Source: an uncultured Gammaproteobacteria bacterium
GTDB lineage: Bacteria > Patescibacteriota > Microgenomatia > UBA10105 > UBA927
NCBI GenBank assembly: GCA_964448085.1
Contig: CAYUUX010000003.1
Location: 5,865-69,864, forward strand
Direction of reading: 5' to 3'
DNA: 64,000 nucleotides
In this document: piece after piece, positions 1 through 64,000 of the stretch
Position numbering within the stretch: position 1 is the stretch's first letter
Layout of the letters: each line of letters begins with the position of its first letter
The notes under the pieces: model-generated
Database searches by the model: none
The model's input: the letters and a program-made list of their open reading frames with translations, nothing else
What the model was told of the DNA's origin: nothing
Made by a program: the position numbers and the translations under genes

Positions 1-136
1 GTTGTTGTGTGGTGGTACAAAGCGTGCAGGAAGCGATAATGAAGCGTATAAATGTACAATGGCATATCTCCAATAAGATGCCAAAGAAACCAACGTTGGA
101 TCAAAGAGTTGCATGGCACGTTGAGCATGCAAGACA

Positions 137-943
137 TTGTACGTGCCGAAAGCTGAGTGGGAATATATTGGAAGAAATCCAACGGAGGGGAATAAAAGTG
201 TAAGAAAGCGGGTTATAGAGCATCAAATACGTTTCCTCCCAGCAAAAATAGCGTTCGTTTTGTTATATCTACAGCGTATGTATCAATGGAACTTTGCATT
301 TGCAAAACACGGACGGATATTTTTGCAAGCGGACAAAGAACTGGAGTCAATACGGAAAATTTTCCAAAAACATAATGTGCATACAGTATTGGATCTTGGA
401 TGTGGTTCGGGGAGACATCTGGTCTATTTATCAGAACACCATTTTGACATGTATGGTATTGATATTGCCAGGGAGGGAATCCATTTAGCGGAGGAATGGT
501 TGCGCAGCAAAAAGTTGTACGCTACTCTGGCAAGAGGTTCCGTATATAACAGGTTACCGTATAGAGACAATTTCTTTGATGCAGTTATTTCGACACGGGT
601 ATTGCACCATGCAGCTCCGGAGCGCATACAAAAAACGATTGCGGAAATTGAAAGAATTTTAAAACCGGGCGGTTTAGTGTATATAACGGTGCGAAAAAGA
701 AAACTGAAGAGATCATATACCAAGAACGAAGTTATTGAAAAATACGGAAAGCAGAAAACCGCATATAGAATTATTGGACCGAGAATGTATGCGCCGGTAG
801 AGGGAATAGAAAAGGGATTGACGCATTACCTTTTTAATAGGATCCTACTAAAAAAGGCGTTCCGTAATTTCACAAATATATCCATTTGGGTCGATGAGGA
901 AAAACGACATTATTGTCTGAGTGGAGAGAAAAAACGAGCATGA
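137..943 (+). CDS. Class I SAM-dependent methyltransferase
   Basis: Motif VLDLGCGSGRH (SAM-binding glycine-rich motif I) followed by an acidic loop, in a Rossmann-like layout. The start could be a later in-frame Met. Confidence 0.6.
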   Translation: MYVPKAEWEYIGRNPTEGNKSVRKRVIEHQIRFLPAKIAFVLLYLQRMYQWNFAFAKHGRIFLQADKELESIRKIFQKHNVHTVLDLGCGSGRHLVYLSEHHFDMYGIDIAREGIHLAEEWLRSKKLYATLARGSVYNRLPYRDNFFDAVISTRVLHHAAPERIQKTIAEIERILKPGGLVYITVRKRKLKRSYTKNEVIEKYGKQKTAYRIIGPRMYAPVEGIEKGLTHYLFNRILLKKAFRNFTNISIWVDEEKRHYCLSGEKKRA

Positions 944-1035
944 TTTCTTTTGCGTTGTTCTCTGGATATGGTACCCCTACAAAGGAATTGTTTATCAACA
1001 CACCGGTTTAAAAAAAGGGGAGGTGCCCGCAAAAG

Positions 1036-2016
1036 TTAATTTGCATCGGTGGCAGGTGAAGCACCTTCTTGCTTCACGGTATCTTTTTGGGTAAGCCGTA
1101 ACGTGGAAAGCATAGTATCGAATATGTCTTCGGTTGTCTGTTTTGTGAGTTTCATGTGGATGTTGAATCCATAATATCTATCATTCTCATGCAAATTGAC
1201 GAGAGCCCCCACATATCCTTCTCCCGGTGTCCCGAGAATCGGGAGGTACATTTGCTCGCCTCCATAATCTTGCCAGGTATTGATGCCATATATTTTGAGA
1301 TAGGTTACGCCATGAACATTTGTGTGTTCCGATACAACGGACGGAGGAAGATAAGTTTTGCTTACAGTGTGAATAAAGCGAGGATAATATTTTCCATCTT
1401 GAGTTACATATCCTGTGTGATCAGCAAATCCTCCTTCTCTTCCCGCGGAATAGTCTTTGGAAACACTGCCTATCGTAATGTCCCCGCCTCCGCATGCTCC
1501 ATATCCTGCAAAGACCGGTCGAATGAATGAGATGGACTGTATGAATGACTGACAATACTGTGTGCCCGTGTCTCCTGGCACTTCATTTCCGTTCGGTCGT
1601 TCCATCATGCCAAAATTGACAGGAAGTTTATATTCAATGCCAAGGACCGTATCTGTATAGAGTTTCCAGAGTGTTGTTGGATCAGCAGGTTGTGTTCCGG
1701 GGGGTGTGGAGTCGATATTTTGTTGAAGTGCTGATGAAACGAAAGTACGTTTTTGAACGTAGGAAAGCACACTTCGATAGAGAGGAGGATTCGTATGCCA
1801 TCCTGGGTTTGGACATACTTGTCCCATTTTACAAACCACTGCTTCGGTTTGGAAATAGGGGATGGGACAAAAGAGAACGAGGATAATCAAAAGAAATATG
1901 GCAGGGATACTAAACTTAGTATGGGATTTTTTTACAATGGGCGCTTGAGTTGGTTGCATGGATGCAGACGGTGGAAAATTTGGCGTTTGCGTTGGAGGTT
2001 GCGATGGTGATTCCAT
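1036..2016 (-). CDS. Hypothetical membrane-anchored extracellular protein with a Pro/Gln-rich N-terminal tail and one TM helix
   Basis: Low-complexity P/Q/T-rich N-terminus, then a basic patch and the hydrophobic helix IPAIFLLIILVLF. Shares the motif W(K/N)xYTDxxLG(I/F)xYxxP with the downstream ORF 2077..3231. Confidence 0.45.
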   Translation of the reverse strand: MESPSQPPTQTPNFPPSASMQPTQAPIVKKSHTKFSIPAIFLLIILVLFCPIPYFQTEAVVCKMGQVCPNPGWHTNPPLYRSVLSYVQKRTFVSSALQQNIDSTPPGTQPADPTTLWKLYTDTVLGIEYKLPVNFGMMERPNGNEVPGDTGTQYCQSFIQSISFIRPVFAGYGACGGGDITIGSVSKDYSAGREGGFADHTGYVTQDGKYYPRFIHTVSKTYLPPSVVSEHTNVHGVTYLKIYGINTWQDYGGEQMYLPILGTPGEGYVGALVNLHENDRYYGFNIHMKLTKQTTEDIFDTMLSTLRLTQKDTVKQEGASPATDAN

Positions 2017-2076
2017 AAATCAAAAATGTCTATCAATGCAAGAAACCGTGATGGTATCGGTGTCTATACCATTTTG

Positions 2077-3231
2077 TTACTGACAATCTTTTGGACAATT
2101 GCATGCATCTTCATATTGTGCGTCACATATGTTGTTCCCGCAAGGGCTACAGAGCGTGTGGGGAACACCCATTTGCTCTCTGCATATTTGAGAAAGATCC
2201 GGCGTTGACTGTTTGTCAGCTATTTTTGTAAGCCCAACGCAACAATCCATTGCTTTAATGGTAGGATTCGTTTTTCCTGTTGTCATATCAAAATTACTTA
2301 TCGCCCGTTCACCAGCACGAGCGCAGGAAGCTGGAGCCGACTCGGGAGCAGGAGAAGTATCAAAAAACTGTATCGTTGAAATGATTGAATCAAAACGATC
2401 AAACCAATCTTGGGCAAGTTGTGGTGCCTTTTGAGAAAAAAGGTCTTTGACAAAAACCTCTGGGGATTTCCAGATAAGAGCGTCACTGCAATTTTCTGTG
2501 TCCGTCGTAAAATATTGGGGCATCGCATCCGCATAGCTTCTCGGCGCAGTAAGCGTCAGAATAACTTGGTGATTATTTTTGAAAAAAATCAGTCCGCGGG
2601 TAAACCGCACATCACATACCTCAATTAACTGGAGAGAAAGATATGTTTTGCCGGAGAGAGACTGTATGGGAATCACGTTTTGCGAATTCGGATAGTTCGT
2701 GCCAAACGCTCGGGTGCCGTAATTTCCGTTTTCCAAAGCTTTTTTGTCTGCCAGAGCGGTTGTGAGATCAAATCCAAGAGGTTCGTCTTCATACTGAGCT
2801 AAGTCTTTGGTTCGTATATGTAAAACTACTGCGCGCGAGTTTTTGGTGTCCGCATTCAGCGTTATGTCATTGGGATATTGAATTTGGAACCCTAATTGTT
2901 CATCGGTATACGTATTCCAATCGGATGTAGCAGTTTCTTCTTTTTGCGTCTCTAACGTGGGTGTGGGAGCTTGTTGAATATTTGATATGTACATATTCTT
3001 TGACAAGAAGAAACCTCCAAAGAAGGTAGCGCATGGTACAAAAACACAAAGAAGTATGATAGATACTACGTTGCGCTTTGGTTTCCCAGTTGGTGAGGGA
3101 ATTTGAGATTCTGGTGGAATATCCTGTTTTGAAGAAGACGCTTGTTCTGGCTGTTGTAAGACGGGTTCTGGATACATATATGTAGGATAACATATTATTG
3201 TTTGATGTCGACAGCTCATTGTTAGAACCAT
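2077..3231 (-). CDS. Hypothetical membrane-anchored extracellular protein with a Cys-rich C-terminus; paralog-like to 1036..2016
   Basis: Pro-rich N-tail and the TM helix VVSIILLCVFVPCATFFGGFFL. Shared WNTYTDEQLGFQIQYP motif. C-terminal Cys cluster CSPCGNNICDAQYEDACNCPKDCQ. The real start may be the internal Met (MYPEP...). Confidence 0.45.
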   Translation of the reverse strand: MVLTMSCRHQTIICYPTYMYPEPVLQQPEQASSSKQDIPPESQIPSPTGKPKRNVVSIILLCVFVPCATFFGGFFLSKNMYISNIQQAPTPTLETQKEETATSDWNTYTDEQLGFQIQYPNDITLNADTKNSRAVVLHIRTKDLAQYEDEPLGFDLTTALADKKALENGNYGTRAFGTNYPNSQNVIPIQSLSGKTYLSLQLIEVCDVRFTRGLIFFKNNHQVILTLTAPRSYADAMPQYFTTDTENCSDALIWKSPEVFVKDLFSQKAPQLAQDWFDRFDSIISTIQFFDTSPAPESAPASCARAGERAISNFDMTTGKTNPTIKAMDCCVGLTKIADKQSTPDLSQICREQMGVPHTLCSPCGNNICDAQYEDACNCPKDCQ

Positions 3232-3237
3232 TGGAGT

Positions 3238-3798
3238 ATGAGCGATGGGGTATTGTTGAGATTATTTTCCAGAAGGAGGTATACTACGGGGAGTATGGAA
3301 AAAATAAAAACCACAGGAGCAGTGTCGACAAAAAAGGGCATAGCAGGAATTATCCTGCTTTTTATTATTCTATTCATCCTCCTTGGAGGCTTATTTGCAT
3401 TTGATTACGGATATATTGCGTATACGAAACAGACGCATATCTATCCCACCGCAACGCCTCCCCCCGGGGTGACGTACACGCCGATAACTGCGCGTGGGAG
3501 TTTTTCAAAAGATGCATACAGCGTGAACATAACACTCTATTTTGTTTCAGAGGGTGGTTCGGTGTCTGGGGATTTTTCTGGGGATTGCAGCGGAGTCATC
3601 ACGGGATATTATGACGGGAAAGACGGTGGAGTCATCAGCGGAAATGCATATGGAAGCTGTGATCCTCTTTTTGTCCCCATTCCGGCATCGGCGGAGTTCT
3701 CTGGTGTTGTACAGAAAAGCCAGAAGGCCATTCCCGTTACAGGAAAAGGATCTGCAATGGGGGTCTCCGGTGAGGGTTCGTTGACGTTTACTTTCTAG
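3238..3798 (+). CDS. Hypothetical single-pass membrane protein with a Gly/Ser-rich ectodomain
   Basis: Basic stretch, then the TM helix GIAGIILLFIILFILLGGLFAF. The likely true start is MEKIKTT near 3298. No recognisable domain. Confidence 0.35.
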   Translation: MSDGVLLRLFSRRRYTTGSMEKIKTTGAVSTKKGIAGIILLFIILFILLGGLFAFDYGYIAYTKQTHIYPTATPPPGVTYTPITARGSFSKDAYSVNITLYFVSEGGSVSGDFSGDCSGVITGYYDGKDGGVISGNAYGSCDPLFVPIPASAEFSGVVQKSQKAIPVTGKGSAMGVSGEGSLTFTF

Positions 3799-3825
3799 TC
3801 CTTCTTTTGAAAGAGGAAACAAAAA

Positions 3826-4314
3826 TTAGAGCCATTGGACATACGTGCATCCGGTTGGTGTTTTAGTTACCCGATCCCATCCCGAAGTGGAGCACTTTTT
3901 CATCCGCTTCCCATTTGCCGTTGTATACAGGACAAGTTTTGATCCGCAATCGGGGCATTCTTCTTCGAGTGGTTCTGTTGTTCCATTAATCCATTCGACA
4001 AAGTCGCACCCCGTCGCTTGTTTCTTTTCCGCATCCCAACCGCCAGTTGAGCATTTTTTCATTTTTTTCCCAAATCGCGTCATGGTGAGCACTAACGGTG
4101 CGCCACATTTTGGGCATTTTTCCTCCAGCGTCTGCGGTTCAAATGGGAGCCATAGAACGAAATCACACCCGTCGACTTTTTTGGTCGCCGCATTCCACAT
4201 ACCACCGGAGCACCTCCGTAATTTTTTTCCTGAATTCGTGAGAGTAATTTCTCCCAGTGGACTTCCACACTTTGGACAGGTGTCGGTTGTTGGTGTTTGC
4301 GTGTCGTTTTTCAT
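3826..4314 (-). CDS. Standalone protein made of three topoisomerase-I-type C4 zinc-ribbon repeats
   Basis: Three ~45-aa repeats of the form CPKCGxPL...KKxxRCSxGGW...GCDFVxW. This matches the zf-C4 topoisomerase-type (PF01396-like) pattern. Confidence 0.6.
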   Translation of the reverse strand: MKNDTQTPTTDTCPKCGSPLGEITLTNSGKKLRRCSGGMWNAATKKVDGCDFVLWLPFEPQTLEEKCPKCGAPLVLTMTRFGKKMKKCSTGGWDAEKKQATGCDFVEWINGTTEPLEEECPDCGSKLVLYTTANGKRMKKCSTSGWDRVTKTPTGCTYVQWL

Positions 4315-4421
4315 ATCTCTCTACTATACCATGCAGCGAAAGATATAAGAACGGAGAAAAAACAGCGAGGATGCCACTTAACAAATATGCTTCGTATTCA
4401 GTATACTTAACTGAATAAAAT

Positions 4422-5027
4422 ATGGTAACGGAATTATTTTTTGACGTAGAGACAAAAAAATTGTTCAGTGACATAGCATCTGATGATCCGGCAGATCTTG
4501 GGGTATCGATAGTCTCGGTGTATAAACGGCAACTCAATGAGGCATTGGAAGAGACACAAGGGGAGCTGCGGAGTTTTTGGGAAAAAGACTTCCCTTCTAT
4601 GTGGCAATGGTTTTCGGAAGCGGATCGCATTGTGGGATTCAACTCGCTAAAATTTGATGTTCCGGCACTGCGACCATATGCACCTGAAAATTTTTCGCGA
4701 CTACCACATTTTGATGTAATGGAACTCGTCCGGCAAAAACTTGGAAGAAGAATAGGATTAAACGCATTGGCACAGGTTTCCTTGGGGATAGAGAAGATTG
4801 ATCATGGGACAAACGCCGTTATTTACTGGGCTAAAGGAGATGCGGAAAACTTAAAAAAATTGCAAACGTATTGTGAATCAGATGTCTTGTTGACTCGTGA
4901 CCTGTATGAATACGGAAAAAAATTCGGTCACCTAAAATACATGGATAAATGGAACAGAGAGTCGACAATTGAAATTGATTTTTCGTATCCAAAGAAAGAG
5001 GTAAGTCCACAGATTGGATTATTCTGA
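4422..5027 (+). CDS. DEDDy-type 3'-5' exonuclease (RNase H-like fold, PolB-exonuclease-like)
   Basis: Exo I-like FFDVET. Exo II-like GFNSLKFDVPAL. Exo III-like YCESDVLLTRDLY (YxxxD). Confidence 0.5.
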   Translation: MVTELFFDVETKKLFSDIASDDPADLGVSIVSVYKRQLNEALEETQGELRSFWEKDFPSMWQWFSEADRIVGFNSLKFDVPALRPYAPENFSRLPHFDVMELVRQKLGRRIGLNALAQVSLGIEKIDHGTNAVIYWAKGDAENLKKLQTYCESDVLLTRDLYEYGKKFGHLKYMDKWNRESTIEIDFSYPKKEVSPQIGLF

Positions 5028-5831
5028 CGAAAGCAAACGTACGATGTCGGGAATTTTGCGTTCCGTTTCTTCTACACCAAGTGTAATGATTTCCTCTCCG
5101 TGAACCGCGCGCGTTATTGCAAGCGGTGTGACATGGGGCTCAAGGGGAATATCCGCAAGTTTCATATTTTCTTTTGCCAAACTGTATCGCAGGCTTGCAA
5201 TGGTAGATTTTGCAATCGTTAAAGACGAAGGGGGTGTTTTTGGAACAGGTGAAGATTTTCGGGTAAGATATGCATCACAGCTTACCGCAATAACTATATC
5301 CGCTCCCATGGAACGTACAACGGAGGCGGGAATTGGGAGAGATGCCCCGCCGTCCATAAGGTACATATCACCCAACGCCATTGGCTGAAACAGAAGCGGA
5401 ACGGAAATGCTTGCGCGGATAGCTTCCAATAGGTTACCTTTTTGTAGTATGACCGGCTCCCCTGAGGAAACATCCGTGGCCACAGCGGCAAAAGGAATTG
5501 TGAGTGATTCGATTGTGTGATGCCCGATGTGCTGTGTTAAAAATTCCATTGCCCGTTGCCCTTTGATGACTCCCGAGGAAAATGCTGCGTCTGAGAGTAC
5601 CCACGCAAGGTCACGATACCCGAAGGTGTGGGCAACTTGTTCAACTTTTTCGATGCTTCCAAGCGCGGCAAATGCACCCCCAATGAGTGCGCCGGCACTC
5701 GTTCCGGCAATCATATCAATGGGAATATGGTGAGCAAGAAGCGTTTTGATAACGCCGATATGAACAAAACCCCGAACACCACCGCTGCCAAGGGCGAGTC
5801 CAACTTTTTTTGTCGTTCGTTTTTGTCCCAT
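5019..5831 (-). CDS. Patatin-like phospholipase
   Basis: Oxyanion-hole motif GSGGVRG. Nucleophile elbow GTSAG (GxSxG). DGG catalytic Asp motif. Typical ~270-aa patatin layout. Confidence 0.75.
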   Translation of the reverse strand: MGQKRTTKKVGLALGSGGVRGFVHIGVIKTLLAHHIPIDMIAGTSAGALIGGAFAALGSIEKVEQVAHTFGYRDLAWVLSDAAFSSGVIKGQRAMEFLTQHIGHHTIESLTIPFAAVATDVSSGEPVILQKGNLLEAIRASISVPLLFQPMALGDMYLMDGGASLPIPASVVRSMGADIVIAVSCDAYLTRKSSPVPKTPPSSLTIAKSTIASLRYSLAKENMKLADIPLEPHVTPLAITRAVHGEEIITLGVEETERKIPDIVRLLSSE

Positions 5832-5886
5832 GAAGGTATTATAACAATTTGCGATAGGAGAAACGATTGGTCTATACTCAGGCTAT

Positions 5887-6375
5887 ATGAAACAGTATAT
5901 ATGGTATGTTGGCATTTTTATTGTATGTGTATTGGCAATCCGCATGCCTGTATATGGATTGGACCCAGGGCTGTTGCCTCCAAGGGATGCAATTCAAATT
6001 ACGCTACCAACGGCTACACCAACGCCCACAATAAAATTCATGATTCCGGATAAAAGCATTAGGATTTCTATTGCGCCGTTGTCAACAGCTACTCCAACAC
6101 AAACGACTGCACCGTTAACAACTACAACTGTGGCGGTAAGTCCTACTCCAGATTCATCTCTGGATGCATCAAGCGGAGCAAATGTTGAAAAAACAGAGAG
6201 TACACCATCTCCACAAGGCGAGGAAACAAAAAAAGGGGCTGTAAAAAGTATACTGAACAAGCGGGACATGGGTTTTTTTGGCATTATCGGAGCATTAGCG
6301 TTGATTATCTTGGTTATTCTTTTTTTCCCCAAAAGAAAAAAGGAATCTGACGGCATCACCGAAGAACAAACATAA
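5887..6375 (+). CDS. Hypothetical Thr/Pro-rich secreted protein with a C-terminal TM helix and basic tail
   Basis: N-terminal signal-like hydrophobic segment and a low-complexity TATPTPT region. The C-terminus is GFFGIIGALALIILVILFFPKRKKESDG (hydrophobic segment plus KRKK). Confidence 0.4.
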   Translation: MKQYIWYVGIFIVCVLAIRMPVYGLDPGLLPPRDAIQITLPTATPTPTIKFMIPDKSIRISIAPLSTATPTQTTAPLTTTTVAVSPTPDSSLDASSGANVEKTESTPSPQGEETKKGAVKSILNKRDMGFFGIIGALALIILVILFFPKRKKESDGITEEQT

Positions 6376-7129
6376 AATAGATTCCTGCAAGAAATATACG
6401 GTAGACCCCGAAGGGAACAAAAGAATGATGTCGTATATACTGAAGGAAGAGACGGACCGTAAAAAGCGCGGTGATAAAAGATGTCAAGATTCCCAAGAGA
6501 AGGAAATGTAGTGAAGAGGAATCAAAAGAAATGGGTGATTGAATAAGATCTAATACTGTTGCCGCTAGCATGGTGGGGATTGCAAGAAGAAACGAAAACT
6601 CTACAGATGCGGCTCTGGATAATCCCATAACCATTCCTGCAAACATTGTCGCTGCTGCACGAGATACGCCTGGTATGAGGGAAACAGACTGACCAATCCC
6701 AATACCAACCGCTTGTCGTATCGAAACCGTTTCTAAAGAAGCTCTAGGAAACGTCCTTTTTTTAAACACTGTTTCCATGAGAATAAAGACAGCGCCTCCA
6801 AGAGCGAGTGCGATAACGACTACATAGGGATTGCCTAAAAGATACTGTTTAACAAGTCGGTAGAATAAAAGTCCGGTAATCATGGTGGGAATAAACGCAC
6901 ACAAGAGCGGTACCCAAAGGAACCGTTTGGTTAGGAGAGTTTGAAAATAGATGACGCCCACAGCCATAATTGCCCCAAGCTGGATGATGATCTCAAACGA
7001 TTTTAAGAATTCATTGTTAGGAATGGAAAGCAGAGTTCCAACAAGAATCATATGACCCGTGGAAGATATGGGAAGGAATTCGGTAATACCCTCAACGATA
7101 CCAAGAATGATAGCGTGAACGTTTTGCAT
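6356..7129 (-). CDS. uppP: Undecaprenyl-diphosphatase (UppP/BacA)
   Basis: Hallmark N-terminal motif GIVEGITEFLPISSTGHM and a polytopic membrane profile. Confidence 0.85.
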   Translation of the reverse strand: MQNVHAIILGIVEGITEFLPISSTGHMILVGTLLSIPNNEFLKSFEIIIQLGAIMAVGVIYFQTLLTKRFLWVPLLCAFIPTMITGLLFYRLVKQYLLGNPYVVVIALALGGAVFILMETVFKKRTFPRASLETVSIRQAVGIGIGQSVSLIPGVSRAAATMFAGMVMGLSRAASVEFSFLLAIPTMLAATVLDLIQSPISFDSSSLHFLLLGILTSFITALFTVRLFLQYIRHHSFVPFGVYRIFLAGIYFMFVLR

Positions 7130-7137
7130 GGAAAGGT

Positions 7138-7332
7138 TTACGAGACTATTTCTATTGCTTCGGACGGACAGGATTTTGCTGCTTCTGTTGCAAGTTTTTT
7201 GTCCTTTTCTGTGTACGCATCAGGATTTTTTTTAAGAGCAACAACGCCACTGTCTAGGGTGAATAATTCTGGCGCAATTGAGGCGCAGAGTCCGCAAGAC
7301 AAACATTTATCTGTATGAAGGCGTATATTCAT
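7138..7332 (-). CDS. Small ferredoxin (single Fe-S cluster type)
   Basis: 64 aa with CLSCGLC...C(P) spacing, matching small bacterial ferredoxins. Confidence 0.5.
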   Translation of the reverse strand: MNIRLHTDKCLSCGLCASIAPELFTLDSGVVALKKNPDAYTEKDKKLATEAAKSCPSEAIEIVS

Positions 7333-7553
7333 AATCCTCCTAGATTTCTATCCTATACCGTTTGCCCCCTTTTTAAAAGGGGAAGGAAAGAGGAATTTGG
7401 GACAGAGACAACATATATGGTATACTTGCCGATGACTTAGGAAGAAGTAAGGAAGTAGGTTTCGAAGTCTTGTAAAGTCCACGTGTTTGGTCTTTGTCAA
7501 TCTTCGTAGTATACCCGTCCCGTTTTCCGTCCTAGGGAGAAAGGAATACTCAT

Positions 7554-7805
7554 ATGAATCTATTTGTCGGAAACCTTCCGTACACAATGGACAGCGCGAA
7601 ATTAAGCGAAACATTCGCTCCTGCAGGAACCGTTGTTTCTGCAAAAGTGATCGTTGATAAATACTCTGGACGATCACGTGGCTTTGGTTTTGTTGAAATG
7701 AGCTCAGATGAAGAGTCGAAAAAAGCAATCGAGATGCTCAATGGAACCGCTGTCGAAGGACGACCATTGGTCGTCAATGAAGCGCGACCCCCAAAACAAG
7801 GGTAA
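7554..7805 (+). CDS. RRM-domain RNA-binding protein
   Basis: RNP2 LFVGNL and RNP1 RGFGFVEM. An RBS (ggaga) lies upstream. Confidence 0.85.
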   Translation: MNLFVGNLPYTMDSAKLSETFAPAGTVVSAKVIVDKYSGRSRGFGFVEMSSDEESKKAIEMLNGTAVEGRPLVVNEARPPKQG

Positions 7806-7822
7806 ACGTTTGTAAACGAAAA

Positions 7823-7849
7823 AGGGCTGAGCAATCGGCCCTTTTTTTA
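7823..7849. terminator. Rho-independent terminator between convergent RRM and PBP genes
   Basis: The hairpin agggctgagcaatcggccct is followed by a T7 run on the plus strand. The reverse strand has an A-run/T-run, so it is probably bidirectional. Confidence 0.6.
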
Positions 7850-9937
7850 TGGTTGCTTCGAAGGGGACGGAGTGGGAATGGGAGCGCAGAGTTTTCCTGC
7901 AGGTTCCGTTCCACGAATGAAAAACTCCGGTCTTCCAAAATAACAGGATATAGACACAATGGATTCGTTGCGTATAGGTAACTCATCCGCCGTATCTTTG
8001 AGAAGTTCGGTCATAATATCATGCCAAATCGGTGCTGCTCCCGTAACTCCCGAGGAGAGATAGGGATTCATTGGTGAGTTATCGTTATTGCCTACCCAAA
8101 CAGCGGCAAGATAGGATGGTGTATAGCCAATGGTCCAATTATCGCGCTTGTCGTTGCTTGTTCCTGTTTTTACTGATACGGTTTTTCCTGGTATGACAAG
8201 TTCAGATTGTAATCCGAATGCGTTTGAGCGTGCGACGTTATCAGATAAGATATTCCCCATAATCCAGGCAACTTCCGGTTTTACCGCCTGGACGCCTTTC
8301 GATGGTGTATGCCGTTCATACACTTTTCCGGTGTAATCGGTTACCTCTAGGATCGGTTGTGTATCTTGACGAACGCCACCGTTAGCGAGCGTTCCGAAAA
8401 CTTCCGTCATATCAAGCATGGTGACATCTGCGCCGCCCAGTGTGATGGACAAACCATATCTTGATGGATCTGTCCAAGAGTCAATTCCCATTGCTTTTCC
8501 TTTTTCAACGATATCGCGTACGCCAAGTTTGGCAGCTAATTTTACCGCAGGAACATTGTAGGAATTGGCGAGCGCGTATCGAAGTGGTGTTATTCCATGA
8601 AATTTCCCATCGTAATTGACCGGAGCGTATGGTGGATTGTTTGGGATTGAATACACTACGGGACTGTCGTCCAAAAGGGAAGCTGCGGTAAATCCTTGCT
8701 CTAATGCGAGCGCGTACGTTACCACTTTTATGGAAGACCCCGGTTGTCTAAGTGAGGTGGTGACATTCACGTTCCCATCGTGTTCGCTGTCAAAATAGTC
8801 ATGGCTGCCAACCATCGCAAGAATTTCTCCCGTCTTTGGATTAGTAACCACCGCGGCTCCATTGCCGACATTGAGATATTTCAAAGATTGAATATGGGAT
8901 GAAACTATGGATTGGACAGAGTCCTGCAATTGCACGTCAAGTGACGTAACGATACGTAAGCCTCCCTGTTCTACCAATCGTGTTCCGTACTTTTTTTCAA
9001 GCAATTCCTTGATGTACATAACGAAATGCGGAGCCCGTATGGATATATTGGGAGGCGCAAATGAAATGGTTTCCGTGTATGCTGCTTCCGCTTCCTCTTT
9101 TGTGATGTATCCGTCTTCCACCATGCGGCGAAGCACTTCCATTTGTCGATTGAATGCTTTTTCTGGATGTGCGCCAAAGGGAGAATATTCCGTGGGTGCT
9201 GCAGGAAGGCCAGCAAGAAGAGTAATTTCCCCAAGGGAAAGGTCAACAAGTTTTTTACCGAAATATGTTTCACTTGCCGACTCTACACCCCACGCCGTTC
9301 CTCCATATGGGACCTGGTTTAAGTACATTTCAAGTATCTGATCTTTGGAATAAATGCGTTCTGCCCAGAATGCAAGTATGATTTCCTTTATTTTCCGATA
9401 GATGGAGACTTCCGGAGACAGCAGTGCGGATTTGATAAGTTGTTGTGTTATGGTGGATCCTCCTTGGATTGCTCCATGGAACACGATTTCTTTTAACGCC
9501 CGCACAATCCCTTTGATGGAGAATCCGTTGTGTTGGTAAAATTCACGGTCTTCTATAGCGATGGTTGCCTGTTTGAGTCGTTTCGGAATTTCTGACAATG
9601 GCATTGGGGATCGATTCTGTTCTGCGTATATTTCATACAAGAGTGTACCGTGTCGGTCAAAAATTTTGGAGGATACGGCAAGGTCTCTGCGGGAAAGCAT
9701 GGACGGGTTCGGAAGTGATCGTAACCAACCGTAGACAACATACGGGAGAAACACCAATACTATTGTGGTAAGGACGCCAATAACAAAGGAAGACAAAAGA
9801 AAACGTTTTTTACCACCTCGCGTATTTTTTGAGGATCTCCAGAAGGCCAATTGTTGCTTTTTCGATTGTACTTTGGGAAACACAGCGGGAACACGTTTTG
9901 GAAACAAGTATTGTTTATTGGCGTTCGTACGAGCCAT
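7847..9937 (-). CDS. mrcA: Class A penicillin-binding protein (PBP1A; glycosyltransferase GT51 + transpeptidase)
   Basis: GT51 motif IAIEDREFYQHNGF. Transpeptidase motifs SSIK (SxxK) and KTGT. N-terminal signal anchor. Confidence 0.9.
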   Translation of the reverse strand: MARTNANKQYLFPKRVPAVFPKVQSKKQQLAFWRSSKNTRGGKKRFLLSSFVIGVLTTIVLVFLPYVVYGWLRSLPNPSMLSRRDLAVSSKIFDRHGTLLYEIYAEQNRSPMPLSEIPKRLKQATIAIEDREFYQHNGFSIKGIVRALKEIVFHGAIQGGSTITQQLIKSALLSPEVSIYRKIKEIILAFWAERIYSKDQILEMYLNQVPYGGTAWGVESASETYFGKKLVDLSLGEITLLAGLPAAPTEYSPFGAHPEKAFNRQMEVLRRMVEDGYITKEEAEAAYTETISFAPPNISIRAPHFVMYIKELLEKKYGTRLVEQGGLRIVTSLDVQLQDSVQSIVSSHIQSLKYLNVGNGAAVVTNPKTGEILAMVGSHDYFDSEHDGNVNVTTSLRQPGSSIKVVTYALALEQGFTAASLLDDSPVVYSIPNNPPYAPVNYDGKFHGITPLRYALANSYNVPAVKLAAKLGVRDIVEKGKAMGIDSWTDPSRYGLSITLGGADVTMLDMTEVFGTLANGGVRQDTQPILEVTDYTGKVYERHTPSKGVQAVKPEVAWIMGNILSDNVARSNAFGLQSELVIPGKTVSVKTGTSNDKRDNWTIGYTPSYLAAVWVGNNDNSPMNPYLSSGVTGAAPIWHDIMTELLKDTADELPIRNESIVSISCYFGRPEFFIRGTEPAGKLCAPIPTPSPSKQP

Positions 9938-9988
9938 AACAGCAAATGAGTTATACCACAGGATGAAGAAAAAACAAATAACGAGATT

Positions 9989-12202
9989 TTATGGTGATAT
10001 ATAGGAGGAAGAACCACCAGGATGCTGACAGTCGAGACAATACGTAGAGAGTGGATCACGAAGTACCTGGTGTTCCTGAGTTTCGACATTGTCGGTTTTG
10101 CCTCGGGGTGCAAGGTCTCCCGTAGATTTATCAATGGGAATAGATTGTTTGATTTGTTCGCGTTCCGTTGGTACTGTGCCTTTGATAAAATATTCAAAGC
10201 GTGTCGTACATCCTTTGGAATCTCCTTCCGCTGATGGGTTAGGTGGGAGCAGTCCACTCATGGTACAAATTTGGGCGCCAACAACTCCTTCGGGTTGTTT
10301 GGGCCAAATATCGGGTTTATCAAGGAGCGCCCTTCGCATGAGTTGATTCCATATGGGTGCCGCGCCAGTGACTCCAGATACAAGGTACCGATTCATAGGG
10401 GAATTATCGTTGTTGCCAACCCATGTTGCGACAAGTATTTGTGGAGTATATCCAATTGTCCAGTTGTCTCGAAGATCATCCGTCGTGCCGGTTTTGACAG
10501 AAACAGCTTTTCCTGGAATGACAAGATAGGAATTGGATCCGAACGCGTCTTGTCGTGCATTGTTATCAAGAAGCATGTGAGATATCAAAAATGCTGTTTC
10601 CTGTGATATGACTCGGTCGCCGCGGAGCAATAATTGCGACGGAACATCTTTGTCCATATTGGGATCCGTCCGTTCCTCAAGAACGATGCCGTCTTTATTG
10701 ACGACTTTTTTGATGGCAAAGAGATCCTTGCGGATGCCGCCGTTGGCAAACACACCGAATGCTACCGCCATATCGATCATCTGTACCTCTCCACCGCCAA
10801 GCGTTAACGAAAGCCCGTAATTATCAGGATTGGATATGGTATTGAGACCAAATGCGCTTGCCGATGCGACAAAATCCCGGACCGTATTGAGATAGAGCGT
10901 TTTGACAGCTGGAATATTATATGAATTGCCAAGCGCAAAGCGGACCTGCACGGGTCCGTGGAATTTAAAATCATAATTGTGCGGACAATATGTGGGTTGG
11001 TTGACTATGCCAAAACACGTGGGTACATCCAAAAACATAGTAGCCGGAGTAATAAGCTTGCGCTCGAGCGCAACGGCATAGTTGATCGGCTTGATGGAAG
11101 ATCCTGGTTGTCGGAGCGCTGTCGTAACGTTAAAACCGCCCGAAGGAGTGGCAAAGTAATCAACACTTCCAACCATCGCTAATATTTCTCCCGTTGCTGG
11201 ATTTGTAATGATGGCTGCACCGTTCGTTACCTGGGTATCTTGAAGATCTGCAACCTCAGATGATACTGTTGCTTGGGCGTATTCCTGAAGCGAAAGATCA
11301 AGCGTGGTATATACTTTTAGGCCGCCGCGTTCCACCATGTGTTCTCCGTATTTTTCAACAAGTTGCTCTTTGACATACATGACAAAATGCGGCGCTTGGA
11401 TATTTGCAGGTGGAATAAAGGTAATCGTTTCTTCTGCAGCACGACGAGCCTCTTCTTCGGTGATATATCCGTCTTCTTTCATGCGGCGCAACACGTCTTT
11501 TTGTCGTTGATTGGCAAGATCCGGATTGTTGCCGTAGGGTGAGTAAAGCGTTGGTGCTTGTGGCAGTCCCGCAAGTAGTGCTGCCTGCGCGAGAGTGAGT
11601 TGCTTAACAGGTTTACCGAAGAATTTTTCAGACGCGGTTGCAATACCCCATGCGGTACCCCCATAGGGAACTTGATTCAAATACATTTCAAGGATTTTAT
11701 CTTTTGAATATAAAAACTCGACCCATTGTGCCAGGAAAATTTCTTTCAGTTTGCGAGTGATGGTTCGTTGTGGGGTCAATAAAGCGGACTTAACGAGTTG
11801 TTGTGTAATCGTTGATCCACCCTGAAGCTGTTTTCCCATGACCGTAGCGCTGATAGCCCGAAGTATTCCACCGACAGGATTTATGCCTTGATGTCGATAG
11901 AAGTCTTTGTCCTCTATGGCAATGGTTGCCTGACGAACCGGCAGGGGAATTTCAGAAAGAGGAACGATTGTGCGGTTTTCGTCGGTAAATATGTCAAACA
12001 ATAGAACACCGTTGCGGTCGTAGATTTTGGTGGAAAGGGGTATGTCGTAAGTTCCCAACTTTGAAGGCGATGGGAGATCTTTTATGAAAACCATGTAAAA
12101 AAATATGATGATACAAAGCGGAAGAAGCCAATAAATATAAGGAAGATATTTGCCGATACGCAAAGTCACGATGGATGGCTTTTTGTTCTGCGTTTTTTTC
12201 AT
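9989..12202 (-). CDS. Second class A PBP (PBP1A paralog) with a C-terminal extension
   Basis: IAIEDKDFYRHQGI, RQPGSSIKP and SVKTGTT motifs. The likely start is MKKTQNKK; the ORF-track start at 12262 is upstream of it. Confidence 0.9.
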   Translation of the reverse strand: MKKTQNKKPSIVTLRIGKYLPYIYWLLPLCIIIFFYMVFIKDLPSPSKLGTYDIPLSTKIYDRNGVLLFDIFTDENRTIVPLSEIPLPVRQATIAIEDKDFYRHQGINPVGGILRAISATVMGKQLQGGSTITQQLVKSALLTPQRTITRKLKEIFLAQWVEFLYSKDKILEMYLNQVPYGGTAWGIATASEKFFGKPVKQLTLAQAALLAGLPQAPTLYSPYGNNPDLANQRQKDVLRRMKEDGYITEEEARRAAEETITFIPPANIQAPHFVMYVKEQLVEKYGEHMVERGGLKVYTTLDLSLQEYAQATVSSEVADLQDTQVTNGAAIITNPATGEILAMVGSVDYFATPSGGFNVTTALRQPGSSIKPINYAVALERKLITPATMFLDVPTCFGIVNQPTYCPHNYDFKFHGPVQVRFALGNSYNIPAVKTLYLNTVRDFVASASAFGLNTISNPDNYGLSLTLGGGEVQMIDMAVAFGVFANGGIRKDLFAIKKVVNKDGIVLEERTDPNMDKDVPSQLLLRGDRVISQETAFLISHMLLDNNARQDAFGSNSYLVIPGKAVSVKTGTTDDLRDNWTIGYTPQILVATWVGNNDNSPMNRYLVSGVTGAAPIWNQLMRRALLDKPDIWPKQPEGVVGAQICTMSGLLPPNPSAEGDSKGCTTRFEYFIKGTVPTEREQIKQSIPIDKSTGDLAPRGKTDNVETQEHQVLRDPLSTYCLDCQHPGGSSSYISP

Positions 12203-12237
12203 AGTCCCTATTATAATAGATAGGCAATCATACAAAT

Positions 12238-12891
12238 ATGTCCCACTCAGATGAGATAACAATTGAACATTATATACCCGAAACGGCTGAATATGCGATA
12301 CGCCGGTTCGGTTCTGAATTTTTTGTCTGCGCTGGTGGGGTTAAGGGAGAAGAAATGTGGGAGTTGGCAAGGCTTGCGGCCGAGACCGCGCTGTGGGGAT
12401 ATCGGGAGATTAGAACACGGGCATGCTATTGGAAAAACAAAAAAATATTAATCGAACGCATACTACGGACGACAAATACCTGCATATGGCAAAAGAAGAA
12501 AAGGGGAGTAAATAGAGGTGGTGTATTGCCGGAATGCACTGTTGGAGTCATAGGTGTTCGATCCATGTGGATTGGATATGTTGGAGATGTACAGATATTG
12601 GAGCGAAGAGGAGACGGGGAAAGACGCATTTTGGACAAACACGACAACAACGGGAAAGTTTCCCGAAGCCAATTGGGGCAAGAACGGTATGTGCGGAAGT
12701 TTTCCGTAATTTCACTTCCGTTCGATGGAAAAGATACGGTCGTTATCGTGCAGGGTAAAAACACGAACCTTGGAACGAGAGAGCTTGACGGGATTTGCTC
12801 ACTTGAAGCACGGGAACGGAATACATTGGCTGACGCTTCACATAACGCGATTATATTGATACATTCTGCACAACAACCCACAAGCGTTTGA
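12238..12891 (+). CDS. Hypothetical protein
   Basis: 217-aa ORF with no recognisable motif. It may be non-coding. Confidence 0.25.
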   Translation: MSHSDEITIEHYIPETAEYAIRRFGSEFFVCAGGVKGEEMWELARLAAETALWGYREIRTRACYWKNKKILIERILRTTNTCIWQKKKRGVNRGGVLPECTVGVIGVRSMWIGYVGDVQILERRGDGERRILDKHDNNGKVSRSQLGQERYVRKFSVISLPFDGKDTVVIVQGKNTNLGTRELDGICSLEARERNTLADASHNAIILIHSAQQPTSV

Positions 12892-12929
12892 AGATCTTGC
12901 AACAGCAACAGATATACTATACTAGTAGT

Positions 12930-13961
12930 ATGCAATTACCATCTGTCAGAGAAATTCCCAACGCATCGCATGTTGTGTTGCGTCTTGATCTGGACGTGCC
13001 GGTAAAAAATGGCGTCGTGACAGATGATAGGCGTCTGCAAAAATCTCTATCCACAATAGTGCTGTTACTGGAAAAACAGTGTAAGATTGTTGTTCTCGGG
13101 CATATGGGGCGTCCAAAAACCAGGGAAGAACAATACTCTTTACGACCGGTATATACGCATTTGTTGGATCTAATGCGTGGGAAACGGGCGCAAGAAATAC
13201 AAAGCGTGTTTCTTGATGGAATTGATGATCGGAAACGCGTTGAGGATGCAGTGCAAAGTCATGATATTGTATGTGTCGAGAATGTGCGATATTGGACTGG
13301 AGAAGAACAAAACGATCCAACGTTCCTTGCAAACATTCTTAATGCAACGGATAGTTTTGTGAACGACGCCACAGCGGTTGCTCACAGGAGACATGCTTCC
13401 GTTATGTTGCATACTCAATTACCGACGTATTATGGTCTTTCTTTTATTGAGGAAATAGAAAAGATTATAAGCGTTATCGATCACCCCAAAAAGCCGATAA
13501 CGATACTTTTGGGTGGTGCGAAGAAAGACAAATTGTCATACGTTGCCGATTTGCTGGATATTGCTGACCATATAGATTTGGGGGGAAAACTTCCCATCCT
13601 TATACGGGAAGAGCCACAATTTCCACACAGTGACAAAGTGTACGTTGCAGGACTTCGGGAAGACGCCTTGGATCTTTGTGATAACGATGTTTTTGTAATA
13701 AAAAGCCACATTGCACAGGCGCAGACCGTGCTCTGGGTGGGTGCAATGGGATTTTACGAAAACGAAAGTGCACAAAAGGGAACGAATGAAATTGCAAAAG
13801 CAGTTGCAGAAAGTAATGCATTCACCATTGTTGCGGGAGGTGACACGGAGGCATCCATTGCCTCCCTTGGATACAATGACAAAATCGGTCTTATTGCTTC
13901 GGGTGGTGGTATGTTGTTGGAGTTATTAACGAAAAAATCACTTCCTGCATGGACTGTGTAA
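12930..13961 (+). CDS. pgk: Phosphoglycerate kinase (short form)
   Basis: N-terminal VVLRLDLDVP...NG.VTDD.R and LGHMGRPK. C-terminal AGGDTEA...GGGMLLELL. Confidence 0.8.
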   Translation: MQLPSVREIPNASHVVLRLDLDVPVKNGVVTDDRRLQKSLSTIVLLLEKQCKIVVLGHMGRPKTREEQYSLRPVYTHLLDLMRGKRAQEIQSVFLDGIDDRKRVEDAVQSHDIVCVENVRYWTGEEQNDPTFLANILNATDSFVNDATAVAHRRHASVMLHTQLPTYYGLSFIEEIEKIISVIDHPKKPITILLGGAKKDKLSYVADLLDIADHIDLGGKLPILIREEPQFPHSDKVYVAGLREDALDLCDNDVFVIKSHIAQAQTVLWVGAMGFYENESAQKGTNEIAKAVAESNAFTIVAGGDTEASIASLGYNDKIGLIASGGGMLLELLTKKSLPAWTV

Positions 13962-14005
13962 TCGTTTTTGTTTTTCTCTTATACAAGAAGGTATAGAATA
14001 GAACT

Positions 14006-15046
14006 ATGAAGAAAAAGCTTCGCATTGGTATCAATGGATTTGGAAGGATTGGAACTGTTGTCCTACGCGCTATTTTAGCTGAAGCGTATAACGTAGAAGT
14101 TGCTGCAATCAATACAAAAGGAACAATGGAAGCTGAAAGCTTAGCGCTGCAATTTAAATACGATTCCGTGTATGGAAGGGCACCTGTGCGCGTTTCATCA
14201 AGTGGACCAGATAAAGCAGCGGAGATTGGTATTCTTCACGTTGGTAACGAACATATACCGCTTCTTGGGGAATTGGTTCCTGAAAGAATCCCCTGGGGCG
14301 AATATGGTACAGACATAGTGCTCGAATGCACTGGGAAATTTACCAATACCGCCGCATTGGGACATATGACCGGTGGTGCAAAAAAAGTAATCATTTCCGC
14401 GCCCCCGAAAGATGAAAAAATTCCCGTGTATATCCTTGGAGTAAACGAATCTGCATATCAGGGGGAAACATTAGTTTCCAACGGATCATGCACCACGAAT
14501 TGCGTCGCTCCAATTGTAAAACTGATAGACGAAAAAATAGGGTTTCAAGAGGGCGTATTGACGACCATTCATGCCTATACTACAAATCAGAGTATTGTTG
14601 ATGGTGCCGGAAAAGATCCACGCCGCGCACGTGCAGGAGCTATGAATATAGTTCCCACGGCAACGGGTGCTGCAGAGGCGGTTATTGCCGCATACCCGCG
14701 GGCAAAGGGGAGATTTGCGGGTTCAGCTATACGTGTCCCTGTTGTCTGTGGTTCTTATTCAGACCTGACGTTTAAAGCGGTTCGAAAAACCACCATTGAT
14801 GAGGTGAATGCAATTTTTGAAGAGGCGTGCACATCGTCGGAATTGGTTGGGAAAATGAAAGTAACGTACGATCCAATCGTATCTTCAGATATTATCGGTG
14901 ATAATGCGTCTTGTATCATAGATACCCGGATGACAAAAGTTGTTTCAGACGACATGATTTCCATAGGAGCTTGGTATGATAACGAATACGGATATTCTTG
15001 TCGCCTCATAGAACTCGCGATGTATATGGCGGCGTTTAATAAGTAA
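14006..15046 (+). CDS. gap: Glyceraldehyde-3-phosphate dehydrogenase
   Basis: INGFGRIGT NAD-binding motif and the catalytic SNGSCTTNCVAP. Confidence 0.9.
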   Translation: MKKKLRIGINGFGRIGTVVLRAILAEAYNVEVAAINTKGTMEAESLALQFKYDSVYGRAPVRVSSSGPDKAAEIGILHVGNEHIPLLGELVPERIPWGEYGTDIVLECTGKFTNTAALGHMTGGAKKVIISAPPKDEKIPVYILGVNESAYQGETLVSNGSCTTNCVAPIVKLIDEKIGFQEGVLTTIHAYTTNQSIVDGAGKDPRRARAGAMNIVPTATGAAEAVIAAYPRAKGRFAGSAIRVPVVCGSYSDLTFKAVRKTTIDEVNAIFEEACTSSELVGKMKVTYDPIVSSDIIGDNASCIIDTRMTKVVSDDMISIGAWYDNEYGYSCRLIELAMYMAAFNK

Positions 15047-15061
15047 TGTTTGTGGGCAACG

Positions 15062-15649
15062 CTAAACAGCTGAAGAAAAAAAATATTTTCTCACAAAACG
15101 AATTTGTTCTTCTGTATATCCCAGTTGAGAAAGAAGCTCCTGTATCTCTGCTTTGGATTTGCCTTGATTTGTCATTGATTGTGTAATTTGCAGGATCATT
15201 TCTGTGGGTTCGTAGGGGAATAAAATCCATTGTGTGGTTTCCTTGGCAAAATAATCAGGGCGGTATACGGAGTGTGCTTTGTAAAACATCGTAACGACAC
15301 GTATGCTTGCCGGTTTAAAGCGTTTAAGGTAGCCAGTTGCACGAACAAGCGTTTTTCCGGAATCAGCAACATCGTCAACAAGAAGAACGTGTTTGTTCAC
15401 AATACGAGTTTTGAGCGGTTCCGTTATGCTCACCTCACCTTGGGTTTGGATATCCGTGTAGCTTTGAATGGCGAATGTAGCAACTGGTTTTCGGAGAAAG
15501 TCTGATAATATATGCCCCAACGTTAATCCTCCCCGGGAGATCGCGACGATTTGATCAACACCGGTTGAGTGGGATAGTATGGAGGCCGCAAGTTTCCTCG
15601 CTAAGTCATGATAGGTATTCCAGGATATGGGGAGGTATTGAATGGGCAT
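15062..15649 (-). CDS. Purine phosphoribosyltransferase (type I PRTase, Hpt/Xpt-like)
   Basis: PRPP-binding motif VLLVDDVADSGKTL and ~190 aa size. Confidence 0.65.
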   Translation of the reverse strand: MPIQYLPISWNTYHDLARKLAASILSHSTGVDQIVAISRGGLTLGHILSDFLRKPVATFAIQSYTDIQTQGEVSITEPLKTRIVNKHVLLVDDVADSGKTLVRATGYLKRFKPASIRVVTMFYKAHSVYRPDYFAKETTQWILFPYEPTEMILQITQSMTNQGKSKAEIQELLSQLGYTEEQIRFVRKYFFSSAV

Positions 15650-15670
15650 ATCTTAGTATCTCGTTTATAC

Positions 15671-15698
15671 TTGACGCTTGTCAATTGCGTTCTATAAT
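15671..15698 (+). promoter_or_regulatory. Sigma70-type promoter (TTGACG, 16-nt spacer, TATAAT) driving a leaderless transcript
   Basis: TTGACG at 15671-15676 and TATAAT at 15693-15698. The ATG of the next gene is at 15706, only ~8 nt past the -10 box, with no SD sequence. Confidence 0.5.
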
Positions 15699-15705
15699 GG
15701 GGTAC

Positions 15706-16317
15706 ATGAATATCCAACAAACAAGTAAACTCAAGTACGCAAGTATTGCCATATCTGGACGACCCGGGGCAGGGAGATCGACGCTTCTGAAGAATTTGAA
15801 GCCCATTGTTGAAGCATTGGGATGGGAGACGTTTTCCGGAGGGGATTGGGCAAGACAATTTGCTGTGAAAGCTGGGAAACACAATGCGAGCGATCCAACA
15901 CACCATAAAGCAACGGATTATTCTGACGAAATTGATCATCAGATTGATGCGGCGATGCGGGAAAAATTATCAGATCCCAACACACACGTAGCTGTAGAAT
16001 CTTGGATAGCGGGATGGAATATGAGAGGGTTGCCACATGTATTGAAAGTGCTTCTTATGTGTGATGACGCACTTCGAATTGATCGCGTGGTGAATAGGGA
16101 TAATTTGAGTGTGGATGAAGCAAAACAACACCTTCGCGTGCGGGAAGAAGCAAATTTGGGGAAATGGAAAAGAATGTATGACGCAACGGACTATTGGGAT
16201 CCGAAGTATTATGATTTAGTTATCAATACGTATTCTCATGGACCAAAAGAAACAGTAAATCTTGTTTTGCAGGCGCTTGGGTATTTTGCAGCAAATGGGC
16301 AAGATAAAGAAAGTTAA
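15706..16317 (+). CDS. P-loop nucleotide/nucleoside kinase (cytidylate-kinase-like)
   Basis: Walker A IAISGRPGAGRSTL near the N-terminus and ~200 aa size. Confidence 0.5.
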   Translation: MNIQQTSKLKYASIAISGRPGAGRSTLLKNLKPIVEALGWETFSGGDWARQFAVKAGKHNASDPTHHKATDYSDEIDHQIDAAMREKLSDPNTHVAVESWIAGWNMRGLPHVLKVLLMCDDALRIDRVVNRDNLSVDEAKQHLRVREEANLGKWKRMYDATDYWDPKYYDLVINTYSHGPKETVNLVLQALGYFAANGQDKES

Positions 16318-16321
16318 CAGA

Positions 16322-16897
16322 ATGATACCTTCAGGTGAAACGATTGCCAAACTGTGGGATGTTCACGGGCTTCCGGAAGAAAAAAAACACCATTGCGGGT
16401 TAGTTGCTGGTTTAGCAATGTATATTGTGGAGCAAATACAGGAAAAACAAGCGATAGCGATTCAAAAAAACCTCGTGTACGCAAGCGCGCTTCTCCATGA
16501 TATTGATAAAAAAATGGAAAACCTGCCGGGTGAACAACACCCGGATGCTGCGGTGCGTATGTTAACCGAGCTTGGAATGCAGGAAATTGCTCGCATGGTA
16601 CAATCACACCCGCTTCACGCGATTCTTGATGAGCGTATTGCCCCAAAAACAATAGAGGAAAAGATACTTTTCTTGTCCGATAAAATGGTCAAACACGACG
16701 TTATATCCGTCGAGGAACGATTCCGATTGTGGGAAAAGGAATCGCTTGACGAACACGGGAGAAGCGTTTTAGTCAGGGCGTATCCGAAAGTGAAGCAGTT
16801 GGAGCGTATATTATTGGGTATGATGCAGTTGCGTAGTGATGAAGTGATATTGGGATGCAAAACCAGTATACTAACAGAAGGAGGAAGTGTTTTATGA
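16322..16897 (+). CDS. HD-domain phosphohydrolase
   Basis: His...HD metal-binding pattern (HHCG ... LLHDIDK). Confidence 0.5.
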   Translation: MIPSGETIAKLWDVHGLPEEKKHHCGLVAGLAMYIVEQIQEKQAIAIQKNLVYASALLHDIDKKMENLPGEQHPDAAVRMLTELGMQEIARMVQSHPLHAILDERIAPKTIEEKILFLSDKMVKHDVISVEERFRLWEKESLDEHGRSVLVRAYPKVKQLERILLGMMQLRSDEVILGCKTSILTEGGSVL

Positions 16898-17448
16898 AAA
16901 ATCGAATACTAATAGTATTTGTTTTATGTTTATTTTCGCTTTCGGCTCGATTAAACATTGTACGCGCCGCGGATACAGTACCATTGTCATCTGGTGTTGC
17001 GGCGGAGGAAAAAATTGAATACACACTTCCGTATCCGGGAATTCTTCCGGATCACCCCTTATACTCAATCAAGCGTTTTCGTGATTATGTTCTAGAATTA
17101 GTGATTGCAGATCCGGTTCGGAAGGCGGAATTTTATATATTACAGGGAGACAAACGGTTACAAATGGGTATCATGCTTCATGCGAACAAAAAAGATGTTC
17201 TTGCCGAAACCACGATTTCCAAAGGCGAAAAGTATTTAGGGAAGGCAATAGATATGCTTGTATCGTACAAGAAAAATTCTGGAACCATACCGGAATATAT
17301 TGTTGAAAAGATACAAAAGTCATTGCAAAAACATGGAGAAGAGATAACGGTTTTGTTGCAAAATGTTTCGGAGGCACAAAAACGAGGATTAACAGAGTCA
17401 TTACAATACATCCAATCGTTGCAGAAGGAAATAGAAAAGCTTAAATAA
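16894..17448 (+). CDS. Secreted hypothetical protein (LPYPGILPDHPLY motif, DUF5667-like)
   Basis: Signal peptide MKNRILIVFVLCLFSLSA. The conserved N-terminal motif YTLPYPGILPDHPLYSIK is recurrent in CPR proteins. The C-terminal half is coiled-coil-like. Confidence 0.4.
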   Translation: MKNRILIVFVLCLFSLSARLNIVRAADTVPLSSGVAAEEKIEYTLPYPGILPDHPLYSIKRFRDYVLELVIADPVRKAEFYILQGDKRLQMGIMLHANKKDVLAETTISKGEKYLGKAIDMLVSYKKNSGTIPEYIVEKIQKSLQKHGEEITVLLQNVSEAQKRGLTESLQYIQSLQKEIEKLK

Positions 17449-17575
17449 CTGGATGTGTTCAGGGAAATGAATACATTCTTTTTGTTATTTCTTGATATTC
17501 TCCGAAGAATTTCTTCATGGAGTTAAAAAAGAAGCTGGGAGAAAAATTGACTGTTTTTGATATAGTAATTCTCTA

Positions 17576-17604
17576 TTGACCACCCCTAATTAGTGTTCTA
17601 CACT
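17576..17604 (+). promoter_or_regulatory. Candidate promoter of nrdR-nrdJ (TTGACC, 17-nt spacer, TACACT)
   Basis: TTGACC at 17576-17581, a 17-nt spacer, then TACACT at 17599-17604. Confidence 0.4.
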
Positions 17605-17612
17605 CGATGAGT

Positions 17613-17627
17613 GCACCATATATAGCG
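17613..17627 (+). promoter_or_regulatory. NrdR-box-like palindrome at the predicted TSS
   Basis: gcaCcATATATaGcg resembles the NrdR box consensus acaCwAtATaTwGtgt. It lies immediately downstream of the -10 box and ~35 nt upstream of the nrdR ATG. Confidence 0.4.
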
Positions 17628-17660
17628 TTTTATTTTTCACAGCTCTATTCACACGACACT

Positions 17661-18107
17661 ATGAAATGCCCGTATTGTGACCATAAGGATACCGATGTTT
17701 TGGAGACGCGGGATAGTGAAGACCTCTCCGTGACCAGGAGAAGACGGACATGTCCGAAATGCGATAAACGATTCACTACCTATGAGCGAGTTGAGCATGT
17801 TCCAATCACCGTTATCAAAAAAGACAAACGGCGCGAAACGTTTGACAGAGAAAAACTCAGTCGTGGAATATGGAGAGCAAGTGGAAAAACAACGTTGTCC
17901 GCAGACGATGTCAATAGAATTGTTGACGAGGTTGAGCGCGAGATTATAATCGGTGACAAGAATGAAGTGGAAAGCAAAACGATCGGTGAGCTTGTTGCAA
18001 AACGGCTGAAAAAGCTGGATAAAATTGCCTATATCAGATTTTCTAGCGTCTTTAAACAATTTGTAGACATAGAAGATTTGGCAAAGGAAGTAAAAAAAAT
18101 TAGTTGA
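17661..18107 (+). CDS. nrdR: Transcriptional repressor NrdR (zinc ribbon + ATP-cone)
   Basis: MKCPYC...RRRTCPKCDKRFTTYE zinc ribbon followed by an ATP-cone-sized region. Confidence 0.85.
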   Translation: MKCPYCDHKDTDVLETRDSEDLSVTRRRRTCPKCDKRFTTYERVEHVPITVIKKDKRRETFDREKLSRGIWRASGKTTLSADDVNRIVDEVEREIIIGDKNEVESKTIGELVAKRLKKLDKIAYIRFSSVFKQFVDIEDLAKEVKKIS

Positions 18108-18133
18108 CCTGTCAGCACAAAGGAGAATGTTCT

Positions 18134-20560
18134 ATGGAATTAACCGGCATTCGTAATACTGTATTTTTAGACAGATATGCGTTGAAAGACGAAGCTGGTA
18201 ATCCTATTGAAAAAACTCCTGAAGATATGTGGCGTCGTGTTGCACATGCGGTTGCAACCATGGAAAAACCAAGCGTGAGGGAACAGTGGGAAGAAAGATT
18301 CTATGACATCATGAGGGATTTTATCTTTGTTCCCGGCGGAAGAATCTTATCTGGAGCCGGCACGGGATACAAAGTTACATTTTATAATTGCTTCGTTATT
18401 CCCAGTCCAAAGGATTCCCGAGGAGGTATCCTTACCACATTATCCAACATGGTCGAAATTATGGCACGGGGAGGAGGGGTTGGTATCAATTTATCAACAT
18501 TGCGTCCGAGAGGATCTCGCGTGAAAAAAGTAAACGGGTTTTCTTCAGGACCGATCAATTGGGCAGAACTTTTTTCTGTTGCGACAAAAGATATTATTCA
18601 GCAGGGTGGGACGAGACGCGGTGCCCTCATGCTCATGTTGTGGGACTGGCATCCAGATATTGAGGAGTTCATAACAGTAAAAAAAGATCTGACAAAAATT
18701 AACGGAGCAAATCTTTCCGTTTGTGTATCTGACGCCTTTATGACCGCCGTTAAAAATGATGCGGATTGGGATTTAGTGTTTCCGGACACTCAGGATCCGG
18801 ACTATGACACGAAATGGGATGGGTACATGCCCAATTGGATCGCCTTGGGAAAAAAACCAAAAATCGTTCGGACGATAAAAGCGCGGGCGTTATGGGATCA
18901 GATAGCAACCTCCGCATGGGCAAGCGCGGAACCAGGCGTAGTATTCATGGAACGCTATAACAAACAATTCAACAATTATTATTATGAATTCGTCAATTGC
19001 GTAAACCCATGTGGAGAAGAAGGGCTTCCATACTGGGGGGTATGTAATTTATGTTCCATTAACCTTGCTGCGCTTGTTGATGCACAGGGAAACATGGATT
19101 ATGAACGGTTGGCCCAGGTGGCAAAGATAGGCGTACGGTTTCAGGATAATGTCGTCGATGCCGATGTATATATTTTTGATGAAATCAAAAAAGTACAACT
19201 GCAGGGGGAACGTCGTATTGGTCTTGGAACCATGGGATTGGGTGACGCATTGATTAAAATGCATATCCGGTACGGATCGCCGGAGAGTTTATTGGTGATT
19301 GATAAAATATACAGAACCGTTCGTGATGCCGCTTATGAGTCGTCAATAGACATTGCGAAAGAAAAGGGAGCATTCCCAAAAATCGATAAGAAAAAACACG
19401 TAGAAGGGTATTTTGTGCGACAGCTTCCCGATAGATTGAAAAATAAACTGCGCCGATACGGGATACGCAATTCTTTACTCCTGCAGCAGGCCCCGACGGG
19501 TTCCACATCGCTATTGGCAGGAGTATCCAGTGGTATCGAACCCGTATTCGAATTTGAGTTTATTCGTCGCGATCGTTTGGGAGAACATTTGATCAGACAC
19601 CCACTGTATGATGCATGGGTTGAATCGTTCAAAAATGAATATGGACACGAACCCACAAAGGAGGAACGACCGGACTATTTTGCGTCTGCCAATGACTTAA
19701 CTCCGGAAAATCATGTGGAAGTGCAAGCGGCTATCCAGAAATATGTGGATGCATCCATCAGCAAAACAGTGAACGCTCCCAACGCGCATACGGTTGAGGA
19801 TGTGAAGCGGGTATATACAAAAGCATATGAATTGGGATGTAAGGGTATTGCATATATGCGGGAAGGGAGTAGGCAGGGTGTATTAACAAGAACGGAAGCT
19901 GAAAAAAAGGAAGAACCTGTTCATGAAGAAACAGTTCCCCTTGTTCCAGAAGTAAAACCAAGACCTTCTATTGTTCATGGGTCAACATATCAAGTCGAAA
20001 CGCCGGTTGGGCAAGCATATGTAACGGTGAATACGAATGGAGGAAATCAGCCAATTGAGATGTTTATAAATGTCGGAAAAGCAGGAAGTGACGTTACTGC
20101 CATGGCGGAAGCGGTTGGAAGATTAATATCTCTTATTTTGCGTATCGCATCACCAATTGCACCGATGGAGCGGGCAAGAAAAATTGCAGCAGAACTTATC
20201 GGTATCGGCGGCGCTCGATCTTTAGGTTTTGGAGAAAATAGGGTAAGAAGCCTGCCTGATGCGGTTGCAAAAGTCATAGATAGACATTTTGGTTTTTTTG
20301 CAAAACACCGACTAGATGCATCTGCAACAGAGCCAGACAGGGTTGTTGGAGACCATCAGGGGGAGCAAGGGGAAAAGCAGGAAGAAAATATCGAGGCATT
20401 GCTTGCAAAGATGGGCGCTTCACCCCAACAGATAATGGTGCAGAAACCATCAGAAAACCGCATGGTTACCGTGGACTTGTGTCCCAAGTGCGGGGAGGGC
20501 AGTCTTGTTTTTGAGGAGTCCTGCAAAAAGTGTTACAGCTGCGGATATTCAGAATGTTGA
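18134..20560 (+). CDS. nrdJ: Ribonucleotide reductase, class II (adenosylcobalamin-dependent, NrdJ) with a C-terminal zinc ribbon
   Basis: Active-site NPCGEEGLP and C-terminal CPKCGEG...CKKCYSCG. No adjacent NrdB/NrdG partner. It is immediately followed by a PduO-type adenosyltransferase and preceded by nrdR. Confidence 0.75.
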   Translation: MELTGIRNTVFLDRYALKDEAGNPIEKTPEDMWRRVAHAVATMEKPSVREQWEERFYDIMRDFIFVPGGRILSGAGTGYKVTFYNCFVIPSPKDSRGGILTTLSNMVEIMARGGGVGINLSTLRPRGSRVKKVNGFSSGPINWAELFSVATKDIIQQGGTRRGALMLMLWDWHPDIEEFITVKKDLTKINGANLSVCVSDAFMTAVKNDADWDLVFPDTQDPDYDTKWDGYMPNWIALGKKPKIVRTIKARALWDQIATSAWASAEPGVVFMERYNKQFNNYYYEFVNCVNPCGEEGLPYWGVCNLCSINLAALVDAQGNMDYERLAQVAKIGVRFQDNVVDADVYIFDEIKKVQLQGERRIGLGTMGLGDALIKMHIRYGSPESLLVIDKIYRTVRDAAYESSIDIAKEKGAFPKIDKKKHVEGYFVRQLPDRLKNKLRRYGIRNSLLLQQAPTGSTSLLAGVSSGIEPVFEFEFIRRDRLGEHLIRHPLYDAWVESFKNEYGHEPTKEERPDYFASANDLTPENHVEVQAAIQKYVDASISKTVNAPNAHTVEDVKRVYTKAYELGCKGIAYMREGSRQGVLTRTEAEKKEEPVHEETVPLVPEVKPRPSIVHGSTYQVETPVGQAYVTVNTNGGNQPIEMFINVGKAGSDVTAMAEAVGRLISLILRIASPIAPMERARKIAAELIGIGGARSLGFGENRVRSLPDAVAKVIDRHFGFFAKHRLDASATEPDRVVGDHQGEQGEKQEENIEALLAKMGASPQQIMVQKPSENRMVTVDLCPKCGEGSLVFEESCKKCYSCGYSEC

Positions 20561-20563
20561 TAT

Positions 20564-21103
20564 ATGACTATTTACACCCGAACGGGCGATAGTGGAACAA
20601 CTGCTTTGTTTGGGGGAAAGCGTGTATCAAAAGGAGATTCCAGAGTTGAGTCATATGGATCGATAGATGAGCTGAATAGCGCCCTAGGGTTACTTTTATC
20701 CTTTCTTCCCGATACGATGCGCCAAAGGAAAATTCTGCACAGCATTCAGCAAGACTTGTTTACGTGTGCATCCTGTATAGCGGGAAACAACATCAACATG
20801 GATGGCATTCAGGAACGGATCCGCGACATAGAAGAGACAATCGATGCAATGGACAAAAGCGTACCGGATTTACATAACTTTATTCTTCCCGGCGGATCCC
20901 CCGCCGGCGCATTAGCGCATGTTGTGCGGACAATATGTCGGAAGACGGAACGTATGGTTGTAAAAGAAAACACAAGAGGAAGATACGACGTGGTCGTTGC
21001 ATATCTCAATCGTGTTTCAGACTTGTTATTTGTGCTCGCAAGGTTTATAAATAAGATCGACGGTGCTAAAGAAGAATTGTGGAGGGGCAACGTCAAAATG
21101 TGA
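20564..21103 (+). CDS. pduO: ATP:cob(I)alamin adenosyltransferase, PduO type
   Basis: Signature N-terminus MTIYTRTGDSGTTALFGG and ~180 aa size. Confidence 0.85.
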   Translation: MTIYTRTGDSGTTALFGGKRVSKGDSRVESYGSIDELNSALGLLLSFLPDTMRQRKILHSIQQDLFTCASCIAGNNINMDGIQERIRDIEETIDAMDKSVPDLHNFILPGGSPAGALAHVVRTICRKTERMVVKENTRGRYDVVVAYLNRVSDLLFVLARFINKIDGAKEELWRGNVKM

Positions 21104-21104
21104 A

Positions 21105-21252
21105 TGCGCGAGGAAGACCGTGAAAATCGGTCACTGTGCCGCAACGGTAATTCTGCCTTGGCAGGACAGTCCGGAACTCTCATTCATATATCCCGAGCAG
21201 GAAAATGAAAATTGGTAGCCTTCTCGGGTACAGCGTATCGAGAAGGTTTTTT
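21105..21252 (+). promoter_or_regulatory. 5' leader with alternative antiterminator/terminator hairpins; candidate cobalamin riboswitch
   Basis: Terminator: ccttctcg (21219-21226) pairs with cgagaagg (21239-21246), then a T6 run, ending 15 nt before the RBS/ATG at 21268. An alternative stem cccgag (21192-21197) with ctcggg (21223-21228) overlaps the terminator's 5' arm. Upstream, GTGAAAATCGG ... CCGCAACGGTAA resemble cobalamin-riboswitch core motifs. Confidence 0.4.
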
Positions 21253-21267
21253 AATGGGAGATAGTGT

Positions 21268-21687
21268 ATGAAAATAAAATCGCATTTGAAGACATATTTT
21301 TTAGTTGTCTGCTGTGTTGTTCTTGGGGTTTTATTTGTGAGAAACGGTCTGCAGGGGAAACAAACGCCGCAAACAAGTGTTGAGCAGGAATCGGTTCCTG
21401 CAAGTGTTGTAACCATAAATGATGCAACGCGTATTGTAACGGGGAGGGAACAGGCAAAAACGCCGTTTGAAGCCTTGTCATTTCTGGCTAAAAAAAATAA
21501 TATTCCTGTTGTAACAAAATCATATGATTTTGGCATATTTGTCCAGTCGATAGGAGACAAAGAATCTGGGTCTGAGATGGCATGGATTTATTATGTCAAT
21601 GGAGCGGCCGGAAACGTTGCATCGGACAAATATGAATTGAAAGAAAACGATAGTGTTGAGTGGAAATATGAAAAGTCGATATATTAA
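21268..21687 (+). CDS. Secreted DUF4430-like protein (cobalamin-binding/uptake-associated family)
   Basis: Signal peptide and a ~110-aa beta-rich domain (…VEWKYE). This family typically sits beside B12 transporters and behind B12 riboswitches. The family assignment is from memory. Confidence 0.45.
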   Translation: MKIKSHLKTYFLVVCCVVLGVLFVRNGLQGKQTPQTSVEQESVPASVVTINDATRIVTGREQAKTPFEALSFLAKKNNIPVVTKSYDFGIFVQSIGDKESGSEMAWIYYVNGAAGNVASDKYELKENDSVEWKYEKSIY

Positions 21688-22210
21688 TGCAGAATTTATG
21701 GAAATTCTATTTTTTTCATTTATTGGAATCATTTCTCGCTTGGTGCCCCATCTTCCCAATATGACAACGATCGGTGCGGCTTCGGTATTTATGGGCGCAA
21801 AATTCGGAGTGAAAAAAGGAATGCTTGTGATGCTGCTTACTATGTTGATAACAGACAGTATTAAAGGATTGCATTCCGTTATGTGGGCAACCTATGGAGC
21901 TTTATTTATTGCGGTGTTGATAGGGAAATATGCGATCGGCAACCGTCGGGCCGGATGGATAATGGGGGGTACCCTGCTCTCCTCTCTCATCTTTTTTATC
22001 GTTTCCAATTTTGCCGTTTGGCTATCCCCGCATTTTATGTATCCTTTAACTCCAGATGGTTTGATGCGCTGTTATGTAATGGCTTTGCCGTTTTTTAGAA
22101 ATTCTTTGATCGGCGATGTACTTTATACGGTGATTTTCTTTGGGGTATATGATATCGTTCTCTCAATAAAAAGAAGCTATTCGTTGCAGAGACAAATCGC
22201 TAATCAGTGA
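21653..22210 (+). CDS. Small polytopic membrane protein, possible ECF-type S-component (vitamin uptake)
   Basis: ~5-6 hydrophobic helices in ~170 aa. It overlaps or abuts the DUF4430-like gene. Alternative starts are at 21668 or 21698. Confidence 0.4.
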   Translation: MLSGNMKSRYINAEFMEILFFSFIGIISRLVPHLPNMTTIGAASVFMGAKFGVKKGMLVMLLTMLITDSIKGLHSVMWATYGALFIAVLIGKYAIGNRRAGWIMGGTLLSSLIFFIVSNFAVWLSPHFMYPLTPDGLMRCYVMALPFFRNSLIGDVLYTVIFFGVYDIVLSIKRSYSLQRQIANQ

Positions 22211-22249
22211 GGCTTTCCCATCTGTACCATCATCGCGTAATTTTCTGCT

Positions 22250-22654
22250 ATGATTAGAAGTATGAATAACCTGCCTGATACCAGGAATAGTTCTAATACT
22301 ATAGCAACTCCGGCAAATCCAGTGGGGAGAGTAAATAAAGAATTAGAACCTTCAGCAATCGGGAACAGTGAGCCTGCAGTTAGAGATGCTGCAAAGGAAA
22401 TCGATCTTCCAAAAGAACTTACTTCATTTGGTGTCCATACGACATCAACAGTAGTACCGATACCCCCGCCGGTACAACAAATGGGAGTGATGCCTACCGG
22501 TCAAAATATTCCCAACGCCGGAATCTCCATCTCATTACCGTTGTCTGATGATCAAATAGCGCAAGGAATGCGAACGAGCGTGCTGGATTCGTTCCGTTGG
22601 TTAGCGGAGTGGTGTAAGCGGCAATTAAAACGCATCGGTATGGTAAAAGCATAA
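22250..22654 (+). CDS. Hypothetical protein (134 aa) co-transcribed with the membrane ATPase
   Basis: Stop is 1 nt before the next ATG. Pro/Ser-rich with a basic amphipathic C-terminus. No recognisable domain. Confidence 0.3.
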   Translation: MIRSMNNLPDTRNSSNTIATPANPVGRVNKELEPSAIGNSEPAVRDAAKEIDLPKELTSFGVHTTSTVVPIPPPVQQMGVMPTGQNIPNAGISISLPLSDDQIAQGMRTSVLDSFRWLAEWCKRQLKRIGMVKA

Positions 22655-22655
22655 T

Positions 22656-25004
22656 ATGCCAATAGAGACAACTGCCATTATCAGCAAACTTGAAACCTTC
22701 GGTATAAGCCTGTTTATGCTCATTCTGTTGGGTGCATTATGTCTTGGTGTTATCTATGCAATTTTTCTCCTATGGAAGTATCGGGGTCGTGAGGCACGAT
22801 CGCTTTCATATGTGTTACTGCAAATAGCCGTGCCCAGAGAAAATGAGATCAAAATCGATGCTGCGGAACAAATGTTTTCCAGTATTTACGGAATTTACAA
22901 TAATAAATGGTGGGCCTTTATCCAACCACAAGAACACATCTCTTTTGAGATTGTTGCCCGGAGGGAAGATATTCGGTTTTATGTGTCCGTTCCAAAGAAC
23001 ATCATGGATCTAGTGGAAAAACAGATCCATGGAGCATATCCCGGCGCAGATATCAAAGAAGTTGAAGAGCAGTCGATATTTTCGGAGAAAGGAAAGGTTG
23101 CATTTGCCGCTCTGCGTCTTCGGTATGGGAATCATTATCCGTTACGCACCTATCGGGATCTTCCAACTGACGCGCTGTCATCGATTACATCGGTTCTTGC
23201 CAAAATGCAGGAAGGTGAAGGAGCTGTCATCCAGGTATTAATACAACCAACAGGGGACAGATGGAAACGAACTGGCCGATCATATATAGCAAAGGTAAAA
23301 AAAGATGAGGCTAATCCAGAGAAGGCAAATTTTAAAGTGAATGCAAAATCGCTTGAAGCGATTGAACAAAAACTCCAGAAGCCCGGTTTTAATACGGTGA
23401 TCCGCTTGGTAGTGACTTCAGAAACAAAAGAACAGGCAAAAATTCACTTAAAAAATATCATAGCTTCATTTGGGCAATTTTCCTCAGATAATAATTCTTT
23501 CTGGGAAGTAAAATTTCCCATAAAACATTTATTCCTAACCGATTTTATCTATCGGTACTTTCCAATTTTCAATGTGCCCCTTCTTCGACAATTCAGCGTT
23601 TTGAATACCGATGAGTTGGCAAGCGTCTATCATTTGCCAAATAAGACCATTGAAACACCACATATTTTTTGGCTTAACGCGAAACGTGCACCGGCACCGC
23701 TGTTAATTCCGCAGTCAGGTCTTTATTTAGGTATGTCCAAATATCGAGGTGTGGAACGTCCAATATATGTAGGGGACGATGACAGAAGACGGCATATGTA
23801 TGTGATCGGTAAAACGGGAACCGGTAAATCACAACTTTTGGAAGAATTAGTGATGCAGGATATCAATTCGGGGAAAGGCGTTGCGGTGATTGATCCACAT
23901 GGAGATCTCATTTCAGGTATCTTAGCGAGAATGCCGGTTTCTCGTGCTGAAGATGTGATTTATTTCGATCCTTCGGACACGGAACGACCCATGGGATTGA
24001 ATATGCTGGAAGCAAAAACAGAAGAACAAAAACATTTCGTTGTCACTTCAATTGTCGGCCTTATGTACAAATTATACGATCCGATGAAAACCGGTATAAT
24101 CGGTCCGCGGTTTGAACATGCGATACGAAATGCCATGTTGACGGTTATGAGTGAACCCGGGAATACGTTCGTTGAGGTTGTCAGAGCATTGACGGATCAG
24201 TCGTTTGTGCAGGAGCTTCTGCCAAAAGTATCGGATCCTTTAATACGAAGGTACTGGACTGATCAGATAGCGCAAACCGCAGATTTTCATAAATCGGAAG
24301 TGCTTGATTATATTGTTTCAAAATTTGGGCGGTTTGTTACGAATAAGCTCATGCGCAACATTATAGGACAGTCATCTTCTTCGTTTGATTTTAGAAAGGT
24401 AATGGATGAGGGAAAAATATTACTGGTAAATCTTGCGAAAGGAAAATTGGGAGAAGAAAACAGTAATTTCCTCGGGCTTATTCTCGTACCGCGTATTTTG
24501 GTTGCGGCAATGAGCAGACAAGAAATTCCTGAAGCCGATAGACGAGATTTTTATCTCTATGTGGATGAATTTCAAAATTTTGCAACGCCAGATTTTGCGC
24601 AGATACTATCAGAGGCCAGAAAATATCGGTTGAATTTGATCGTTGCCAACCAATTTATTGGGCAGATGGAGGAGGAGGTTAAGAATGCTGTGTTTGGGAA
24701 CGTTGGAACCCTTGTCGCATTTCGTGTCGGAGTGACTGATGCCAATTATCTTCAGCACGAATTTCAGCCGACGTTCTCTGAATCCGATCTTATCAATATT
24801 GATAAATATAATGCCTATATTAAAACAATCGTTCATAACGAACCCGCGAAACCCTTTTCTATTGATTTGACGAAAAATATGAGACAAATAGAATCGGCGA
24901 GGAATCCGCAGATTGCAAATGCAATTATCCAGCTTTCCCGTTTAAAATATGGGCGTTCGAAGGAATTGGTTGAAGCAGAAGTGTCGGAACGCGCACGATT
25001 ATAA
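22656..25004 (+). CDS. Membrane-anchored HerA/FtsK/TraD-VirD4-superfamily P-loop ATPase (T4SS coupling-protein-like)
   Basis: N-terminal TM helix ISLFMLILLGALCLGVIYAIFLLW. Walker A GKTGTGKS. Walker B YLYVDEFQNF. ~780 aa. Confidence 0.5.
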   Translation: MPIETTAIISKLETFGISLFMLILLGALCLGVIYAIFLLWKYRGREARSLSYVLLQIAVPRENEIKIDAAEQMFSSIYGIYNNKWWAFIQPQEHISFEIVARREDIRFYVSVPKNIMDLVEKQIHGAYPGADIKEVEEQSIFSEKGKVAFAALRLRYGNHYPLRTYRDLPTDALSSITSVLAKMQEGEGAVIQVLIQPTGDRWKRTGRSYIAKVKKDEANPEKANFKVNAKSLEAIEQKLQKPGFNTVIRLVVTSETKEQAKIHLKNIIASFGQFSSDNNSFWEVKFPIKHLFLTDFIYRYFPIFNVPLLRQFSVLNTDELASVYHLPNKTIETPHIFWLNAKRAPAPLLIPQSGLYLGMSKYRGVERPIYVGDDDRRRHMYVIGKTGTGKSQLLEELVMQDINSGKGVAVIDPHGDLISGILARMPVSRAEDVIYFDPSDTERPMGLNMLEAKTEEQKHFVVTSIVGLMYKLYDPMKTGIIGPRFEHAIRNAMLTVMSEPGNTFVEVVRALTDQSFVQELLPKVSDPLIRRYWTDQIAQTADFHKSEVLDYIVSKFGRFVTNKLMRNIIGQSSSSFDFRKVMDEGKILLVNLAKGKLGEENSNFLGLILVPRILVAAMSRQEIPEADRRDFYLYVDEFQNFATPDFAQILSEARKYRLNLIVANQFIGQMEEEVKNAVFGNVGTLVAFRVGVTDANYLQHEFQPTFSESDLINIDKYNAYIKTIVHNEPAKPFSIDLTKNMRQIESARNPQIANAIIQLSRLKYGRSKELVEAEVSERARL

Positions 25005-25064
25005 AATTCCCCCTTTACTTTACGTCCAATTACGATACACTTTTAAAATATTAGCGAATTATTT

Positions 25065-26471
25065 ATGGATCAATCAGAGGAGCCGCTTAATCCCACAATT
25101 CAAAAACGCCACGAAAAAGTCGTTTATATCTTTAATCTTTCCGAGGACGTATGGCCGTTTATTAAGGCGATGTCTGATACGCACGAACGGCAATTTGAAA
25201 TAGATTGGAACGCGAATCTTGCTGAGCGCGACCTGCTTTCCATTGCGGAAGAAAACGAAGCGATTTTTATTTCTCCCCGACCAATACGACAGTCATTCCT
25301 TACGTACCATGAACAGGTGTTTGGCGCAAAACACATAAAAATACTGGTACCAAAAACACACACGGGGGAAATATGTGAAGACATTATTAACGATAACGAA
25401 GTAATGGATGAGTTGGTAGCTGCGGCAAATTCGGTAAAAAAATTAACACTGCTTAGCTATTCAACAAGCCCGCAATTTTTCCATCTCGTTGAAGTTCTGC
25501 AAAAAAAAGATATTTCCGTATATACGCCCGAATCCCCAGAGGTATCCAGCGCTTGGACGGTAAATTTTTTCGGGAGCAAATCCGGCATACGGCAATTGGC
25601 ACAAAAAAGCGGAGCAATCGAGCCCGATTTTAAAATCGCTGACGGTCTTATCTGTTCATCAATTTACGACGCCGCCATGATAGCCGCAAACAAGTTTGTA
25701 AAAGAAGACGGCGTGGTCATTAAAACGAACAAAGGGCACTCAGGTGCGGGAGTATTATTGTTCCGTTCCGGAGATCTTCCGAAGGAATATAAATCATGCG
25801 AACAAGCAATACATAAGATTTTAAAAAAAGACAGTTATTGGGAAAAGTTTCCCATTGTTATCGAAGATCTTCTCAATGTAAATTCCGCGATAGGCGGTGG
25901 ATTCCCGAATGTGGAATTTAAAATAACCAAGAGTGGAAAAATAGAATTTTTGTATTATTGCGCAATGCGGGTTGATCGGGATGGAATATATAAAGGACAA
26001 GAGATGCATGAATCCGTGCTTCCTGACCGCATTGCGGCTCGAGTGATTGATACTGGGTATTTCATCGGCGAACAATATGCAGCCGCGGGGTATCGTGGGT
26101 ACTTCGATGTCGATTTTGTCGCGGCAAAAAATGGAGAGATTTATGTGACAGAGTCAAACGCACGACGCACGGGCGGAACACATATGTATAAGACCGCGGA
26201 GAATCTTATTGGAAAAGAATTTATGACAGATTCGTATACCTTATCGAATAACGATTACGCGCTCCCGAAAGGAAAAAAACCTTCGTTTTCAGAAATAATT
26301 ACCGTATTGCAACCGGTTTTGTTTGACAAGAAAACAAAGGAGGGGGTTGTTCTGGCTTCATCGAATTTATTGGAACAAAGTAAATTCGCATATATAGTCT
26401 TCGGAAAGAACGAAAAGCGGTCTTTGGAATTAGAGGGGGAAATGGAGCAACTGCTTACTACACTTCAGTAA
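25065..26471 (+). CDS. ATP-grasp family enzyme with a ~200-aa N-terminal extension
   Basis: VVIKTNKGHSGAGVLLF (Lys plus Gly-rich loop) and the C-terminal YVTESNARRTGGTH (E-x-N-x-R) typical of ATP-grasp ligases. Confidence 0.5.
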   Translation: MDQSEEPLNPTIQKRHEKVVYIFNLSEDVWPFIKAMSDTHERQFEIDWNANLAERDLLSIAEENEAIFISPRPIRQSFLTYHEQVFGAKHIKILVPKTHTGEICEDIINDNEVMDELVAAANSVKKLTLLSYSTSPQFFHLVEVLQKKDISVYTPESPEVSSAWTVNFFGSKSGIRQLAQKSGAIEPDFKIADGLICSSIYDAAMIAANKFVKEDGVVIKTNKGHSGAGVLLFRSGDLPKEYKSCEQAIHKILKKDSYWEKFPIVIEDLLNVNSAIGGGFPNVEFKITKSGKIEFLYYCAMRVDRDGIYKGQEMHESVLPDRIAARVIDTGYFIGEQYAAAGYRGYFDVDFVAAKNGEIYVTESNARRTGGTHMYKTAENLIGKEFMTDSYTLSNNDYALPKGKKPSFSEIITVLQPVLFDKKTKEGVVLASSNLLEQSKFAYIVFGKNEKRSLELEGEMEQLLTTLQ

Positions 26472-26592
26472 TAACCGTTCTTCGGTAAATTTTGGTATAA
26501 TTTCTGGTATTACCGTTCGGAGCTGTAGTTCATCGGTTAGAACGCGATCCTTATAAGATCGATGTAGATGGTCCGACTCCATCCAGCTCCAC

Positions 26593-27117
26593 ATGGAACA
26601 AGTGATTTTAGTAGACGATAAGAACCGCCGTATAGGGGTTTGTCCTAAGGAGACGGTACATACCCAAAATACTCCTTTGCATCGCGCATTTTCCGTGTTT
26701 CTTTTTAACAGCAATCATGAGTTGTTGCTTACAAAAAGAGCTGCAACAAAAAAAACGTTTGCGGGTGTATGGACGAATAGCGTGTGTGGGCATGTCTCTC
26801 CCGGAGAAAAAACTTTTTTGTCAGCCAAACGCAGGACGCAGGAAGAATTGGGGATTGCCCCACACGCCATCAGAAAAGTCTCGCCGTATAGATATTCCTT
26901 TAAAGATGCGAATGGAATTGTCGAAAACGAAATATGTCCAATTTACGTGGGATATGCTGCTATGGATCCAAAACCCAATAAGAAGGAAGTAGAAGACTGG
27001 AAATGGATAGCATGGGATAAGTTTCTTTCCCAAATTCAATCTCATCCGGGTTCATATTCTCCGTGGTGTGAGGAAGAAGCCATGATTCTTCGTTCACGCA
27101 ATATTTTCAACCGATAA
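26593..27117 (+). CDS. idi: Isopentenyl-diphosphate delta-isomerase, type 1 (Nudix fold)
   Basis: HRAFSVFLFN, TFAGVWTNSVCGH and RRTQEELGI match the IDI-1 catalytic Cys/Glu region. Confidence 0.8.
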   Translation: MEQVILVDDKNRRIGVCPKETVHTQNTPLHRAFSVFLFNSNHELLLTKRAATKKTFAGVWTNSVCGHVSPGEKTFLSAKRRTQEELGIAPHAIRKVSPYRYSFKDANGIVENEICPIYVGYAAMDPKPNKKEVEDWKWIAWDKFLSQIQSHPGSYSPWCEEEAMILRSRNIFNR

Positions 27118-28116
27118 TTCTGGATTCGCAGAAACTGTATTGAAAGGAACAGCGTTTCCTCTAAAATATGCATACGCTCCAATATACGATGCGTTGTCCG
27201 TGCACAGAGCAATGGGTGGGCAATGGAAAGGGATGCTCGATTGTTGAAATTTTTTCCGAAGGTGAAGATTTGACGCAACCCCTCCTCCGATGAGGATAGA
27301 CCGTGCTCCTTGCTGTTCTACGGCTTTCAATGTTTTTGCAACGAGTACGTCAACAATTGCGTCTTGCACCTCATAAGCTATTCGTTGAACGGTAGTTTCG
27401 GTATACCCCGGTAATTCCTTTTGCCTGGTTATTTCGCGCAAGATTGCCGTTTTTAAACCAGAGAATGAGAAATTTAATGTATCATCATGAAGGAGCGGTC
27501 TGGGCAGCGTGCTTTTGTGTTTTCCTTGGATTTTTGGATACAAATTCGCTGCCTCTTGTATAGCAAGACCTCCTCGTGACCCAAATCCGAGGAGTCGTGC
27601 TGCTTTATCAAACGCTTCACCGGCCGCATCGTCAATCGTACCCCCAAGCCACCGGAGTTCTTTTGTATTCTTCATGAGAAAAAGTTCAGTGTGTCCGCCG
27701 GATACAACAAGTCCGATTGCCGGGAAAAGAATCTCGGTTGTTTGCGAAGATGCAAGAAAATTTGCATAGAGATGCGCGAGAACATGGTTGACGGGTATGA
27801 GGGGTTTTTTTGTGACATAACTTATTGTTTTTGCCGTTTCAACACCAATAAGGAGTGATCCGATAAGTCCGGGACCTATCGTCACGGCAACCGCGTCAAT
27901 ATGTTTCCAATCTTGGTTTGCTGCTCGCAGCGCCTCGTTGATGACGGGAAGCATGCATTTAAGTTGCTCCCGTGACGCCACCTCGGGAACAATGCCACCA
28001 TATTTTTCATGCATGGCTGAAGAAGTGGCGACGATATTGCTTAGAATTGTTGTTCCGTTTTTAACCACGGATGCGGACGTTTCATCACAGCTTGATTCAA
28101 TTGCGAGAATTATCAT
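27094..28116 (-). CDS. tsaD: tRNA N6-adenosine threonylcarbamoyltransferase TsaD (Kae1/YgjD family)
   Basis: N-terminal ILAIESSCDETSASVV, then HxxAH and GGVASN motifs. The start is set at MIILAIESS; the ORF track extends upstream. Confidence 0.85.
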   Translation of the reverse strand: MIILAIESSCDETSASVVKNGTTILSNIVATSSAMHEKYGGIVPEVASREQLKCMLPVINEALRAANQDWKHIDAVAVTIGPGLIGSLLIGVETAKTISYVTKKPLIPVNHVLAHLYANFLASSQTTEILFPAIGLVVSGGHTELFLMKNTKELRWLGGTIDDAAGEAFDKAARLLGFGSRGGLAIQEAANLYPKIQGKHKSTLPRPLLHDDTLNFSFSGLKTAILREITRQKELPGYTETTVQRIAYEVQDAIVDVLVAKTLKAVEQQGARSILIGGGVASNLHLRKKFQQSSIPFHCPPIALCTDNASYIGAYAYFRGNAVPFNTVSANPELSVENIA

Positions 28117-29267
28117 GTATGTAGCCGTTTCTTTAATTGTAATAAGAATACAATCCTTGGGAGCATAAAGATCTGAGATAGTAAGAGTGCAGTTGCAGGA
28201 GAGGTCCAATCGGCCACCACTCCAAGAAGAATTGAAAATATTCCAAACGCTACGTTTCCCATAAAGGAGACGATGGAAGCAAGGGTCGCTCGTTCGTTTT
28301 CCGTAAACTCCTTTTGCATTAATGCGTTTGATGCAACACCTGTTACACCAAATAAAAACGACGTAGACGACATGATAATGGGGGATGCAATGGTCGGAAA
28401 AACGAGAGAGATACCATTGATAATACGGTTTATACAGGTGTCAAATAACATAAGATTTAAACCACCGAATTTTTTAATCAGTTTCCCTGCATACCAATAG
28501 CTTATCCCGCCTCCTGCAAATGAGAGAGCTTTTGAAATACCGATCGCCCATGTTGGCCAAAGTGTTGCTATAAATGCAGATTTAAATTGGAAACCGGATT
28601 CGCCAACTCCAAATCCGATAATTTCGTCAATGCTGAGGAGTCTAAGGGTTTTGTTACGCCATATGTGTTTGATTGCATTTGAAAGATGCGAATAAATATT
28701 CGCCGTGGTCAATGATTGACTCTTTGGTTCTCGGACATAGAAAGAAAGAATGAAGCAGATAACTTGTGGAATAACAGAAAGCCACATGACCCATGCATAA
28801 GAAAAATAGGCGATAACGCTTCCTATGACAGTTCCAATCGTTAAAGCTGCTTGGAACATGGCGCTTACCTTCCCAAGGTAGTGATCATAGAGATCAGATT
28901 TTTTTAAATCGCGCAGTGAATCATGAAGTAGCGCATCATTATTGCCGCTATAAAATGCCCGTCCGACGCCTTCAAAAATGGCGCCAGCGGCAAGAAATCC
29001 GTATCCTCCACCGATTGCATAGCATGTTATGCTAACAACAGATGCGATCGCGCCTGCAGTTATGGTATTTTTCCTTCCAATTTTATCCGAAAGAATTCCT
29101 GTGGGAACCTCAAAAAAAGCGGAGGACACCATTGCTATGCTAAAAAGGCTCATTGCTAATGCATATGACCCGGTTATTTTTGCAAAATATAGAATGAGAA
29201 TTGCACTATAAAAATTAAAATCCGTAAAGAAATTAAATAGCGCTAAAACCCTGATATTACGCTCCAT
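28113..29267 (-). CDS. MFS transporter
   Basis: 12-TM hydropathy profile and MFS-like loop motifs (GILSDKIGRK). Confidence 0.7.
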   Translation of the reverse strand: MERNIRVLALFNFFTDFNFYSAILILYFAKITGSYALAMSLFSIAMVSSAFFEVPTGILSDKIGRKNTITAGAIASVVSITCYAIGGGYGFLAAGAIFEGVGRAFYSGNNDALLHDSLRDLKKSDLYDHYLGKVSAMFQAALTIGTVIGSVIAYFSYAWVMWLSVIPQVICFILSFYVREPKSQSLTTANIYSHLSNAIKHIWRNKTLRLLSIDEIIGFGVGESGFQFKSAFIATLWPTWAIGISKALSFAGGGISYWYAGKLIKKFGGLNLMLFDTCINRIINGISLVFPTIASPIIMSSTSFLFGVTGVASNALMQKEFTENERATLASIVSFMGNVAFGIFSILLGVVADWTSPATALLLSQIFMLPRIVFLLQLKKRLHT

Positions 29268-29278
29268 ATACGTATATT

Positions 29279-29704
29279 CTACTCGAGTTGAAGCAATTTC
29301 GCGAGAACGGACGTTGAGGGTGTTTCAACTTTTGGTATCACAATGGCTTTGGCACCAACGAGTTCAGTTTGCCGAAGTTTTTTTTCCAATATAGGATCAC
29401 CCTCTGTCAAAGCTATGTGCGTTGGTTGTATCCGTTGGACCATTGCGAAATAGTCAGCATCGTTGGTGAATGTGGGGAGCGATATAACCTCATCCACATA
29501 AATGAGAGACTCAAGCATTTTTTTTCGTTGTTCCTGTGTATGGAATGGTCTTCCTGGCCCTTTGAGTCGTTTGATTGTTTCATCGGATTCGAGCATAACA
29601 ACGAGTTTTCCTCCGTGTTGTTTAGCCTTTTCCAAAAAACTGATATGTCCGAAATGGAGTATGTCAAAACATCCACCGACAAGTATGAGAGGTGTTTTTT
29701 TCAT
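29279..29704 (-). CDS. Cytidylyl-/adenylyltransferase-family nucleotidyltransferase (HxGH)
   Basis: LVGGCFDILHFGHISFL carries the (T/H)xGH motif. ~140 aa, like TagD/RfaE-II/FAD-synthetase-type enzymes. Confidence 0.6.
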   Translation of the reverse strand: MKKTPLILVGGCFDILHFGHISFLEKAKQHGGKLVVMLESDETIKRLKGPGRPFHTQEQRKKMLESLIYVDEVISLPTFTNDADYFAMVQRIQPTHIALTEGDPILEKKLRQTELVGAKAIVIPKVETPSTSVLAKLLQLE

Positions 29705-31098
29705 TGTTTAACTCCTTTCAAAAAGACGGCTTGCCACGGTCGATAATTGGATGAGAATGTTTGTTCTGTTTGGACAACGCCGTTTTTCGTTACCCTATAA
29801 AGGAAGGATGCTTTTGCTCCCCAGGCGGCAAAATCGACCTGCCTGATTACGCCAACGGGAAGTGTTGGATCATCTTGGTATAACGGAGGAGGGGGTGCAA
29901 CAATGCCTCCTACAACATGATTCAGGATTTCCGCTTTTCTTCCATCAGGAGCGCCATAAAATTCGACAGTGAGTGTGAGATTGTCCGTATCGGTTTTTGT
30001 TTGAATAAGAATGTAGGAAGCGGTGTCGTTTATAAAACGTAAATCTTCCGTTGGATTAAAAACCGTTGCGTCTAGTCCGGCTTTTGATCCATCATCCTCA
30101 TAATAATGAACGCGATAGGAATGTTCGTGCCGTTCAGTGATGGGAAGACCCGCATTGAGTGCTGCCCGAAAGACAGTCGTCGAAACCTGACAGACTCCGC
30201 CTCCATCGCCCAAAACGGTTCTCCCGTCTTTTATGATATACGCAGATTGGTATCCCGTTGCGGCCGATATGTCCCCAACTGTTTTGTTAAAGGAAAAAGT
30301 GTCACCGGGGGCAATGAGAACACCGTTTAATTTCGACGCGGCAAGCGCAACATTGTGTATTCTACCCGGGATGGATCCGGGAAATTCAGAATATCCAATA
30401 CTGATGCGTTCTTTGATGCCAAATGAATTCGTCTGTTTTGTTGAAACAAGCGGTTCTATGGACAGGACGGGTATGGGAATGGTTATGTATCGCACATCGC
30501 GGGAAAGCGCCTCAATAAGTTTGTTGGAAATAAGCGTTCTCAAAGCGTCTTCATCAACGGATTTTCCCGTCTGGGATGGTTTAAATACTGCTACCTTACC
30601 GTTTGAAAATGAAAAAAGAGCATTTTGCACGGGTATATTAATTGAAGCAGAGAGGGAAGCTATGGTTGCATCAACTGCGTCTCTGTTCCACGTGTATGCA
30701 GGAGGAAGATTTGTAGGCTGCCGTCCATAGCGTTCACGGATATTACTTATAAAATGGGATGATCGTCCGATCAGTAATGCTTGCGTTGCTGACAAAGTCG
30801 CGTCATAGCCGATTCGTAATTCCGTTCCTGATACCGTTGCTGTTGTTGATTCGTATGTGAGTTCAATTTGGATATCGTTAAACGAGGTGTTTTTTTCCAT
30901 CCAATACGCCTTAATTTCTTCTTTGGTTTCGCCCCCAAATGGGATAGTATCAATGAAAACTTGCGGGTATGCCTTGTCCTTAAATGAAGATTCAAAATAC
31001 CATACAGCTCCGGCACTGGCGCCAATAAAGATGGTGATGCAAGAAAAAATGATCCATAAAACAGGGATATGCGCCGCCTTGTTGTTTTTATGAGCCAT
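29701..31098 (-). CDS. VanW-family protein (membrane anchored)
   Basis: N-terminal TM, then the VanW core GDGGGVCQVSTTVFRAALNAGLPITERHEHSY. Confidence 0.65.
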   Translation of the reverse strand: MAHKNNKAAHIPVLWIIFSCITIFIGASAGAVWYFESSFKDKAYPQVFIDTIPFGGETKEEIKAYWMEKNTSFNDIQIELTYESTTATVSGTELRIGYDATLSATQALLIGRSSHFISNIRERYGRQPTNLPPAYTWNRDAVDATIASLSASINIPVQNALFSFSNGKVAVFKPSQTGKSVDEDALRTLISNKLIEALSRDVRYITIPIPVLSIEPLVSTKQTNSFGIKERISIGYSEFPGSIPGRIHNVALAASKLNGVLIAPGDTFSFNKTVGDISAATGYQSAYIIKDGRTVLGDGGGVCQVSTTVFRAALNAGLPITERHEHSYRVHYYEDDGSKAGLDATVFNPTEDLRFINDTASYILIQTKTDTDNLTLTVEFYGAPDGRKAEILNHVVGGIVAPPPPLYQDDPTLPVGVIRQVDFAAWGAKASFLYRVTKNGVVQTEQTFSSNYRPWQAVFLKGVKQ

Positions 31099-32649
31099 GG
31101 TATGATTATTGTACAGGATTTTTTTATGATTACGCCACCATCAAACCCGAATCCAAACGAAGGTATTACATTTGGACAATTACAGGATTTTTCTGGACAG
31201 GAAACCGTTGTTGTTCCCCCTACGCCCACACCAGAAGCAACAGCGCCTGTGGTAGAAGTATCGCCGGATATGCAAGTCCCTTTGCCAACGATACCTGAAA
31301 AGGAGCAAGGGGGACGGCGATCTAACCCGTGGCCAAAAAGGATTATCCTTTTTTTGTTATTGATCATTCTTATTATTGGTGGCCTATTTGGAGGAAGATA
31401 CATCATCGATATGATGAATGCGTCTAAAGAGGTCACAATATCCTATTGGGGCTTATGGGAAGATGAATCGATTATACAGCCAGTGATCGCAGCGTTTGAA
31501 GCAAAAAATCCTAAAATTAAGGTTCAATACAGCAAACAATCCCATAAACAGTATCGGGAACGGTTGCAAGCTGCTATATCCCGCGGGGAAGGTCCTGACG
31601 TATTTCGATTTCATAATACTTGGGTTCCGATGATGCGCAACGATTTATCGCTTGTTCCCGAAGGAGTGATGACGACGAACGAATTTGATAATATATTTTA
31701 TCCAGTTGCGTCAAATGATCTTGTTGCAGGAAACGCAATTTATGGGATTCCCGTTATGTTTGATGGTTTGGGACTGTATTACAACGAAGACCTGTTTGCG
31801 ACAGCGGGAATTACTGCGCCACCCTCAACATGGGAAGAATTGCTGACGATGGTACCGAAGATTGCTAAGCCAGACGGGGAAACCTTCACAATATCCGCCA
31901 TAGCATTGGGAACAACAGGCAACGTTGAACATTATTCCGACATTCTTTCAACCATGTTTATGCAAAACGGTATCGGAAACGGAATACCGCAAGGAACCAC
32001 TGCGCAAGAAGCGCTTATGTTTTATAGGAAATTCGCAACGCCGAATGATCCTGTATACACTTGGAATGACACCATGGATAATTCGATTTACGCATTTGCC
32101 ATAGGAAAAGTAGCCATGATCATGGCACCTTCTTGGAGAGCGTTCGATATTCAATCAATCAATCCGAATTTACGTTTTAAAATTGCACCAATTCCCCAAT
32201 TGCCCGGTTCTTCAGTCAATTGGGCTTCGTATTGGGTGGAAGGGGTATCCAGTCAGAGTAAATACCAGCAACAGGCATGGGAATTTGTGAAGTTTTTGAC
32301 CAGTAAAGAAGGGGCGACGCTTCTCTATAGCGAAGCACAACGATCCAGAAAACTTTTTGGAGAACCATATGCTCGAAAAGAGCTCGCTGCTATGCTGGAG
32401 GATGACCCGTATGTTGGTGCATATATAAAACAAGCGCCGACCGCACAATCATTTCCCTTGGCATCAAGAACGTTTGATAACGGACTCAATGATCGATTGA
32501 TCGTATATCTGCAAAATGCCGTGAATGCGATAAAAGACGGCTCTTCTCCGGAAAGCGAAATGGAAACAATGGTTGCCGGTTTTCAACAAGTGTTTTCAAC
32601 ATACGGATTGGTGTCAAACACTGCCCCAGCAGCCTCCGGACAACAATAA
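31069..32649 (+). CDS. Membrane-anchored extracellular solute-binding protein (ABC-type family 1) with a Pro-rich N-terminal region
   Basis: TM helix ILFLLLIILIIGGLFGG followed by an SBP_bac_1-like fold (ISYWGLWED...KIKVQY...). Confidence 0.5.
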   Translation: MRRLVVFMSHGMIIVQDFFMITPPSNPNPNEGITFGQLQDFSGQETVVVPPTPTPEATAPVVEVSPDMQVPLPTIPEKEQGGRRSNPWPKRIILFLLLIILIIGGLFGGRYIIDMMNASKEVTISYWGLWEDESIIQPVIAAFEAKNPKIKVQYSKQSHKQYRERLQAAISRGEGPDVFRFHNTWVPMMRNDLSLVPEGVMTTNEFDNIFYPVASNDLVAGNAIYGIPVMFDGLGLYYNEDLFATAGITAPPSTWEELLTMVPKIAKPDGETFTISAIALGTTGNVEHYSDILSTMFMQNGIGNGIPQGTTAQEALMFYRKFATPNDPVYTWNDTMDNSIYAFAIGKVAMIMAPSWRAFDIQSINPNLRFKIAPIPQLPGSSVNWASYWVEGVSSQSKYQQQAWEFVKFLTSKEGATLLYSEAQRSRKLFGEPYARKELAAMLEDDPYVGAYIKQAPTAQSFPLASRTFDNGLNDRLIVYLQNAVNAIKDGSSPESEMETMVAGFQQVFSTYGLVSNTAPAASGQQ

Positions 32650-33554
32650 TGGCGTCCTTACAATCGATGGTTCTCTCCGCGATGCTTTATGCGGATATTT
32701 TTCATTATCCATTGACGTTTCGTGAAATTGTTTTTTGGGTTCCTTCAGCCAAGCGTATCCAAGCAAAGAGTATTACGAAAGTATTGTCGTATTTGGTGAA
32801 GTACAGAAAAATTCAGTATTATGCGCCATTTTTTGTCCTGCCGCGAAGGGTGTCGCTCATAGGGATTCGCGCAAGGCACTTGGAGGCAAGCAGGAAAAAA
32901 TGGACCAAAGCCTATACATTTGCGCGTTGGGTGCAATGGATACCGACGGTGATGCTTGTCGGCGTGACGGGTGGTGTTGCCATGAATAATGCAGACATTG
33001 ATGATGATATCGATATTTGTATTGTGGCAAGAAAAAAAACGGTGTGGATTACTCGGTTTTTCGTCACGCTGTTTGCGGAGTTGATGAATAATAGGAGAAG
33101 GCCAGATTCGACACATGTTAAAGATAAGATTTGTTTGAATATGTTTCTTTCAGAAACGTCCCTTGCTGTTCCAATGTCAGAGCGTGGTCTTTATGAGGCT
33201 CATGAAGTATTACAAATGGTTCCTTTGTGGGAGCGAAGTTCTACCTATAAGAAATTCGTATCTGCTAACACATGGGCAAGCTTGTGTTACCATAATGCAT
33301 TTTTTTCTCGAAATAAATTGAAGAGTAAACAGATACGAAGATTCAGAGGGGCAGAAAAAATATGTTCTTTGTTTGAGTCACCAGCAAGGGTATTACAGCT
33401 TTGGTATATGAATAAACGGAGAACGTCAGAAGTGGTTACGAAAGACAAAATACGTTTTCATCCGATTGACAGGCGAGCATTGATACATAATCAATATAGG
33501 AAGCTCCTTGGGTTAAGAAAAATTCCCCTTGACAAGAATCTTGCCCAAATCTAA
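32649..33554 (+). CDS. Hypothetical protein with a minimal nucleotidyltransferase (Pol-beta-like) motif
   Basis: VGVTGGVAMNNADIDDDIDICIV resembles the GS/GG...DxD NTase motif. Highly basic. The assignment is tentative. Confidence 0.3.
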   Translation: MASLQSMVLSAMLYADIFHYPLTFREIVFWVPSAKRIQAKSITKVLSYLVKYRKIQYYAPFFVLPRRVSLIGIRARHLEASRKKWTKAYTFARWVQWIPTVMLVGVTGGVAMNNADIDDDIDICIVARKKTVWITRFFVTLFAELMNNRRRPDSTHVKDKICLNMFLSETSLAVPMSERGLYEAHEVLQMVPLWERSSTYKKFVSANTWASLCYHNAFFSRNKLKSKQIRRFRGAEKICSLFESPARVLQLWYMNKRRTSEVVTKDKIRFHPIDRRALIHNQYRKLLGLRKIPLDKNLAQI

Positions 33555-33557
33555 AAT
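33529..33557 (+). promoter_or_regulatory. Near-consensus sigma70 promoter of groES-groL (TTGACA, 17-nt spacer, TAAAAT)
   Basis: TTGACA at 33529-33534 and TAAAAT at 33552-33557. Confidence 0.55.
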
Positions 33558-33562
33558 AGCAG

Positions 33563-33578
33563 TCACTCATAATGAGTG
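33563..33578 (+). promoter_or_regulatory. CIRCE-like inverted repeat (CACTCAT-a-ATGAGTG) at the groES TSS; putative HrcA operator with a short spacer
   Basis: Perfect palindrome tcactcataatgagtg whose arms contain the CIRCE half-site cores CACTC/GAGTG. The spacer is shorter than canonical CIRCE. Confidence 0.45.
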
Positions 33579-33615
33579 CCAAAGAAAAGTTAGTAGAATT
33601 TTTTAAGGAGGATGT

Positions 33616-33906
33616 ATGACAAAGATAACGCCACTGTTTGATAATGTGTTAATCAAACCGCTTGAAGCAGAAGAGAAGCTCCCTTCAGGAATCGTTCTTC
33701 CTGACAATGCAAAAGAAAAACCACAAATGGGAGAGATTATGGCAGTTGGTCCTGGAGCAAAGGACGAAAAAGGGAACACCATTTCAATGGTCGTGAAACA
33801 GGGGGATAAGGTTATGTATAAGAAGTGGGGAGGAAACGAAGTGAAAGTCAACGGAGAAGAATGGATGATTGTTGAACAAAAAGATATATTAGCAGTTATT
33901 AAATAA
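33616..33906 (+). CDS. groES: Co-chaperonin GroES
   Basis: [10 protein letters not shown]...GIVLPD...GEIMAVGPG, 96 aa, with the RBS aaggagg. Confidence 0.92.
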
Positions 33907-33926
33907 CCACTTTTAAAGGAGGACAT

Positions 33927-35570
33927 ATGGCAAAACAAATTACTTTTTCAGACGAAGCGAGAACAAAATTGGTAAACGGAGTCAACGTTCTTGCAAAAGC
34001 AGTTGTTACCACTTTGGGACCCAAAGGGCGAAATGTGGCCATTGATAGAAAATGGGGAGCTCCAAACGTTATTCACGACGGTGTAACGGTTGCAAAGGAA
34101 ATAGAATTACAGGATCCCTTTGAAAACATGGGGGCACAACTTGTAAAAGAAGCTGCCAGTAAAACAAATGATGTGGCAGGAGATGGAACAACGACAGCCA
34201 CGCTGTTGGCCCAATCGATAGTAAACGCCGGGTTCAAAAACGTAACCGCCGGAGCAAACCCAATGATTTTGAAAGTGGGTATGGAAAAAGGCGTTGAGAC
34301 GGTGGTTACAGAGATTAAAAAGATGGCAAAAACCGTCAAAGAAGCTGACGTAGCGAAAGTGGCAACGATTTCTGCACAGGATGAAAAAATTGGGGGATTG
34401 ATAGCAGAAGCATTGCAAAAAGTAGGGAAAGACGGCGTTGTAACAGTAGAAGAAGGAAAAGGGCTGACAATGGAAATCGAATACAAGGAAGGAATGGAGT
34501 TTGACAAGGGATATGCTTCACCGTATTTTGTGACAAACGCAGATAAAATGGAAGCAGAAATTTCCGATGCGTATCTTTTGATCACTGACAAGAAGATTTC
34601 AGCAATTTCCGATTTACTTCCGTTTTTGGAAAAATTTATCAAAGTATCCAAAAACCTCGTTATTATAGCTGATGAAATTGACGGTGAAGCGCTTGCGACG
34701 CTCGTTGTGAATAAAATGCGGGGCACATTTAATGTGCTGGCTATTAAAGCTCCCGGATTTGGCGACAGACGGAAAGCAATGCTTGAGGATATCGCAATAT
34801 TAACGGGCGGCACTGTTATTTCAGAAGACACAGGTCGGAAGATTGAGAATATTACAGTTGAAGATTGTGGACGCGCTGATAAAGTTTGGGCAGATAAAGA
34901 AAACTGCAGGATTATCGGCGGCAAAGGTCCGGCAACAGCCTTAAAAGCAAGGATTGCACAGATCCGTCGGGAAATTGACGATACAACGAGTGATTTTGAT
35001 CGAGAGAAATTACAAGAACGACTCGCAAAACTTTCTGGAGGAGTAGCTGTTATTAACGTAGGGGCTGCAACGGAGGTAGAGTTGAAAGATAAAAAAGAAC
35101 GGGTGAATGACGCTGTTTCCGCCACCAAAGCGGCTCTTGAGGAAGGTATTGTGGCAGGGGGAGGCGTTGCGCTTCTTCGTGCAAGGACAGCATTGTTAAA
35201 ACTGAAAGAAACGTTATCCGTTGAAGATGAGAAGACCGGTATAGACATTTTATACAAAGCATTAGGTGAACCGGTAAGATGGATTGCTAAAAACGCCGGC
35301 GCAGATGATGGGTGGGTGTTAAAGACCATTGAACAGTCAAAAGTGTCCGATTTTGGCTTCAACGCGATGACACTGGTTTTTGAACCAATGATTCAAGCGG
35401 GAATACTTGATCCAGCAAAGGTGACACGAAGCGCTGTACAAAATGCGGCAAGCATTGGCATGATGGTGTTAACGACAGAGGCATTAATAACTGATATTCC
35501 GGAAAAGAAAGATGCCGGAGCTGGAGCTATGCCGGGTGGCATGGGCGGCATGGGTGGAATGGACTATTAA
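33927..35570 (+). CDS. groL: Chaperonin GroEL
   Basis: [11 protein letters not shown]..., [12 protein letters not shown], and a C-terminal GGMGGMGGM tail. Confidence 0.95.
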
Positions 35571-35588
35571 CGGTAATAAAACAACATA

Positions 35589-35614
35589 AGCCCCGGGAAA
35601 CCGGGGTTTTTGTT
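35589..35614 (+). terminator. Rho-independent terminator of the groESL operon
   Basis: The hairpin ccccgggaaaccgggg is followed by tttttgtt. Confidence 0.75.
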
Positions 35615-35655
35615 GTAAAATGGGAGTTATGGTGATACGTTGACTGTGTGTTTGT

Positions 35656-36531
35656 ATGAAACAGTATTTTTTGACAGAAATCATCACAAAAGATCAAGTA
35701 GTCCATCAGGGTGTATACCACCATCCAGCAAAAAAATCTGATATCGCAATCCTTTGGATACATGGATTAGCAAGTACGTTCTACGGGAATATTCCTCTCC
35801 TGGATGCTTTTACAGCAGCATGCGACGAACATGGATATGGTTTTGCATCCTTTAATAACAGAGGGCATGATGTGGTAACCGGACCCAAGAAACTGGACGA
35901 AACAAGTGCAAAAGGGTATATCCGGATATCAGGGGGAGCAGGAAAGGAACATTTTGAAGATTGCGCTCAAGATATCGAAGCTGGCATTTCGTTTCTTGCA
36001 TCCCAGGGGTACAAGAAAATTATTCTTGCCGGTCACAGCACTGGAGCAAATAAAGCGTGTTATTATGCAGGAGCCACGAATGATGATCGCGTGGCGGGGG
36101 TTGTGCTTGCGGGTCCAATGAGCGACAGGCTTGGTACCTCCATACCAAAAATTTCCTATCTTTTGATGAAACTTTGTATCACTTTTGGTTTCGGAGATAC
36201 ACTTTTGAAACCAAAAGGGTCAGTTTTTTCTCTTACTCCAAAAAGATTCTTAAGCTTATTTCAAAAAGGCTCCACGGAAGACCTCTTTGATTATGGAGAC
36301 AAAAGGCCTCGATTAAAAGAATTTCAAAGAATACGCAAGCCGGTGATGGTGATCATAGGGGAGCGAGATGAGTATGCCGACAGGCCAGTTGGGGATATTC
36401 TAAAGGTATTTGATAGTCGCCATAGGGCGACTATCTACAAAAGCATCATTGTGCAGGGAGCCAACCATAGATTCGAAGGGGCAGAAAAAAAGTTTGTCGA
36501 AGAAGTGGCGCGTTGGATTCAATCGATATAG
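35656..36531 (+). CDS. Alpha/beta-hydrolase-fold protein
   Basis: Nucleophile elbow AGHSTGA (GxSxG), an upstream HG-type oxyanion region (WIHGLAST), and a C-terminal acid/His region. Confidence 0.55.
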   Translation: MKQYFLTEIITKDQVVHQGVYHHPAKKSDIAILWIHGLASTFYGNIPLLDAFTAACDEHGYGFASFNNRGHDVVTGPKKLDETSAKGYIRISGGAGKEHFEDCAQDIEAGISFLASQGYKKIILAGHSTGANKACYYAGATNDDRVAGVVLAGPMSDRLGTSIPKISYLLMKLCITFGFGDTLLKPKGSVFSLTPKRFLSLFQKGSTEDLFDYGDKRPRLKEFQRIRKPVMVIIGERDEYADRPVGDILKVFDSRHRATIYKSIIVQGANHRFEGAEKKFVEEVARWIQSI

Positions 36532-36540
36532 ATTTTTTGG

Positions 36541-37503
36541 TTGATTGTAGTTTTGTCGTGTGCTAGTATCGTCTGTACCATGAAGAAAAAGATTATTTTT
36601 CTGATCGGATTATTATTATTTGGCGCCATAATCATTGGCGGTATTAAATATTTATTGCAGCGTGCACCCAAGCAAGGAAACCTCAAAGTAGATAGTAATC
36701 CCGTGGCAAGCGTATTTTTGAACAATAAACATATCGGAAGAACACCTATAGATGCTACAGCCATGAAAGTTGATGCTGGTGAATATACGCTGAAAATCGT
36801 ACCGGAATCGGGAACCACGCAATTTGCAAGTTGGCAGGGGAATATTAAGATAGGAGCGAACTTACTGACGTATATCCGAAGCGACTTATCTGAATCAGAA
36901 CTCTCCAGCGCGGTTGATGTCGTGTGGTTGGAAAAAATTTCCGGGAAAAATGCAGAAATAGCTGTGACAACAACACCTGATAGTGCCATGGTATTGCTTG
37001 ATGATGTCACGAAGGGAATGACCCCGATTACTATTGAAAACGTAGTTCCTGGAAATCATACGATTACCGTATCTTCATCAGGATTTTTACAAAGAACATT
37101 AAAGGTACAATTAACGCCCGGATATCGATTGGTGGCTGCGGTAAAGCTTGCCTTATCCTCTTTTACCGAGGATCGTGTCGCTTCAGTAGCAGCAACCAGC
37201 GAGAAACCTGCTACAGCATCCGGAACCCCAAAAACGAGTCCTAAACCAAGTGCAACGGGAACCGCGAGCGTGGTTGACCCGGAAAAACCGTACGCTTTAA
37301 TAAAAGACACTCCGACAGGATATTTGAATGTACGTATGGCTCCTTCTAAGACCGCGACAAAAACAGCAGAGGTGAAACCCGGTGAGAAATATTCGTATGA
37401 AGATTCACAAAAAGATTCCGCTGGTACCGTTTGGTATGAAATTAAAAAAGATGAAGCTGTATTAGGTTGGGTTTCCGGACAGTATATTACCGTCGTTGAG
37501 TGA
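36541..37503 (+). CDS. Membrane-anchored PEGA-domain protein with a C-terminal SH3b-like domain
   Basis: TM helix, PEGA-like VTTTPDSAMVLLDDVTKGMTPITIENVVPGNHTITVS, a T/P-rich linker, and the C-terminal GYLNVRMAP...VWYEIK...GWVSGQY (bacterial SH3-like). Confidence 0.45.
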   Translation: MIVVLSCASIVCTMKKKIIFLIGLLLFGAIIIGGIKYLLQRAPKQGNLKVDSNPVASVFLNNKHIGRTPIDATAMKVDAGEYTLKIVPESGTTQFASWQGNIKIGANLLTYIRSDLSESELSSAVDVVWLEKISGKNAEIAVTTTPDSAMVLLDDVTKGMTPITIENVVPGNHTITVSSSGFLQRTLKVQLTPGYRLVAAVKLALSSFTEDRVASVAATSEKPATASGTPKTSPKPSATGTASVVDPEKPYALIKDTPTGYLNVRMAPSKTATKTAEVKPGEKYSYEDSQKDSAGTVWYEIKKDEAVLGWVSGQYITVVE

Positions 37504-37514
37504 TTTCCCCATTT

Positions 37515-38456
37515 TTATCCGCCTATTCCGTAGATGACCAAGAGTACGGAGCTTGCCCATAAGACAACAGTTGTTAATAGCGGGAGATCTGAGGTCAAAA
37601 CTTTTTCTGGAGACTCTCCTTTTCCTTCGTAAATCAACTGCATGTATCGCATAATGCCGTACAATACGAATGGGATCGTAATCATCATCCACTTCCTGTC
37701 AGAAATAGCAGTAAAATTTCCTATAGCCGAGTTGGTAAAAAGTATCCCTTTGTTCGCGGGTTTTTCCAAAAATGTGTAATATACATACGTGATGAATGTT
37801 GAATTCGCAAACATTGCAGTAAATGTATCAAGGAGTTTTTCGGAATAGTGCAACAGGCTATCACGCGTGTCTTTTGGAACAACCCCCTCATATCCTTGAA
37901 TAAGCGTGAGTTCCGCACGACGTTTTCCCGTTGCAAGAAAGAGTGCTAAAGAAAGAACTGCTAACGCAAGCCATATGGAGATGTGATACCCCGTCGCTGC
38001 CTCTCCAGCGTAGACACGTATGAAATACGCAGTCGTTATTGCAAGAATATCAATGATGCTGATATGTTTCAAAATGAGCGAGTAGCTATATTGAAGAAGC
38101 ACAAAGCCAATGGCAAGGAGTAAGAATGTCGTTCCGACGGACGCAGCGATACCAATGCCAATGATAAAAAGAAGCGCTGATGATAAAAGCGCAACGTGCG
38201 TTGATATTTTTCCGCTTGCAACAGGACGGAATTTTTTAAACGGGTGCTTTCTGTCCTTTGGTGCGTCGAGCACATCATTGACGATATATCCTGATGAGGA
38301 AAGGCAGCAAAACGATAGAAAAGCCAAGAAAGTTGAGAAAAAATACTGCGATGTGAATAGGGTGCCCGTAAAGAGTATTGGGGTAAAAACAGCGAGATTT
38401 TTTAACCATTGTCTTGGTCGCGCGGTTTTGAAAATTGCGAAAAGAAGTTGACCCAT
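37515..38456 (-). CDS. UbiA-family prenyltransferase, decaprenyl-phosphate phosphoribosyltransferase-like
   Basis: ARPRQWLKN near the N-terminus and NDVLDAPKDRKHPFKKFRPVASGKIS (the UbiA NDxxDxxxD plus Arg/Pro motif typical of DPPR-synthase-like enzymes). ~9 TM helices. Confidence 0.7.
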   Translation of the reverse strand: MGQLLFAIFKTARPRQWLKNLAVFTPILFTGTLFTSQYFFSTFLAFLSFCCLSSSGYIVNDVLDAPKDRKHPFKKFRPVASGKISTHVALLSSALLFIIGIGIAASVGTTFLLLAIGFVLLQYSYSLILKHISIIDILAITTAYFIRVYAGEAATGYHISIWLALAVLSLALFLATGKRRAELTLIQGYEGVVPKDTRDSLLHYSEKLLDTFTAMFANSTFITYVYYTFLEKPANKGILFTNSAIGNFTAISDRKWMMITIPFVLYGIMRYMQLIYEGKGESPEKVLTSDLPLLTTVVLWASSVLLVIYGIGG

Positions 38457-39505
38457 AGAAAAAATCCTCCGATGCCAACAGCAATTAAGAATAATGTGAA
38501 TATTTTTTGTCTGCTATTAACCGTTAATGCAATTGCACCCAGTATAGCCGAGAGCATCCAGTAAAACAAGGCAATTCTTCGTTTGCCCCAACCAGCTTTC
38601 AGAAGGACATGATGGAGATGTTTTTTGTCTGCCCAGACAGGTGACCCTCCTTTAACTATTCTTCTGATAAGCGTGTACACAGCATCCACGGTTGGAATTC
38701 CGAGCACGAGCAGGGCAGTACCAAGTTTTCCGTAAGACAAAATCGCAAGGATTCCAAGGAGGAAACCGGCGAGTGTTTTACCACTATATCCCGGCATAAT
38801 CTTTTGTGGGTAGAAATTCCACGGAAGAAAACCTGCATATGCACCGGATACGATAAATGACAATATGGTGATTGGGAGCTGTGAAGCGTCGTGTATGCTA
38901 TAGCGAAGAGACAATATGCCGATGATGGCGGCGCTTATGGAAACAAATCCCGGCATTTGACCCTCAACGCCAGCGGACCAACCAACGATATTTGTGGTCC
39001 ACATTAACCATAGAAAGGCGACGAGCGCCGACCATACAAGGAGGGAGTGTGTTCCAAACAGATTGATGGGTATGCGCCAGGAATCAAGGTGTAAAACACC
39101 GCCGCTCAGCGGATTTGTGATGTATGGTATCCCTGCCCCAGCACAAACTGCAATACCTATTGCTAACGTATTCGTGACGATACGAATATACGGACTGATA
39201 TCTTTCACATCATCTAAGAGGCCGACGGTGGTAAAAATCAGGCAAGAAATGAGCAAGCCGATAAATAATTTATTTATCGGCAACAGCAGGAGAGCAACTG
39301 CTGTGATGCCAATAAACAACGCCAGACCTCCCGCTCGTGGAATGACTCCCGTATGTGTGTGCGCAGGATGCAGTCTTTTTTTGGGATCATCTACTAGGCC
39401 AAATTTTTTTGCTATGCGTATCACGAGGGGCGTAATGGCTGTCGTGACTAAAAAGGAAAGAAGAAAAGGGATAAGAATGGCCAATGTCCACATAGAGAGA
39501 TTCAT
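38402..39505 (-). CDS. MraY/WecA-family polyprenyl-phosphate sugar-1-phosphate transferase
   Basis: Polytopic protein with the DD motif (LGLLDDVKDIS). The WecA/MraY-like cytoplasmic loop pattern places it in Glycos_transf_4. The start is set at MNLSMW (4-nt overlap with the upstream gene). Confidence 0.65.
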   Translation of the reverse strand: MNLSMWTLAILIPFLLSFLVTTAITPLVIRIAKKFGLVDDPKKRLHPAHTHTGVIPRAGGLALFIGITAVALLLLPINKLFIGLLISCLIFTTVGLLDDVKDISPYIRIVTNTLAIGIAVCAGAGIPYITNPLSGGVLHLDSWRIPINLFGTHSLLVWSALVAFLWLMWTTNIVGWSAGVEGQMPGFVSISAAIIGILSLRYSIHDASQLPITILSFIVSGAYAGFLPWNFYPQKIMPGYSGKTLAGFLLGILAILSYGKLGTALLVLGIPTVDAVYTLIRRIVKGGSPVWADKKHLHHVLLKAGWGKRRIALFYWMLSAILGAIALTVNSRQKIFTLFLIAVGIGGFFLWVNFFSQFSKPRDQDNG

Positions 39506-39900
39506 GTAATAATCAAAATTATTTTGATCAACGTAATTAAAGACATAACACTTATCACAAAGGAACCAATTGAAAGAATTTGTGAGAACACAAGATACTC
39601 TGCAATAAGTGATGCAGAGAGAAGACTGTTGATTGTGTTCCAAAGAAGAGAAGAGAGTGGTAGTATAAATAACCAATAGGGTGAGGTAAGTCTGTCAAGT
39701 CCCCAAGGCCTTGAATACCATAGTGGGACAACAGGTGGAAATGAATGAAAGGAAACAAGAATCAAGATTATTCCAATAAACGATGAGAATATCGCTCCAT
39801 ACATGGTCCAACGGATGATTGTGTTTTGTCTTAATCGTTGAGACGATTCAGCAACCATAGTAAAAAATTGGCGCATGGATGATAATGTAAAAACGCTCAT
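39502..39900 (-). CDS. Small integral membrane protein (3-4 TM)
   Basis: Hydrophobic 132-aa ORF translationally coupled (ATGA overlap) to the WecA-like gene. Confidence 0.3.
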   Translation of the reverse strand: MSVFTLSSMRQFFTMVAESSQRLRQNTIIRWTMYGAIFSSFIGIILILVSFHSFPPVVPLWYSRPWGLDRLTSPYWLFILPLSSLLWNTINSLLSASLIAEYLVFSQILSIGSFVISVMSLITLIKIILIIT

Positions 39901-39901
39901 A

Positions 39902-41239
39902 TTATTTTGCTTGCGATTGATGATTTATGAGTGGAAGGTCATACGCAATCGAATAGGTTTGATCTTCATGGAGGACAAAAGCGCGTGTTGGATAAGATGG
40001 ATATGTTGTTCTCATAAAGTTCGGTTCTACAATTGCATCTCCTACATACCATGGAAAAGCTCCGTTTGCAGGATTGAACAAAAAGACTCTGGTGGGATTT
40101 TGTGCGTAGTATTTTGCTTCAAATAGTACCAGAGGGCTCTCAACATAGATAACATCGTTTGGACCAATCAGAGAATTAATTTCTTTCATGGGTGTACGGT
40201 AATCGGATTTCATGTGTTGCTGGGGATACCATATGTTCATAAGGATGTTAAACAGAAGAAGAATCCCCACGAGGACAATTTGGATGATTTTTTGTCGTAG
40301 CGACGCGAGTGCAAACCCGATCGAAAACACTTCTGCGATGGTAACTGCTGTGAGATACCGATTAACATAAATTGGTTCAAAGAAGGAAAATCCAATAACA
40401 ATGCTAAGCGGAAGAAAAATAAGCAGAACAAAAAAACCAGACTTTATCCTCTGTGATTTTGGGATAAGCGATATGGCAAAAATCAAAAGAAGAAACAAGG
40501 AAAGATAGTGTGTGTAGCCCCATCCGTACCACGGAGTGCCCTCATAGCCAACATACAGGTTTCCCAAAACAGATTTGATAAGGTGCCAATCGACAGGAAA
40601 GTACCAACTGGTTTGAAATTTAGGAACGCTGGTGGCTATCCATATAAGCCACGGGAGAACGAAAAGTCCAATTGTAAGAAGACTTCGTATAAATTGATCT
40701 TTTATGAGAAAGGGAACCGAGAGAATCTTTTTGCGGTGCACAAGAATGTAATGGATGGCACACACAAAAGGAACAATAGCAACATATTCATGGGTATAGA
40801 ATCCCAAAATAGAGAAAACACTAAACCAAAGCCACCGGGCATTTAGATAACTTGCTACAATTCCCATTGTAAAGAACATGTACCAGCCATACGCGCGTGC
40901 CTCAAATGCATAATATAAAAGCATTGGGTTAAGGAAGAAAAGTATGGGTACTATTCTTTGAATCCACATTTTTTTGAACAACTGTTCTGAAAGACGGACA
41001 ACAATGACAAGGGCGAGCGCAAATCCGAGAAGTGAAAATGAGCGAACGGCAATTTCCCCTTGTCCGAATATTTTCATCCAATAATGAAGGAGTATGTAAT
41101 AGAAGGGTGGATCAAATGATGATTTGGTTATAATAAACGGGATGGATTTTGCCGCAAAAAATACGGAAAAAACTTCATCACGCCATAAAGGTTGTAATAA
41201 ATAGAGGAGTGGAGAGTGTAGCAATATGTTGTTGAACAT
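39902..41239 (-). CDS. GT-C-fold membrane glycosyltransferase (ArnT/PMT/GT39-GT83-like)
   Basis: ~12 TM helices, an N-terminal DE-containing first loop, and the polytopic architecture typical of polyprenyl-phosphate-sugar-dependent GT-C enzymes. Confidence 0.5.
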   Translation of the reverse strand: MFNNILLHSPLLYLLQPLWRDEVFSVFFAAKSIPFIITKSSFDPPFYYILLHYWMKIFGQGEIAVRSFSLLGFALALVIVVRLSEQLFKKMWIQRIVPILFFLNPMLLYYAFEARAYGWYMFFTMGIVASYLNARWLWFSVFSILGFYTHEYVAIVPFVCAIHYILVHRKKILSVPFLIKDQFIRSLLTIGLFVLPWLIWIATSVPKFQTSWYFPVDWHLIKSVLGNLYVGYEGTPWYGWGYTHYLSLFLLLIFAISLIPKSQRIKSGFFVLLIFLPLSIVIGFSFFEPIYVNRYLTAVTIAEVFSIGFALASLRQKIIQIVLVGILLLFNILMNIWYPQQHMKSDYRTPMKEINSLIGPNDVIYVESPLVLFEAKYYAQNPTRVFLFNPANGAFPWYVGDAIVEPNFMRTTYPSYPTRAFVLHEDQTYSIAYDLPLINHQSQAK

Positions 41240-41249
41240 AGCCTCCGTA

Positions 41250-42728
41250 TTATACCTTTTCTGTTACCCTGTATTCCAATCGTTTGCCAAGCATTAATCG
41301 GGTGTGCGCGTCTAATCCTGGAAGAGCGGATAGGAAAAAGGAAATTATCGGAATGGTAAACCATTGCAGATATAAAAAGGGGAGTTTCCATGCGGCGTAT
41401 TCCTTTGGTTTAGGCGGTCGAATGCGCCAATCGATGACAAAAACTATCACAAGAAATATTGTGGAAAGCGTGAGAATGCTCGAAGAAATTTGCGCAAGAT
41501 TGTGTCCAAGAACCGTGCGGCCGAACGCCGGATTCACAAGTGGAGGAATAGTGCTGCCAATCGTTAAGAGAAACCAATTGGCCGGCCAAAAAATATGATG
41601 CTCCAATATAGAAATAACCCGTCGAAGACGGTCCCGCAAGGGGATTTCTGAATGAAGAAAGGCGTTTCTGATTACAAAAGGAATGTCAGACACTCCCCAA
41701 GCCCAACGCTTTGACTGCTCATATTGATTGATTGCGGTGCGGAAAAAACCGTGGCTTTCCGCAGCATCCACTAAAACCGGCAAGAATAGCCCCTCCGTTT
41801 TTACCAATTTTCCTTTTGCAAAATATACCTTGAAAAAAAGATGATAATCTTCAGGAATAACGTCCACATCCCAATACCCAACGTCAATGATGGTTGAGAG
41901 TGAGATGGAATACGTGGAAAAATTAATAAAACGGGAAGTTTGAGAAAGAAGGGATAAATTCCAAATACTGTTTATGGTATTAAATAACCTATTCGGCATC
42001 GGTATACGCCAAATATTTGAATAAAAAAGAATTGCCCCCTGATAAAAGTGATACATGCGAGATGAATCAGTGAGAAACCGATAGGTAAGACAAGAGTAGT
42101 ATTTTGGGTGAAGAAGTGCATCAGCGTCACACGACGTTACTGTTGAAAAGTCTGTTTCAATCGAGTTTTTCAATTGTTGGACAACCTGCTTTGCAGCCCA
42201 TGCCATGTTGGATGATTTTCCTGCGACTTCATTCGGTAAGACCGGATGTTCTGTAACAAGAAAAGCGCCGAATTTCCCTCCGTATTCTTTACGAAGTATG
42301 GTGCTTGTATTTTGCGCATCCGGATCCTTTTTTTCCGTCGCAAGCACGACAATCAACCGTTTTTTGGGAAAATCCTGTAGAACAAGATTGTCCAACGTTC
42401 TGCGAAGTATATGAAGCGGTTCTTTGTATTCGGGTATGATTACGATATGTCGTACGCGATCGAAATCTGGAAGCGATTGCGCTCGCGAAAGCCAATCTAC
42501 TTTAATATGTGCCTGCATTGTTAAATAGGATCGAACTGCGGAATATCCGAGTGTGAAGGATTTATAAAACCAATAAATATCGAAAGTGATAATAATATAT
42601 GCAACCAGAGCGGGATGCCAAAAAGAAAGCCATAAAGGCATTGTGATAAGTACCCACGAGGTAAGGGGAATGGAAATTTCCAAAAACCTTTGTGTTTTAT
42701 TTGGGTAGAGAAGAAATAATCGGCGCAT
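41250..42728 (-). CDS. Processive family-2 glycosyltransferase (cellulose/chitin-synthase-like, QxxRW)
   Basis: Central GT2 domain with D, DxD (CDADALL) and QSKRWAWG (QxxRW), flanked by N- and C-terminal TM helices. Confidence 0.6.
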   Translation of the reverse strand: MRRLFLLYPNKTQRFLEISIPLTSWVLITMPLWLSFWHPALVAYIIITFDIYWFYKSFTLGYSAVRSYLTMQAHIKVDWLSRAQSLPDFDRVRHIVIIPEYKEPLHILRRTLDNLVLQDFPKKRLIVVLATEKKDPDAQNTSTILRKEYGGKFGAFLVTEHPVLPNEVAGKSSNMAWAAKQVVQQLKNSIETDFSTVTSCDADALLHPKYYSCLTYRFLTDSSRMYHFYQGAILFYSNIWRIPMPNRLFNTINSIWNLSLLSQTSRFINFSTYSISLSTIIDVGYWDVDVIPEDYHLFFKVYFAKGKLVKTEGLFLPVLVDAAESHGFFRTAINQYEQSKRWAWGVSDIPFVIRNAFLHSEIPLRDRLRRVISILEHHIFWPANWFLLTIGSTIPPLVNPAFGRTVLGHNLAQISSSILTLSTIFLVIVFVIDWRIRPPKPKEYAAWKLPFLYLQWFTIPIISFFLSALPGLDAHTRLMLGKRLEYRVTEKV

Positions 42729-42764
42729 ACGAACAATCCATAGTATTGTATCACGAGGAAGGGG

Positions 42765-43460
42765 TTAACGCACTTCGGGGAACCCTATCGTGTCAGCCTT
42801 GCGGAATATAAAATAAAGCACAAAAACCTTAAAAACTCGAAGAAAAAGTCCTTTTTCAAAACCTCGTCTTCCCGATGCGCTGACATATTCTTTTTGTGTG
42901 AAGAGTATTTTGCCGGCGGTCATGAGGCGGCGCGCAATTTCAATGTCTTCCGCCATGCGAAAATGGGTCGGAATACCTCCAACTGCAAGGGCGGTTTTTT
43001 TAAAAAAAGCCATGTTTTGGCCAGTTGCCATTGGCATGCGAAACAAGAAAAACAGAACACTATTCAGAATGGGTTGTACTACGTTTATATAAAAACGATA
43101 GAAGGGGGGGCCATCAAAGACGCGAAAACCGCCAAAATACCCAACAACACCAGGTTTTGATAATGCGGTATCAATCCTGTTGAGCCAGTCGTGAGGTAAC
43201 AGCGCGTCTGCATCGGTAAACGCGACGACATCACTTTTTGCAGCCTCGATGCCTTTTTGTCGGGAGAAACCGATGGTTCCTTTGGGTACCGTTAATACAA
43301 CAGCGCCGGCTTGGCGCGCAATACGAACAGTGTCGTCAGTTGATGACGCGTCAACAACGATGATCTCATCCGGTTTTTTGTCGAGCTTGTTAAGCGTCGC
43401 TAACGTCTTCGGAAGAAGCTTTTCTTCATTGAGTGCGGGAATAACAACAGAAATTTTCAT
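42765..43460 (-). CDS. Family-2 glycosyltransferase (Dpm1/GtrB-like polyprenyl-phosphate glycosyltransferase)
   Basis: ISVVIPALNEE...VVDASSTDDT...FTDAD, the classic GT2 N-terminal motifs. 231 aa. Confidence 0.75.
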   Translation of the reverse strand: MKISVVIPALNEEKLLPKTLATLNKLDKKPDEIIVVDASSTDDTVRIARQAGAVVLTVPKGTIGFSRQKGIEAAKSDVVAFTDADALLPHDWLNRIDTALSKPGVVGYFGGFRVFDGPPFYRFYINVVQPILNSVLFFLFRMPMATGQNMAFFKKTALAVGGIPTHFRMAEDIEIARRLMTAGKILFTQKEYVSASGRRGFEKGLFLRVFKVFVLYFIFRKADTIGFPEVR

Positions 43461-43515
43461 AATAAGTTTATGCTATCAGAAAATTGTATAGTTTGTCATT
43501 ATAAACTATACTAGG

Positions 43516-44787
43516 ATGGTAAATATGCCGATAGAACAACAAATACCAACAGTTATGAAGATTCAAGGCGAACGCTTTGGTACTGAGGGTATGTTCACGA
43601 CGATAAAACACGTAATCGGTGTTCAGACGGAACAAGTTGGGAAGGTAGACTATTCTGTAAACATAATTCGTCGAGAACATAATCCCCATTTAGGAAAAGA
43701 ACAAAATCAAGGTGAGAAAAAGCAAATACTGTTAATGTCGGGACTTGATACATCTGGTACGGATTGGCTTCGAATGGCAGAACAATTGATGTTGGATATG
43801 CCAAACGTTGAACAACTAACGCTTCTTGATCACCCTTCACATTCTGGAGTCCGTCATGAACGAACAAATGTCGCACTTAATACAAATTCATTTGAAAACT
43901 CTGCAAAGGTAGTATCAAAAGCAATGGAAACGTTACTTGAACGAGGAGAGATAAAGAAAGGACAGACAGCGATAGGTATATCAACTGGGTGTGCTGTAAT
44001 TGAAGAGGTTGTTGCAATGAATCCGAAAATGATTGACAGACTTGTTTTGTGTGCACCAGCAAGTATGCTTGATAGAACTGAAGAAAAAATGGTAAAAGGT
44101 GGGGCGCATGGAGGAATGGAATATTTAAAACAGTTTTTTAGTGATCTTTTTAGAAAAATTCCTGATAAATATTTAAAACCTAAAGCAGAACGAGCACAAG
44201 CTGCACCAGTTGCTATTGTAATTTCTATTCCAAAAGCATCAGATGCTATACCCGCTGAAGACCTAAAAAACATTCGTTTTAAAAATTTTATTTTTGAAAC
44301 AGCTTTTTCTATAGGAAGAAAATTCCCTCGTTTTTGGCAACACTTTACTGGTATGTGGGGTGACGGGAATCCACACGTTCCTATCATAAAAGCAGATTAT
44401 AAAAAAGATCTTGCGCTTGTTTCAAAAAATACAACAGAAAAAGCAAGAGAAAAAATATCAGGAAAAAAGGTTGTTGTTGTATTAGGTATGGATGATCACG
44501 CTGTTCCACCTGAAGAATTTTTGTTGAAAGAGGATAAGACACATCTTGAAACAATCACTGATCAAAATGAAAAATCGGAAAAAACAATTGACACAATTAT
44601 TTCTAGAGTAAAAGGAAAGTTTAAAAATAACGCAGATACAACTGTTGTGTTAGCTGTCGGGGGGCCTGATACACACGTTGGGTTAAAGACAAATACAGAG
44701 CTGTTCGGACCAGTTATCGCAAATATATTAAAGCCAATTGTGCCAGAAAAATCATGGACAAGAGAGTCAGGATGGCAAAAACCGTAA
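43516..44787 (+). CDS. Alpha/beta-hydrolase-like protein (low-GC gene)
   Basis: GISTG nucleophile elbow and a downstream DDH segment. The local GC is visibly lower than in flanking genes. Confidence 0.4.
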   Translation: MVNMPIEQQIPTVMKIQGERFGTEGMFTTIKHVIGVQTEQVGKVDYSVNIIRREHNPHLGKEQNQGEKKQILLMSGLDTSGTDWLRMAEQLMLDMPNVEQLTLLDHPSHSGVRHERTNVALNTNSFENSAKVVSKAMETLLERGEIKKGQTAIGISTGCAVIEEVVAMNPKMIDRLVLCAPASMLDRTEEKMVKGGAHGGMEYLKQFFSDLFRKIPDKYLKPKAERAQAAPVAIVISIPKASDAIPAEDLKNIRFKNFIFETAFSIGRKFPRFWQHFTGMWGDGNPHVPIIKADYKKDLALVSKNTTEKAREKISGKKVVVVLGMDDHAVPPEEFLLKEDKTHLETITDQNEKSEKTIDTIISRVKGKFKNNADTTVVLAVGGPDTHVGLKTNTELFGPVIANILKPIVPEKSWTRESGWQKP

Positions 44788-44792
44788 AGGAT

Positions 44793-45584
44793 TTACGTAG
44801 TAAGATGAAATAGTTGTTCCGCGTTTTTAGTTGTTTGTTCTTCAACTTCTTTTTGATTTTTTCCCTGAAGCTCTGCTATTTTATGTGCAATGAGCGGAAC
44901 ATATTTTGGCTCTGATCGTTCTCCTCGGTGTCCTTCTGGTGGGAGGTATGGAGAGTCTGTTTCAAGAAGGAGTCGATATAAGGGGATAGATGGAATGATC
45001 ATGGCAAGTTGTTTGGAATAGGTTGCATTTCCGTCCAGTCCTATATAAAAACCGCGATCAACAATGTTTCTTATATCTTCTATCCCACCGCTAAAACAAT
45101 GAAACACTCCGCGTGGCATGGTAGGCAATTGATCAAGAACAGTAAATATATCTGAAAATGCATCGCGGCTATGGATTATTACCGGAAGGTCGCGTTTAAT
45201 CGCGATGCGAAGTTGTATGTCAAATAATTGTTTCTGATCCTCCTTTTTTCCGGTTGCAGAAAATCCTTTGTATTGGTGATAATCAAGACCACATTCGCCA
45301 ACTGCAACTGTATGATGAGAAATTACTCTTTCGATATCTTGTGAAGAAAAATGCTGTTCCGCGTTATATGGGTGGATGCCGACTGCTGCATAAATTGTGT
45401 TTGGATGACAAGAGGCAAGATCGGCAGCACTGATCGATGTTTTTATATCATCACCGGGATTGATAAATTTTTTAACCCCCGCCTTTTTTGCGTTCCCTAT
45501 GACCATGGAACGGTCAACATCAAAATCGCTGAAATTGAGATGACAATGGGTATCAATATACATAGGTTTTTTGATAAGTACCAA
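44793..45584 (-). CDS. tatD: TatD-family metal-dependent nuclease
   Basis: MYIDTHCHLNFSDF N-terminus and conserved His/Glu/Asp positions for a TIM-barrel hydrolase. Confidence 0.8.
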   Translation of the reverse strand: MVLIKKPMYIDTHCHLNFSDFDVDRSMVIGNAKKAGVKKFINPGDDIKTSISAADLASCHPNTIYAAVGIHPYNAEQHFSSQDIERVISHHTVAVGECGLDYHQYKGFSATGKKEDQKQLFDIQLRIAIKRDLPVIIHSRDAFSDIFTVLDQLPTMPRGVFHCFSGGIEDIRNIVDRGFYIGLDGNATYSKQLAMIIPSIPLYRLLLETDSPYLPPEGHRGERSEPKYVPLIAHKIAELQGKNQKEVEEQTTKNAEQLFHLTT

Positions 45585-45619
45585 TAATAACAGTAAGCGT
45601 CTAGAAACTCCAACCGCGC

Positions 45620-47047
45620 TTAAAGTATCCGGGGAAACATCGGCGCTTGTGGAGTTATCGTCGGACCTTTAAATTGGGTAAGGATATGCTCTGCTGTTAT
45701 TGGGAGGAACGGTTGTAACAACACTGCGATGGTAAGAATCTGCTGAATCATATTTTGTAAAATAGTCACGCGCTTTTCTGGAGGATACTTCCATGGTTTC
45801 TCATCATTTAGCGTTTTATCACAAAGTTTTATGCGTTCCCATATGAGCGCAAGAGCGTCATGGAGCCTATATTCCTCAATAGCGTTTTTATAGGAGCCTT
45901 CGTATACATCCTGATAGCTTGGGATGTTGGGTGTGTAAGAGACTGTATCCGAAAGTTTGGCAACGCGTGAGAGAAGGTTACCGAGTCCGTTTGCAAGATC
46001 TGCGTTATACAGTTCTTTCAGTCGACGTTCTGAGAAATCCCCATCCGCATATGTTGGGAGCTCTCGAAGAAAATAATATCGGAGGGTTTCAGAACCATAG
46101 GAAGAAATGAGCATTTCGGGATCGATGATGTTCCCAACGGTTTTACTCATTTTCTGTCCGTTGACAGTAAAGTATCCATGGACAAGGAGGGTTTTTGGAA
46201 TCGGTAATCCCGCCGACATAAGAAATGCAGGCCAATATATTGCATGAAAACGCGTAATACCTTTCCCGATCACATGGAGATCTGCAGGCCACCACTTTGA
46301 ATATGAGTCGGTATTCCATCCAAATCCAATGCCGGATTGATAGATATTAAGCGCGTCAAACCAAACGTACATGCGTTGTGACGGATCGTTGGGAACGGGG
46401 ACCCCCCATTGTTTTGCCCGCTGATTGCTTCTTGATATGCTTATGTCTTGAAGCGGTTGACGAAGGAAGGCAAGCATTTCATTTTTTCTCACTTCAGGAA
46501 CGATTTTGAGGGTCCCGGAATCGATTAAGTTGATCAATTTATCTTGATATGATGACAACCGGAAAAAATAATTTTCTTCTTTTACAAGGTCCAGTTTTTT
46601 CCCTGGGTGTTCGATACACTCCCCGTGTTCATCCAGCTCATCCTTCGTGTAATATTGTTCGCAGCCAATGCAGTAAAGCCCCTCATAGGATTTTTTGTAA
46701 ATATCATGTTGACAAAGACCCCAAAGTTTTTGGCTGGCTGGATAATGTTTTTGAGTGTCACTTCCTTTTTGGAATACGTCAAAAAGAACGTGAAGATGAT
46801 CAGCGAGCTTCTTGAAGAGTTGTGAATTCGTGTCAATAAACTGTTGTAATGGTACGCCGGCTTTTTCCGCTGCCTGTACATTTTTTAAGGCGTTCTCGTC
46901 ACCTCCGGACAAAAGACACGTGTCATGTCCAAGGAGCCTATGGATTCGGGCAATTGTATCCGCCTGGACAAATTCAAGCGCGTGACCGACATGTGGTGCG
47001 GCATTGACGTAGGGAATAGCTGTGGTGATATAAAACTTTTCCTTCAT
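45620..47047 (-). CDS. metG: Methionyl-tRNA synthetase (short form)
   Basis: FYITTAIPYVNAAPHVGHA (HIGH region) and KMSKTVGN (KMSKS). Confidence 0.85.
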   Translation of the reverse strand: MKEKFYITTAIPYVNAAPHVGHALEFVQADTIARIHRLLGHDTCLLSGGDENALKNVQAAEKAGVPLQQFIDTNSQLFKKLADHLHVLFDVFQKGSDTQKHYPASQKLWGLCQHDIYKKSYEGLYCIGCEQYYTKDELDEHGECIEHPGKKLDLVKEENYFFRLSSYQDKLINLIDSGTLKIVPEVRKNEMLAFLRQPLQDISISRSNQRAKQWGVPVPNDPSQRMYVWFDALNIYQSGIGFGWNTDSYSKWWPADLHVIGKGITRFHAIYWPAFLMSAGLPIPKTLLVHGYFTVNGQKMSKTVGNIIDPEMLISSYGSETLRYYFLRELPTYADGDFSERRLKELYNADLANGLGNLLSRVAKLSDTVSYTPNIPSYQDVYEGSYKNAIEEYRLHDALALIWERIKLCDKTLNDEKPWKYPPEKRVTILQNMIQQILTIAVLLQPFLPITAEHILTQFKGPTITPQAPMFPRIL

Positions 47048-47087
47048 GTTCTTGTATTATACAGCCTCTATTTGATGAAGACATTGG

Positions 47088-47471
47088 TTACATTTTTTTG
47101 GTTTGTTTCCACAAACGAACAAGAGAGATGGCACAGAAGAGAAGCAGTATGCCGTATATGGGGTGGCGTAAATTAAATGAACGGAGAAGAAAGTAGACGC
47201 AAAAGGACCCTGCAACGATAATTGCAAAACGTAGATTGGCAAAGAGAAAAAGGAGGAAAAAAAATAATGTTCCTGCGAGCAGGCCATAGAAAACAACATA
47301 CTGCCAGATTGAATCTGGGCCAATTGTGGTGATAAACCATGAAAATGCGGATAAAAGTACGATGCTAATAAGAAGGTGTGAAAAATTTCTTTGGTGAGAG
47401 AGAAACTGGTGCATAGTTCTATTGTACCGCTTGCATGTCGATGTTAGAATAACCCCACATGGAGATCTCAC
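47088..47471 (-). CDS. Small integral membrane protein
   Basis: Three hydrophobic helices. No domain recognised. Confidence 0.3.
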   Translation of the reverse strand: MRSPCGVILTSTCKRYNRTMHQFLSHQRNFSHLLISIVLLSAFSWFITTIGPDSIWQYVVFYGLLAGTLFFFLLFLFANLRFAIIVAGSFCVYFLLRSFNLRHPIYGILLLFCAISLVRLWKQTKKM

Positions 47472-48466
47472 TCATTCTTCTTACGATAATTCTTTGTTTT
47501 ATCGTGCTTTTTGTCTTCCTGAAACGAGAAATAAAACAGCCGGTAAACATGTCGGAAAATGAAGCGCTCTCGCAATGGCTCCGGTCGTTGCAGCAATCCA
47601 TCGAAAGAACCAATCATACGGTCGCCGAAGCGATGCGTGGTCAAACGGGTGATGTTGCGCGCATGCTTCAATCAAATACACAACAATTAAATGAACGACT
47701 TGATACCGCGGCGCATATTATCGGGGATTTAAAGAAAAATCTTGGTGAAATGTCTGAGGTTGGACGAGGTATCCGGAGTCTACAGGATTTTCTTCAATCA
47801 CCAAAGCTTCGTGGTAATATTGGCGAACAGGTATTGGCAGATATGATTGGGCAAACCTTTCCCAAAAAATCGTTTCATCTACAATACGCATTTCGTTCCG
47901 GGACAAAAGTCGATGCTGTATTAGAAACAGACGCAGGATTGTTGTGTATAGATTCAAAGTTTCCGATGGAAAATTTTACCCTGATGCACAAAGGTGAAAC
48001 AGAAACGATACGAGAACGAGCAAAAAAGGATTTTGTAGGTGACGTAAAAAAACATCTGCAAGACATTGCAAAAAAATATATTTTGCCGGAGGAAAGAACA
48101 ATGGATTTTGCGTTGATGTATATCCCGTCGGAAGCTGTGTATTACGAAATTGTCAATAATCAGTCATTGATGGATTGTGCAAAAAATGTTCGTGTCTATC
48201 CCGTCTCACCAAACACATTGTATGCGCATCTACAGGTACTGCTCTTATCCTTTCAGGGGAAAGAGCTTGAGGAGCAATCGCGTGAAGTATTTCGACTTCT
48301 CCGTGCAATGCAGAAGGATTATGAAAAAATCGACGAAGCGATTGGTACATTGGGAAAACATGTGACGAATGCATACAACAGTATGAATACGGTTGCGACA
48401 TCAGTGGCTCAGTTGGGACAAAAACTTGACAGGACGAAACGTATATCAACTTCAGAGAAAGCATAA
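47459..48466 (+). CDS. rmuC: DNA recombination protein RmuC
   Basis: N-terminal TM plus coiled coil, and an RmuC-like C-terminal nuclease core (RGNIGEQVLADMIG ... YIPSEAVY). Confidence 0.65.
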   Translation: MEISLILLTIILCFIVLFVFLKREIKQPVNMSENEALSQWLRSLQQSIERTNHTVAEAMRGQTGDVARMLQSNTQQLNERLDTAAHIIGDLKKNLGEMSEVGRGIRSLQDFLQSPKLRGNIGEQVLADMIGQTFPKKSFHLQYAFRSGTKVDAVLETDAGLLCIDSKFPMENFTLMHKGETETIRERAKKDFVGDVKKHLQDIAKKYILPEERTMDFALMYIPSEAVYYEIVNNQSLMDCAKNVRVYPVSPNTLYAHLQVLLLSFQGKELEEQSREVFRLLRAMQKDYEKIDEAIGTLGKHVTNAYNSMNTVATSVAQLGQKLDRTKRISTSEKA

Positions 48467-48502
48467 AACCACGTCGGTACCCACGAAGAAAGATCCAAAC
48501 AA

Positions 48503-49786
48503 ATGCTGTTTTGTAGTATACTCATCTGCATGTTTTCCCATGTGCGTCACAAGGTGGCAAGTTTTGTGCCCGCTCTTCGTTCTCCGAACTATCGGATGTA
48601 CTTTATTGGGCAGGGGATTTCGCTCGTCGGTACATGGATGCAATCCGTAGCAGAGCAATGGCTTGTATATCCGGTGTTGACAAACAACAAGTCACTTCTC
48701 GGACTCATTAGTGCGGCAAACATGGTGCCCACGCTTATTTTTGTATTGTTTGCCGGCGTTCTTGTTGACCGAATCAATAAAAGAAAAGCATTTATTATAT
48801 TTCAACTTATTTATGCTGGAATCGCTTTTTTCTTGTATATACTCATCGTGACCGGCAAGATTCAGTTGTGGCATATTTTTTCTGCCGCGGTTTTGGGAGG
48901 AATCATTTTTTCGTTTGAAAATCCAACTCGACAGACGTTTATGATGGCGCTTGTAGAAAAAAAGCACATTCCTTCTGCCATGTCATTAAGTTCAGCGTTG
49001 TTCAATTCGGCGCGCGCTGTTGGTCCTGCTGTTGCTGGTATAGTGATAGCAACATTGGGTATAGCTCCAGCATACCTTGTCAACAGCGTAAGCTTCTTTG
49101 CAGTTATTATCAGTCTTTTGATGATGAAATTCCCTTCACAGGAAACGAAAAAGGTAGATGCGCAATCATTTACAGAAGGGATTAAAGAGGGGATAGCATT
49201 CATACGCAGCAACACAATATATATTGCGATTTTGGCAATTGTCGGTAGTATGACATTGTTTACGTGGCCGGGATCGATACTCCAGCCGGTCTTTGCACAT
49301 GATATTTTCAAAAAGGGGGAAATTGGGTTTGGTCTCATACAAAGTATGTTTGGTATTGGTGCCATGTTTGGTGGATTAACCTTTTCGAAGATGTTTGAAA
49401 AAGTGAAACAAAAACATCGACTCCTGTATGTAAGTGTGGGTATGGCAGTCGTGGCAATGATTGGATATGCATGGGCTCCATGGTTTTGGTTTGCTCTAAG
49501 TATGCAAATAATTTTTGGTTGGGCTATAGCAACAACGTATTCTTTGAATGGAACACTGGTGGTAATTGCGGTTCCCGAACAGTTACGCGGAAGAATAACG
49601 AGTATTTATACGTTTGTTTTTATGGGGTTTATGCCTTTTGGTGCGCTTCTCGCGAGTTTTCTCGTTGGGTTCATAAATCCGCGCATTATTATTACGATAT
49701 GCGCCGTTGGGATAGCACTCAGTGTAAGCGGTGTTATATTCTGCATGAAGGGAAAGTACCAAGAACAAATTAACGCAATGGTATAA
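48503..49786 (+). CDS. MFS transporter
   Basis: 12-TM profile and the motif GVLVDRINKRK (MFS loop 2-3). Confidence 0.7.
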   Translation: MLFCSILICMFSHVRHKVASFVPALRSPNYRMYFIGQGISLVGTWMQSVAEQWLVYPVLTNNKSLLGLISAANMVPTLIFVLFAGVLVDRINKRKAFIIFQLIYAGIAFFLYILIVTGKIQLWHIFSAAVLGGIIFSFENPTRQTFMMALVEKKHIPSAMSLSSALFNSARAVGPAVAGIVIATLGIAPAYLVNSVSFFAVIISLLMMKFPSQETKKVDAQSFTEGIKEGIAFIRSNTIYIAILAIVGSMTLFTWPGSILQPVFAHDIFKKGEIGFGLIQSMFGIGAMFGGLTFSKMFEKVKQKHRLLYVSVGMAVVAMIGYAWAPWFWFALSMQIIFGWAIATTYSLNGTLVVIAVPEQLRGRITSIYTFVFMGFMPFGALLASFLVGFINPRIIITICAVGIALSVSGVIFCMKGKYQEQINAMV

Positions 49787-49792
49787 TGGCTT

Positions 49793-52705
49793 TTGATGAC
49801 GAAAGAAGATAGCTCCGAACGAATTCTGAATCCAGAACAACAAAAGGCAGTGAAATTCGGTTCTGGTCCGTTGCTTGTTATCGCCGGCGCGGGAACTGGG
49901 AAAACCACAGTGATATCTGAACGGATTAAATACCTTATTCTTTCAAGAAAAGCGTTACCGCAGGAAATTCTTGCGCTTACATTTACGGAAAAAGCCGCGC
50001 GTGAAATGGAGGAACGTGCAGACCGCATATTACCGTATGGGACAACACAAATGTGGATATCTACATTTCATGCATTCTGCGATCGAGTACTTCGCAACGA
50101 GAGTGTATCAATAGGACTGAATCCGAACTATACATTAATGGGTGAAGCTGAAGCGATACAATTTTTTTCGCATCATTTGTTTGATTTTACTTTTTCCTAT
50201 TTTCGTCCTCTTGGCAATCCAACAAAATTCGTTACCGGTATTTTGCAGCATTTTTCACGTTTGAAGGATGAAGATATCACTCCTGAACAATATCGAATAT
50301 GGGTAGAAACGCACGGAAAACAAAGACAATCTCCGGAATCACGTGAGGAAACGGATAAATATAGGGAGCTGGCAAACGCATATGGAAAATATGAGGAATT
50401 AAAAATAAAGGAAGGTAAGGTTGATTACGGAGATCTGATAACAAATACCCTAAAAGTTTTTCGTACCAGAAAAAAACTACTTGCCCAATATCAAAAGCAA
50501 TTTAAATATATCCTGATAGATGAATTCCAAGACACGAATTTTGCGCAAAACGAATTGGCCATACTCCTATCAGGAACGAAACAAAATATTACTGTTGTTG
50601 GAGATGATGATCAAGCGATTTATCGTTGGCGTGGAGCGGCAATTTCAAATATCATTCAATTCCGTAAGCATTTCAAAAAAGCAAAAATTATCGTACTTTC
50701 CAAAAATTACCGATCAACGCAGAAAATTCTTGATACGTCATATGAGTTAATTCAGCACAATAACCCCGATCGCTTGGAGGTCGTTGAGAAAATAAACAAA
50801 AGATTGGAATGTATGCGCCGGGTACATGGTGAATCAGTGCAGGTACTGTATGCGGAGCGGGTGGAAGACGAGGCAGAGCGAGTTGTAAAAGAGATACGAA
50901 TGTTGATGGATGATGGGGGAAAAACATTGCGTTGGAAAGACTTCGCAATCCTCGTGCGGGCAAACGCGCACGCCGATCCATTTGTCAGATCATTACAGAG
51001 GGCGGGTATTCCATATCAGTTCCTGGGTCCTGGACAATTGTTTCGTCAGCCCGAGGTGAAGGACATCATTGCATATCTGAAAACACTTACGGACATAAAC
51101 GATAGCGTATCCATGTATCGGGTGTTGACGATGGATGTGTTTGCAATTCCGCCGCGGGACGTAGCGGAACTCGTGTCACAGGCAAAACAAAACAATATTT
51201 CGCTTTTTGCCTCCTGCGAAAAATTTTCTGCGATACTTTCCGAATCGGGCAAAAAGAAGATCGAAATGCTTGTTTCGATGATATATAAACACCTGGAGCG
51301 CATTAGCAAAGAGACAGCTGGGCAAATTGCGTATTATTTTTTGCAGGATTCCGGTTTGTTGCAATTCTTCACGACGCTTGCAAGCGTGAAAGATGAACAT
51401 AAGGCAGAAAATATAGCAAAATTTTTCGATAAGATAAAAACGTATGAAGCTGACCATGATGATGCAAGCGTTTTTGCTTTAATCGACTGGTTGATGCTCG
51501 CTATGGAGCTGGGGGAATCCCCGCTTGCAACAAACAGTGATTGGGGGGATATAGACGCAGTAAATATCTTAACAGTACATTCTGCGAAAGGTTTGGAATT
51601 TCCAATTGTATTTATGGTGAATTTAGTGAACGCTCGTTTTCCGACAACCGAACGACGCGAACAAATTCCCATTCCAGACGCTTTGGTGAAAGAAGTGTTA
51701 CCGGTTGGTGACTATCATCTTGAGGAGGAGCGGAGATTATTTTATGTGGGGATGACAAGGGCGCGTGACAGACTGTTTTTAACAGGTGCGAAGTATTATG
51801 GGGACGGAAAACGGGAAAAGAAACTATCTCCATATATTGCTGAAAGCTTAGGAAATCAAGCTGTTCTCACAATGCCGACGATGTCAAAAAATGATACAAC
51901 CCAGTTATTTCTTATCGATTGGGCAAAATCAAAACAACCCATGCGCTCAGAAGAAGCGGTTAAGAAATCACCTCTTACACATATTTGGTATACGCACATA
52001 GAATCTTTCAGAAGATGTCCGCTGCAATATAAATACAGATACGTAGTAAAAATTCCTATTCCAACCTCTGTTGCGTTGGGGTTTGGGGACATTATGCATC
52101 GGTCCATGCAGGAATTCTATAAACAGGTCGTTGCTGGAGGTAAAGTGTCGGAAACTTTACTTCTTTCCATATATGAAAGCCAATGGAAATCAAAAGGATT
52201 CATGAACAAACAATATGAAGAAGAGATGAAACAGCACGGAAAAATGCTTCTTTCTGAATATTATACGAAGGGATACGATGCAAAGACAAAGACGATCGCT
52301 GTTGAGCAGGCTTTTAAGATCAAAATCGCAAAAGATATTACACTTGGCGGCAAAATAGATCGCGTAGATAAAAACCCAGATGGGACGCTTGAGATTATTG
52401 ATTATAAAACCGGCGCAGCGCCAAAAAAAAGAGACCCACAGGAAGATTTTCAATTATCCATCTATGCGCTTGCGGCAACTGATCCGGGTGTGTATGGGAT
52501 CATACCGGAAAAGATAAAAGTATCATTTTATTTTTTTGAGGGTCAAGAACGTGTCTCTGGTACAAGAACGAAAGACCAATTGCTGAAAGTGAAAGAAGAA
52601 ATCGTCGATGCGGCGGAAGCGATACAAAAAAGCCAATTCTTGCCTACTCCGGGTATGTACTGTACATTCTGCGAGTTTCGATTGCTTTGCGATGCGTGGA
52701 AGTAA
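49793..52705 (+). CDS. UvrD/PcrA-family helicase fused to a C-terminal Cas4-like PD-(D/E)xK nuclease domain
   Basis: Walker A AGAGTGKTTV and UvrD motifs (DEFQDTN, VGDDDQAIYRWRGA). C-terminal domain with RRCP...DYKTG...YCTFCEFRLLCD (Cys cluster plus DxK-type core). Confidence 0.75.
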   Translation: MMTKEDSSERILNPEQQKAVKFGSGPLLVIAGAGTGKTTVISERIKYLILSRKALPQEILALTFTEKAAREMEERADRILPYGTTQMWISTFHAFCDRVLRNESVSIGLNPNYTLMGEAEAIQFFSHHLFDFTFSYFRPLGNPTKFVTGILQHFSRLKDEDITPEQYRIWVETHGKQRQSPESREETDKYRELANAYGKYEELKIKEGKVDYGDLITNTLKVFRTRKKLLAQYQKQFKYILIDEFQDTNFAQNELAILLSGTKQNITVVGDDDQAIYRWRGAAISNIIQFRKHFKKAKIIVLSKNYRSTQKILDTSYELIQHNNPDRLEVVEKINKRLECMRRVHGESVQVLYAERVEDEAERVVKEIRMLMDDGGKTLRWKDFAILVRANAHADPFVRSLQRAGIPYQFLGPGQLFRQPEVKDIIAYLKTLTDINDSVSMYRVLTMDVFAIPPRDVAELVSQAKQNNISLFASCEKFSAILSESGKKKIEMLVSMIYKHLERISKETAGQIAYYFLQDSGLLQFFTTLASVKDEHKAENIAKFFDKIKTYEADHDDASVFALIDWLMLAMELGESPLATNSDWGDIDAVNILTVHSAKGLEFPIVFMVNLVNARFPTTERREQIPIPDALVKEVLPVGDYHLEEERRLFYVGMTRARDRLFLTGAKYYGDGKREKKLSPYIAESLGNQAVLTMPTMSKNDTTQLFLIDWAKSKQPMRSEEAVKKSPLTHIWYTHIESFRRCPLQYKYRYVVKIPIPTSVALGFGDIMHRSMQEFYKQVVAGGKVSETLLLSIYESQWKSKGFMNKQYEEEMKQHGKMLLSEYYTKGYDAKTKTIAVEQAFKIKIAKDITLGGKIDRVDKNPDGTLEIIDYKTGAAPKKRDPQEDFQLSIYALAATDPGVYGIIPEKIKVSFYFFEGQERVSGTRTKDQLLKVKEEIVDAAEAIQKSQFLPTPGMYCTFCEFRLLCDAWK

Positions 52706-52714
52706 GGGATACTT

Positions 52715-53560
52715 CTATGGATTTGGGTCTATCAGGGGATAGTAAAGATTCTGACCACCAAAGCCTTCTTTGAATTTGGTAAAACCTTTCCACGCGGTAT
52801 ATTGTCGTGGTCTTCGTTCGTCCCAAACACCGACAAAATCAAATGTCCGGCAACGGTGTCTTCTGGCAAGTTTAATGGATTCCCATACGAGGAGTGTCGG
52901 CGCAAATAATTTTTTCCCTTTTTGCGTAGCCCCCGCTATCCAATAGTAGCAACAGGTATTCCATGTTAGAAGAAGCACCCCTCCAACGACGTTCCCCGTT
53001 TTTTCTTTAGCCAGTAATATGTACGCTTTCTTTTTGGGAGAAAAGATATTCCATAATTTATCTATTCCGTATGTCGTGATGCCTCCAAATAACCCGGCAG
53101 ACGAATTTTTAACCGCGATAAGTTCGTGAATAGCATTTGTTTCCTTTACCGTCAGACCGTTTTTTTGTGCTTTACGAACTGCACGTCTTTTGGCAGACGT
53201 GCATGCGTTAAATAGGTCTAATTCCTGTCTCTTGAGGTTGATGCGGATCGTTTTCGTTGGAAGAAAAGGGGAGCGCATAATTCTAAAAGATTGTGCAAGA
53301 GTGTGTATCCACGCATTGAACGCCGCTTCATCTTCAGTTGCTTTTGGCTCGATACTGACTTGTCGAACGTGGAGGGAATGAAGATGTGCAACTAAATCTG
53401 GAATGTCCGGTAATTTTTCCGGGCGTTGAATTTTCGCCAGCACGCCAAGGAAGGGGATCCTTTTTGAAAATACCGTTATCCCTTGGACTGTTGATACTCC
53501 CCACCGAAGGGAAGTTATGTACTGCTGATATAGTGGGGATTGTTGCAGTTCCATAGTCAT
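52715..53560 (-). CDS. FemAB-family peptidyl/aminoacyl transferase (peptidoglycan interpeptide bridge formation)
   Basis: C-terminal AWKGFTKFKEGFGG (the FemAB FKxgFg motif) and GNAT-like dimensions. Confidence 0.55.
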   Translation of the reverse strand: MTMELQQSPLYQQYITSLRWGVSTVQGITVFSKRIPFLGVLAKIQRPEKLPDIPDLVAHLHSLHVRQVSIEPKATEDEAAFNAWIHTLAQSFRIMRSPFLPTKTIRINLKRQELDLFNACTSAKRRAVRKAQKNGLTVKETNAIHELIAVKNSSAGLFGGITTYGIDKLWNIFSPKKKAYILLAKEKTGNVVGGVLLLTWNTCCYYWIAGATQKGKKLFAPTLLVWESIKLARRHRCRTFDFVGVWDERRPRQYTAWKGFTKFKEGFGGQNLYYPLIDPNP

Positions 53561-53586
53561 TCTATTCGACTCGTTGAAGCATCGTG

Positions 53587-54597
53587 TTATTTGCTAAGTT
53601 TTAGTATCATCCAGCGAACGGTGTCAATTGCGCAGTAGATGGTATATAAGGAAGGTTTCAAAACGAGGTCATAAGAACCGACAAATTCCACGAGCTCTGG
53701 AGCATAGCCGACTTTAAAACGATGAAAACCGTACCAAGGATCCTTGGGATCTGGATTTGGTCCCATTGCACCCCATAAGTCAAATTTTTGTACGTTATGG
53801 TTTTTTCCCCATTTCATCAATTCCCACAACAATACGTTTGGCGCCATCGTTTCCTTGTGAAGGCGTGAAGATGCTCCGTAGGGATAATACATTATCCCGT
53901 CATAAACAAAAATAATCCACGCAGCGAGAACTTCGTGATCGTATGATGCCGTCCAAAGATGTGCGATGCCTGCGTCACGCATGATACGCCACATGGTTCT
54001 ATGGTACGTGCTGTTGTGGGCATAAAACTTTTGCCGTGCAGTCGTTTCTTCTTCTAACCGTAAATACTGTGAAAAAGCTGCATCGCTATTGTCTTCCGTA
54101 ACTTGAACTCCGTGTTTTTGTGCAACCCTGATGTTATACCGAGTTTTTGAATGCATGGCTCGAAGCAATTGTTCCTCTGTTTTAGTGAGATCAATAACGA
54201 AGGTATATCTTGTAAAGAGTGGATGATGTGATGGTTTGAGATGGATATCGTGAGGGATGTGCCTTTTTTTATCAACCAGGATATTGGGTTCAATTTGGAT
54301 GAAAATTGCTTGTTGGTTGTGACCGACGTTTCGTAATTCTTCAAGCGTTTTTTTTGTGAGAACGTTTCCTTTTGGGAAATACCCAATTGTATATGGTGTA
54401 TGCGGTATTCGATGAAATGATACATACCCGTTTGATGTCTTTTCAATCGTGACTCCCATGGATTGTCTAAAATTTGCCCAGGCCTCTGTTTGAATAGGGT
54501 GTATGGGGGCGCTCGGTGTGTTTTTTTTGGATGTCATAGGCATATTATCGCGTTTTTCTCCATGTGTTACAATAGAAGTGGTATGAAAAGACGTCAA
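53587..54597 (-). CDS. FemAB-family transferase (second paralog)
   Basis: YGFHRFKVGYAPE C-terminal motif. ~330 aa, like FemX/FemA. Confidence 0.55.
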   Translation of the reverse strand: MTSFHTTSIVTHGEKRDNMPMTSKKNTPSAPIHPIQTEAWANFRQSMGVTIEKTSNGYVSFHRIPHTPYTIGYFPKGNVLTKKTLEELRNVGHNQQAIFIQIEPNILVDKKRHIPHDIHLKPSHHPLFTRYTFVIDLTKTEEQLLRAMHSKTRYNIRVAQKHGVQVTEDNSDAAFSQYLRLEEETTARQKFYAHNSTYHRTMWRIMRDAGIAHLWTASYDHEVLAAWIIFVYDGIMYYPYGASSRLHKETMAPNVLLWELMKWGKNHNVQKFDLWGAMGPNPDPKDPWYGFHRFKVGYAPELVEFVGSYDLVLKPSLYTIYCAIDTVRWMILKLSK

Positions 54598-54785
54598 CTG
54601 CCAAGACGCAGCATAAGGAAAAAGTCTTCGTTTTTCCCCTTTATTGATAACAGCATTTTTCCGGACATCATTTCATTTAAGTGCGTCAAGGGTCCGCTTC
54701 GGATATTCTTGCAGATAGAAATTGCACTGTCTCTCCTCGTTGTAATTGGAACCTGCATCGCTGTTACAGTAAAGTTTTGGCCGTA

Positions 54786-56660
54786 CTAGAGAAGAAGCGT
54801 GTCCTCATTAAATCCCCAGGATGCATCGATTGAAACATGTCGTTCAATGAGATGTTCTGGAATATCGGAAATAAAACGGGAAATAAGATTTTGTGTTCGT
54901 GTACCAAAAAAGAGTCTTCTGTTTGCATACGTTAAATAGAGGCGTTCTTTTGCGCGTGTAACCCCAACATAGCAGAGTCTCCGTTCTTCTTCGAGTTCTT
55001 CCCGGTCCATAAGTGATCGGCTGTGCGGAAACAACCCCTCTTCCATGCCAACGATAAATACGATTGGGAATTCAAGTCCTTTTGCCGCGTGCATGGTCAT
55101 AAGTGTGACCGCGTTTGATTTCTTCCCGGTCTCCCTTGATTTTTTAGACACGTATTTTTCCTCAAGGAGCGCTACAACTTCAAGAAAGTCTTGAAGTATC
55201 GGGTATTCGGCTGCAACAGATCGAAGTTCCTTTATATTTTCAAGACGCGACGCTTCTTCGTCGACGGTTGCGTCGTACAAGGAAAGATAATCCGTTTTTT
55301 CCAATATTTTGTCCATGAGTTCTAGTGTGGTAAAGGAAACGAGTTTTGTATCCTGGATTATTTTTTGGGCAAAAGACTGGAATTTTGCTAATCTTCCCTT
55401 ACCAAGTTTTTCTATGCGTCTGTATGAAACAGAGTCTTTTGGATTTGCAAGATTTTTAAGATATGCAAGGACGTCCTTGATTTCCTTCCTTTCATAAAAG
55501 CGCGTCCCTCCGACAAGAACGTAAGGGACACCGGAGCGAAGAAACGCCTCCTCAATCGTTCGTGATTGCGCATTGGTTCGATACAGTACCGCAAAATCGG
55601 AGAAATTGCGGTGCGTTTGCAATATTGTTGTTACTAAAAACAACGCTTCGTCGTGTTCAGTCCTTGCTTCATACAGAAGGACCGGTTCTCCGCTTGCGTT
55701 GTTTGTCCAAAGTTTCAAAACTGGGTGGGAAGTATTTTTGGATATGACACACGTTGCTGCATCCAGGATGGTTTGTGTGGAGCGATAGTTTTGTTCCAGA
55801 TGAAATTCCTTTGCCTGTGGATAGTCTCGTTTGAAGTTGGTTATGTTGGTAAAATCAGCCCCTCTAAAACGATAAATACTTTGTGATGCATCCCCAACCA
55901 CGCTGATGTTTTTATGGCGATTCGCAAGTTGTCTTGCGAGAACATACTGTGCACGGTTGGTGTCCTGATATTCATCAATAAGAATGTAGCGATACTGTTC
56001 TTGATATGTTCCAAGCACGTTGGGATTCGTATCAAAAAGTTGCACGGTTTTCATGAGAAGATCATCAAAATCGAGTGCTGCGTTTTCCAGAAGTTTTTTC
56101 TGATACAAAAGATATACTCTCGCGACAGTTTCTTGAAAGAAGCCCCGAGCGAATTGGGGATATTCCAACGCGGGTATTAATTGATTTTTTGCTTCTGAAA
56201 TTGTTGATAGGACTGCTTGCGGATGGAAATCCTTTGTTGATATATCAGCTTCTTTCATAACATCTTTAATCGCGTCCAACTGATCCTGACTGTCATAAAT
56301 AGTGAAATGGGGCGGTATCTGAATGAGTACTCCATCACGTCTAAGGATTTTTGCGCAAAACGCATGAAACGTTCCGGCAAACGGAAGATCTGAAATTGCC
56401 GTTCGTGTAGATGCCTTTTGTTCTGTGTGTAACAACTGAATAATTCGTTCCTTCATCTCACCCGCTGCCTTATTGGTAAACGTAACCATGAGAATTGACA
56501 AAGGATCAACGTGTTTTTCAAGGATAAGATATGCGACCTTATATGTAAGGACTCTCGTTTTTCCGCTTCCAGCACCTGCGAGGATGAGAATTGGGCCATC
56601 GGTTGTCTTTACTGCGCGTCGTTGATCGGGATTTAATTCATTGAGGAGATCGCTTTCCAT
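54786..56660 (-). CDS. pcrA: ATP-dependent DNA helicase UvrD/PcrA
   Basis: MESDLLNELNPDQRRAV...ILAGAGSGKTRVLT, then DEYQDTN and VGDASQSIYRFRGA. The start is set at MESDLL; the ORF track extends upstream. Confidence 0.85.
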   Translation of the reverse strand: MESDLLNELNPDQRRAVKTTDGPILILAGAGSGKTRVLTYKVAYLILEKHVDPLSILMVTFTNKAAGEMKERIIQLLHTEQKASTRTAISDLPFAGTFHAFCAKILRRDGVLIQIPPHFTIYDSQDQLDAIKDVMKEADISTKDFHPQAVLSTISEAKNQLIPALEYPQFARGFFQETVARVYLLYQKKLLENAALDFDDLLMKTVQLFDTNPNVLGTYQEQYRYILIDEYQDTNRAQYVLARQLANRHKNISVVGDASQSIYRFRGADFTNITNFKRDYPQAKEFHLEQNYRSTQTILDAATCVISKNTSHPVLKLWTNNASGEPVLLYEARTEHDEALFLVTTILQTHRNFSDFAVLYRTNAQSRTIEEAFLRSGVPYVLVGGTRFYERKEIKDVLAYLKNLANPKDSVSYRRIEKLGKGRLAKFQSFAQKIIQDTKLVSFTTLELMDKILEKTDYLSLYDATVDEEASRLENIKELRSVAAEYPILQDFLEVVALLEEKYVSKKSRETGKKSNAVTLMTMHAAKGLEFPIVFIVGMEEGLFPHSRSLMDREELEEERRLCYVGVTRAKERLYLTYANRRLFFGTRTQNLISRFISDIPEHLIERHVSIDASWGFNEDTLLL

Positions 56661-56670
56661 AGAGTATAAT
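56641..56670 (+). promoter_or_regulatory. Sigma70-type promoter of tpiA (TTGAGG, 18-nt spacer, TATAAT) giving a leaderless mRNA
   Basis: TTGAGG at 56641-56646 and TATAAT at 56665-56670. The ATG is at 56680, 10 nt after the -10 box, with no SD. It overlaps the divergent pcrA start codon. Confidence 0.5.
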
Positions 56671-56679
56671 CTTATCATA

Positions 56680-57327
56680 ATGCCGAAGCGCTTTTTGATA
56701 GGAAACTGGAAGAGTAACATGACTCTTTCTGAGATGAATGAATGGTTTGAGGTGTTTATACCAACACCTGGTATTACCACAGTGCTATGTCTTCCGTTTA
56801 CATTGTTGTCATCAGCAAAAGAGCTTATACAAAAGAAAAACCTTCCAATTGCAATTGGGGCGCAGGATGTATCACCTTTTGGAAAAGGTCCATATACAGG
56901 AGAAGTAACTGCGGACATGATAAAAGAATTCGCTTCGTACGTATTAGTGGGGCATTCAGAAAGAAGACAATATTTTCAGGAGTCCCTTGAGGAACTTTCC
57001 TATGAAACATTGCAGGCAAAAACGGCAGGGTTAACAGTAATCTATTGTGTTGCCGATGAAGAGGAACACATACCAAAGGAAGCCGATATGGTTGCTTTTG
57101 AACCAATCGGATCCATAGGCACGGGGAATCCGGAAAAACCAGAAATTATACAGGCAAAATGCGAAATATTCAGGAAAACTTCAGGAAAAACGATATTATA
57201 TGGAGGTAGTATTACAGAGGAGATCGTTCGGGATATTCTTAAAACAGAAGCGGTAGATGGATTGCTTGTGGGTCAGGCAAGTTTGGATCCAGTGCAATTT
57301 ACTTTAATTGGTAAACAACTTTCATGA
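56680..57327 (+). CDS. tpiA: Triosephosphate isomerase
   Basis: FLIGNWKSN, VGHSERR and GGS...GLLVGQASL motifs. Confidence 0.85.
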   Translation: MPKRFLIGNWKSNMTLSEMNEWFEVFIPTPGITTVLCLPFTLLSSAKELIQKKNLPIAIGAQDVSPFGKGPYTGEVTADMIKEFASYVLVGHSERRQYFQESLEELSYETLQAKTAGLTVIYCVADEEEHIPKEADMVAFEPIGSIGTGNPEKPEIIQAKCEIFRKTSGKTILYGGSITEEIVRDILKTEAVDGLLVGQASLDPVQFTLIGKQLS

Positions 57328-58349
57328 GACACGTACGACGTTTGTTTTCACCACTAGCAGTCGGTATAGCGATAGCATGTATAGGTATTTTATGCGTGAG
57401 TATTCTTTATGTCGTTCGATTAAGCAAAGAATTTACCAAGGAAACGGGATTGAATAGGTCAATACTTATTAAACTATTAATAGATGGGGGATCCAACTTA
57501 AAATCAACTGACAATAAGACCAATATTGCGCTTCTTGGTATGGCGGGTGGTAGTCACGATGGACCAGACCTCACAGATACGATTGTAGTCGTATCATTTG
57601 ATATCAAGAAACAGACGCTTGCAATGATTTCTGTGCCTCGAGATATTTGGTCAGATTCACTCAAAGATAAGATAAACAGCGCATATCATTATGGTGAGGC
57701 AAAAAAAGAAGGTGGTGGTATCATTCTTTCCAGGGCAGTATTGGAGGATGTGGTTGGTTTCCCAATTCATTATGTGATGACGCTAGATTTTTCTCAATTT
57801 GAATCGGTTATCGATGCGTTAGGCGGCATAGATGTTAATGTAACAAAAGGATTTGTGGATAAAGAATTTCCAATTGCGGGTAAAGAAAACGATGAATGTG
57901 GAGGAGATCCGTTGTATGCATGCAGATATGAAACTGTAGCATTCACCCAGGGGAGCCAGCACATGGACGGTTCAACTGCATTAAAATATGTCAGAAGCAG
58001 AAATGCTGAAGGAGATGAGGGGACGGATTTTGCTCGAGGGAAAAGGCAGCAGGATATTATCATTGCGCTTAAAGACGCAATCATTGATGCGAAGATCTGG
58101 TTTCATCCTGCTCTGGCAAAAAAGCTGCTGGATATTATGGATAAAGCAACGGATACTGACATGACGCTTGGTGAACAGTTGACGATAGGGAAGTACGCAA
58201 TAAAAGTTAACTCTACCTCAATTCAAAAAATTTCCATAGAACCATTGCTTATAGTGCCACCCTCATGGGTGTATGGAAGATATGTGTTGGTTCCAGAAAA
58301 AGATTTTGCTTCTATTCACGCATTTATACAACAGGAAATGAACAAGTAA
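57324..58349 (+). CDS. LytR-CpsA-Psr (LCP) family cell-wall polymer phosphotransferase
   Basis: N-terminal TM, then LGMAGGSHDGPDLTDTIVVVS...ISVPRDIW. Translationally coupled to tpiA. Confidence 0.8.
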   Translation: MRHVRRLFSPLAVGIAIACIGILCVSILYVVRLSKEFTKETGLNRSILIKLLIDGGSNLKSTDNKTNIALLGMAGGSHDGPDLTDTIVVVSFDIKKQTLAMISVPRDIWSDSLKDKINSAYHYGEAKKEGGGIILSRAVLEDVVGFPIHYVMTLDFSQFESVIDALGGIDVNVTKGFVDKEFPIAGKENDECGGDPLYACRYETVAFTQGSQHMDGSTALKYVRSRNAEGDEGTDFARGKRQQDIIIALKDAIIDAKIWFHPALAKKLLDIMDKATDTDMTLGEQLTIGKYAIKVNSTSIQKISIEPLLIVPPSWVYGRYVLVPEKDFASIHAFIQQEMNK

Positions 58350-58405
58350 AGGGAAGAAAAAGATTCAATAATGTGATATAAAAATCAGGTGTTAGCACTT
58401 AATGT

Positions 58406-60310
58406 TTAAAGGACTAACCCGAGCATAAGCAAAACAACGCTTCCAACGACTGTTAATATTCCCAAAAATCCAGGGCCGATACCTGAGACTGGAACCTTTG
58501 GCGTTGGAATCCCAGTTGGAGTGGCTTCAGCAATCAATTGACTACTCGTTGGTGTCGGTGAGGATGCAGCAAAGGAACGTCGTGTTGGCGTGGGCGTTGA
58601 CGTTGCTCCAGGACAGGAACAATCAACTTCTGACGGACAGGCAGCTTTCCTACATCGTTTAACCCCAGTTGTTGTCACACACGATAAACCCGATTCACAG
58701 TTGTCGTCGCTGTCACAGGACGCGTCACAAGTTCCCGGTGCTGGTGTTGCTGTCGGACCACTCGTTGGGGTGTTGGTTGGTGTATTAGTCAACGTTCCAG
58801 TTGGTGTATTGGTTGGTGTATTAGTCAACGTTCCAGTTGGTGTATTGGTTGGCGTATCGCTAATTGTTCCCGTTGGTGTTTTTGTGGGGGTTTTTGTTGG
58901 TGTTTTTGTGGGGGTTTTTGTTGGTTGTTTTGGCGTTGCTGTTGGGCCACCCTGACAAGAACCACCACATTGAATAAGGGCATCACATCCTGTGACCGGC
59001 ATACAATAATTTCCAGATGTTCCAGTTATGGTATCGATTTGTCCGCACTCAGTAGGACTGAGTTTTCCGCTGTTGCATGGGCCAAATTCCCACCACACAC
59101 CAGGATCACCTTCTCCACAACCCTTCCCTACAGTTCCGCATCCGAGCGGACAATGGAAGAAGACACAATACCCATTAAATGTAGCTAAAGAACCAGTGCT
59201 TGAACCGATATGACAATCTTGTGGAAGGCCTGGCCCATTTGGATACCAATTTCGTATTCCAGGACATCCGGATATGCCGCTTGGTGTGGCTGTCGGAGGA
59301 GGTTTTGTCGGAGTGACACATGCTGCATAATTCAAAACACACTTTTGTCCCGAAGGACATGTATAAACAAACGTTGAAGGAGGATTACATACATAAGATG
59401 ATGCTACGCATTTTTTACCATTATCTGCACAACTGTTGCTTGCTGGCGTTGGCACTATGCATGTTGCATCGCTCGGCACGCACTTTCTCCCCGGGGCGCA
59501 ATGCCAATTATATGTCGTACTTGGAGTACAAGTTGCTTTTTCGTCCACACATTTATCGTCATGGTCAGCACAATCATCTAGTTTTTTAGTTGGTGTTGCG
59601 GTGGATTTTTGGGTTGGTGTTCTGGTTGCAGTAGGTGCTGTGATTTCATCCCATCTACAACAGTTTCTTCCTTCGTATGGTGCTATACAAGAAGCTTTAG
59701 TTGCGATAGTGGAACAAACAATGTCAGCACAAATCCCAGATCCTTGTGCTTGCTTACAAGATCCTGCAGCTCTGCTTCTGATTTCTGCAATTTGTGGAGA
59801 TCGAGCTATGTAGTAGAGTGCAAGAGGAAGTGTCAAAATTAAAAAGAGCACAATGGCAAGAAGTGGTCCAGCACCCTTAGTTTTTTTCTCTTTGGGTTTA
59901 TTATCGGGTGGAACTGTAGGTTTTTGAGCATCTTCCTTTGTTTCTTCTGGTTTTACGATTACAGAAGGATTGGATGGTTCTAACTCTGGAAGCGGTTCAA
60001 GAGCCGGAGGTTTCGGGAATGGAGGGGGCACATCTGTTGAGTTTGATAAAGTTGGTTGTTCCAAAACAGGCGGTGTAATTGGTTCAAGCGGCTTATCCTT
60101 ATTAGGAAGAGGTTTTTCATTTTTTTTTGATTCCTTTCCTTCTTCAACTGGCGTTGTTTGCATGAGAGGAGCTGGGGGAACGGGAATAACATCTGTTTTT
60201 TCCGCCTCAACTATTGGTTCTGATGGGGGTGTCGAACCCAATGCTTTTGCAGCATCATCAATCAATTTTTGTGGTGATATGGGTTCGTCTGCCATTGAAA
60301 CAAAAAACAA
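58406..60310 (-). CDS. Double-anchored Cys-rich Thr/Pro-repeat surface protein (paralog 1)
   Basis: Pro-rich N-tail, TM helix (LLAIVLFLILTLPLALYYIA), Cys-rich ectodomain, PTKT/TNTPTNTPTGTL repeats, and the conserved module CDASCDSDDNCESGLSC...RCRKAACPSEVDCSCP. C-terminus is VPVSG plus GPGFLGILTVVGSVVLLMLGLVL. Confidence 0.5.
   Translation of the reverse strand: MFFVSMADEPISPQKLIDDAAKALGSTPPSEPIVEAEKTDVIPVPPAPLMQTTPVEEGKESKKNEKPLPNKDKPLEPITPPVLEQPTLSNSTDVPPPFPKPPALEPLPELEPSNPSVIVKPEETKEDAQKPTVPPDNKPKEKKTKGAGPLLAIVLFLILTLPLALYYIARSPQIAEIRSRAAGSCKQAQGSGICADIVCSTIATKASCIAPYEGRNCCRWDEITAPTATRTPTQKSTATPTKKLDDCADHDDKCVDEKATCTPSTTYNWHCAPGRKCVPSDATCIVPTPASNSCADNGKKCVASSYVCNPPSTFVYTCPSGQKCVLNYAACVTPTKPPPTATPSGISGCPGIRNWYPNGPGLPQDCHIGSSTGSLATFNGYCVFFHCPLGCGTVGKGCGEGDPGVWWEFGPCNSGKLSPTECGQIDTITGTSGNYCMPVTGCDALIQCGGSCQGGPTATPKQPTKTPTKTPTKTPTKTPTGTISDTPTNTPTGTLTNTPTNTPTGTLTNTPTNTPTSGPTATPAPGTCDASCDSDDNCESGLSCVTTTGVKRCRKAACPSEVDCSCPGATSTPTPTRRSFAASSPTPTSSQLIAEATPTGIPTPKVPVSGIGPGFLGILTVVGSVVLLMLGLVL
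58775..58846. repeat. Perfect 36-bp x2 tandem repeat (with a partial third copy) inside a coding region
   Basis: ggttggtgtattagtcaacgttccagttggtgtatt duplicated head-to-tail. It encodes TNTPTNTPTGTL on the minus strand. Adjacent 12-bp PTKT-coding repeats run to ~58930. Confidence 0.8.
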
Positions 60311-60367
60311 TACAATACGTCCTATATCCAGCGTATCGCAATGGATGCAATATAGTCAAGGAAGAAC

Positions 60368-61378
60368 TTAAAGAAGAAGACCTAAGAGAAGGAGAACGAC
60401 ACTTCCTGCAACAGTTAATACGCCGGTTATGTTTAACCCTCCAGAGACAGGCATATCCTGTCCTGATGTATCCTCTGTATCTGATTGATCATCTGCAACG
60501 ACAGGACACGAACAGTCTGACTCAGCTGGACACTCAGCATTTCGACATCGGTTTACACCATTGACTGAAGAACAACTCAAACCGGATGTACAATCATCAT
60601 CGGTTTCGCAAGACGCATCACATTGAGCTGGGTCATTATTCGCTGCTCCTTGCGTTGGAGTTGCTGTAGGTTCACCCGTTGGTTCATCTGTTGGTGTTGC
60701 TGTGGGTTCACCCGTTGGTTCATCTGTTGGTGTTGCTGTGGGTTCACCCGTTGGGGTTTTTGTGGGTGTTTTTGTTGGGGTCTTTGTAGGATCTGTTTTT
60801 TTAGAATCTTCGCAAGCTTTTGCTCCGCAGCTAGCTTTAAAGCAGTAGTGTCCACAGCTATACGAATATATTCCGCAATCTTTTGGTGCTGTTACACATG
60901 CGTCACAATTTAACGTTGATACGGGCGTTTTATAATCACACCCATATATAGTATCGTCCTTTCCTCCAACAGGCTCTGGTTTTTCTGTTGGTGTTGCCGT
61001 TGGCACATTGGCATCAACCCAATTGCAACAAGATGCACCAGTTATAGTTCCTTTTTTTGACAAGCAAATTGTTTTGTCTGTAATACTCGGTCCGCATTGA
61101 CCAGTGCATCCATTTACGGTTTGATAATCGCCTGTGCCATTAAAATGGCAAGGATACTCTCCAGCAGCTTTACTTCGCTGCTCTGTTAATTGGCGTTGTT
61201 GAGAGATATAGAAAACAGCAACCGGAAGGGTAATGATTAAAAATACAACAATAAATAGAATTACCCATTTCCCGGCGCCTGATTTTTTCTTTATCGGTTG
61301 ACTAGAAGAGCTGCTTCCTTGTGTGGGAGCTGCGGCATCTGTTGGGGGAATGATGAATGTATCTGGGGTTGCAGCCAT
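60368..61378 (-). CDS. Double-anchored Cys-rich Thr/Pro-repeat surface protein (paralog 2)
   Basis: Same architecture as 58406..60310. Module CDASCETDDDCTSGLSC...RCRNAECPAESDCSCP. Repeat GEPTATPTDEPT x3. C-terminus is MPVSG plus GLNITGVLTVAGSVVLLLLGLLL. Confidence 0.5.
   Translation of the reverse strand: MAATPDTFIIPPTDAAAPTQGSSSSSQPIKKKSGAGKWVILFIVVFLIITLPVAVFYISQQRQLTEQRSKAAGEYPCHFNGTGDYQTVNGCTGQCGPSITDKTICLSKKGTITGASCCNWVDANVPTATPTEKPEPVGGKDDTIYGCDYKTPVSTLNCDACVTAPKDCGIYSYSCGHYCFKASCGAKACEDSKKTDPTKTPTKTPTKTPTGEPTATPTDEPTGEPTATPTDEPTGEPTATPTQGAANNDPAQCDASCETDDDCTSGLSCSSVNGVNRCRNAECPAESDCSCPVVADDQSDTEDTSGQDMPVSGGLNITGVLTVAGSVVLLLLGLLL
60669..60753. repeat. Perfect 36-bp tandem repeat, ~2.4 copies, in a coding region
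   Basis: ggttcacccgttggttcatctgttggtgttgctgtg repeated, followed by 12-bp PTKT-coding repeats to ~60790. Confidence 0.8.
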
Positions 61379-61424
61379 AATAGTGTTGTGTCTATTTAGT
61401 GTATCATGAAATGCGATTGGAATA

Positions 61425-62753
61425 TTATTTTATAAAAAATACCACACCTCCTCCCAAAAAGAGCGTGGTTCCCAAAATGAGAAGAATAAGCGTTGGAAGA
61501 AGTGATCCACTTGTCGGCATGGGTTCTGATGTATCCGTTGCTTCTTCTGTTGGTGTTGCGGAATCCGTTGCTTCTTCTGTTGGTGTTGGAGTTTCCGTTA
61601 ATTCTCCCGAAGGTGTTGCATCTCCCAATACTTGCGTGCCACTTTTAAGAACGGTAAATGTATGGGTGATTGCAACCGGTTTTTTCTTTGCATCAACAGT
61701 CGTCATGGTCACGGTTTGTTTGCCTGCCTGAAGGATTTTTGATGGGGTATACCGCCATAAACCGTCAGATCCGACTGTTGTCGTGCCAACGATAGGTGTG
61801 GCTGATCCTAATGTCACAGTTACTTTTTTTCCGGGAATGCCAATACCGCTGATGAGTGGTCGGTTACTCGTAAGTGTTGCACCTTCAGCTGGTTGGGTAA
61901 GCGTGATACTGCCAGATGTGGTTTTGGTAGTGGTTTGTGTTCCCAAAACGGAAGTATTTGATGTTTTACTGTTTTTTGGAACGACGGCAATATTGGATTT
62001 TGTCAGTTTTTTAGCATCCCTTCCGCGAAAATCATAAGTATTTCCGAGCGTTATATCAGGAACAGGAGCGTCATTGAGTGTGTCTGTTTGCACTTGCGAT
62101 TCCTGTATACCAAGTTTTACCGTAATGGATTCTGTCATGCGTTCGGAAACGGGGAGATAGGAACTTCCATCGTCAACGCGCGTTGCTCCTAAGGGGATTA
62201 TCCATGAACCGGAATTCCTCACGACTGCAGAAAGCAGTTGGCCGTCTGCCAGCCGAAGAAAAACAATCGCTCCTTCTGCGGGAGTTCCTCCTTCGGTAAA
62301 TACAGATCCGTATGCAGGATCAATACCGGGTGCCACTTCATCAATAGATGGGAATGTGACGACTTCATATGCTTTCGAATCGATGGGATACTTTTTTCCA
62401 TTGGATAAGATCGTGACTGTGTATTTTGTTGAAGGAATAAGTGTTTTTACGGTAACGCTGTGCGTGCGATACTTACCAAGTTTGCCTGTTGCATCCCGTT
62501 CGTCAAATGCAGAATATTTTTTTCCGTCTGCAGATTGTATCAGAAGTCCTCCTGAGGTTGGTTCTTCGGTTTCCCATACGAAAGAGAAAGATGATTCTGT
62601 GATATTCGTGACGGTTACCTGCTTGGGCTCAAGGGTAACAGATGCGCGTGTTTGTCCTCGAGCCATATATTCAAAAAGAAACGAAACCCCTGCAATTATG
62701 GCAATGACAAGCACTATGGCTAAAAGCGTTGGTATTTTTCGTGGTCCAAGCAT
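61425..62753 (-). CDS. Secreted surface protein with an N-terminal signal anchor and the same C-terminal sorting-signal-like tail
   Basis: N-terminal TM/signal sequence and a beta-rich ectodomain. The acidic T/P repeat TPTEEATDxx occurs x2 (30-bp DNA repeat at 61541..61600). C-terminus is MPTSG plus SLLPTLILLILGTTLFLGGGVVFFIK. Confidence 0.45.
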   Translation of the reverse strand: MLGPRKIPTLLAIVLVIAIIAGVSFLFEYMARGQTRASVTLEPKQVTVTNITESSFSFVWETEEPTSGGLLIQSADGKKYSAFDERDATGKLGKYRTHSVTVKTLIPSTKYTVTILSNGKKYPIDSKAYEVVTFPSIDEVAPGIDPAYGSVFTEGGTPAEGAIVFLRLADGQLLSAVVRNSGSWIIPLGATRVDDGSSYLPVSERMTESITVKLGIQESQVQTDTLNDAPVPDITLGNTYDFRGRDAKKLTKSNIAVVPKNSKTSNTSVLGTQTTTKTTSGSITLTQPAEGATLTSNRPLISGIGIPGKKVTVTLGSATPIVGTTTVGSDGLWRYTPSKILQAGKQTVTMTTVDAKKKPVAITHTFTVLKSGTQVLGDATPSGELTETPTPTEEATDSATPTEEATDTSEPMPTSGSLLPTLILLILGTTLFLGGGVVFFIK

Positions 62754-62761
62754 ACAAAACC

Positions 62762-62956
62762 TTAGAGCTTCACTTTCTTCTCTAATATATCCAGTGTACC
62801 AGTATCAAGCGAAGGTGTTAAGGGTGTGATGATCTGATTGACTTTTGTTTCCACGGTGGATGTCTTTGTGGTTTTTACCAATTCAAAAAAGATCCACGAC
62901 AATACAGTGACAAAGGTGAATAAAGTGATGAGAAATAAATCGCGATCTGTTTTCAT
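62762..62956 (-). CDS. Small single-TM protein in the pilus operon
   Basis: 64 aa with an N-terminal TM helix. Its stop overlaps the downstream start. Confidence 0.3.
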   Translation of the reverse strand: MKTDRDLFLITLFTFVTVLSWIFFELVKTTKTSTVETKVNQIITPLTPSLDTGTLDILEKKVKL

Positions 62957-63603
62957 AAGGTTTGATAATAAGTTAATACTTTCATGTTTAGCTGTATGAG
63001 CGGGGACGCAACAACCGTTTGTCCACTTTTGTTTGTTGAGAATGTCAGAGAATCGATTACAAAAACCCGACGCATGGAAATAAGATTGGTAAAGAAGGAT
63101 GAGAGCGTCTGGTATGTCCCCTCAATGGAAGCAGTTATGGAAAATTCTACGTTTTTAACAGCGAACGCCTTGCTTGATGCGCTTGCCGACGATTCAACAA
63201 TGACAGGGACAGCGCTTACCTGTATGGCGGAAATAGATGCTCCCGCTTGTGATGCAAGATCACGGATAACCCGAACAACATCGATTGCCTCAGGATTTTG
63301 CGGTATCGCGTCTGCAGCAAGCGGCAACTTAGTTTGCACATTTTCAAGAAGCGCTTGTGCCTGAATGAGGGCATTAATTTTGGTATCCATCTTTTCATTA
63401 ATTTCCTTCTTATCAATAATTTCCCGACGAAGATAGAGAATGGTTTGAATCGTTGGACGTATTGCGTACCAACCAAAAAGGGCTACGACAAGAAAAAAGA
63501 AAATAACAGTCGAATATGTCCGTGTCTTTGGTTTTGCCAGCATCGGTTCAAGCTGTTGATAGTACTTCTTATATTGGTTTGGTAGATTGAATTGAGAAGC
63601 CAT
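62953..63603 (-). CDS. pilO: Type IV pilus assembly protein PilO-like
   Basis: Short cytoplasmic N-terminus, one TM (VIFFFLVVALFGWYAI), a coiled-coil segment, and a C-terminal GTYQTLSSFFTNLISMRRVFVIDSLTF motif typical of PilO. Confidence 0.5.
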   Translation of the reverse strand: MASQFNLPNQYKKYYQQLEPMLAKPKTRTYSTVIFFFLVVALFGWYAIRPTIQTILYLRREIIDKKEINEKMDTKINALIQAQALLENVQTKLPLAADAIPQNPEAIDVVRVIRDLASQAGASISAIQVSAVPVIVESSASASSKAFAVKNVEFSITASIEGTYQTLSSFFTNLISMRRVFVIDSLTFSTNKSGQTVVASPLIQLNMKVLTYYQTL

Positions 63604-63604
63604 A

Positions 63605-64000
63605 TTATTTTTTTGTTTGCACGCCCGCTATTTGAGCGTTCATGGTATATTGAATACCTATTTTTGATGCTTTATCTACTGTACCGATTTCAATATTGCT
63701 CAATGACTTATTTGCGCTCGCGTTTAAAAGAAATTGAGAAAAGCTTTGGATGGTGAGTGATATGACTGATGCGGTAATTTTATTATTCGTTACTGTAAGC
63801 GATTGAAGGTATGTGCCGGAGGGCAACAGTGTGTGTACGCTTGTTAATGTTTGGGTGGGTACAGTCTGTTTATCAAGCAATGCCTTAATTTTCGCGAGCG
63901 CATCCTGTGTTTGGCGAAACGAAGTTTCCAGATCCTTATTCGCTTCGATGATTTCTTGTTTTTGGAGGATTTCATCGCGTAAATCCGTGAGTTGTCTATC
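63605..64000 (-). CDS. pilN: Type IV pilus assembly PilN-like protein, 5'-truncated by the window edge
   Basis: The reading frame stays open to position 64000 (…DRQLTDLRDEILQKQEII…coiled coil). The C-terminal LLPSGTYLQSLTV…ITASV is PilN-like. It lies immediately upstream of pilO. Confidence 0.45.
   Translation of the reverse strand, partial: DRQLTDLRDEILQKQEIIEANKDLETSFRQTQDALAKIKALLDKQTVPTQTLTSVHTLLPSGTYLQSLTVTNNKITASVISLTIQSFSQFLLNASANKSLSNIEIGTVDKASKIGIQYTMNAQIAGVQTKK

Follow-up and report, generated by a model that had tools for sequence, protein, structure and literature searches.

The C-terminal tails of three consecutive minus-strand proteins (A, B, and C), encoded in a 64,000-nucleotide stretch of DNA (the window) from an uncultured member of this group, are fairly likely to be cell-wall sorting signals (CWSS) of a divergent sortase type, characteristic of Candidatus Gottesmanbacteria (Microgenomates, CPR). 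The pentapeptides MPTSG, MPVSG, and VPVSG are each followed by 23–26 hydrophobic residues. The signal is conserved and modular, grades into LPXTG-type signals in distant orthologues, and is syntenic with the genes for PilN, PilO, and the small protein p64.

Gene cluster and synteny

The cluster (Table 1) has rpsT directly upstream. The PilN and PilO calls are both above the Pfam gathering scores, and the PilO-like protein also gives a weak GspM match (NCBIfam). The PilN-like gene is complete in locus L001 (7217–7774, 185 aa); its start lies approximately 162 nucleotides past the window end, and the N-terminus of its product is MPATKEVAINLFG. p64 matches no family in NCBIfam or Pfam. The ORF of protein C opens at 60310, while its start is probably the ATG at 60295, given the JGI gene call and homologues starting MADEP. 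These genes, and the three C-termini, are as a preliminary description made from sequence alone had reported them.

Table 1. Features of the cluster and its neighborhood (window positions).
Feature	Position	Strand	Basis or remark
PilN-like gene, 3' part	63605..64000	-	Pfam PilN 29.5 bits, cut-off 22.8
PilO-like gene, 216 aa	62953..63603	-	Pfam PilO 31.9 bits, cut-off 22
p64, 64 aa, single-TM protein	62762..62956	-	4-nt overlap with PilO gene
Protein A, 442 aa	61425..62753	-	ORF ending ...EPMPTSG-SLLPTLILLILGTTLFLGGGVVFFIK
Tail of A: MPTSG (61506-61520), then SLLPTLILLILGTTLFLGGGVVFFIK	61428..61520	-	orthologue alignment
Protein B, 336 aa	60368..61378	-	ORF ending ...QDMPVSG-GLNITGVLTVAGSVVLLLLGLLL
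Tail of B: MPVSG (60440-60454), then GLNITGVLTVAGSVVLLLLGLLL; 0 basic residues	60371..60454	-	alignment
Protein C, 629 aa from probable ATG 60295	58406..60295	-	ORF (58406-60310) ending ...PKVPVSG-IGPGFLGILTVVGSVVLLMLGLVL
Tail of C: VPVSG (58481-58495), then IGPGFLGILTVVGSVVLLMLGLVL; 0 basic residues	58409..58495	-	Y-type class
LytR_cpsA_psr (LCP) gene, convergent neighbor	57324..58349	+	precomputed Pfam; context, not proven part
Two FemAB-family genes	52715..54597	-	precomputed Pfam FemAB; context only

Orthologues for comparison came from 75 species genomes, almost all of them belonging to Candidatus Gottesmanbacteria. The PilN gene is present in 73 of the 75 related loci, PilO in all 75, and a p64 homologue in 69. 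Synteny of the tail proteins with PilN/PilO is kept in 73–75 of the 75 species, which bears out the pilus linkage proposed earlier. An approximately 342-aa minus-strand ORF follows the cluster in most of the 75 loci, and the LCP gene is a conserved neighbor. The arrangement of PilN/PilO, p64, and sorting-signal proteins was not found described in the literature searched.

Median identity across the related loci is 43% for protein A, 39–40% for PilN/PilO, and 53% for p64. The proteins had been described as adhesins of an episymbiont. This label does not suit protein A, which is as conserved as PilN/PilO and so looks more like a core part of the envelope than a fast-evolving adhesin. Protein A is conserved in the manner of machinery and probably serves the PilN/PilO module as a wall-anchored structural partner. 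The variable members, probably exposed at the surface, are proteins B and C, whose counterparts in other species are X and Y.

Protein A

Protein A starts with an N-terminal TM helix (residues 7–34), an fn3 domain (44–132), and a second beta-sandwich (146–241). These are followed by a disordered linker, a Big_13 Ig-like domain (284–368), another disordered linker, and the sorting-signal-like tail. Domains were assigned using Pfam (fn3 and Big_13) and an AlphaFold model with a mean pLDDT of 77.8. A Foldseek search with this model matched generic tandem Ig/FN3 adhesin-like chains and nothing else.

Protein A has 120 orthologues at 44–64% identity, plus one sequence that is 100% identical. The pattern xPx[STAGV]G occupies the motif position in 103 of the 120, and the rest have MPEPG or xPxTA. 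In an alignment of 33 orthologues, P413 and P420 are invariant and G416 is at least 90% conserved, while the linker before the motif is unconserved. Within the tail helix G435 is invariant and G428 is at least 90% conserved (same 33 orthologues). An invariant (I/L)PT opens both TM helices of the protein. K or R occurs within the last 8 residues of 128 out of 172 A-type tails.

Proteins B and C

Protein B consists of a short cytoplasmic N-terminus, a TM segment, RSKAAG, a Cys-rich region, a PT-repeat linker, an 8-Cys mini-domain, and the tail. P310 and G313 of the tail are invariant in a 14-sequence alignment with a mean column identity of 27%. Protein C begins with the conserved cytoplasmic N-terminal peptide MADEPISPQKLIDDAAK, followed by a Pro-rich region, a TM segment, RSRAAG, Cys-rich domains, PT repeats, an 8-Cys mini-domain, and the tail.

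The tail of protein C belongs to the Y-type class, represented by 60 homologues, in which [IV]PV[AS]G is followed by 22–24 residues ending GL[AVIL][LF]. None of the 60 carries K or R. The B and C tails have a highly conserved Gly-rich helix and, as the earlier description noted for two of the three proteins, no basic end. A homologue of the protein B Cys-rich module (P0064) ends in a canonical LPKTG plus KKFKLV.

Conservation and modularity of the motif

Conservation of xPxSG in orthologues had been named beforehand as one arm of the test of the signal, and the motif proved strongly conserved. Across 278 distinct tails, in classes of 172, 60, and 46, Pro is invariant at position 2 in each class. 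Gly fills position 5 except in 10 tails, which have Ala there. Most of the tails have S, T, or A at position 4 and M, I, V, or L at position 1. With an invariant Pro and a near-invariant Gly beside an unconserved upstream linker, the motif does not look accidental; on this sequence evidence it is not a by-product of ordinary membrane anchors. The orthologue tails also agree with the suggestion of a lineage-specific signal, being typical of Gottesmanbacteria/Microgenomates.

The same pentapeptide and helix end at least four unrelated protein types, namely fn3/Big_13 (A), cohesin/Big_13 (U), Cys-rich (B and C), and PKD-like (Y). Protein U is a fourth carrier, located approximately 4.2 kb past the window end (L001 2107–3174); it ends MPVSG-STTPTLLLLIAAVISMFFGNILRRIAQ, with RRIAQ at the extreme end. 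The A and U tails have the CWSS architecture of a PT/acidic linker, the pentapeptide, 24–30 hydrophobic residues, and a K/R end. The helix itself is conserved as LPT...G...GG in A and GPSVLGAS..AGG.LLLLLGLAF in Y.

A scan of the 590 stop-to-stop ORFs of at least 50 aa in the window found such tails in these three proteins alone, in agreement with the preliminary description. A looser pattern, [IVLMT]Px[STA]G at 20–33 residues from the C-terminus, was also counted against an expectation from the motif background frequency. It was observed 3 times in the window (0.36 expected) and 158 times in the 75 related loci (8.4 expected). The motif [IVLMT]Px[STA]G occurs 8 further times elsewhere in window proteins. 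The ORF at 3238–3798 has IPVTG 17 residues before its end, without a hydrophobic tail.

Continuity with LPXTG-type signals

Distant protein A representatives (50% clustering) carry VPTTG, PPKTG, VPRTG, IPKTA, or LPxSG with K/R-rich ends. The NCBIfam families most often matched by 116 A-family tails are all sortase signals: LPXTG_anchor (12 tails at E ≤ 0.1), sorting_LPXTATN (7), and Microco_LAVTG (3). One tail of the distant representatives, checked individually, scored 18.6 bits on TIGR01167 LPXTG_anchor (cut-off 15.9). Exosortase-type models gave single marginal matches on the same 116 tails. The tails of A, B, and C match no known NCBIfam sorting-signal model, including PGF-CTERM and PEP-CTERM, and no LPXTG-anchor model recognizes 47 of the 48 Y-type tails. 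The earlier interpretation is supported in part: the motif is conserved and modular, and distant tails score as LPXTG-type. The hint of archaeosortase targeting taken from PGF in one tail is not supported, with no such model match and with GPGF confined to a few orthologues; the same place is GPGI, GPSV, VPSV, or GPTV elsewhere.

Sortase search and proposed mechanism

No sortase was found in approximately 71 kb of the contig by Pfam, precomputed Pfam, a TLxTC regular expression, and phmmer with S. aureus SrtA, the last two alone covering six long window ORFs (427–757 aa). A strict regular expression and one SrtA phmmer query likewise found none in the 1.28 Mb of sequence that surrounds the orthologous clusters in the 75 species. 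Over half of CPR genomes are reported to carry the PF04203 sortase family, which is "near ubiquitous in Microgenomates" (Meheust et al. 2019, PMC6744442), so a sortase is presumed in this genome.

Envelope genes near the cluster include two FemAB, MurJ, LCP, and YkuD genes (precomputed Pfam). FemAB-family proteins build peptidoglycan interpeptide bridges, and the two FemAB-family genes suggest a wall of Gram-positive type that offers a cross-bridge as acceptor.

An N-terminal hydrophobic segment is present in 140 of 154 tail-bearing ORFs. Proteins A, B, and C would be exported via Sec using this segment, and would be retained in the membrane by the C-terminal hydrophobic helix. A sortase whose gene lies elsewhere in the genome would cut within [I/V/M]-P-x-[S/A/T]-G, immediately before the Gly, and join the new C-terminus to the peptidoglycan cross-bridge. 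The proteins may then act in or beside the type IV pilus alignment complex.

Alternative explanations

Classical sortase substrates need basic C-terminal residues for membrane retention, and their recognition does not require a sequence-conserved hydrophobic segment. Both the missing basic residues in B, C, and all Y-type tails and the unusually conserved hydrophobic segments of A and Y count against a sortase, as do the negative sortase searches and the lack of a model match for the window tails. Judged from sequence, so does the replacement of Thr by Ser or Ala at the putative scissile position. The tails could instead be permanent, uncleaved TM anchors, with P-x-S-G a conserved hinge or helix cap and the Gly-rich helices packing with each other or with those of PilN/PilO/p64, so that the proteins are tethered at both ends in an envelope complex. 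The conserved helix residues (P420, G435, and G428 in A; G-x-G-P...G-A....G-G.LLLLLGL in Y), the missing basic retention tails, the (I/L)PT at both protein A helices, the machinery-like conservation of protein A, and the lack of a sortase nearby fit such anchors. However, the pentapeptide and its distance from the end are constant across three differing helix classes and unrelated ectodomains, which argues for a common reader rather than family-specific helix packing. Orthologous tails also grade into signals that match LPXTG_anchor, and sortase substrates usually span the wall with just such a PT/acidic linker immediately ahead of the motif. Permanent anchoring is considered unlikely.

It is quite improbable that the tails form a new C-terminal sorting domain recognized by a membrane-embedded non-sortase enzyme (exosortase/archaeosortase, rhombosortase, CPBP/myxosortase, or other); such a reading would concern mainly the B/C/Y class. 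A tripartite signal whose helix is conserved typifies intramembrane sorting enzymes and not sortase, and the Y class is very uniform in length, lacks K/R throughout, and is missed by existing sorting-signal models. However, the annotated portions of the contig show no exosortase, archaeosortase, or rhomboid Pfam domain. PGF is not conserved, the Arg/Lys cluster usual in PEP-CTERM, PGF-CTERM, and GlyGly-CTERM is absent, and the A and U tails, which resemble ordinary CWSS, carry the same pentapeptide. Exosortase systems normally go with an outer membrane. The CPR are reported to lack one (PMC6744442). Finally, the motif is short and degenerate and recurs elsewhere in window proteins, so that three hydrophobic C-termini might happen to follow PxSG. 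The excess over expectation in the window and the 75 loci, and a Pro and Gly invariant over hundreds of orthologues, make this extremely improbable, and chance resemblance was rejected on the conservation data.

Comparison with known systems

The LPXTG signal (NCBIfam TIGR01167 LPXTG_anchor; Pfam PF00746 Gram_pos_anchor) is how Gram-positive bacteria fix proteins to the cell wall. The tails share with it a pentapeptide whose second residue is Pro and whose fifth is Gly (or Ala), which directly follows a Pro/Thr-rich or acidic linker and precedes 22–30 hydrophobic residues at the extreme C-terminus. A K/R end in A and U and an N-terminal export segment are further likenesses. They differ at position 1 (M/I/V, also P or T, rather than L) and position 4 (mostly S or A rather than T). 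In addition, the basic tail is missing from B, C, and Y, the sequence of the hydrophobic segment is conserved, and the window tails score below every existing model.

Non-canonical signals include IPQTG/VPDTG/YPRTG in the S. pneumoniae pilins RrgB/RrgC/RrgA, (S/P)PKTG in C. difficile, LAXTG of class E sortases, and LPNTA of B. anthracis SrtC. In these, position 1, and partly 4 and 5, vary with the sortase. PPKTG, IPxTG, and xPxTA occur among protein A orthologues, and some tails match the LPXTATN/LAVTG models. Thr is kept at position 4 in the known signals, whereas Ser (plus Ala in Y) dominates here.

The PGF-CTERM/archaeosortase and PEP-CTERM/exosortase systems share a short motif and a TM helix at the extreme C-terminus; one window tail contains PGF, and VPDSG-CTERM of the PEP-CTERM group resembles VPVSG on paper. 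Here, in contrast, PGF is unconserved, the Arg-rich end is absent, no model matches the window tails, the annotated parts hold no EpsH-family gene, and the host is a CPR bacterium, of a group reported without an outer membrane (PMC6744442).

As in the PilM/PilN/PilO modules of monoderm type IV pili, the PilN and PilO genes are adjacent, co-directional, and overlap or abut the next genes. The cluster differs in that it contains no pilM, pilB, pilC, or pilin gene and continues with p64 and the sorting-signal proteins.

Conserved C-Terminal Tails

Three minus-strand surface proteins of the window, designated A, B, and C, end in a short pentapeptide followed by a hydrophobic tail. The tails reported in the preliminary description are real: MPTSG is followed by 26 hydrophobic residues in A, MPVSG by 23 in B, and VPVSG by 24 in C. 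The ending is exclusive to these three among the window ORFs, as had also been claimed, and a loose form of the motif occurs at tail distance from the C-terminus three times in the window, compared with 0.36 expected. The proline at position 2 and the glycine at position 5 are conserved among the window pentapeptides; position 1 is M or V and position 4 is S. The tail helix of A spans residues 418–441 in the AlphaFold model. The basic C-terminal end consists of a lone terminal K in A and is missing in B and C. A fourth carrier, here called U, lies approximately 4.2 kb past the window end and is a cohesin/Big_13 protein ending in MPVSG-STTPTLLLLIAAVISMFFGNILRRIAQ (positions 2107–3174 of L001, a related-locus record that reaches past the window).

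The stop codon of A (TAA, 61425–61427) reads AAA in a 99.96%-identical JGI contig. Protein A ends in ...FFIK in the window and in ...FFIKKYSNRIS in the JGI strain, a longer and more basic tail. This strain-level polymorphism falls exactly on the charged end of the signal.

Protein A has 120 close orthologs (44–64% identity) and one that is 100% identical. The motif is kept in the orthologs, with xPx[STAGV]G followed by 24–30 residues in 103 of the 120 close ones. The most common pentapeptides are MPTSG (27), IPTSG (21), and VPTSG (21), and the orthologs outside the pattern carry MPEPG or xPxTA in the same place. In an alignment of 33 A sequences, P413 is invariant and G416 has a conservation of 90% or more; the PT-rich linker that immediately precedes the motif is unconserved.

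Pooling the tails gave 278 distinct sequences, all with Pro at position 2 (278 of 278), which can be sorted into three classes. The A-type tail (n = 172) begins with [MIVL]P[TVEQ][ST]G, continues with x-x-LPT...G...GG, and usually has a K/R end. The Y-type tail (n = 60), which includes B and C, begins with [IVMT]PV[AST]G followed by 22–24 residues to GL[AVIL][LF], and never contains K/R (0 of 60). The U-type and other tails (n = 46) begin with [IMV]P[VI]SG followed by a helix, often with K/R. A profile search with 48 Y-type tails returned five short proteins and no known carriers, and is thus uninformative on the spread of the signal.

Across 75 loci, obtained by scanning one genome per GTDB species, 158 motif occurrences lie 20–33 residues from a C-terminus, compared with 8.4 expected. 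The ectodomains closed by the tail are varied and include fn3/Big_13, cohesin/Big_13, Cys-rich, and PKD-like types. Enrichment at a fixed distance, on unrelated ectodomains, rules out chance resemblance, the probability of which is negligible.

Gene Cluster and Related Loci

The features of the cluster are listed in the table below. The genes from PilN to C overlap or are separated by gaps of at most approximately 70 nucleotides. The product of p64 is a 64-residue single-TM protein.

Features of the PilN-PilO-p64-A-B-C cluster and the adjacent LCP gene (window coordinates)
Feature	Position	Strand	Remark
PilN-like gene	3' part in window	-	Pfam PilN, 29.5 bits (cut-off 22.8)
PilO-like gene	62953–63603	-	Pfam PilO, 31.9 bits (cut-off 22)
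p64, 64-aa TM gene	62762–62956	-	
Protein A	61425–62753	-	
Protein B	60368–61378	-	
8-Cys mini-domain of B	60500–60625	-	
Protein C	58406–60310	-	Start probably ATG at 60295
8-Cys mini-domain of C	58615–58735	-	
LCP (LytR_cpsA_psr) gene	57324–58349		Converges on cluster

The gene order across the loci is rpsT - PilN - PilO - p64 - A[tail] - X - Y[tail] - LCP(-) - TIM(-) - UvrD, where X and Y are the proteins that follow A in other species. PilO is present in 75 of the 75 loci, PilN and A in 73 each, and p64 in 69. X is 300–800 residues in length and mostly tail-less; it starts with a conserved cytoplasmic peptide and also contains a Pro-rich stretch and a TM segment. Y is 140–350 residues in length. 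In the sublineage of the window, B and C stand where X and Y do, and both carry tails. The convergent LCP gene is a feature of nearly all species.

The nearest named relatives of the window are Candidatus Gottesmanbacteria and other Microgenomates (CPR/Patescibacteria), and almost all loci with informative names are Gottesmanbacteria. Many cluster-bearing MAG records that represent GTDB species (L005, L009, L010, L012, and others) are titled "uncultured Gammaproteobacteria bacterium", which looks like a placeholder or mislabel. The window aligns without gaps, at 99.5–99.96% identity, with JGI metagenome contig Ga0236239_1000022 (90,348 bp, sample 3300022302), of which position 3308 (approximately) corresponds to window position 1. 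The copy identical to protein A is NCBI record P0105, located on a 95,107-bp contig. An exact 40-mer used to extend the contig past L001 had no matches in metagenome contigs.

Three further observations concern the window outside the cluster or along its full length. GC skew is positive in 32 of 32 consecutive 2-kb windows (0.04–0.23; positions 1–64000), irrespective of gene orientation; an unusual strand compositional disparity has been reported for a complete Microgenomates genome (PMC7143001). A 782-residue VirD4/TraG-like ATPase (DUF8128, DUF87, TraG-D_C, and a weak or faint T4SS-DNA_transf match) is followed by a family-less protein of 468 residues (22656–26471). Adjacent proteins of 326 and 384 residues (1036–3231) have no family match. 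Both contain a single TM segment and are rich in Pro and Gln near the N-terminus; the second has a Cys-rich region at its end.

Architecture of the Tail-Bearing Proteins

According to Pfam and an AlphaFold model with a mean pLDDT of 77.8, protein A has an fn3 domain, a second beta-sandwich, and a Big_13 Ig-like domain between its N-terminal TM helix and its C-terminal helix, along with two disordered linkers. A Foldseek search with this model matched only generic tandem Ig/FN3 adhesin chains. Both TM helices of A start with (I/L)PT (I7-P8-T9 at 62727–62735 and L419-P420-T421 at 61491–61499), and P8 and P420 are invariant in 33 orthologs.

Proteins B and C have a cytoplasmic N-terminus (approximately 40 and 150 residues, respectively), a TM segment followed by RS[KR]AAG, Cys-rich regions, and PT repeats. 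In B, C, and many Y proteins, the tail is immediately preceded by an 8-Cys mini-domain with the pattern C-x3-C-x5-C-x5-C...CR-x3-C-x5-C-x-C, in which the eight Cys and the Arg are invariant across 20 sequences. The PT repeat is the sole Pfam/NCBIfam match in B and C, and the mini-domain has none.

An N-terminal hydrophobic segment that would serve export is present in A, B, and C, and in 140 of the 154 tail-bearing ORFs of the loci. The class III signal peptide of type IV pilins (G|F/M-T-L-x-E) is absent from A (MLGPRKIPTLLAIV...), B, and C, which have no Gly at -1 and no Glu at +5. A conserved Q-x-[IL]-R-S-[KR]-A-A follows the N-terminal hydrophobic segment at residues 60–75 of B and 175–190 of C (approximate positions), and the cohesin/Big_13 family has its own version, QQ[DE][IL]RS[KR]AAPAT (L001, 2107–3174). 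This motif resembles a signal-peptide c-region or cleavage site that is typical of the lineage. The N-terminus of C (window 60250–60295) and the X proteins of L008–L078 share the cytoplasmic peptide M[PA]D[DE]..(I/L)(L/I)D.A.K, followed by a long Pro-rich stretch and then the TM segment. Like the PilM-binding peptide of PilN, it could serve to dock a cytoplasmic partner.

Link to the Pilus Platform

A is found in synteny with PilN and PilO in essentially all of the 75 species. The cluster contains no pilM, pilB, pilC, or pilin gene. The N-terminus of PilN retains AINLFG, which resembles the PilM-binding peptide INLLP; PilM is thus likely encoded elsewhere in the genome. Within the same set of species, the median identity is 43% for A, 39% for PilN, and 40% for PilO, and conservation is much lower in B, C, X, and Y. 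Because A is conserved like machinery and remains in synteny, we interpret it as a putative core partner of the PilN/PilO platform, probably wall-anchored, rather than a variable adhesin.

Sorting Enzyme and Cell Wall Context

A sortase domain was found neither in the Pfam annotation available for L001 and L003 nor in 20 additional window ORFs. These ORFs cover window regions 1–12.6 kb and 35–50 kb; six long ORFs (427–757 residues) were covered by the TLxTC regex and phmmer searches. In total, PF04203 (the sortase family) was not found in the approximately 71 kb of this genome that was examined. The TLxTC signature gave no regex match in the window or 78 loci, and phmmer with S. aureus SrtA matched nothing in the window or 1.28 Mb of loci. 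The genes for housekeeping sortases often lie apart from those for their substrates, so the missing sortase is weak negative evidence. A PF04203 sortase family has been reported in more than half of CPR genomes and as "near ubiquitous in Microgenomates" (Meheust et al. 2019, PMC6744442); the supplement lists 1903 proteins in 1020 CPR genomes and 12 non-CPR genomes (PMC6744442). A sortase has also been reported in a complete Microgenomates genome (PMC7143001).

Around the cluster, the precomputed Pfam annotation contains two FemAB-family genes, MurJ, an LCP, and a YkuD transpeptidase. This set is consistent with a Gram-positive-type wall bearing interpeptide bridges, which are the usual sortase acceptor, as in S. 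aureus. Glycosylation of a sortase substrate by an LCP enzyme precedes its anchoring in Actinomyces oris. The PT-rich linkers of the cluster proteins could be glycosylation sites.

Novelty and Significance

Much of bacterial diversity belongs to the CPR/Patescibacteria, which live by contact with other cells. To our knowledge, nearly all of their surface proteins are annotated as "hypothetical". The source names of the A orthologs are "hypothetical", "Ig-like domain-containing", and "fibronectin type III domain-containing". Full-text searches combining sortase or LPXTG with CPR, Patescibacteria, or Microgenomates found neither the substrates of CPR sortases nor this motif described. What appears new here is a probable lineage-specific sortase-type cell-wall sorting signal (CWSS) that is relaxed at positions 1 and 4, with one subclass lacking the charged tail.

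The lineage signal, [I/V/M/L/P]-P-x-[S/T/A]-[G/A] followed by a helix and represented by at least three tail classes, would make it possible to predict the wall-anchored surfaceome of Gottesmanbacteria and relatives across whole genomes. It would also yield peptides with which to assay CPR sortases, enzymes that might have a new specificity useful for sortase-mediated ligation. The conserved PilN/PilO-linked cluster is a candidate for tying the type IV pilus platform to the cell wall.

Comparison with Known Sorting Signals

Neither the window proteins nor their isolated tails match TIGR01167 or PF00746 at E ≤ 10. Distant A homologs were collected by an exhaustive HMMER search with an A profile, which gave 85 further full-length representatives among the best 150 matches. 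The tails of these 85 representatives keep xPx[ST][GA], drift to VPTTG, PPKTG, VPRTG, IPKTA, and LPxSG, and gain clearly basic ends (...SYKRI, ...FLKRR, and ...KKQV). With the NCBIfam model TIGR01167 LPXTG_anchor (cut-off 15.9), one distant tail reaches 18.6 bits. When 116 A-family tails were scanned singly, the top-matched families were all sortase signals: LPXTG_anchor (12 at E ≤ 0.1), sorting_LPXTATN (7), Microco_LAVTG (3), and EF0750_LPXTG (2). The exosortase-type models gave single marginal matches to these tails (PEFG-CTERM, 0.035; PExPT-CTERM, 0.061). The variants at positions 1 and 4 of the window tails are inside the range of orthologs that pass LPXTG_anchor. A homolog of the Cys-rich module of B (P0064) has a canonical LPKTG and ends with KKFKLV. 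For the Y-type tails, 1 of 48 matches LPXTG_anchor at E ≤ 1, and the window tails match no sorting-signal model. The drift of the A tails, their LPXTG_anchor matches, and the LPKTG of P0064, together with the few or absent matches of the Y-type and window tails, place the signal at the edge of the sortase CWSS family. It is evolutionarily continuous with that family and overlooked by current models.

Three other known systems were considered and rejected. The PGF seen in one tail had hinted at archaeosortase, and this hint fails: GPGF is limited to C and a few orthologs, with GPGI, GPSV, VPSV, or GPTV elsewhere. A PGF-CTERM/archaeosortase signal is also rejected because the basic tail is missing, TIGR04126 gives no match, and the annotated genes contain no EpsH-family domain. 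The window tails match no PEP-CTERM/VPDSG-CTERM (exosortase) model and have no Arg cluster. A sortase-assembled pilus operon of the Gram-positive type was considered because three CWSS proteins stand in a row; the cluster contains no class C sortase, and the model of A resembles generic Ig/FN3 chains.

The tails are probably sortase-type sorting signals. They might instead stay uncleaved and serve as anchors packed against PilN, PilO, and p64 within the membrane, as would suit the missing basic retention end of B, C, and all Y-type tails and the sequence conservation of the helices (P420 and G435 of A, the (I/L)PT start of both A helices, and the Gly-rich helix of Y). However, the same pentapeptide lies at a fixed distance in unrelated proteins with different helices, which points to a common reader and argues against an "ordinary" TM anchor, and uncleaved anchoring is considered unlikely. 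A different sorting enzyme, reading the helix as well as the motif, would suit the same missing basic ends in B, C, and Y and the conserved hydrophobic segments; it is considered quite unlikely. The absent basic ends and conserved helices keep both of these alternatives alive.

A broader reading concerns the B/C/Y class, in which [IV]PV[AS]G is followed by a Gly-rich helix of 22–24 residues that stops exactly at GL[AVIL][LF]. This tail may be a novel sorting domain at the C-terminus, processed or assembled by a partner dedicated to it, and more than a relaxed LPXTG. The conserved cluster PilN-PilO-p64-A-X-Y would then encode an envelope module, hitherto undescribed and anchored to the wall, that belongs to the type IV pilus apparatus of monoderm CPR bacteria, with A linking the PilN/PilO platform to peptidoglycan. 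This reading is speculative and quite unlikely.

With sortase-type sorting as the preferred explanation, the tails share with LPXTG-type CWSSs the 23–26 hydrophobic residues after the motif in A, B, and C, and the N-terminal export segment. They differ in that B, C, and the Y-type tails lack the positively charged end that classical substrates need for retention, and in that their hydrophobic segments are conserved in sequence, with invariant P420 and G435 in A and a nearly fixed, Gly-rich helix in Y.

What the first reader, a model, noticed from the sequence alone, without database searches (positions are those of the whole stretch)
58406..61378. Tandem paralogs with hairpin topology and a conserved 8-Cys module
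Both proteins have a cytoplasmic Pro-rich N-tail, TM1, a large Cys-rich ectodomain, Thr/Pro repeats, then the near-identical module CDASC(D/E)xDDxC(E/T)SGLSC(x5-6)RCR(K/N)A(A/E)CPxE(V/S)DCSCP before the C-terminal hydrophobic segment. TM helices at both ends imply an extracellular loop tethered at both ends, or a processed anchor. The Cys spacing suggests a small disulfide-knot domain that I do not recognise as a named family.
Basis: seen in the sequence. Interest (0 to 1): 0.6.

Follow-up and report, generated by a model that had tools for sequence, protein, structure and literature searches.

The report
Wall-anchored cysteine-module surface proteins
These are two old, diverged sister genes of an uncultivated ultra-small (CPR/Microgenomates) bacterium; they most likely encode cell-surface proteins whose two "membrane helices" are an export signal and a cell-wall sorting signal, and they carry a small 8-cysteine module that is widespread in this group but absent from the Pfam-A and NCBIfam libraries.

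Summary
Two adjacent minus-strand genes share the same layout: p1 at 58406-60295 (629 aa from the ATG) and p2 at 60368-61378 (336 aa). That layout is a cytoplasmic N-tail, one hydrophobic segment, Cys-rich ectodomains, a Pro/Thr tandem-repeat linker, one 8-Cys module, and a C-terminal hydrophobic segment.

They are not an assembly duplicate. The module DNA is 65% identical. Each gene has its own orthologue next to it in at least six other Microgenomates contigs.

The module matches no Pfam-A or NCBIfam model and is not EGF. Its profile finds 1119 protein clusters among 1.84 billion. These usually carry 2-5 copies joined by PT linkers. AlphaFold gives a confident disulfide-stapled beta-hairpin (pLDDT 88.5) with only non-significant knottin/Dickkopf-like matches.

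The stable "hairpin topology" is probably wrong. The C-terminus is [VM]PVSG plus 23-24 hydrophobic residues. This is an LPXTG-like sorting signal shared by 74% of module proteins and by the neighbouring fn3 protein, but it lacks the basic tail. The first hydrophobic segment is followed by RS(R/K)A, as in a short classical signal peptide nearby.

Best reading: precursors of sortase-type, wall-anchored, disulfide-rich surface proteins. No sortase lies in the window, and no processing step has been shown.

The parts
58406..60295 (-). p1, the 'long' paralogue (629 aa from the ATG at 60295; the mechanical ORF starts at a TTG at 60310)
   Evidence: ORF. The start is set by the orthologues' MADEP N-termini. 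It has two hydrophobic segments only.
60236..60295 (-). p1 conserved cytoplasmic N-terminal peptide MADEPISPQKLIDDAAKALG
   Evidence: Nearly invariant in long-lineage orthologues of L001, L003 and L004. No change over the first 21 residues against strain L007.
59888..60235 (-). p1 Pro-rich, fast-evolving cytoplasmic linker (aa 26-141 in TTG numbering)
   Evidence: Sequence. Most strain differences cluster here.
59804..59872 (-). p1 N-proximal hydrophobic segment (AGPLLAIVLFLILTLPLALYYIA), preceded by KEKKTKG
   Evidence: Conserved TLP(I/L)A(I/L)YYI core in all orthologues.
59765..59803 (-). p1 juxtamembrane motif RSPQIAEIRSRAA (candidate signal-peptidase site after RSRA)
   Evidence: The same motif ends a short signal-peptide-like N-terminus of a cohesin protein and occurs in every sorting-signal protein of the related loci.
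59645..59758 (-). p1 first Cys domain (6 Cys ending in CCxW), shared with p2
   Evidence: BLASTP segment at 3e-14. Cys positions.
59318..59572 (-). p1 two tandem 6-Cys repeats (C-x6-C-x6-C-x9-C-x5-C-x6-C)
   Evidence: Read from the sequence. No family match. Variable between strains.
58955..59266 (-). p1 12-Cys domain with the invariant core CGEGDPGVWWEFGPCNSGKL..ECGQIDT
   Evidence: Shared only with P0006, P0007, P0252 and P0253. The AF2 model is unusable at pLDDT 47.
58736..58954 (-). p1 Pro/Thr linker, encoded by 12/24/36-nt tandem repeats
58613..58729 (-). p1 8-Cys module CDASCDSDDNCESGLSCVTTTGVKRCRKAACPSEVDCSC
   Evidence: local HMM E=2.3e-13.
58481..58495 (-). p1 sorting-type pentapeptide VPVSG
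58409..58480 (-). p1 C-terminal 24-residue hydrophobic tail with no basic residue
60368..61378 (-). p2, the 'short' paralogue (336 aa)
   Evidence: 89% identical orthologue P0001. Short-lineage orthologues in L001-L004.
61340..61378 (-). p2 conserved N-terminal peptide MAATPDTFIIPPT (orthologues: MPTTDTFIIPPM)
61205..61267 (-). p2 N-proximal hydrophobic segment, preceded by KKKSGAGK
61163..61204 (-). p2 juxtamembrane motif SQQRQLTEQRSKAA
61016..61150 (-). p2 first Cys domain (6 Cys ending in CCNW)
   Evidence: Invariant against strain L007.
60812..60940 (-). p2 second, variable 8-Cys region
   Evidence: A hotspot of strain differences.
60650..60793 (-). p2 Pro/Thr linker (Pfam PT repeat; 36-nt tandem DNA repeat)
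60506..60622 (-). p2 8-Cys module CDASCETDDDCTSGLSCSSVNGVNRCRNAECPAESDCSC
   Evidence: E=2.1e-15. This is the first sequence of the AF2 model.
60371..60454 (-). p2 sorting-type signal: MPVSG plus a 23-residue hydrophobic tail without a basic end
61425..62753 (-). p3, upstream co-directional fn3/Big_13 surface protein with a signal-peptide-like N-terminus (..QTRA|S) and a C-terminal MPTSG plus hydrophobic tail ending in K
62762..62956 (-). Conserved 64-aa single-TM protein between PilO and p3
   Evidence: Present in L001, L007, L009 and L011.
62953..64000 (-). PilO-like gene (62953-63603) and PilN-like gene (63605 onward, running off the window); these head the conserved gene string
   Evidence: Pfam PilO at 1.7e-7. 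Pfam PilN at 7.5e-7. The reading frame is intact.
57324..58349 (+). Convergent LCP (LytR-CpsA-Psr) glycopolymer transferase, the conserved neighbour
   Evidence: Pfam 3.7e-32 and TIGR00350. Syntenic in all loci.

Best explanation
p1 and p2 are precursors of Gram-positive-style surface proteins of a Microgenomates (Gottesmanbacteria-like) CPR bacterium. The proposed mechanism has six steps.

1. The N-proximal hydrophobic segment has a Lys-rich patch on its N-side. It drives Sec export with the N-terminus inside the cell. The segments are shown; the orientation is inferred.
2. This segment is the core of an unusually long signal peptide. It is probably cut after the conserved RS(R/K)A. The conserved extreme N-terminal peptide would act earlier, in targeting or partner binding. 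All of this is inferred.
3. The exported part is a string of small Cys-rich domains that become disulfide-bonded. The enzymes would be the MdbA/DsbA-VKOR type reported as enriched in CPR. The Cys6-Cys8 pairing has direct sequence support. The rest is inferred.
4. The Pro/Thr repeats are extended spacers and may be O-glycosylated. In Woesebacteria the equivalent locus carries a PMT protein O-mannosyltransferase.
5. The C-terminal [VM]PVSG plus 23-24 hydrophobic residues is a cell-wall sorting signal. It holds the precursor in the membrane until a sortase-type transpeptidase cuts within the motif. The protein is then joined to peptidoglycan. This step is inferred.
6. The 8-Cys module is a compact disulfide-stapled beta-hairpin unit. 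It serves as a protease-resistant building block next to the wall anchor. The faster-evolving N-terminal Cys domains are the exposed, probably adhesive, part.
For: Architecture and paralogy.

The sorting signal is the strongest point.
- Of 144 module-bearing proteins, 106 end in xPx[S/T/A/V]G plus 17-36 residues, with a mode of 24.
- Position 1 of the motif is L in 67, I in 15, T in 10 and V in 9 of these proteins.
- Relatives with classical LPKTG and a basic tail exist. P0187 passes TIGR01167 at 19.9 bits against a cut-off of 15.9.
- In Woesebacteria and a further Microgenomates locus (L011) the syntenic fn3 protein ends in VPETG or IPVTG, then a TM segment and a basic tail.
- Three consecutive genes here carry the signal. 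No other ORF of 120 aa or more in the window does.

N-terminal processing: every protein in the related loci with TM plus ..Q..[IT]R[SA][RK]A also has the C-terminal signal. This includes a cohesin protein whose N-terminus is a short MKK-h-region-RSRAA signal peptide.

Module:
- The profile finds 1119 clusters (213 at E<=1e-10) among 1.84 billion representatives.
- 352 unique instances have 8 invariant Cys.
- The AF2 model has pLDDT 88.5 and a beta-hairpin.
- Paired loss of Cys6 and Cys8 occurs in 3 instances.

Surface-protein evolution: p1 and p2 are 90.9% and 91.3% identical to a sister strain, against 95.5-100% for six neighbours. The anchors, the module and the first Cys domain are nearly unchanged between the strains (one substitution in each of the module, the first Cys domain and the p1 sorting-signal region), and the TM/juxtamembrane segment is fully invariant.

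Context:
- A conserved string runs PilN-PilO-small TM-fn3-Cys proteins, then a convergent LCP, then UvrD and FemAB.
- The string extends to Woesebacteria, with a PMT gene added.

[quoted passage not shown] MdbA-like oxidoreductase and VKOR are enriched in CPR (PMC6744442). Cys-rich extracellular proteins were proposed for attachment in another CPR phylum (PMC4736985).
Against: - No sortase, DsbA/MdbA, VKOR or PMT gene is in this 64-kb window. I could not scan the rest of the genome.
- The signal lacks the positively charged tail that defines classical LPXTG signals; 96 of the 106 signal-bearing proteins lack it.
- The motif has V/M for L and S for T. TIGR01167 and PF00746 do not score p1, p2 or p3 even at E<=1.
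- The candidate signal-peptidase site lies 10-13 residues past the hydrophobic core, which is long for a c-region. No signal-peptide predictor was available.
- The conserved cytoplasmic N-terminal peptides and the conserved TM sequence suggest the N-terminal part has a function of its own. That would fit a retained anchor.
- The disulfide state rests on a model and one co-loss pattern.
- The function of the module and of the ectodomains is unknown. Domain C could not be modelled.
Confidence: 0.6

Rival explanations
1. Stable double anchor. Neither end is processed, so the ectodomain is a loop held in the membrane by a helix at each end. A variant has the N-terminal helix retained while the C-terminus is wall-linked, making a membrane-to-wall tether with a conserved cytoplasmic peptide.
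For: - Each protein has two strong hydrophobic segments.
- There is no basic tail of the kind that normally marks a sortase signal.
- The extreme N-terminal peptides and the TM sequence are strongly conserved across genomes and strains, so the N-terminal part is under selection.
- The distance from the hydrophobic core to RS(R/K)A is long.
Against: - The conserved pentapeptide lies exactly at the start of the tail. It grades into LPxTG plus basic tail in relatives and in the syntenic fn3 protein.
- The tail length is fixed (mode 24) and runs to the very C-terminus. A plain TM anchor would be expected to have a cytoplasmic stop-transfer charge, as the non-signal members do (P0113, P0127, P0167, P0225).
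- The same RSRA motif ends a short classical signal peptide.
Confidence: 0.17
2. The tail-less C-terminal signal is read by something other than a sortase. Candidates are an exosortase/archaeosortase-like or otherwise unknown CPR enzyme. The result would be a lipid or other anchor, as for the PGF-CTERM S-layer glycoproteins of archaea, which also have a Thr-rich glycosylated stretch before the anchor.
For: - The signal differs from every curated sorting-signal model: no NCBIfam or Pfam hit for p1, p2 or p3.
- There is no basic tail, and the tail has a fixed length with a conserved G-rich pattern and a ...GL.L end.
- A PT-rich linker lies directly upstream.
Against: - No exosortase-type motif (PEP, PGF, VPXXXP, GlyGly) is present, and none of those NCBIfam models hit.
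- The motif family is centred on LPx[A/S/T]G.
- Sortase is the enzyme reported as near-ubiquitous in Microgenomates.
- No such gene lies in any of the fetched loci.
Confidence: 0.1
3. The 8-Cys module is a metal-binding unit (Zn or Fe-S) rather than a disulfide-bonded one. This would suit an anaerobe. It is a rival only for the module's chemistry, not for the protein class.
For: - Eight invariant Cys lie within about 40 residues.
- CPR bacteria are mostly anaerobes (general knowledge).
- One relative fuses the modules to an AhpC/TSA thioredoxin-like domain.
Against: - The predicted location is extracellular.
- The AF2 model is a knottin/Dickkopf-like hairpin, not a zinc ribbon.
- Cys6 and Cys8 are lost as a pair, as disulfide partners are.
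- There is no conserved His.
- Disulfide-forming enzymes are enriched in CPR.
Confidence: 0.1
4. The paralogy is an assembly or sequencing duplication.
For: The only support is the shared low-complexity PT-coding repeats.
Against: - Module DNA is 65% identical and the full proteins 26%.
- No long direct repeat exists apart from the PT repeats.
- The short and long lineages each have orthologues in the same order in L001, L002, L003, L004 and L007/L008. Orthologue modules are 82-84% identical; paralogue modules are 56-66%.
Confidence: 0.01

Closest known systems
LPXTG cell-wall-anchored surface proteins of Gram-positive bacteria (sortase substrates; TIGR01167 / PF00746)
   Same: N-terminal export signal, modular ectodomain, repeat linker, then a C-terminal pentapeptide with Pro at position 2 and Gly at position 5, followed by a hydrophobic stretch at the very end. 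Relatives with the same module carry LPKTG and pass TIGR01167.
   Different: The motif is [VM]PVSG. There is no positively charged tail. p1, p2 and p3 do not score on the curated models. The region before the hydrophobic core is 37-147 aa long and has a conserved tip.
Actinomyces oris / Corynebacterium pathway: MdbA-VKOR disulfide formation, LCP-mediated glycosylation of the sortase substrate GspA, then sortase anchoring
   Same: It combines Cys-containing secreted substrates, a neighbouring LCP-family gene and a sortase-type signal. MdbA-like and VKOR families are reported as enriched in CPR.
   Different: Nothing here shows that this LCP acts on these proteins. No MdbA, VKOR or sortase gene is in the window. 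The GspA/LcpA link is recalled from my own knowledge and was not tested.
Knottin / Dickkopf CRD2-colipase / WAP / carboxypeptidase-inhibitor small disulfide-rich folds, and the Dumpy DPY module (PF21164, PDB 1OIG)
   Same: The central C-x5-C-x5-C-x(n)-C beta-hairpin. The best Foldseek matches are Dkk1 (TMq 0.58-0.62 over 27-29 residues) and spider toxins. The best sequence match in the PDB is the DPY module.
   Different: All matches are non-significant: Foldseek E>=0.47, PDB profile E=0.034, Pfam DPY 13.5-19.1 bits against a cut-off of 27. The module has 8 Cys, including a terminal C-x-C and a conserved CRNP motif. It is bacterial and is used as PT-linked tandem units.
Fungal cellulase linker plus CBM1 (Pro/Thr-rich O-glycosylated linker joined to a ~36-aa disulfide mini-domain)
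   Same: PT linker followed by a tiny Cys-stabilised domain. CBM1 appears among the weak structural matches (E 3.6-6.8).
   Different: The module has no conserved aromatic face. There is no significant similarity and no catalytic domain.
Archaeal PGF-CTERM S-layer glycoproteins (archaeosortase substrates)
   Same: A Thr-rich, probably glycosylated stretch lies immediately before a C-terminal hydrophobic sorting segment.
   Different: There is no PGF motif, no basic tail and no NCBIfam hit. No archaeosortase or exosortase is seen in any locus.
Streptococcal serine-rich repeat adhesins and YSIRK-type LPXTG proteins (specialised long signal peptides paired with LPXTG anchors)
   Same: An unusual, conserved N-terminal signal region is paired with a C-terminal sorting signal and a repeat region that may be glycosylated.
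   Different: No sequence similarity. The motifs here are MADEPxSPQQLIDDAAKALG / MPTTDTFIIPPM and ..Q..IRSRAA. This comparison comes from my own knowledge and was not tested.

Membership tests
LPXTG cell-wall sorting signal (TIGR01167 / PF00746) | LPXTG-type pentapeptide near the C-terminus | tested here: inconclusive
   p1 has VPVSG, p2 MPVSG and p3 MPTSG. Pro at position 2 and Gly at position 5 are kept; L becomes V/M and T becomes S. Across 106 relatives position 1 is L in 67, I in 15, T in 10 and V in 9; position 4 is A in 59, S in 30 and T in 12.
LPXTG cell-wall sorting signal (TIGR01167 / PF00746) | Hydrophobic membrane-spanning stretch after the motif | tested here: met
   Tails of 23-26 hydrophobic residues with Kyte-Doolittle peaks of 2.4-2.7.
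LPXTG cell-wall sorting signal (TIGR01167 / PF00746) | Positively charged C-terminal tail | tested here: not met
   p1 ends ...LMLGLVL and p2 ends ...LLGLLL. 96 of 106 relatives have no K or R in the last 8 residues. p3 ends in a single K.
LPXTG cell-wall sorting signal (TIGR01167 / PF00746) | Score above the curated model cut-off | tested here: not met
   No hit for p1, p2 or p3 at E<=1. Relative P0187 passes at 19.9 against 15.9. P0112 falls just below at 14.8.
LPXTG cell-wall sorting signal (TIGR01167 / PF00746) | A sortase encoded in the same genome | not testable with these tools
   None is in the 64-kb window or in the fetched flanks. [quoted passage not shown]
EGF-like domain | Six-Cys EGF pattern recognised by the Pfam EGF models or an EGF fold | tested here: not met
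   No EGF family hit at E<=1. The best EGF structural match ranks 14th, with E 2.8 and probability 0.20. The module has 8 Cys with different spacing.
Dumpy DPY module (PF21164) | Pfam gathering score of 27 bits | tested here: not met
   13.5-19.1 bits in multi-module relatives and none in p1 or p2. The PDB 1OIG match has E=0.034.
Inhibitor cystine knot (knottin) | Three disulfides in the knotted I-IV, II-V, III-VI arrangement on a beta-hairpin | tested here: inconclusive
   The hairpin is predicted with confidence. Foldseek matches to knottins are not significant (E>=0.75). Only the Cys6-Cys8 pairing can be inferred.
Myxococcus Cys-rich repeat (TIGR04201) / DUF4215 | Score above the curated cut-off on the module | tested here: not met
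   17.2 bits against 25 in P0106. DUF4215 hits a different part of P0123.
PT repeat (PF04886) | Pfam gathering score | tested here: met
   p2 scores 31 bits against 26.2. The p1 linker has the same composition and tandem DNA repeats but gives no Pfam hit.
Exosortase/archaeosortase/rhombosortase signals (PEP-CTERM, PGF-CTERM, GlyGly-CTERM and others) | Signature tripeptide, TM segment and basic cluster, recognised by the NCBIfam models | tested here: not met
   No NCBIfam hit. The motifs are absent from the sequence.

The most novel reading that the evidence does not exclude
The tail-less xPx[A/S]G signal with its fixed 23-24-residue tail may mark a dedicated sorting route specific to Microgenomates/CPR. 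Two further features would belong to it: the N-terminal ..QxQ(D/E)IR(S/E)(K/R)AA motif, and the conserved PilN-PilO-fn3-...-(PMT)-LCP locus. On this reading the specificity or chemistry differs from classical sortase anchoring. p1 and p2 would keep their conserved cytoplasmic peptides and act as trans-envelope tethers or receptors at the symbiont-host interface.
Probability: 0.15. Interest if true: 0.7.

Novelty: new variant of a known kind. Interest (0 to 1): 0.42.

Why it matters
CPR bacteria are thought to live attached to other cells, yet their surface proteins are almost entirely unannotated. This finding adds three usable items.

- A compact 8-Cys domain family is missing from Pfam-A and NCBIfam. 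It has at least 1119 clusters at 50% identity, and every named member seen so far is from Microgenomates. It could be turned into a model that labels many "hypothetical" surface proteins.
- A tail-less LPXTG-like C-terminal signal would let sortase substrates be predicted in these genomes.
- A conserved surface-protein locus next to PilN/PilO, LCP and, in Woesebacteria, a protein O-mannosyltransferase points to the main glycosylated, wall-anchored coat or adhesins of the group.

None of this overturns known biology. The protein class is the familiar Gram-positive one.

Tried and rejected
- The search for homologous proteins with the module alignment returned nothing, because the word index found only 6 candidates. 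A search was wasted.
The closer alignment A2 found only 3 GTDB loci.
- The structure of the p1 12-Cys domain, built from a 5-sequence alignment, failed at pLDDT 47. Its PDB profile search gave only noise.
- Searching with the p1 ectodomain found just two extra relatives.
- Two cluster-member runs gave a taxon name for only one protein, a Woesebacteria member.
- The promoter/terminator scan was no better than shuffles.
- I looked for sortase (TLxTC regex and Pfam on 43 window ORFs across), DsbA, VKOR and PMT in the window. None was found.
- Considered and rejected: EGF, the DPY module, the Myxococcus Cys repeat and CBM1 as family assignments, all sub-threshold. Assembly duplication was also rejected.
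- The positional counterpart in Woesebacteria-type loci shares only the Pro-rich tail/TM/juxtamembrane design with p1, not the ectodomain.

Full report
**What is there**

The region holds two co-directional minus-strand genes.
- p1 runs from 58406 to 60295. The mechanical ORF begins at a TTG at 60310, but all orthologues begin MADEP at the ATG.
- p2 runs from 60368 to 61378.

BLASTP between them gives 1e-21 over the C-terminal part (query residues 366-626) and 3e-14 over the membrane-proximal part.

Each protein has only two hydrophobic regions, one N-proximal and one at the extreme C-terminus (in p2 the C-terminal region is returned as two overlapping windows). Both are about 6% Cys and 22-27% Pro+Thr.

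The shared plan is:
1. a conserved N-terminal peptide;
2. a cytoplasmic linker, about 115 aa and Pro-rich in p1, about 25 aa in p2;
3. a Lys patch;
4. a hydrophobic segment with a conserved TLP(I/V)A(I/V)YYI core;
5. a juxtamembrane motif ending in RS(R/K)AA;
6. a 6-Cys domain ending in CCxW;
7. lineage-specific Cys domains;
8. a Pro/Thr linker encoded by 12/24/36-nt tandem repeats;
9. one 8-Cys module;
10. a short linker, then [VM]PVSG and 23-24 hydrophobic residues up to the stop codon.

A profile of the module finds one copy in each protein. It finds no other copy in the six-frame translation of the window.

**Not an artefact, and an old duplication**

Module DNA is 65% identical between p1 and p2, and the full proteins are 26% identical. 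Apart from the PT-coding repeats there is no long direct repeat.

The pair, short gene first and long gene second, recurs in the same order in L001, L002, L003, L004 and L007/L008. L004 has three paralogues.

Orthologue modules are 82-84% identical, while paralogue modules are 56-66% identical. Each lineage also has its own N-terminal peptide:
- short lineage: MPTTDTFIIPPM;
- long lineage: MADEPxSPQQLIDDAAKALG.

**Organism**

The named relatives are all from Microgenomates-type CPR bacteria:
- Candidatus Gottesmanbacteria (P0003; L005);
- a "Microgenomates group" genome (L004);
- Candidatus Woesebacteria (P0111).

One syntenic record is titled "Gammaproteobacteria" (L003). I take that to be a mislabel.

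The window is rich in Gram-positive-type envelope genes. It has two class A PBPs, BacA, VanW, two FemAB genes and an LCP gene.

**The 8-Cys module**

- *Consensus.* The family consensus is C[ND]xxCxxxxDCxxGLxCxxGxCRNPxCxxxxDCxC, with a variable loop before Cys5.
- *Known families.* No model of Pfam-A or NCBIfam recognises it in p1 or p2. In relatives with several copies the only traces are below threshold. These are Dumpy_DPY at 13.5-19.1 bits against 27, plus WAP, carboxypeptidase inhibitor and the Myxococcus Cys repeat.
- *Solved structures.* A profile search of the PDB gives at best the 24-residue Dumpy DPY module at E=0.034, followed by conotoxins and knottins.
- *Distribution.* Against 1.84 billion cluster representatives the profile finds 1119 proteins at E<=1e-3 and 213 at E<=1e-10. 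Among the retrieved sequences I extracted 352 unique full-length instances. Of these, 345 have all eight Cys in register.
- *Disulfide evidence.* In three instances exactly Cys6 and Cys8 are replaced together, which is the behaviour of a disulfide pair.
- *Predicted fold.* AlphaFold2 on a 98-sequence alignment gives pLDDT 88.5 and a beta-hairpin at residues 18-23 and 26-31.
- *Structural neighbours.* Foldseek against the PDB returns Dickkopf-1 CRD2, spider knottins, omwaprin and CBM1. All have E>=0.47 and none reaches E<=0.001.

The module is therefore a generic disulfide-stapled hairpin mini-domain. It is not EGF, and it is not a demonstrable member of any named family. A few weak partial hits are Cys-repeat proteins that share only the first half, C-x3-C-x5-C-x5-C. 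I guess from their sequences that these are eukaryotic.

**What the typical family member looks like**

Most hits are 200-450 aa. They have a short basic N-terminus, one hydrophobic segment and 2-5 modules separated by PT linkers.

Of 144 module proteins, 106 end in xPx[S/T/A/V]G followed by 17-36 residues, with a mode of 24.
- Position 1 is L in 67, I in 15, T in 10 and V in 9.
- Position 4 is A in 59, S in 30 and T in 12.
- 96 of the 106 have no Lys or Arg in the last eight residues.

Some members carry a textbook LPKTG with a hydrophobic stretch and a basic tail. P0187 passes TIGR01167.

Others replace the signal by an ordinary TM segment with a long charged cytoplasmic tail. This kind of swapping between sorting signal and plain anchor is what I would expect of surface proteins.

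**The C-terminal segment is a sorting signal, not a plain helix**

In this window three consecutive genes carry it: p3 MPTSG, p2 MPVSG and p1 VPVSG. No other ORF of 120 aa or more does.

In Woesebacteria and a further Microgenomates locus (L011) the syntenic fn3 protein ends in VPETG or IPVTG, followed by a TM segment and a basic tail.

Méheust et al. report a sortase family as near-ubiquitous in Microgenomates. They also report an MdbA-like thiol-disulfide oxidoreductase with VKOR as enriched in CPR (PMC6744442).

The classical definition is not fully met. The basic tail is missing and the curated models do not score p1, p2 or p3. I therefore say these proteins work like sortase substrates. 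I do not file them as members of the LPXTG family.

**The N-terminal segment**

In all fetched loci, every protein with a TM followed by ..Q..[IT]R[SA][RK]A also has the C-terminal signal. One of them is a cohesin-domain protein with N-terminus MKKIVFLVVGLLLLIAVPATVYFVGEQQDIRSRAAP. By eye this is a short Gram-positive-type signal peptide with a small-x-Ala site.

By analogy, p1 and p2 would be cut after RS(R/K)A. Their long N-regions would then be part of an extended signal peptide.

There are caveats:
- The site lies 10-13 residues beyond the hydrophobic core.
- No signal-peptide predictor was available.
- The extreme N-terminal peptides and the TM core are under strong constraint.

A retained N-terminal anchor therefore remains a live rival.

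**Evolutionary behaviour**

Against a sister strain (L007) identities are:

| Protein | Identity |
|---|---|
| p1 | 90.9% |
| p2 | 91.3% |
| TIM | 95.5% |
| LCP | 95.9% |
| p3 | 97.7% |
| PilO | 98.6% |
| UvrD | 99.5% |
| 64-aa protein | 100% |

Substitutions pile up in the Pro-rich cytoplasmic linker and in the lineage-specific Cys domains. The TM/juxtamembrane segment does not change at all. The N-terminal tip, the first Cys domain, the module and the sorting signal are nearly unchanged (no change in the first 21 residues of p1; one substitution in each of the first Cys domain, the module and the p1 sorting-signal region). This fits exposed, variable heads on conserved anchoring parts.

**Genomic context**

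A conserved string runs S20, PilN, PilO, a small TM protein, the fn3/Big_13 protein and the Cys proteins. A convergent LCP gene follows, then (TIM), UvrD and FemAB. It is present in Gottesmanbacteria-like genomes.

With module proteins P0111 and P0168 in the same slot, it is also present in Woesebacteria and in another lineage.

In those lineages an 807-825-aa PMT-family protein O-mannosyltransferase sits directly downstream of the PT-linker proteins. It passes the Pfam thresholds for PMT, PMT_2 and PMT_4TMC. This makes O-glycosylation of the PT linkers a reasonable but untested inference. No PMT was found in this window.

PilN here is intact but runs off the window end.

**Conclusion**

The two "TM helices" are best read as the two transient membrane-embedded signals of a wall-anchored surface-protein precursor. 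The Cys module is a real and abundant domain family that Pfam-A and NCBIfam do not model. The C-terminal signal is a tail-less variant of LPXTG.

My confidence in the sortase-type surface-protein reading is about 0.6. The biochemical role of the module and of the other Cys domains is unknown. My working view is that the module is a rigid, protease-resistant structural unit near the anchor, and that the variable N-terminal domains do the binding.

Noticed in passing
window 59765-59803 and 61163-61204; L001 1824-2867, L003 255-1115, L004 262-1119, L009 8487-8807 and 9085-10011, L011 9047-9994: A juxtamembrane motif of roughly [Y/L]x[V/I]xQxQ(D/E/N)(I/L)R(S/E)(K/R)AA follows the N-terminal hydrophobic segment of otherwise unrelated secreted proteins. 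In the Gottesmanbacteria-like loci scanned (L001-L004 and the window) it always co-occurs with a C-terminal xPx[T/S/A]G signal; the L009/L011 Pro-rich-tail proteins carry the motif but no sorting signal. Many other module proteins instead have RLYQLRQxxVAPNAPxSxPxAA after the segment. These may be lineage-specific signal-peptide or targeting motifs.
   Followed up: partly
L009 10924-13347; L011 11502-13979: In Woesebacteria-type genomes a PMT-family protein O-mannosyltransferase lies directly next to the PT-linker/8-Cys-module genes. Two further multi-TM proteins that I guess to be GT-C-like, with no Pfam hit, lie in the same conserved locus.
   Followed up: partly
window 1036-2016 (-) and 2077-3231 (-): Two more proteins have a Pro-rich N-terminal tail followed by one TM segment. 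The second ends in a Cys-rich stretch, CSPCGNNICDAQYEDACNCPKDCQ. Neither has a significant Pfam hit.
   Followed up: partly
window 1-64000: GC skew is positive in every 2-kb bin (0.04-0.23), whichever strand the genes are on. This recalls the strand composition disparity reported for a complete Microgenomates genome (PMC7143001).
   Followed up: no
window 22656-25004 (+): A 782-aa protein has TrwB/TraG/VirD4-type coupling-protein domains, suggesting a conjugation- or T4SS-related ATPase in a CPR genome.
   Followed up: no
L011 16528-19674; L012 12400-15546: The syntenic UvrD helicase is 1048 aa in this lineage and carries Hint/intein-splicing domains, i.e. an intein insertion.
   Followed up: no
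P0123 (840 aa, metagenomic): One relative combines five 8-Cys modules with DUF4215 repeats and a C-terminal AhpC/TSA thioredoxin-like domain. This hints at a redox link for some family members.
   Followed up: no
L003 (CAZSTG010000001.1): The record is titled 'uncultured Gammaproteobacteria bacterium'. It nevertheless carries the full Microgenomates-type locus, gene for gene as in L004, so the label is probably wrong.
   Followed up: partly
window 58955-59266; P0006, P0007, P0252, P0253: The 12-Cys domain of p1 has an almost invariant core, CGEGDPGVWWEFGPCNSGKL..ECGQIDT. It occurs in only a handful of proteins. In some of them it is followed by what looks like a beta-sandwich (weak, sub-threshold CarboxypepD_reg match in P0253) instead of the module and sorting signal. 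There is no family or structure match, and the AF2 model failed.
   Followed up: partly
window 62762-62956 (-): A 64-aa single-TM protein is 100% identical to its counterpart in sister strain L007, and a small single-TM protein (64-105 aa) occupies the same slot between PilO and the fn3 protein in every locus examined. Its function is unknown.
   Followed up: no
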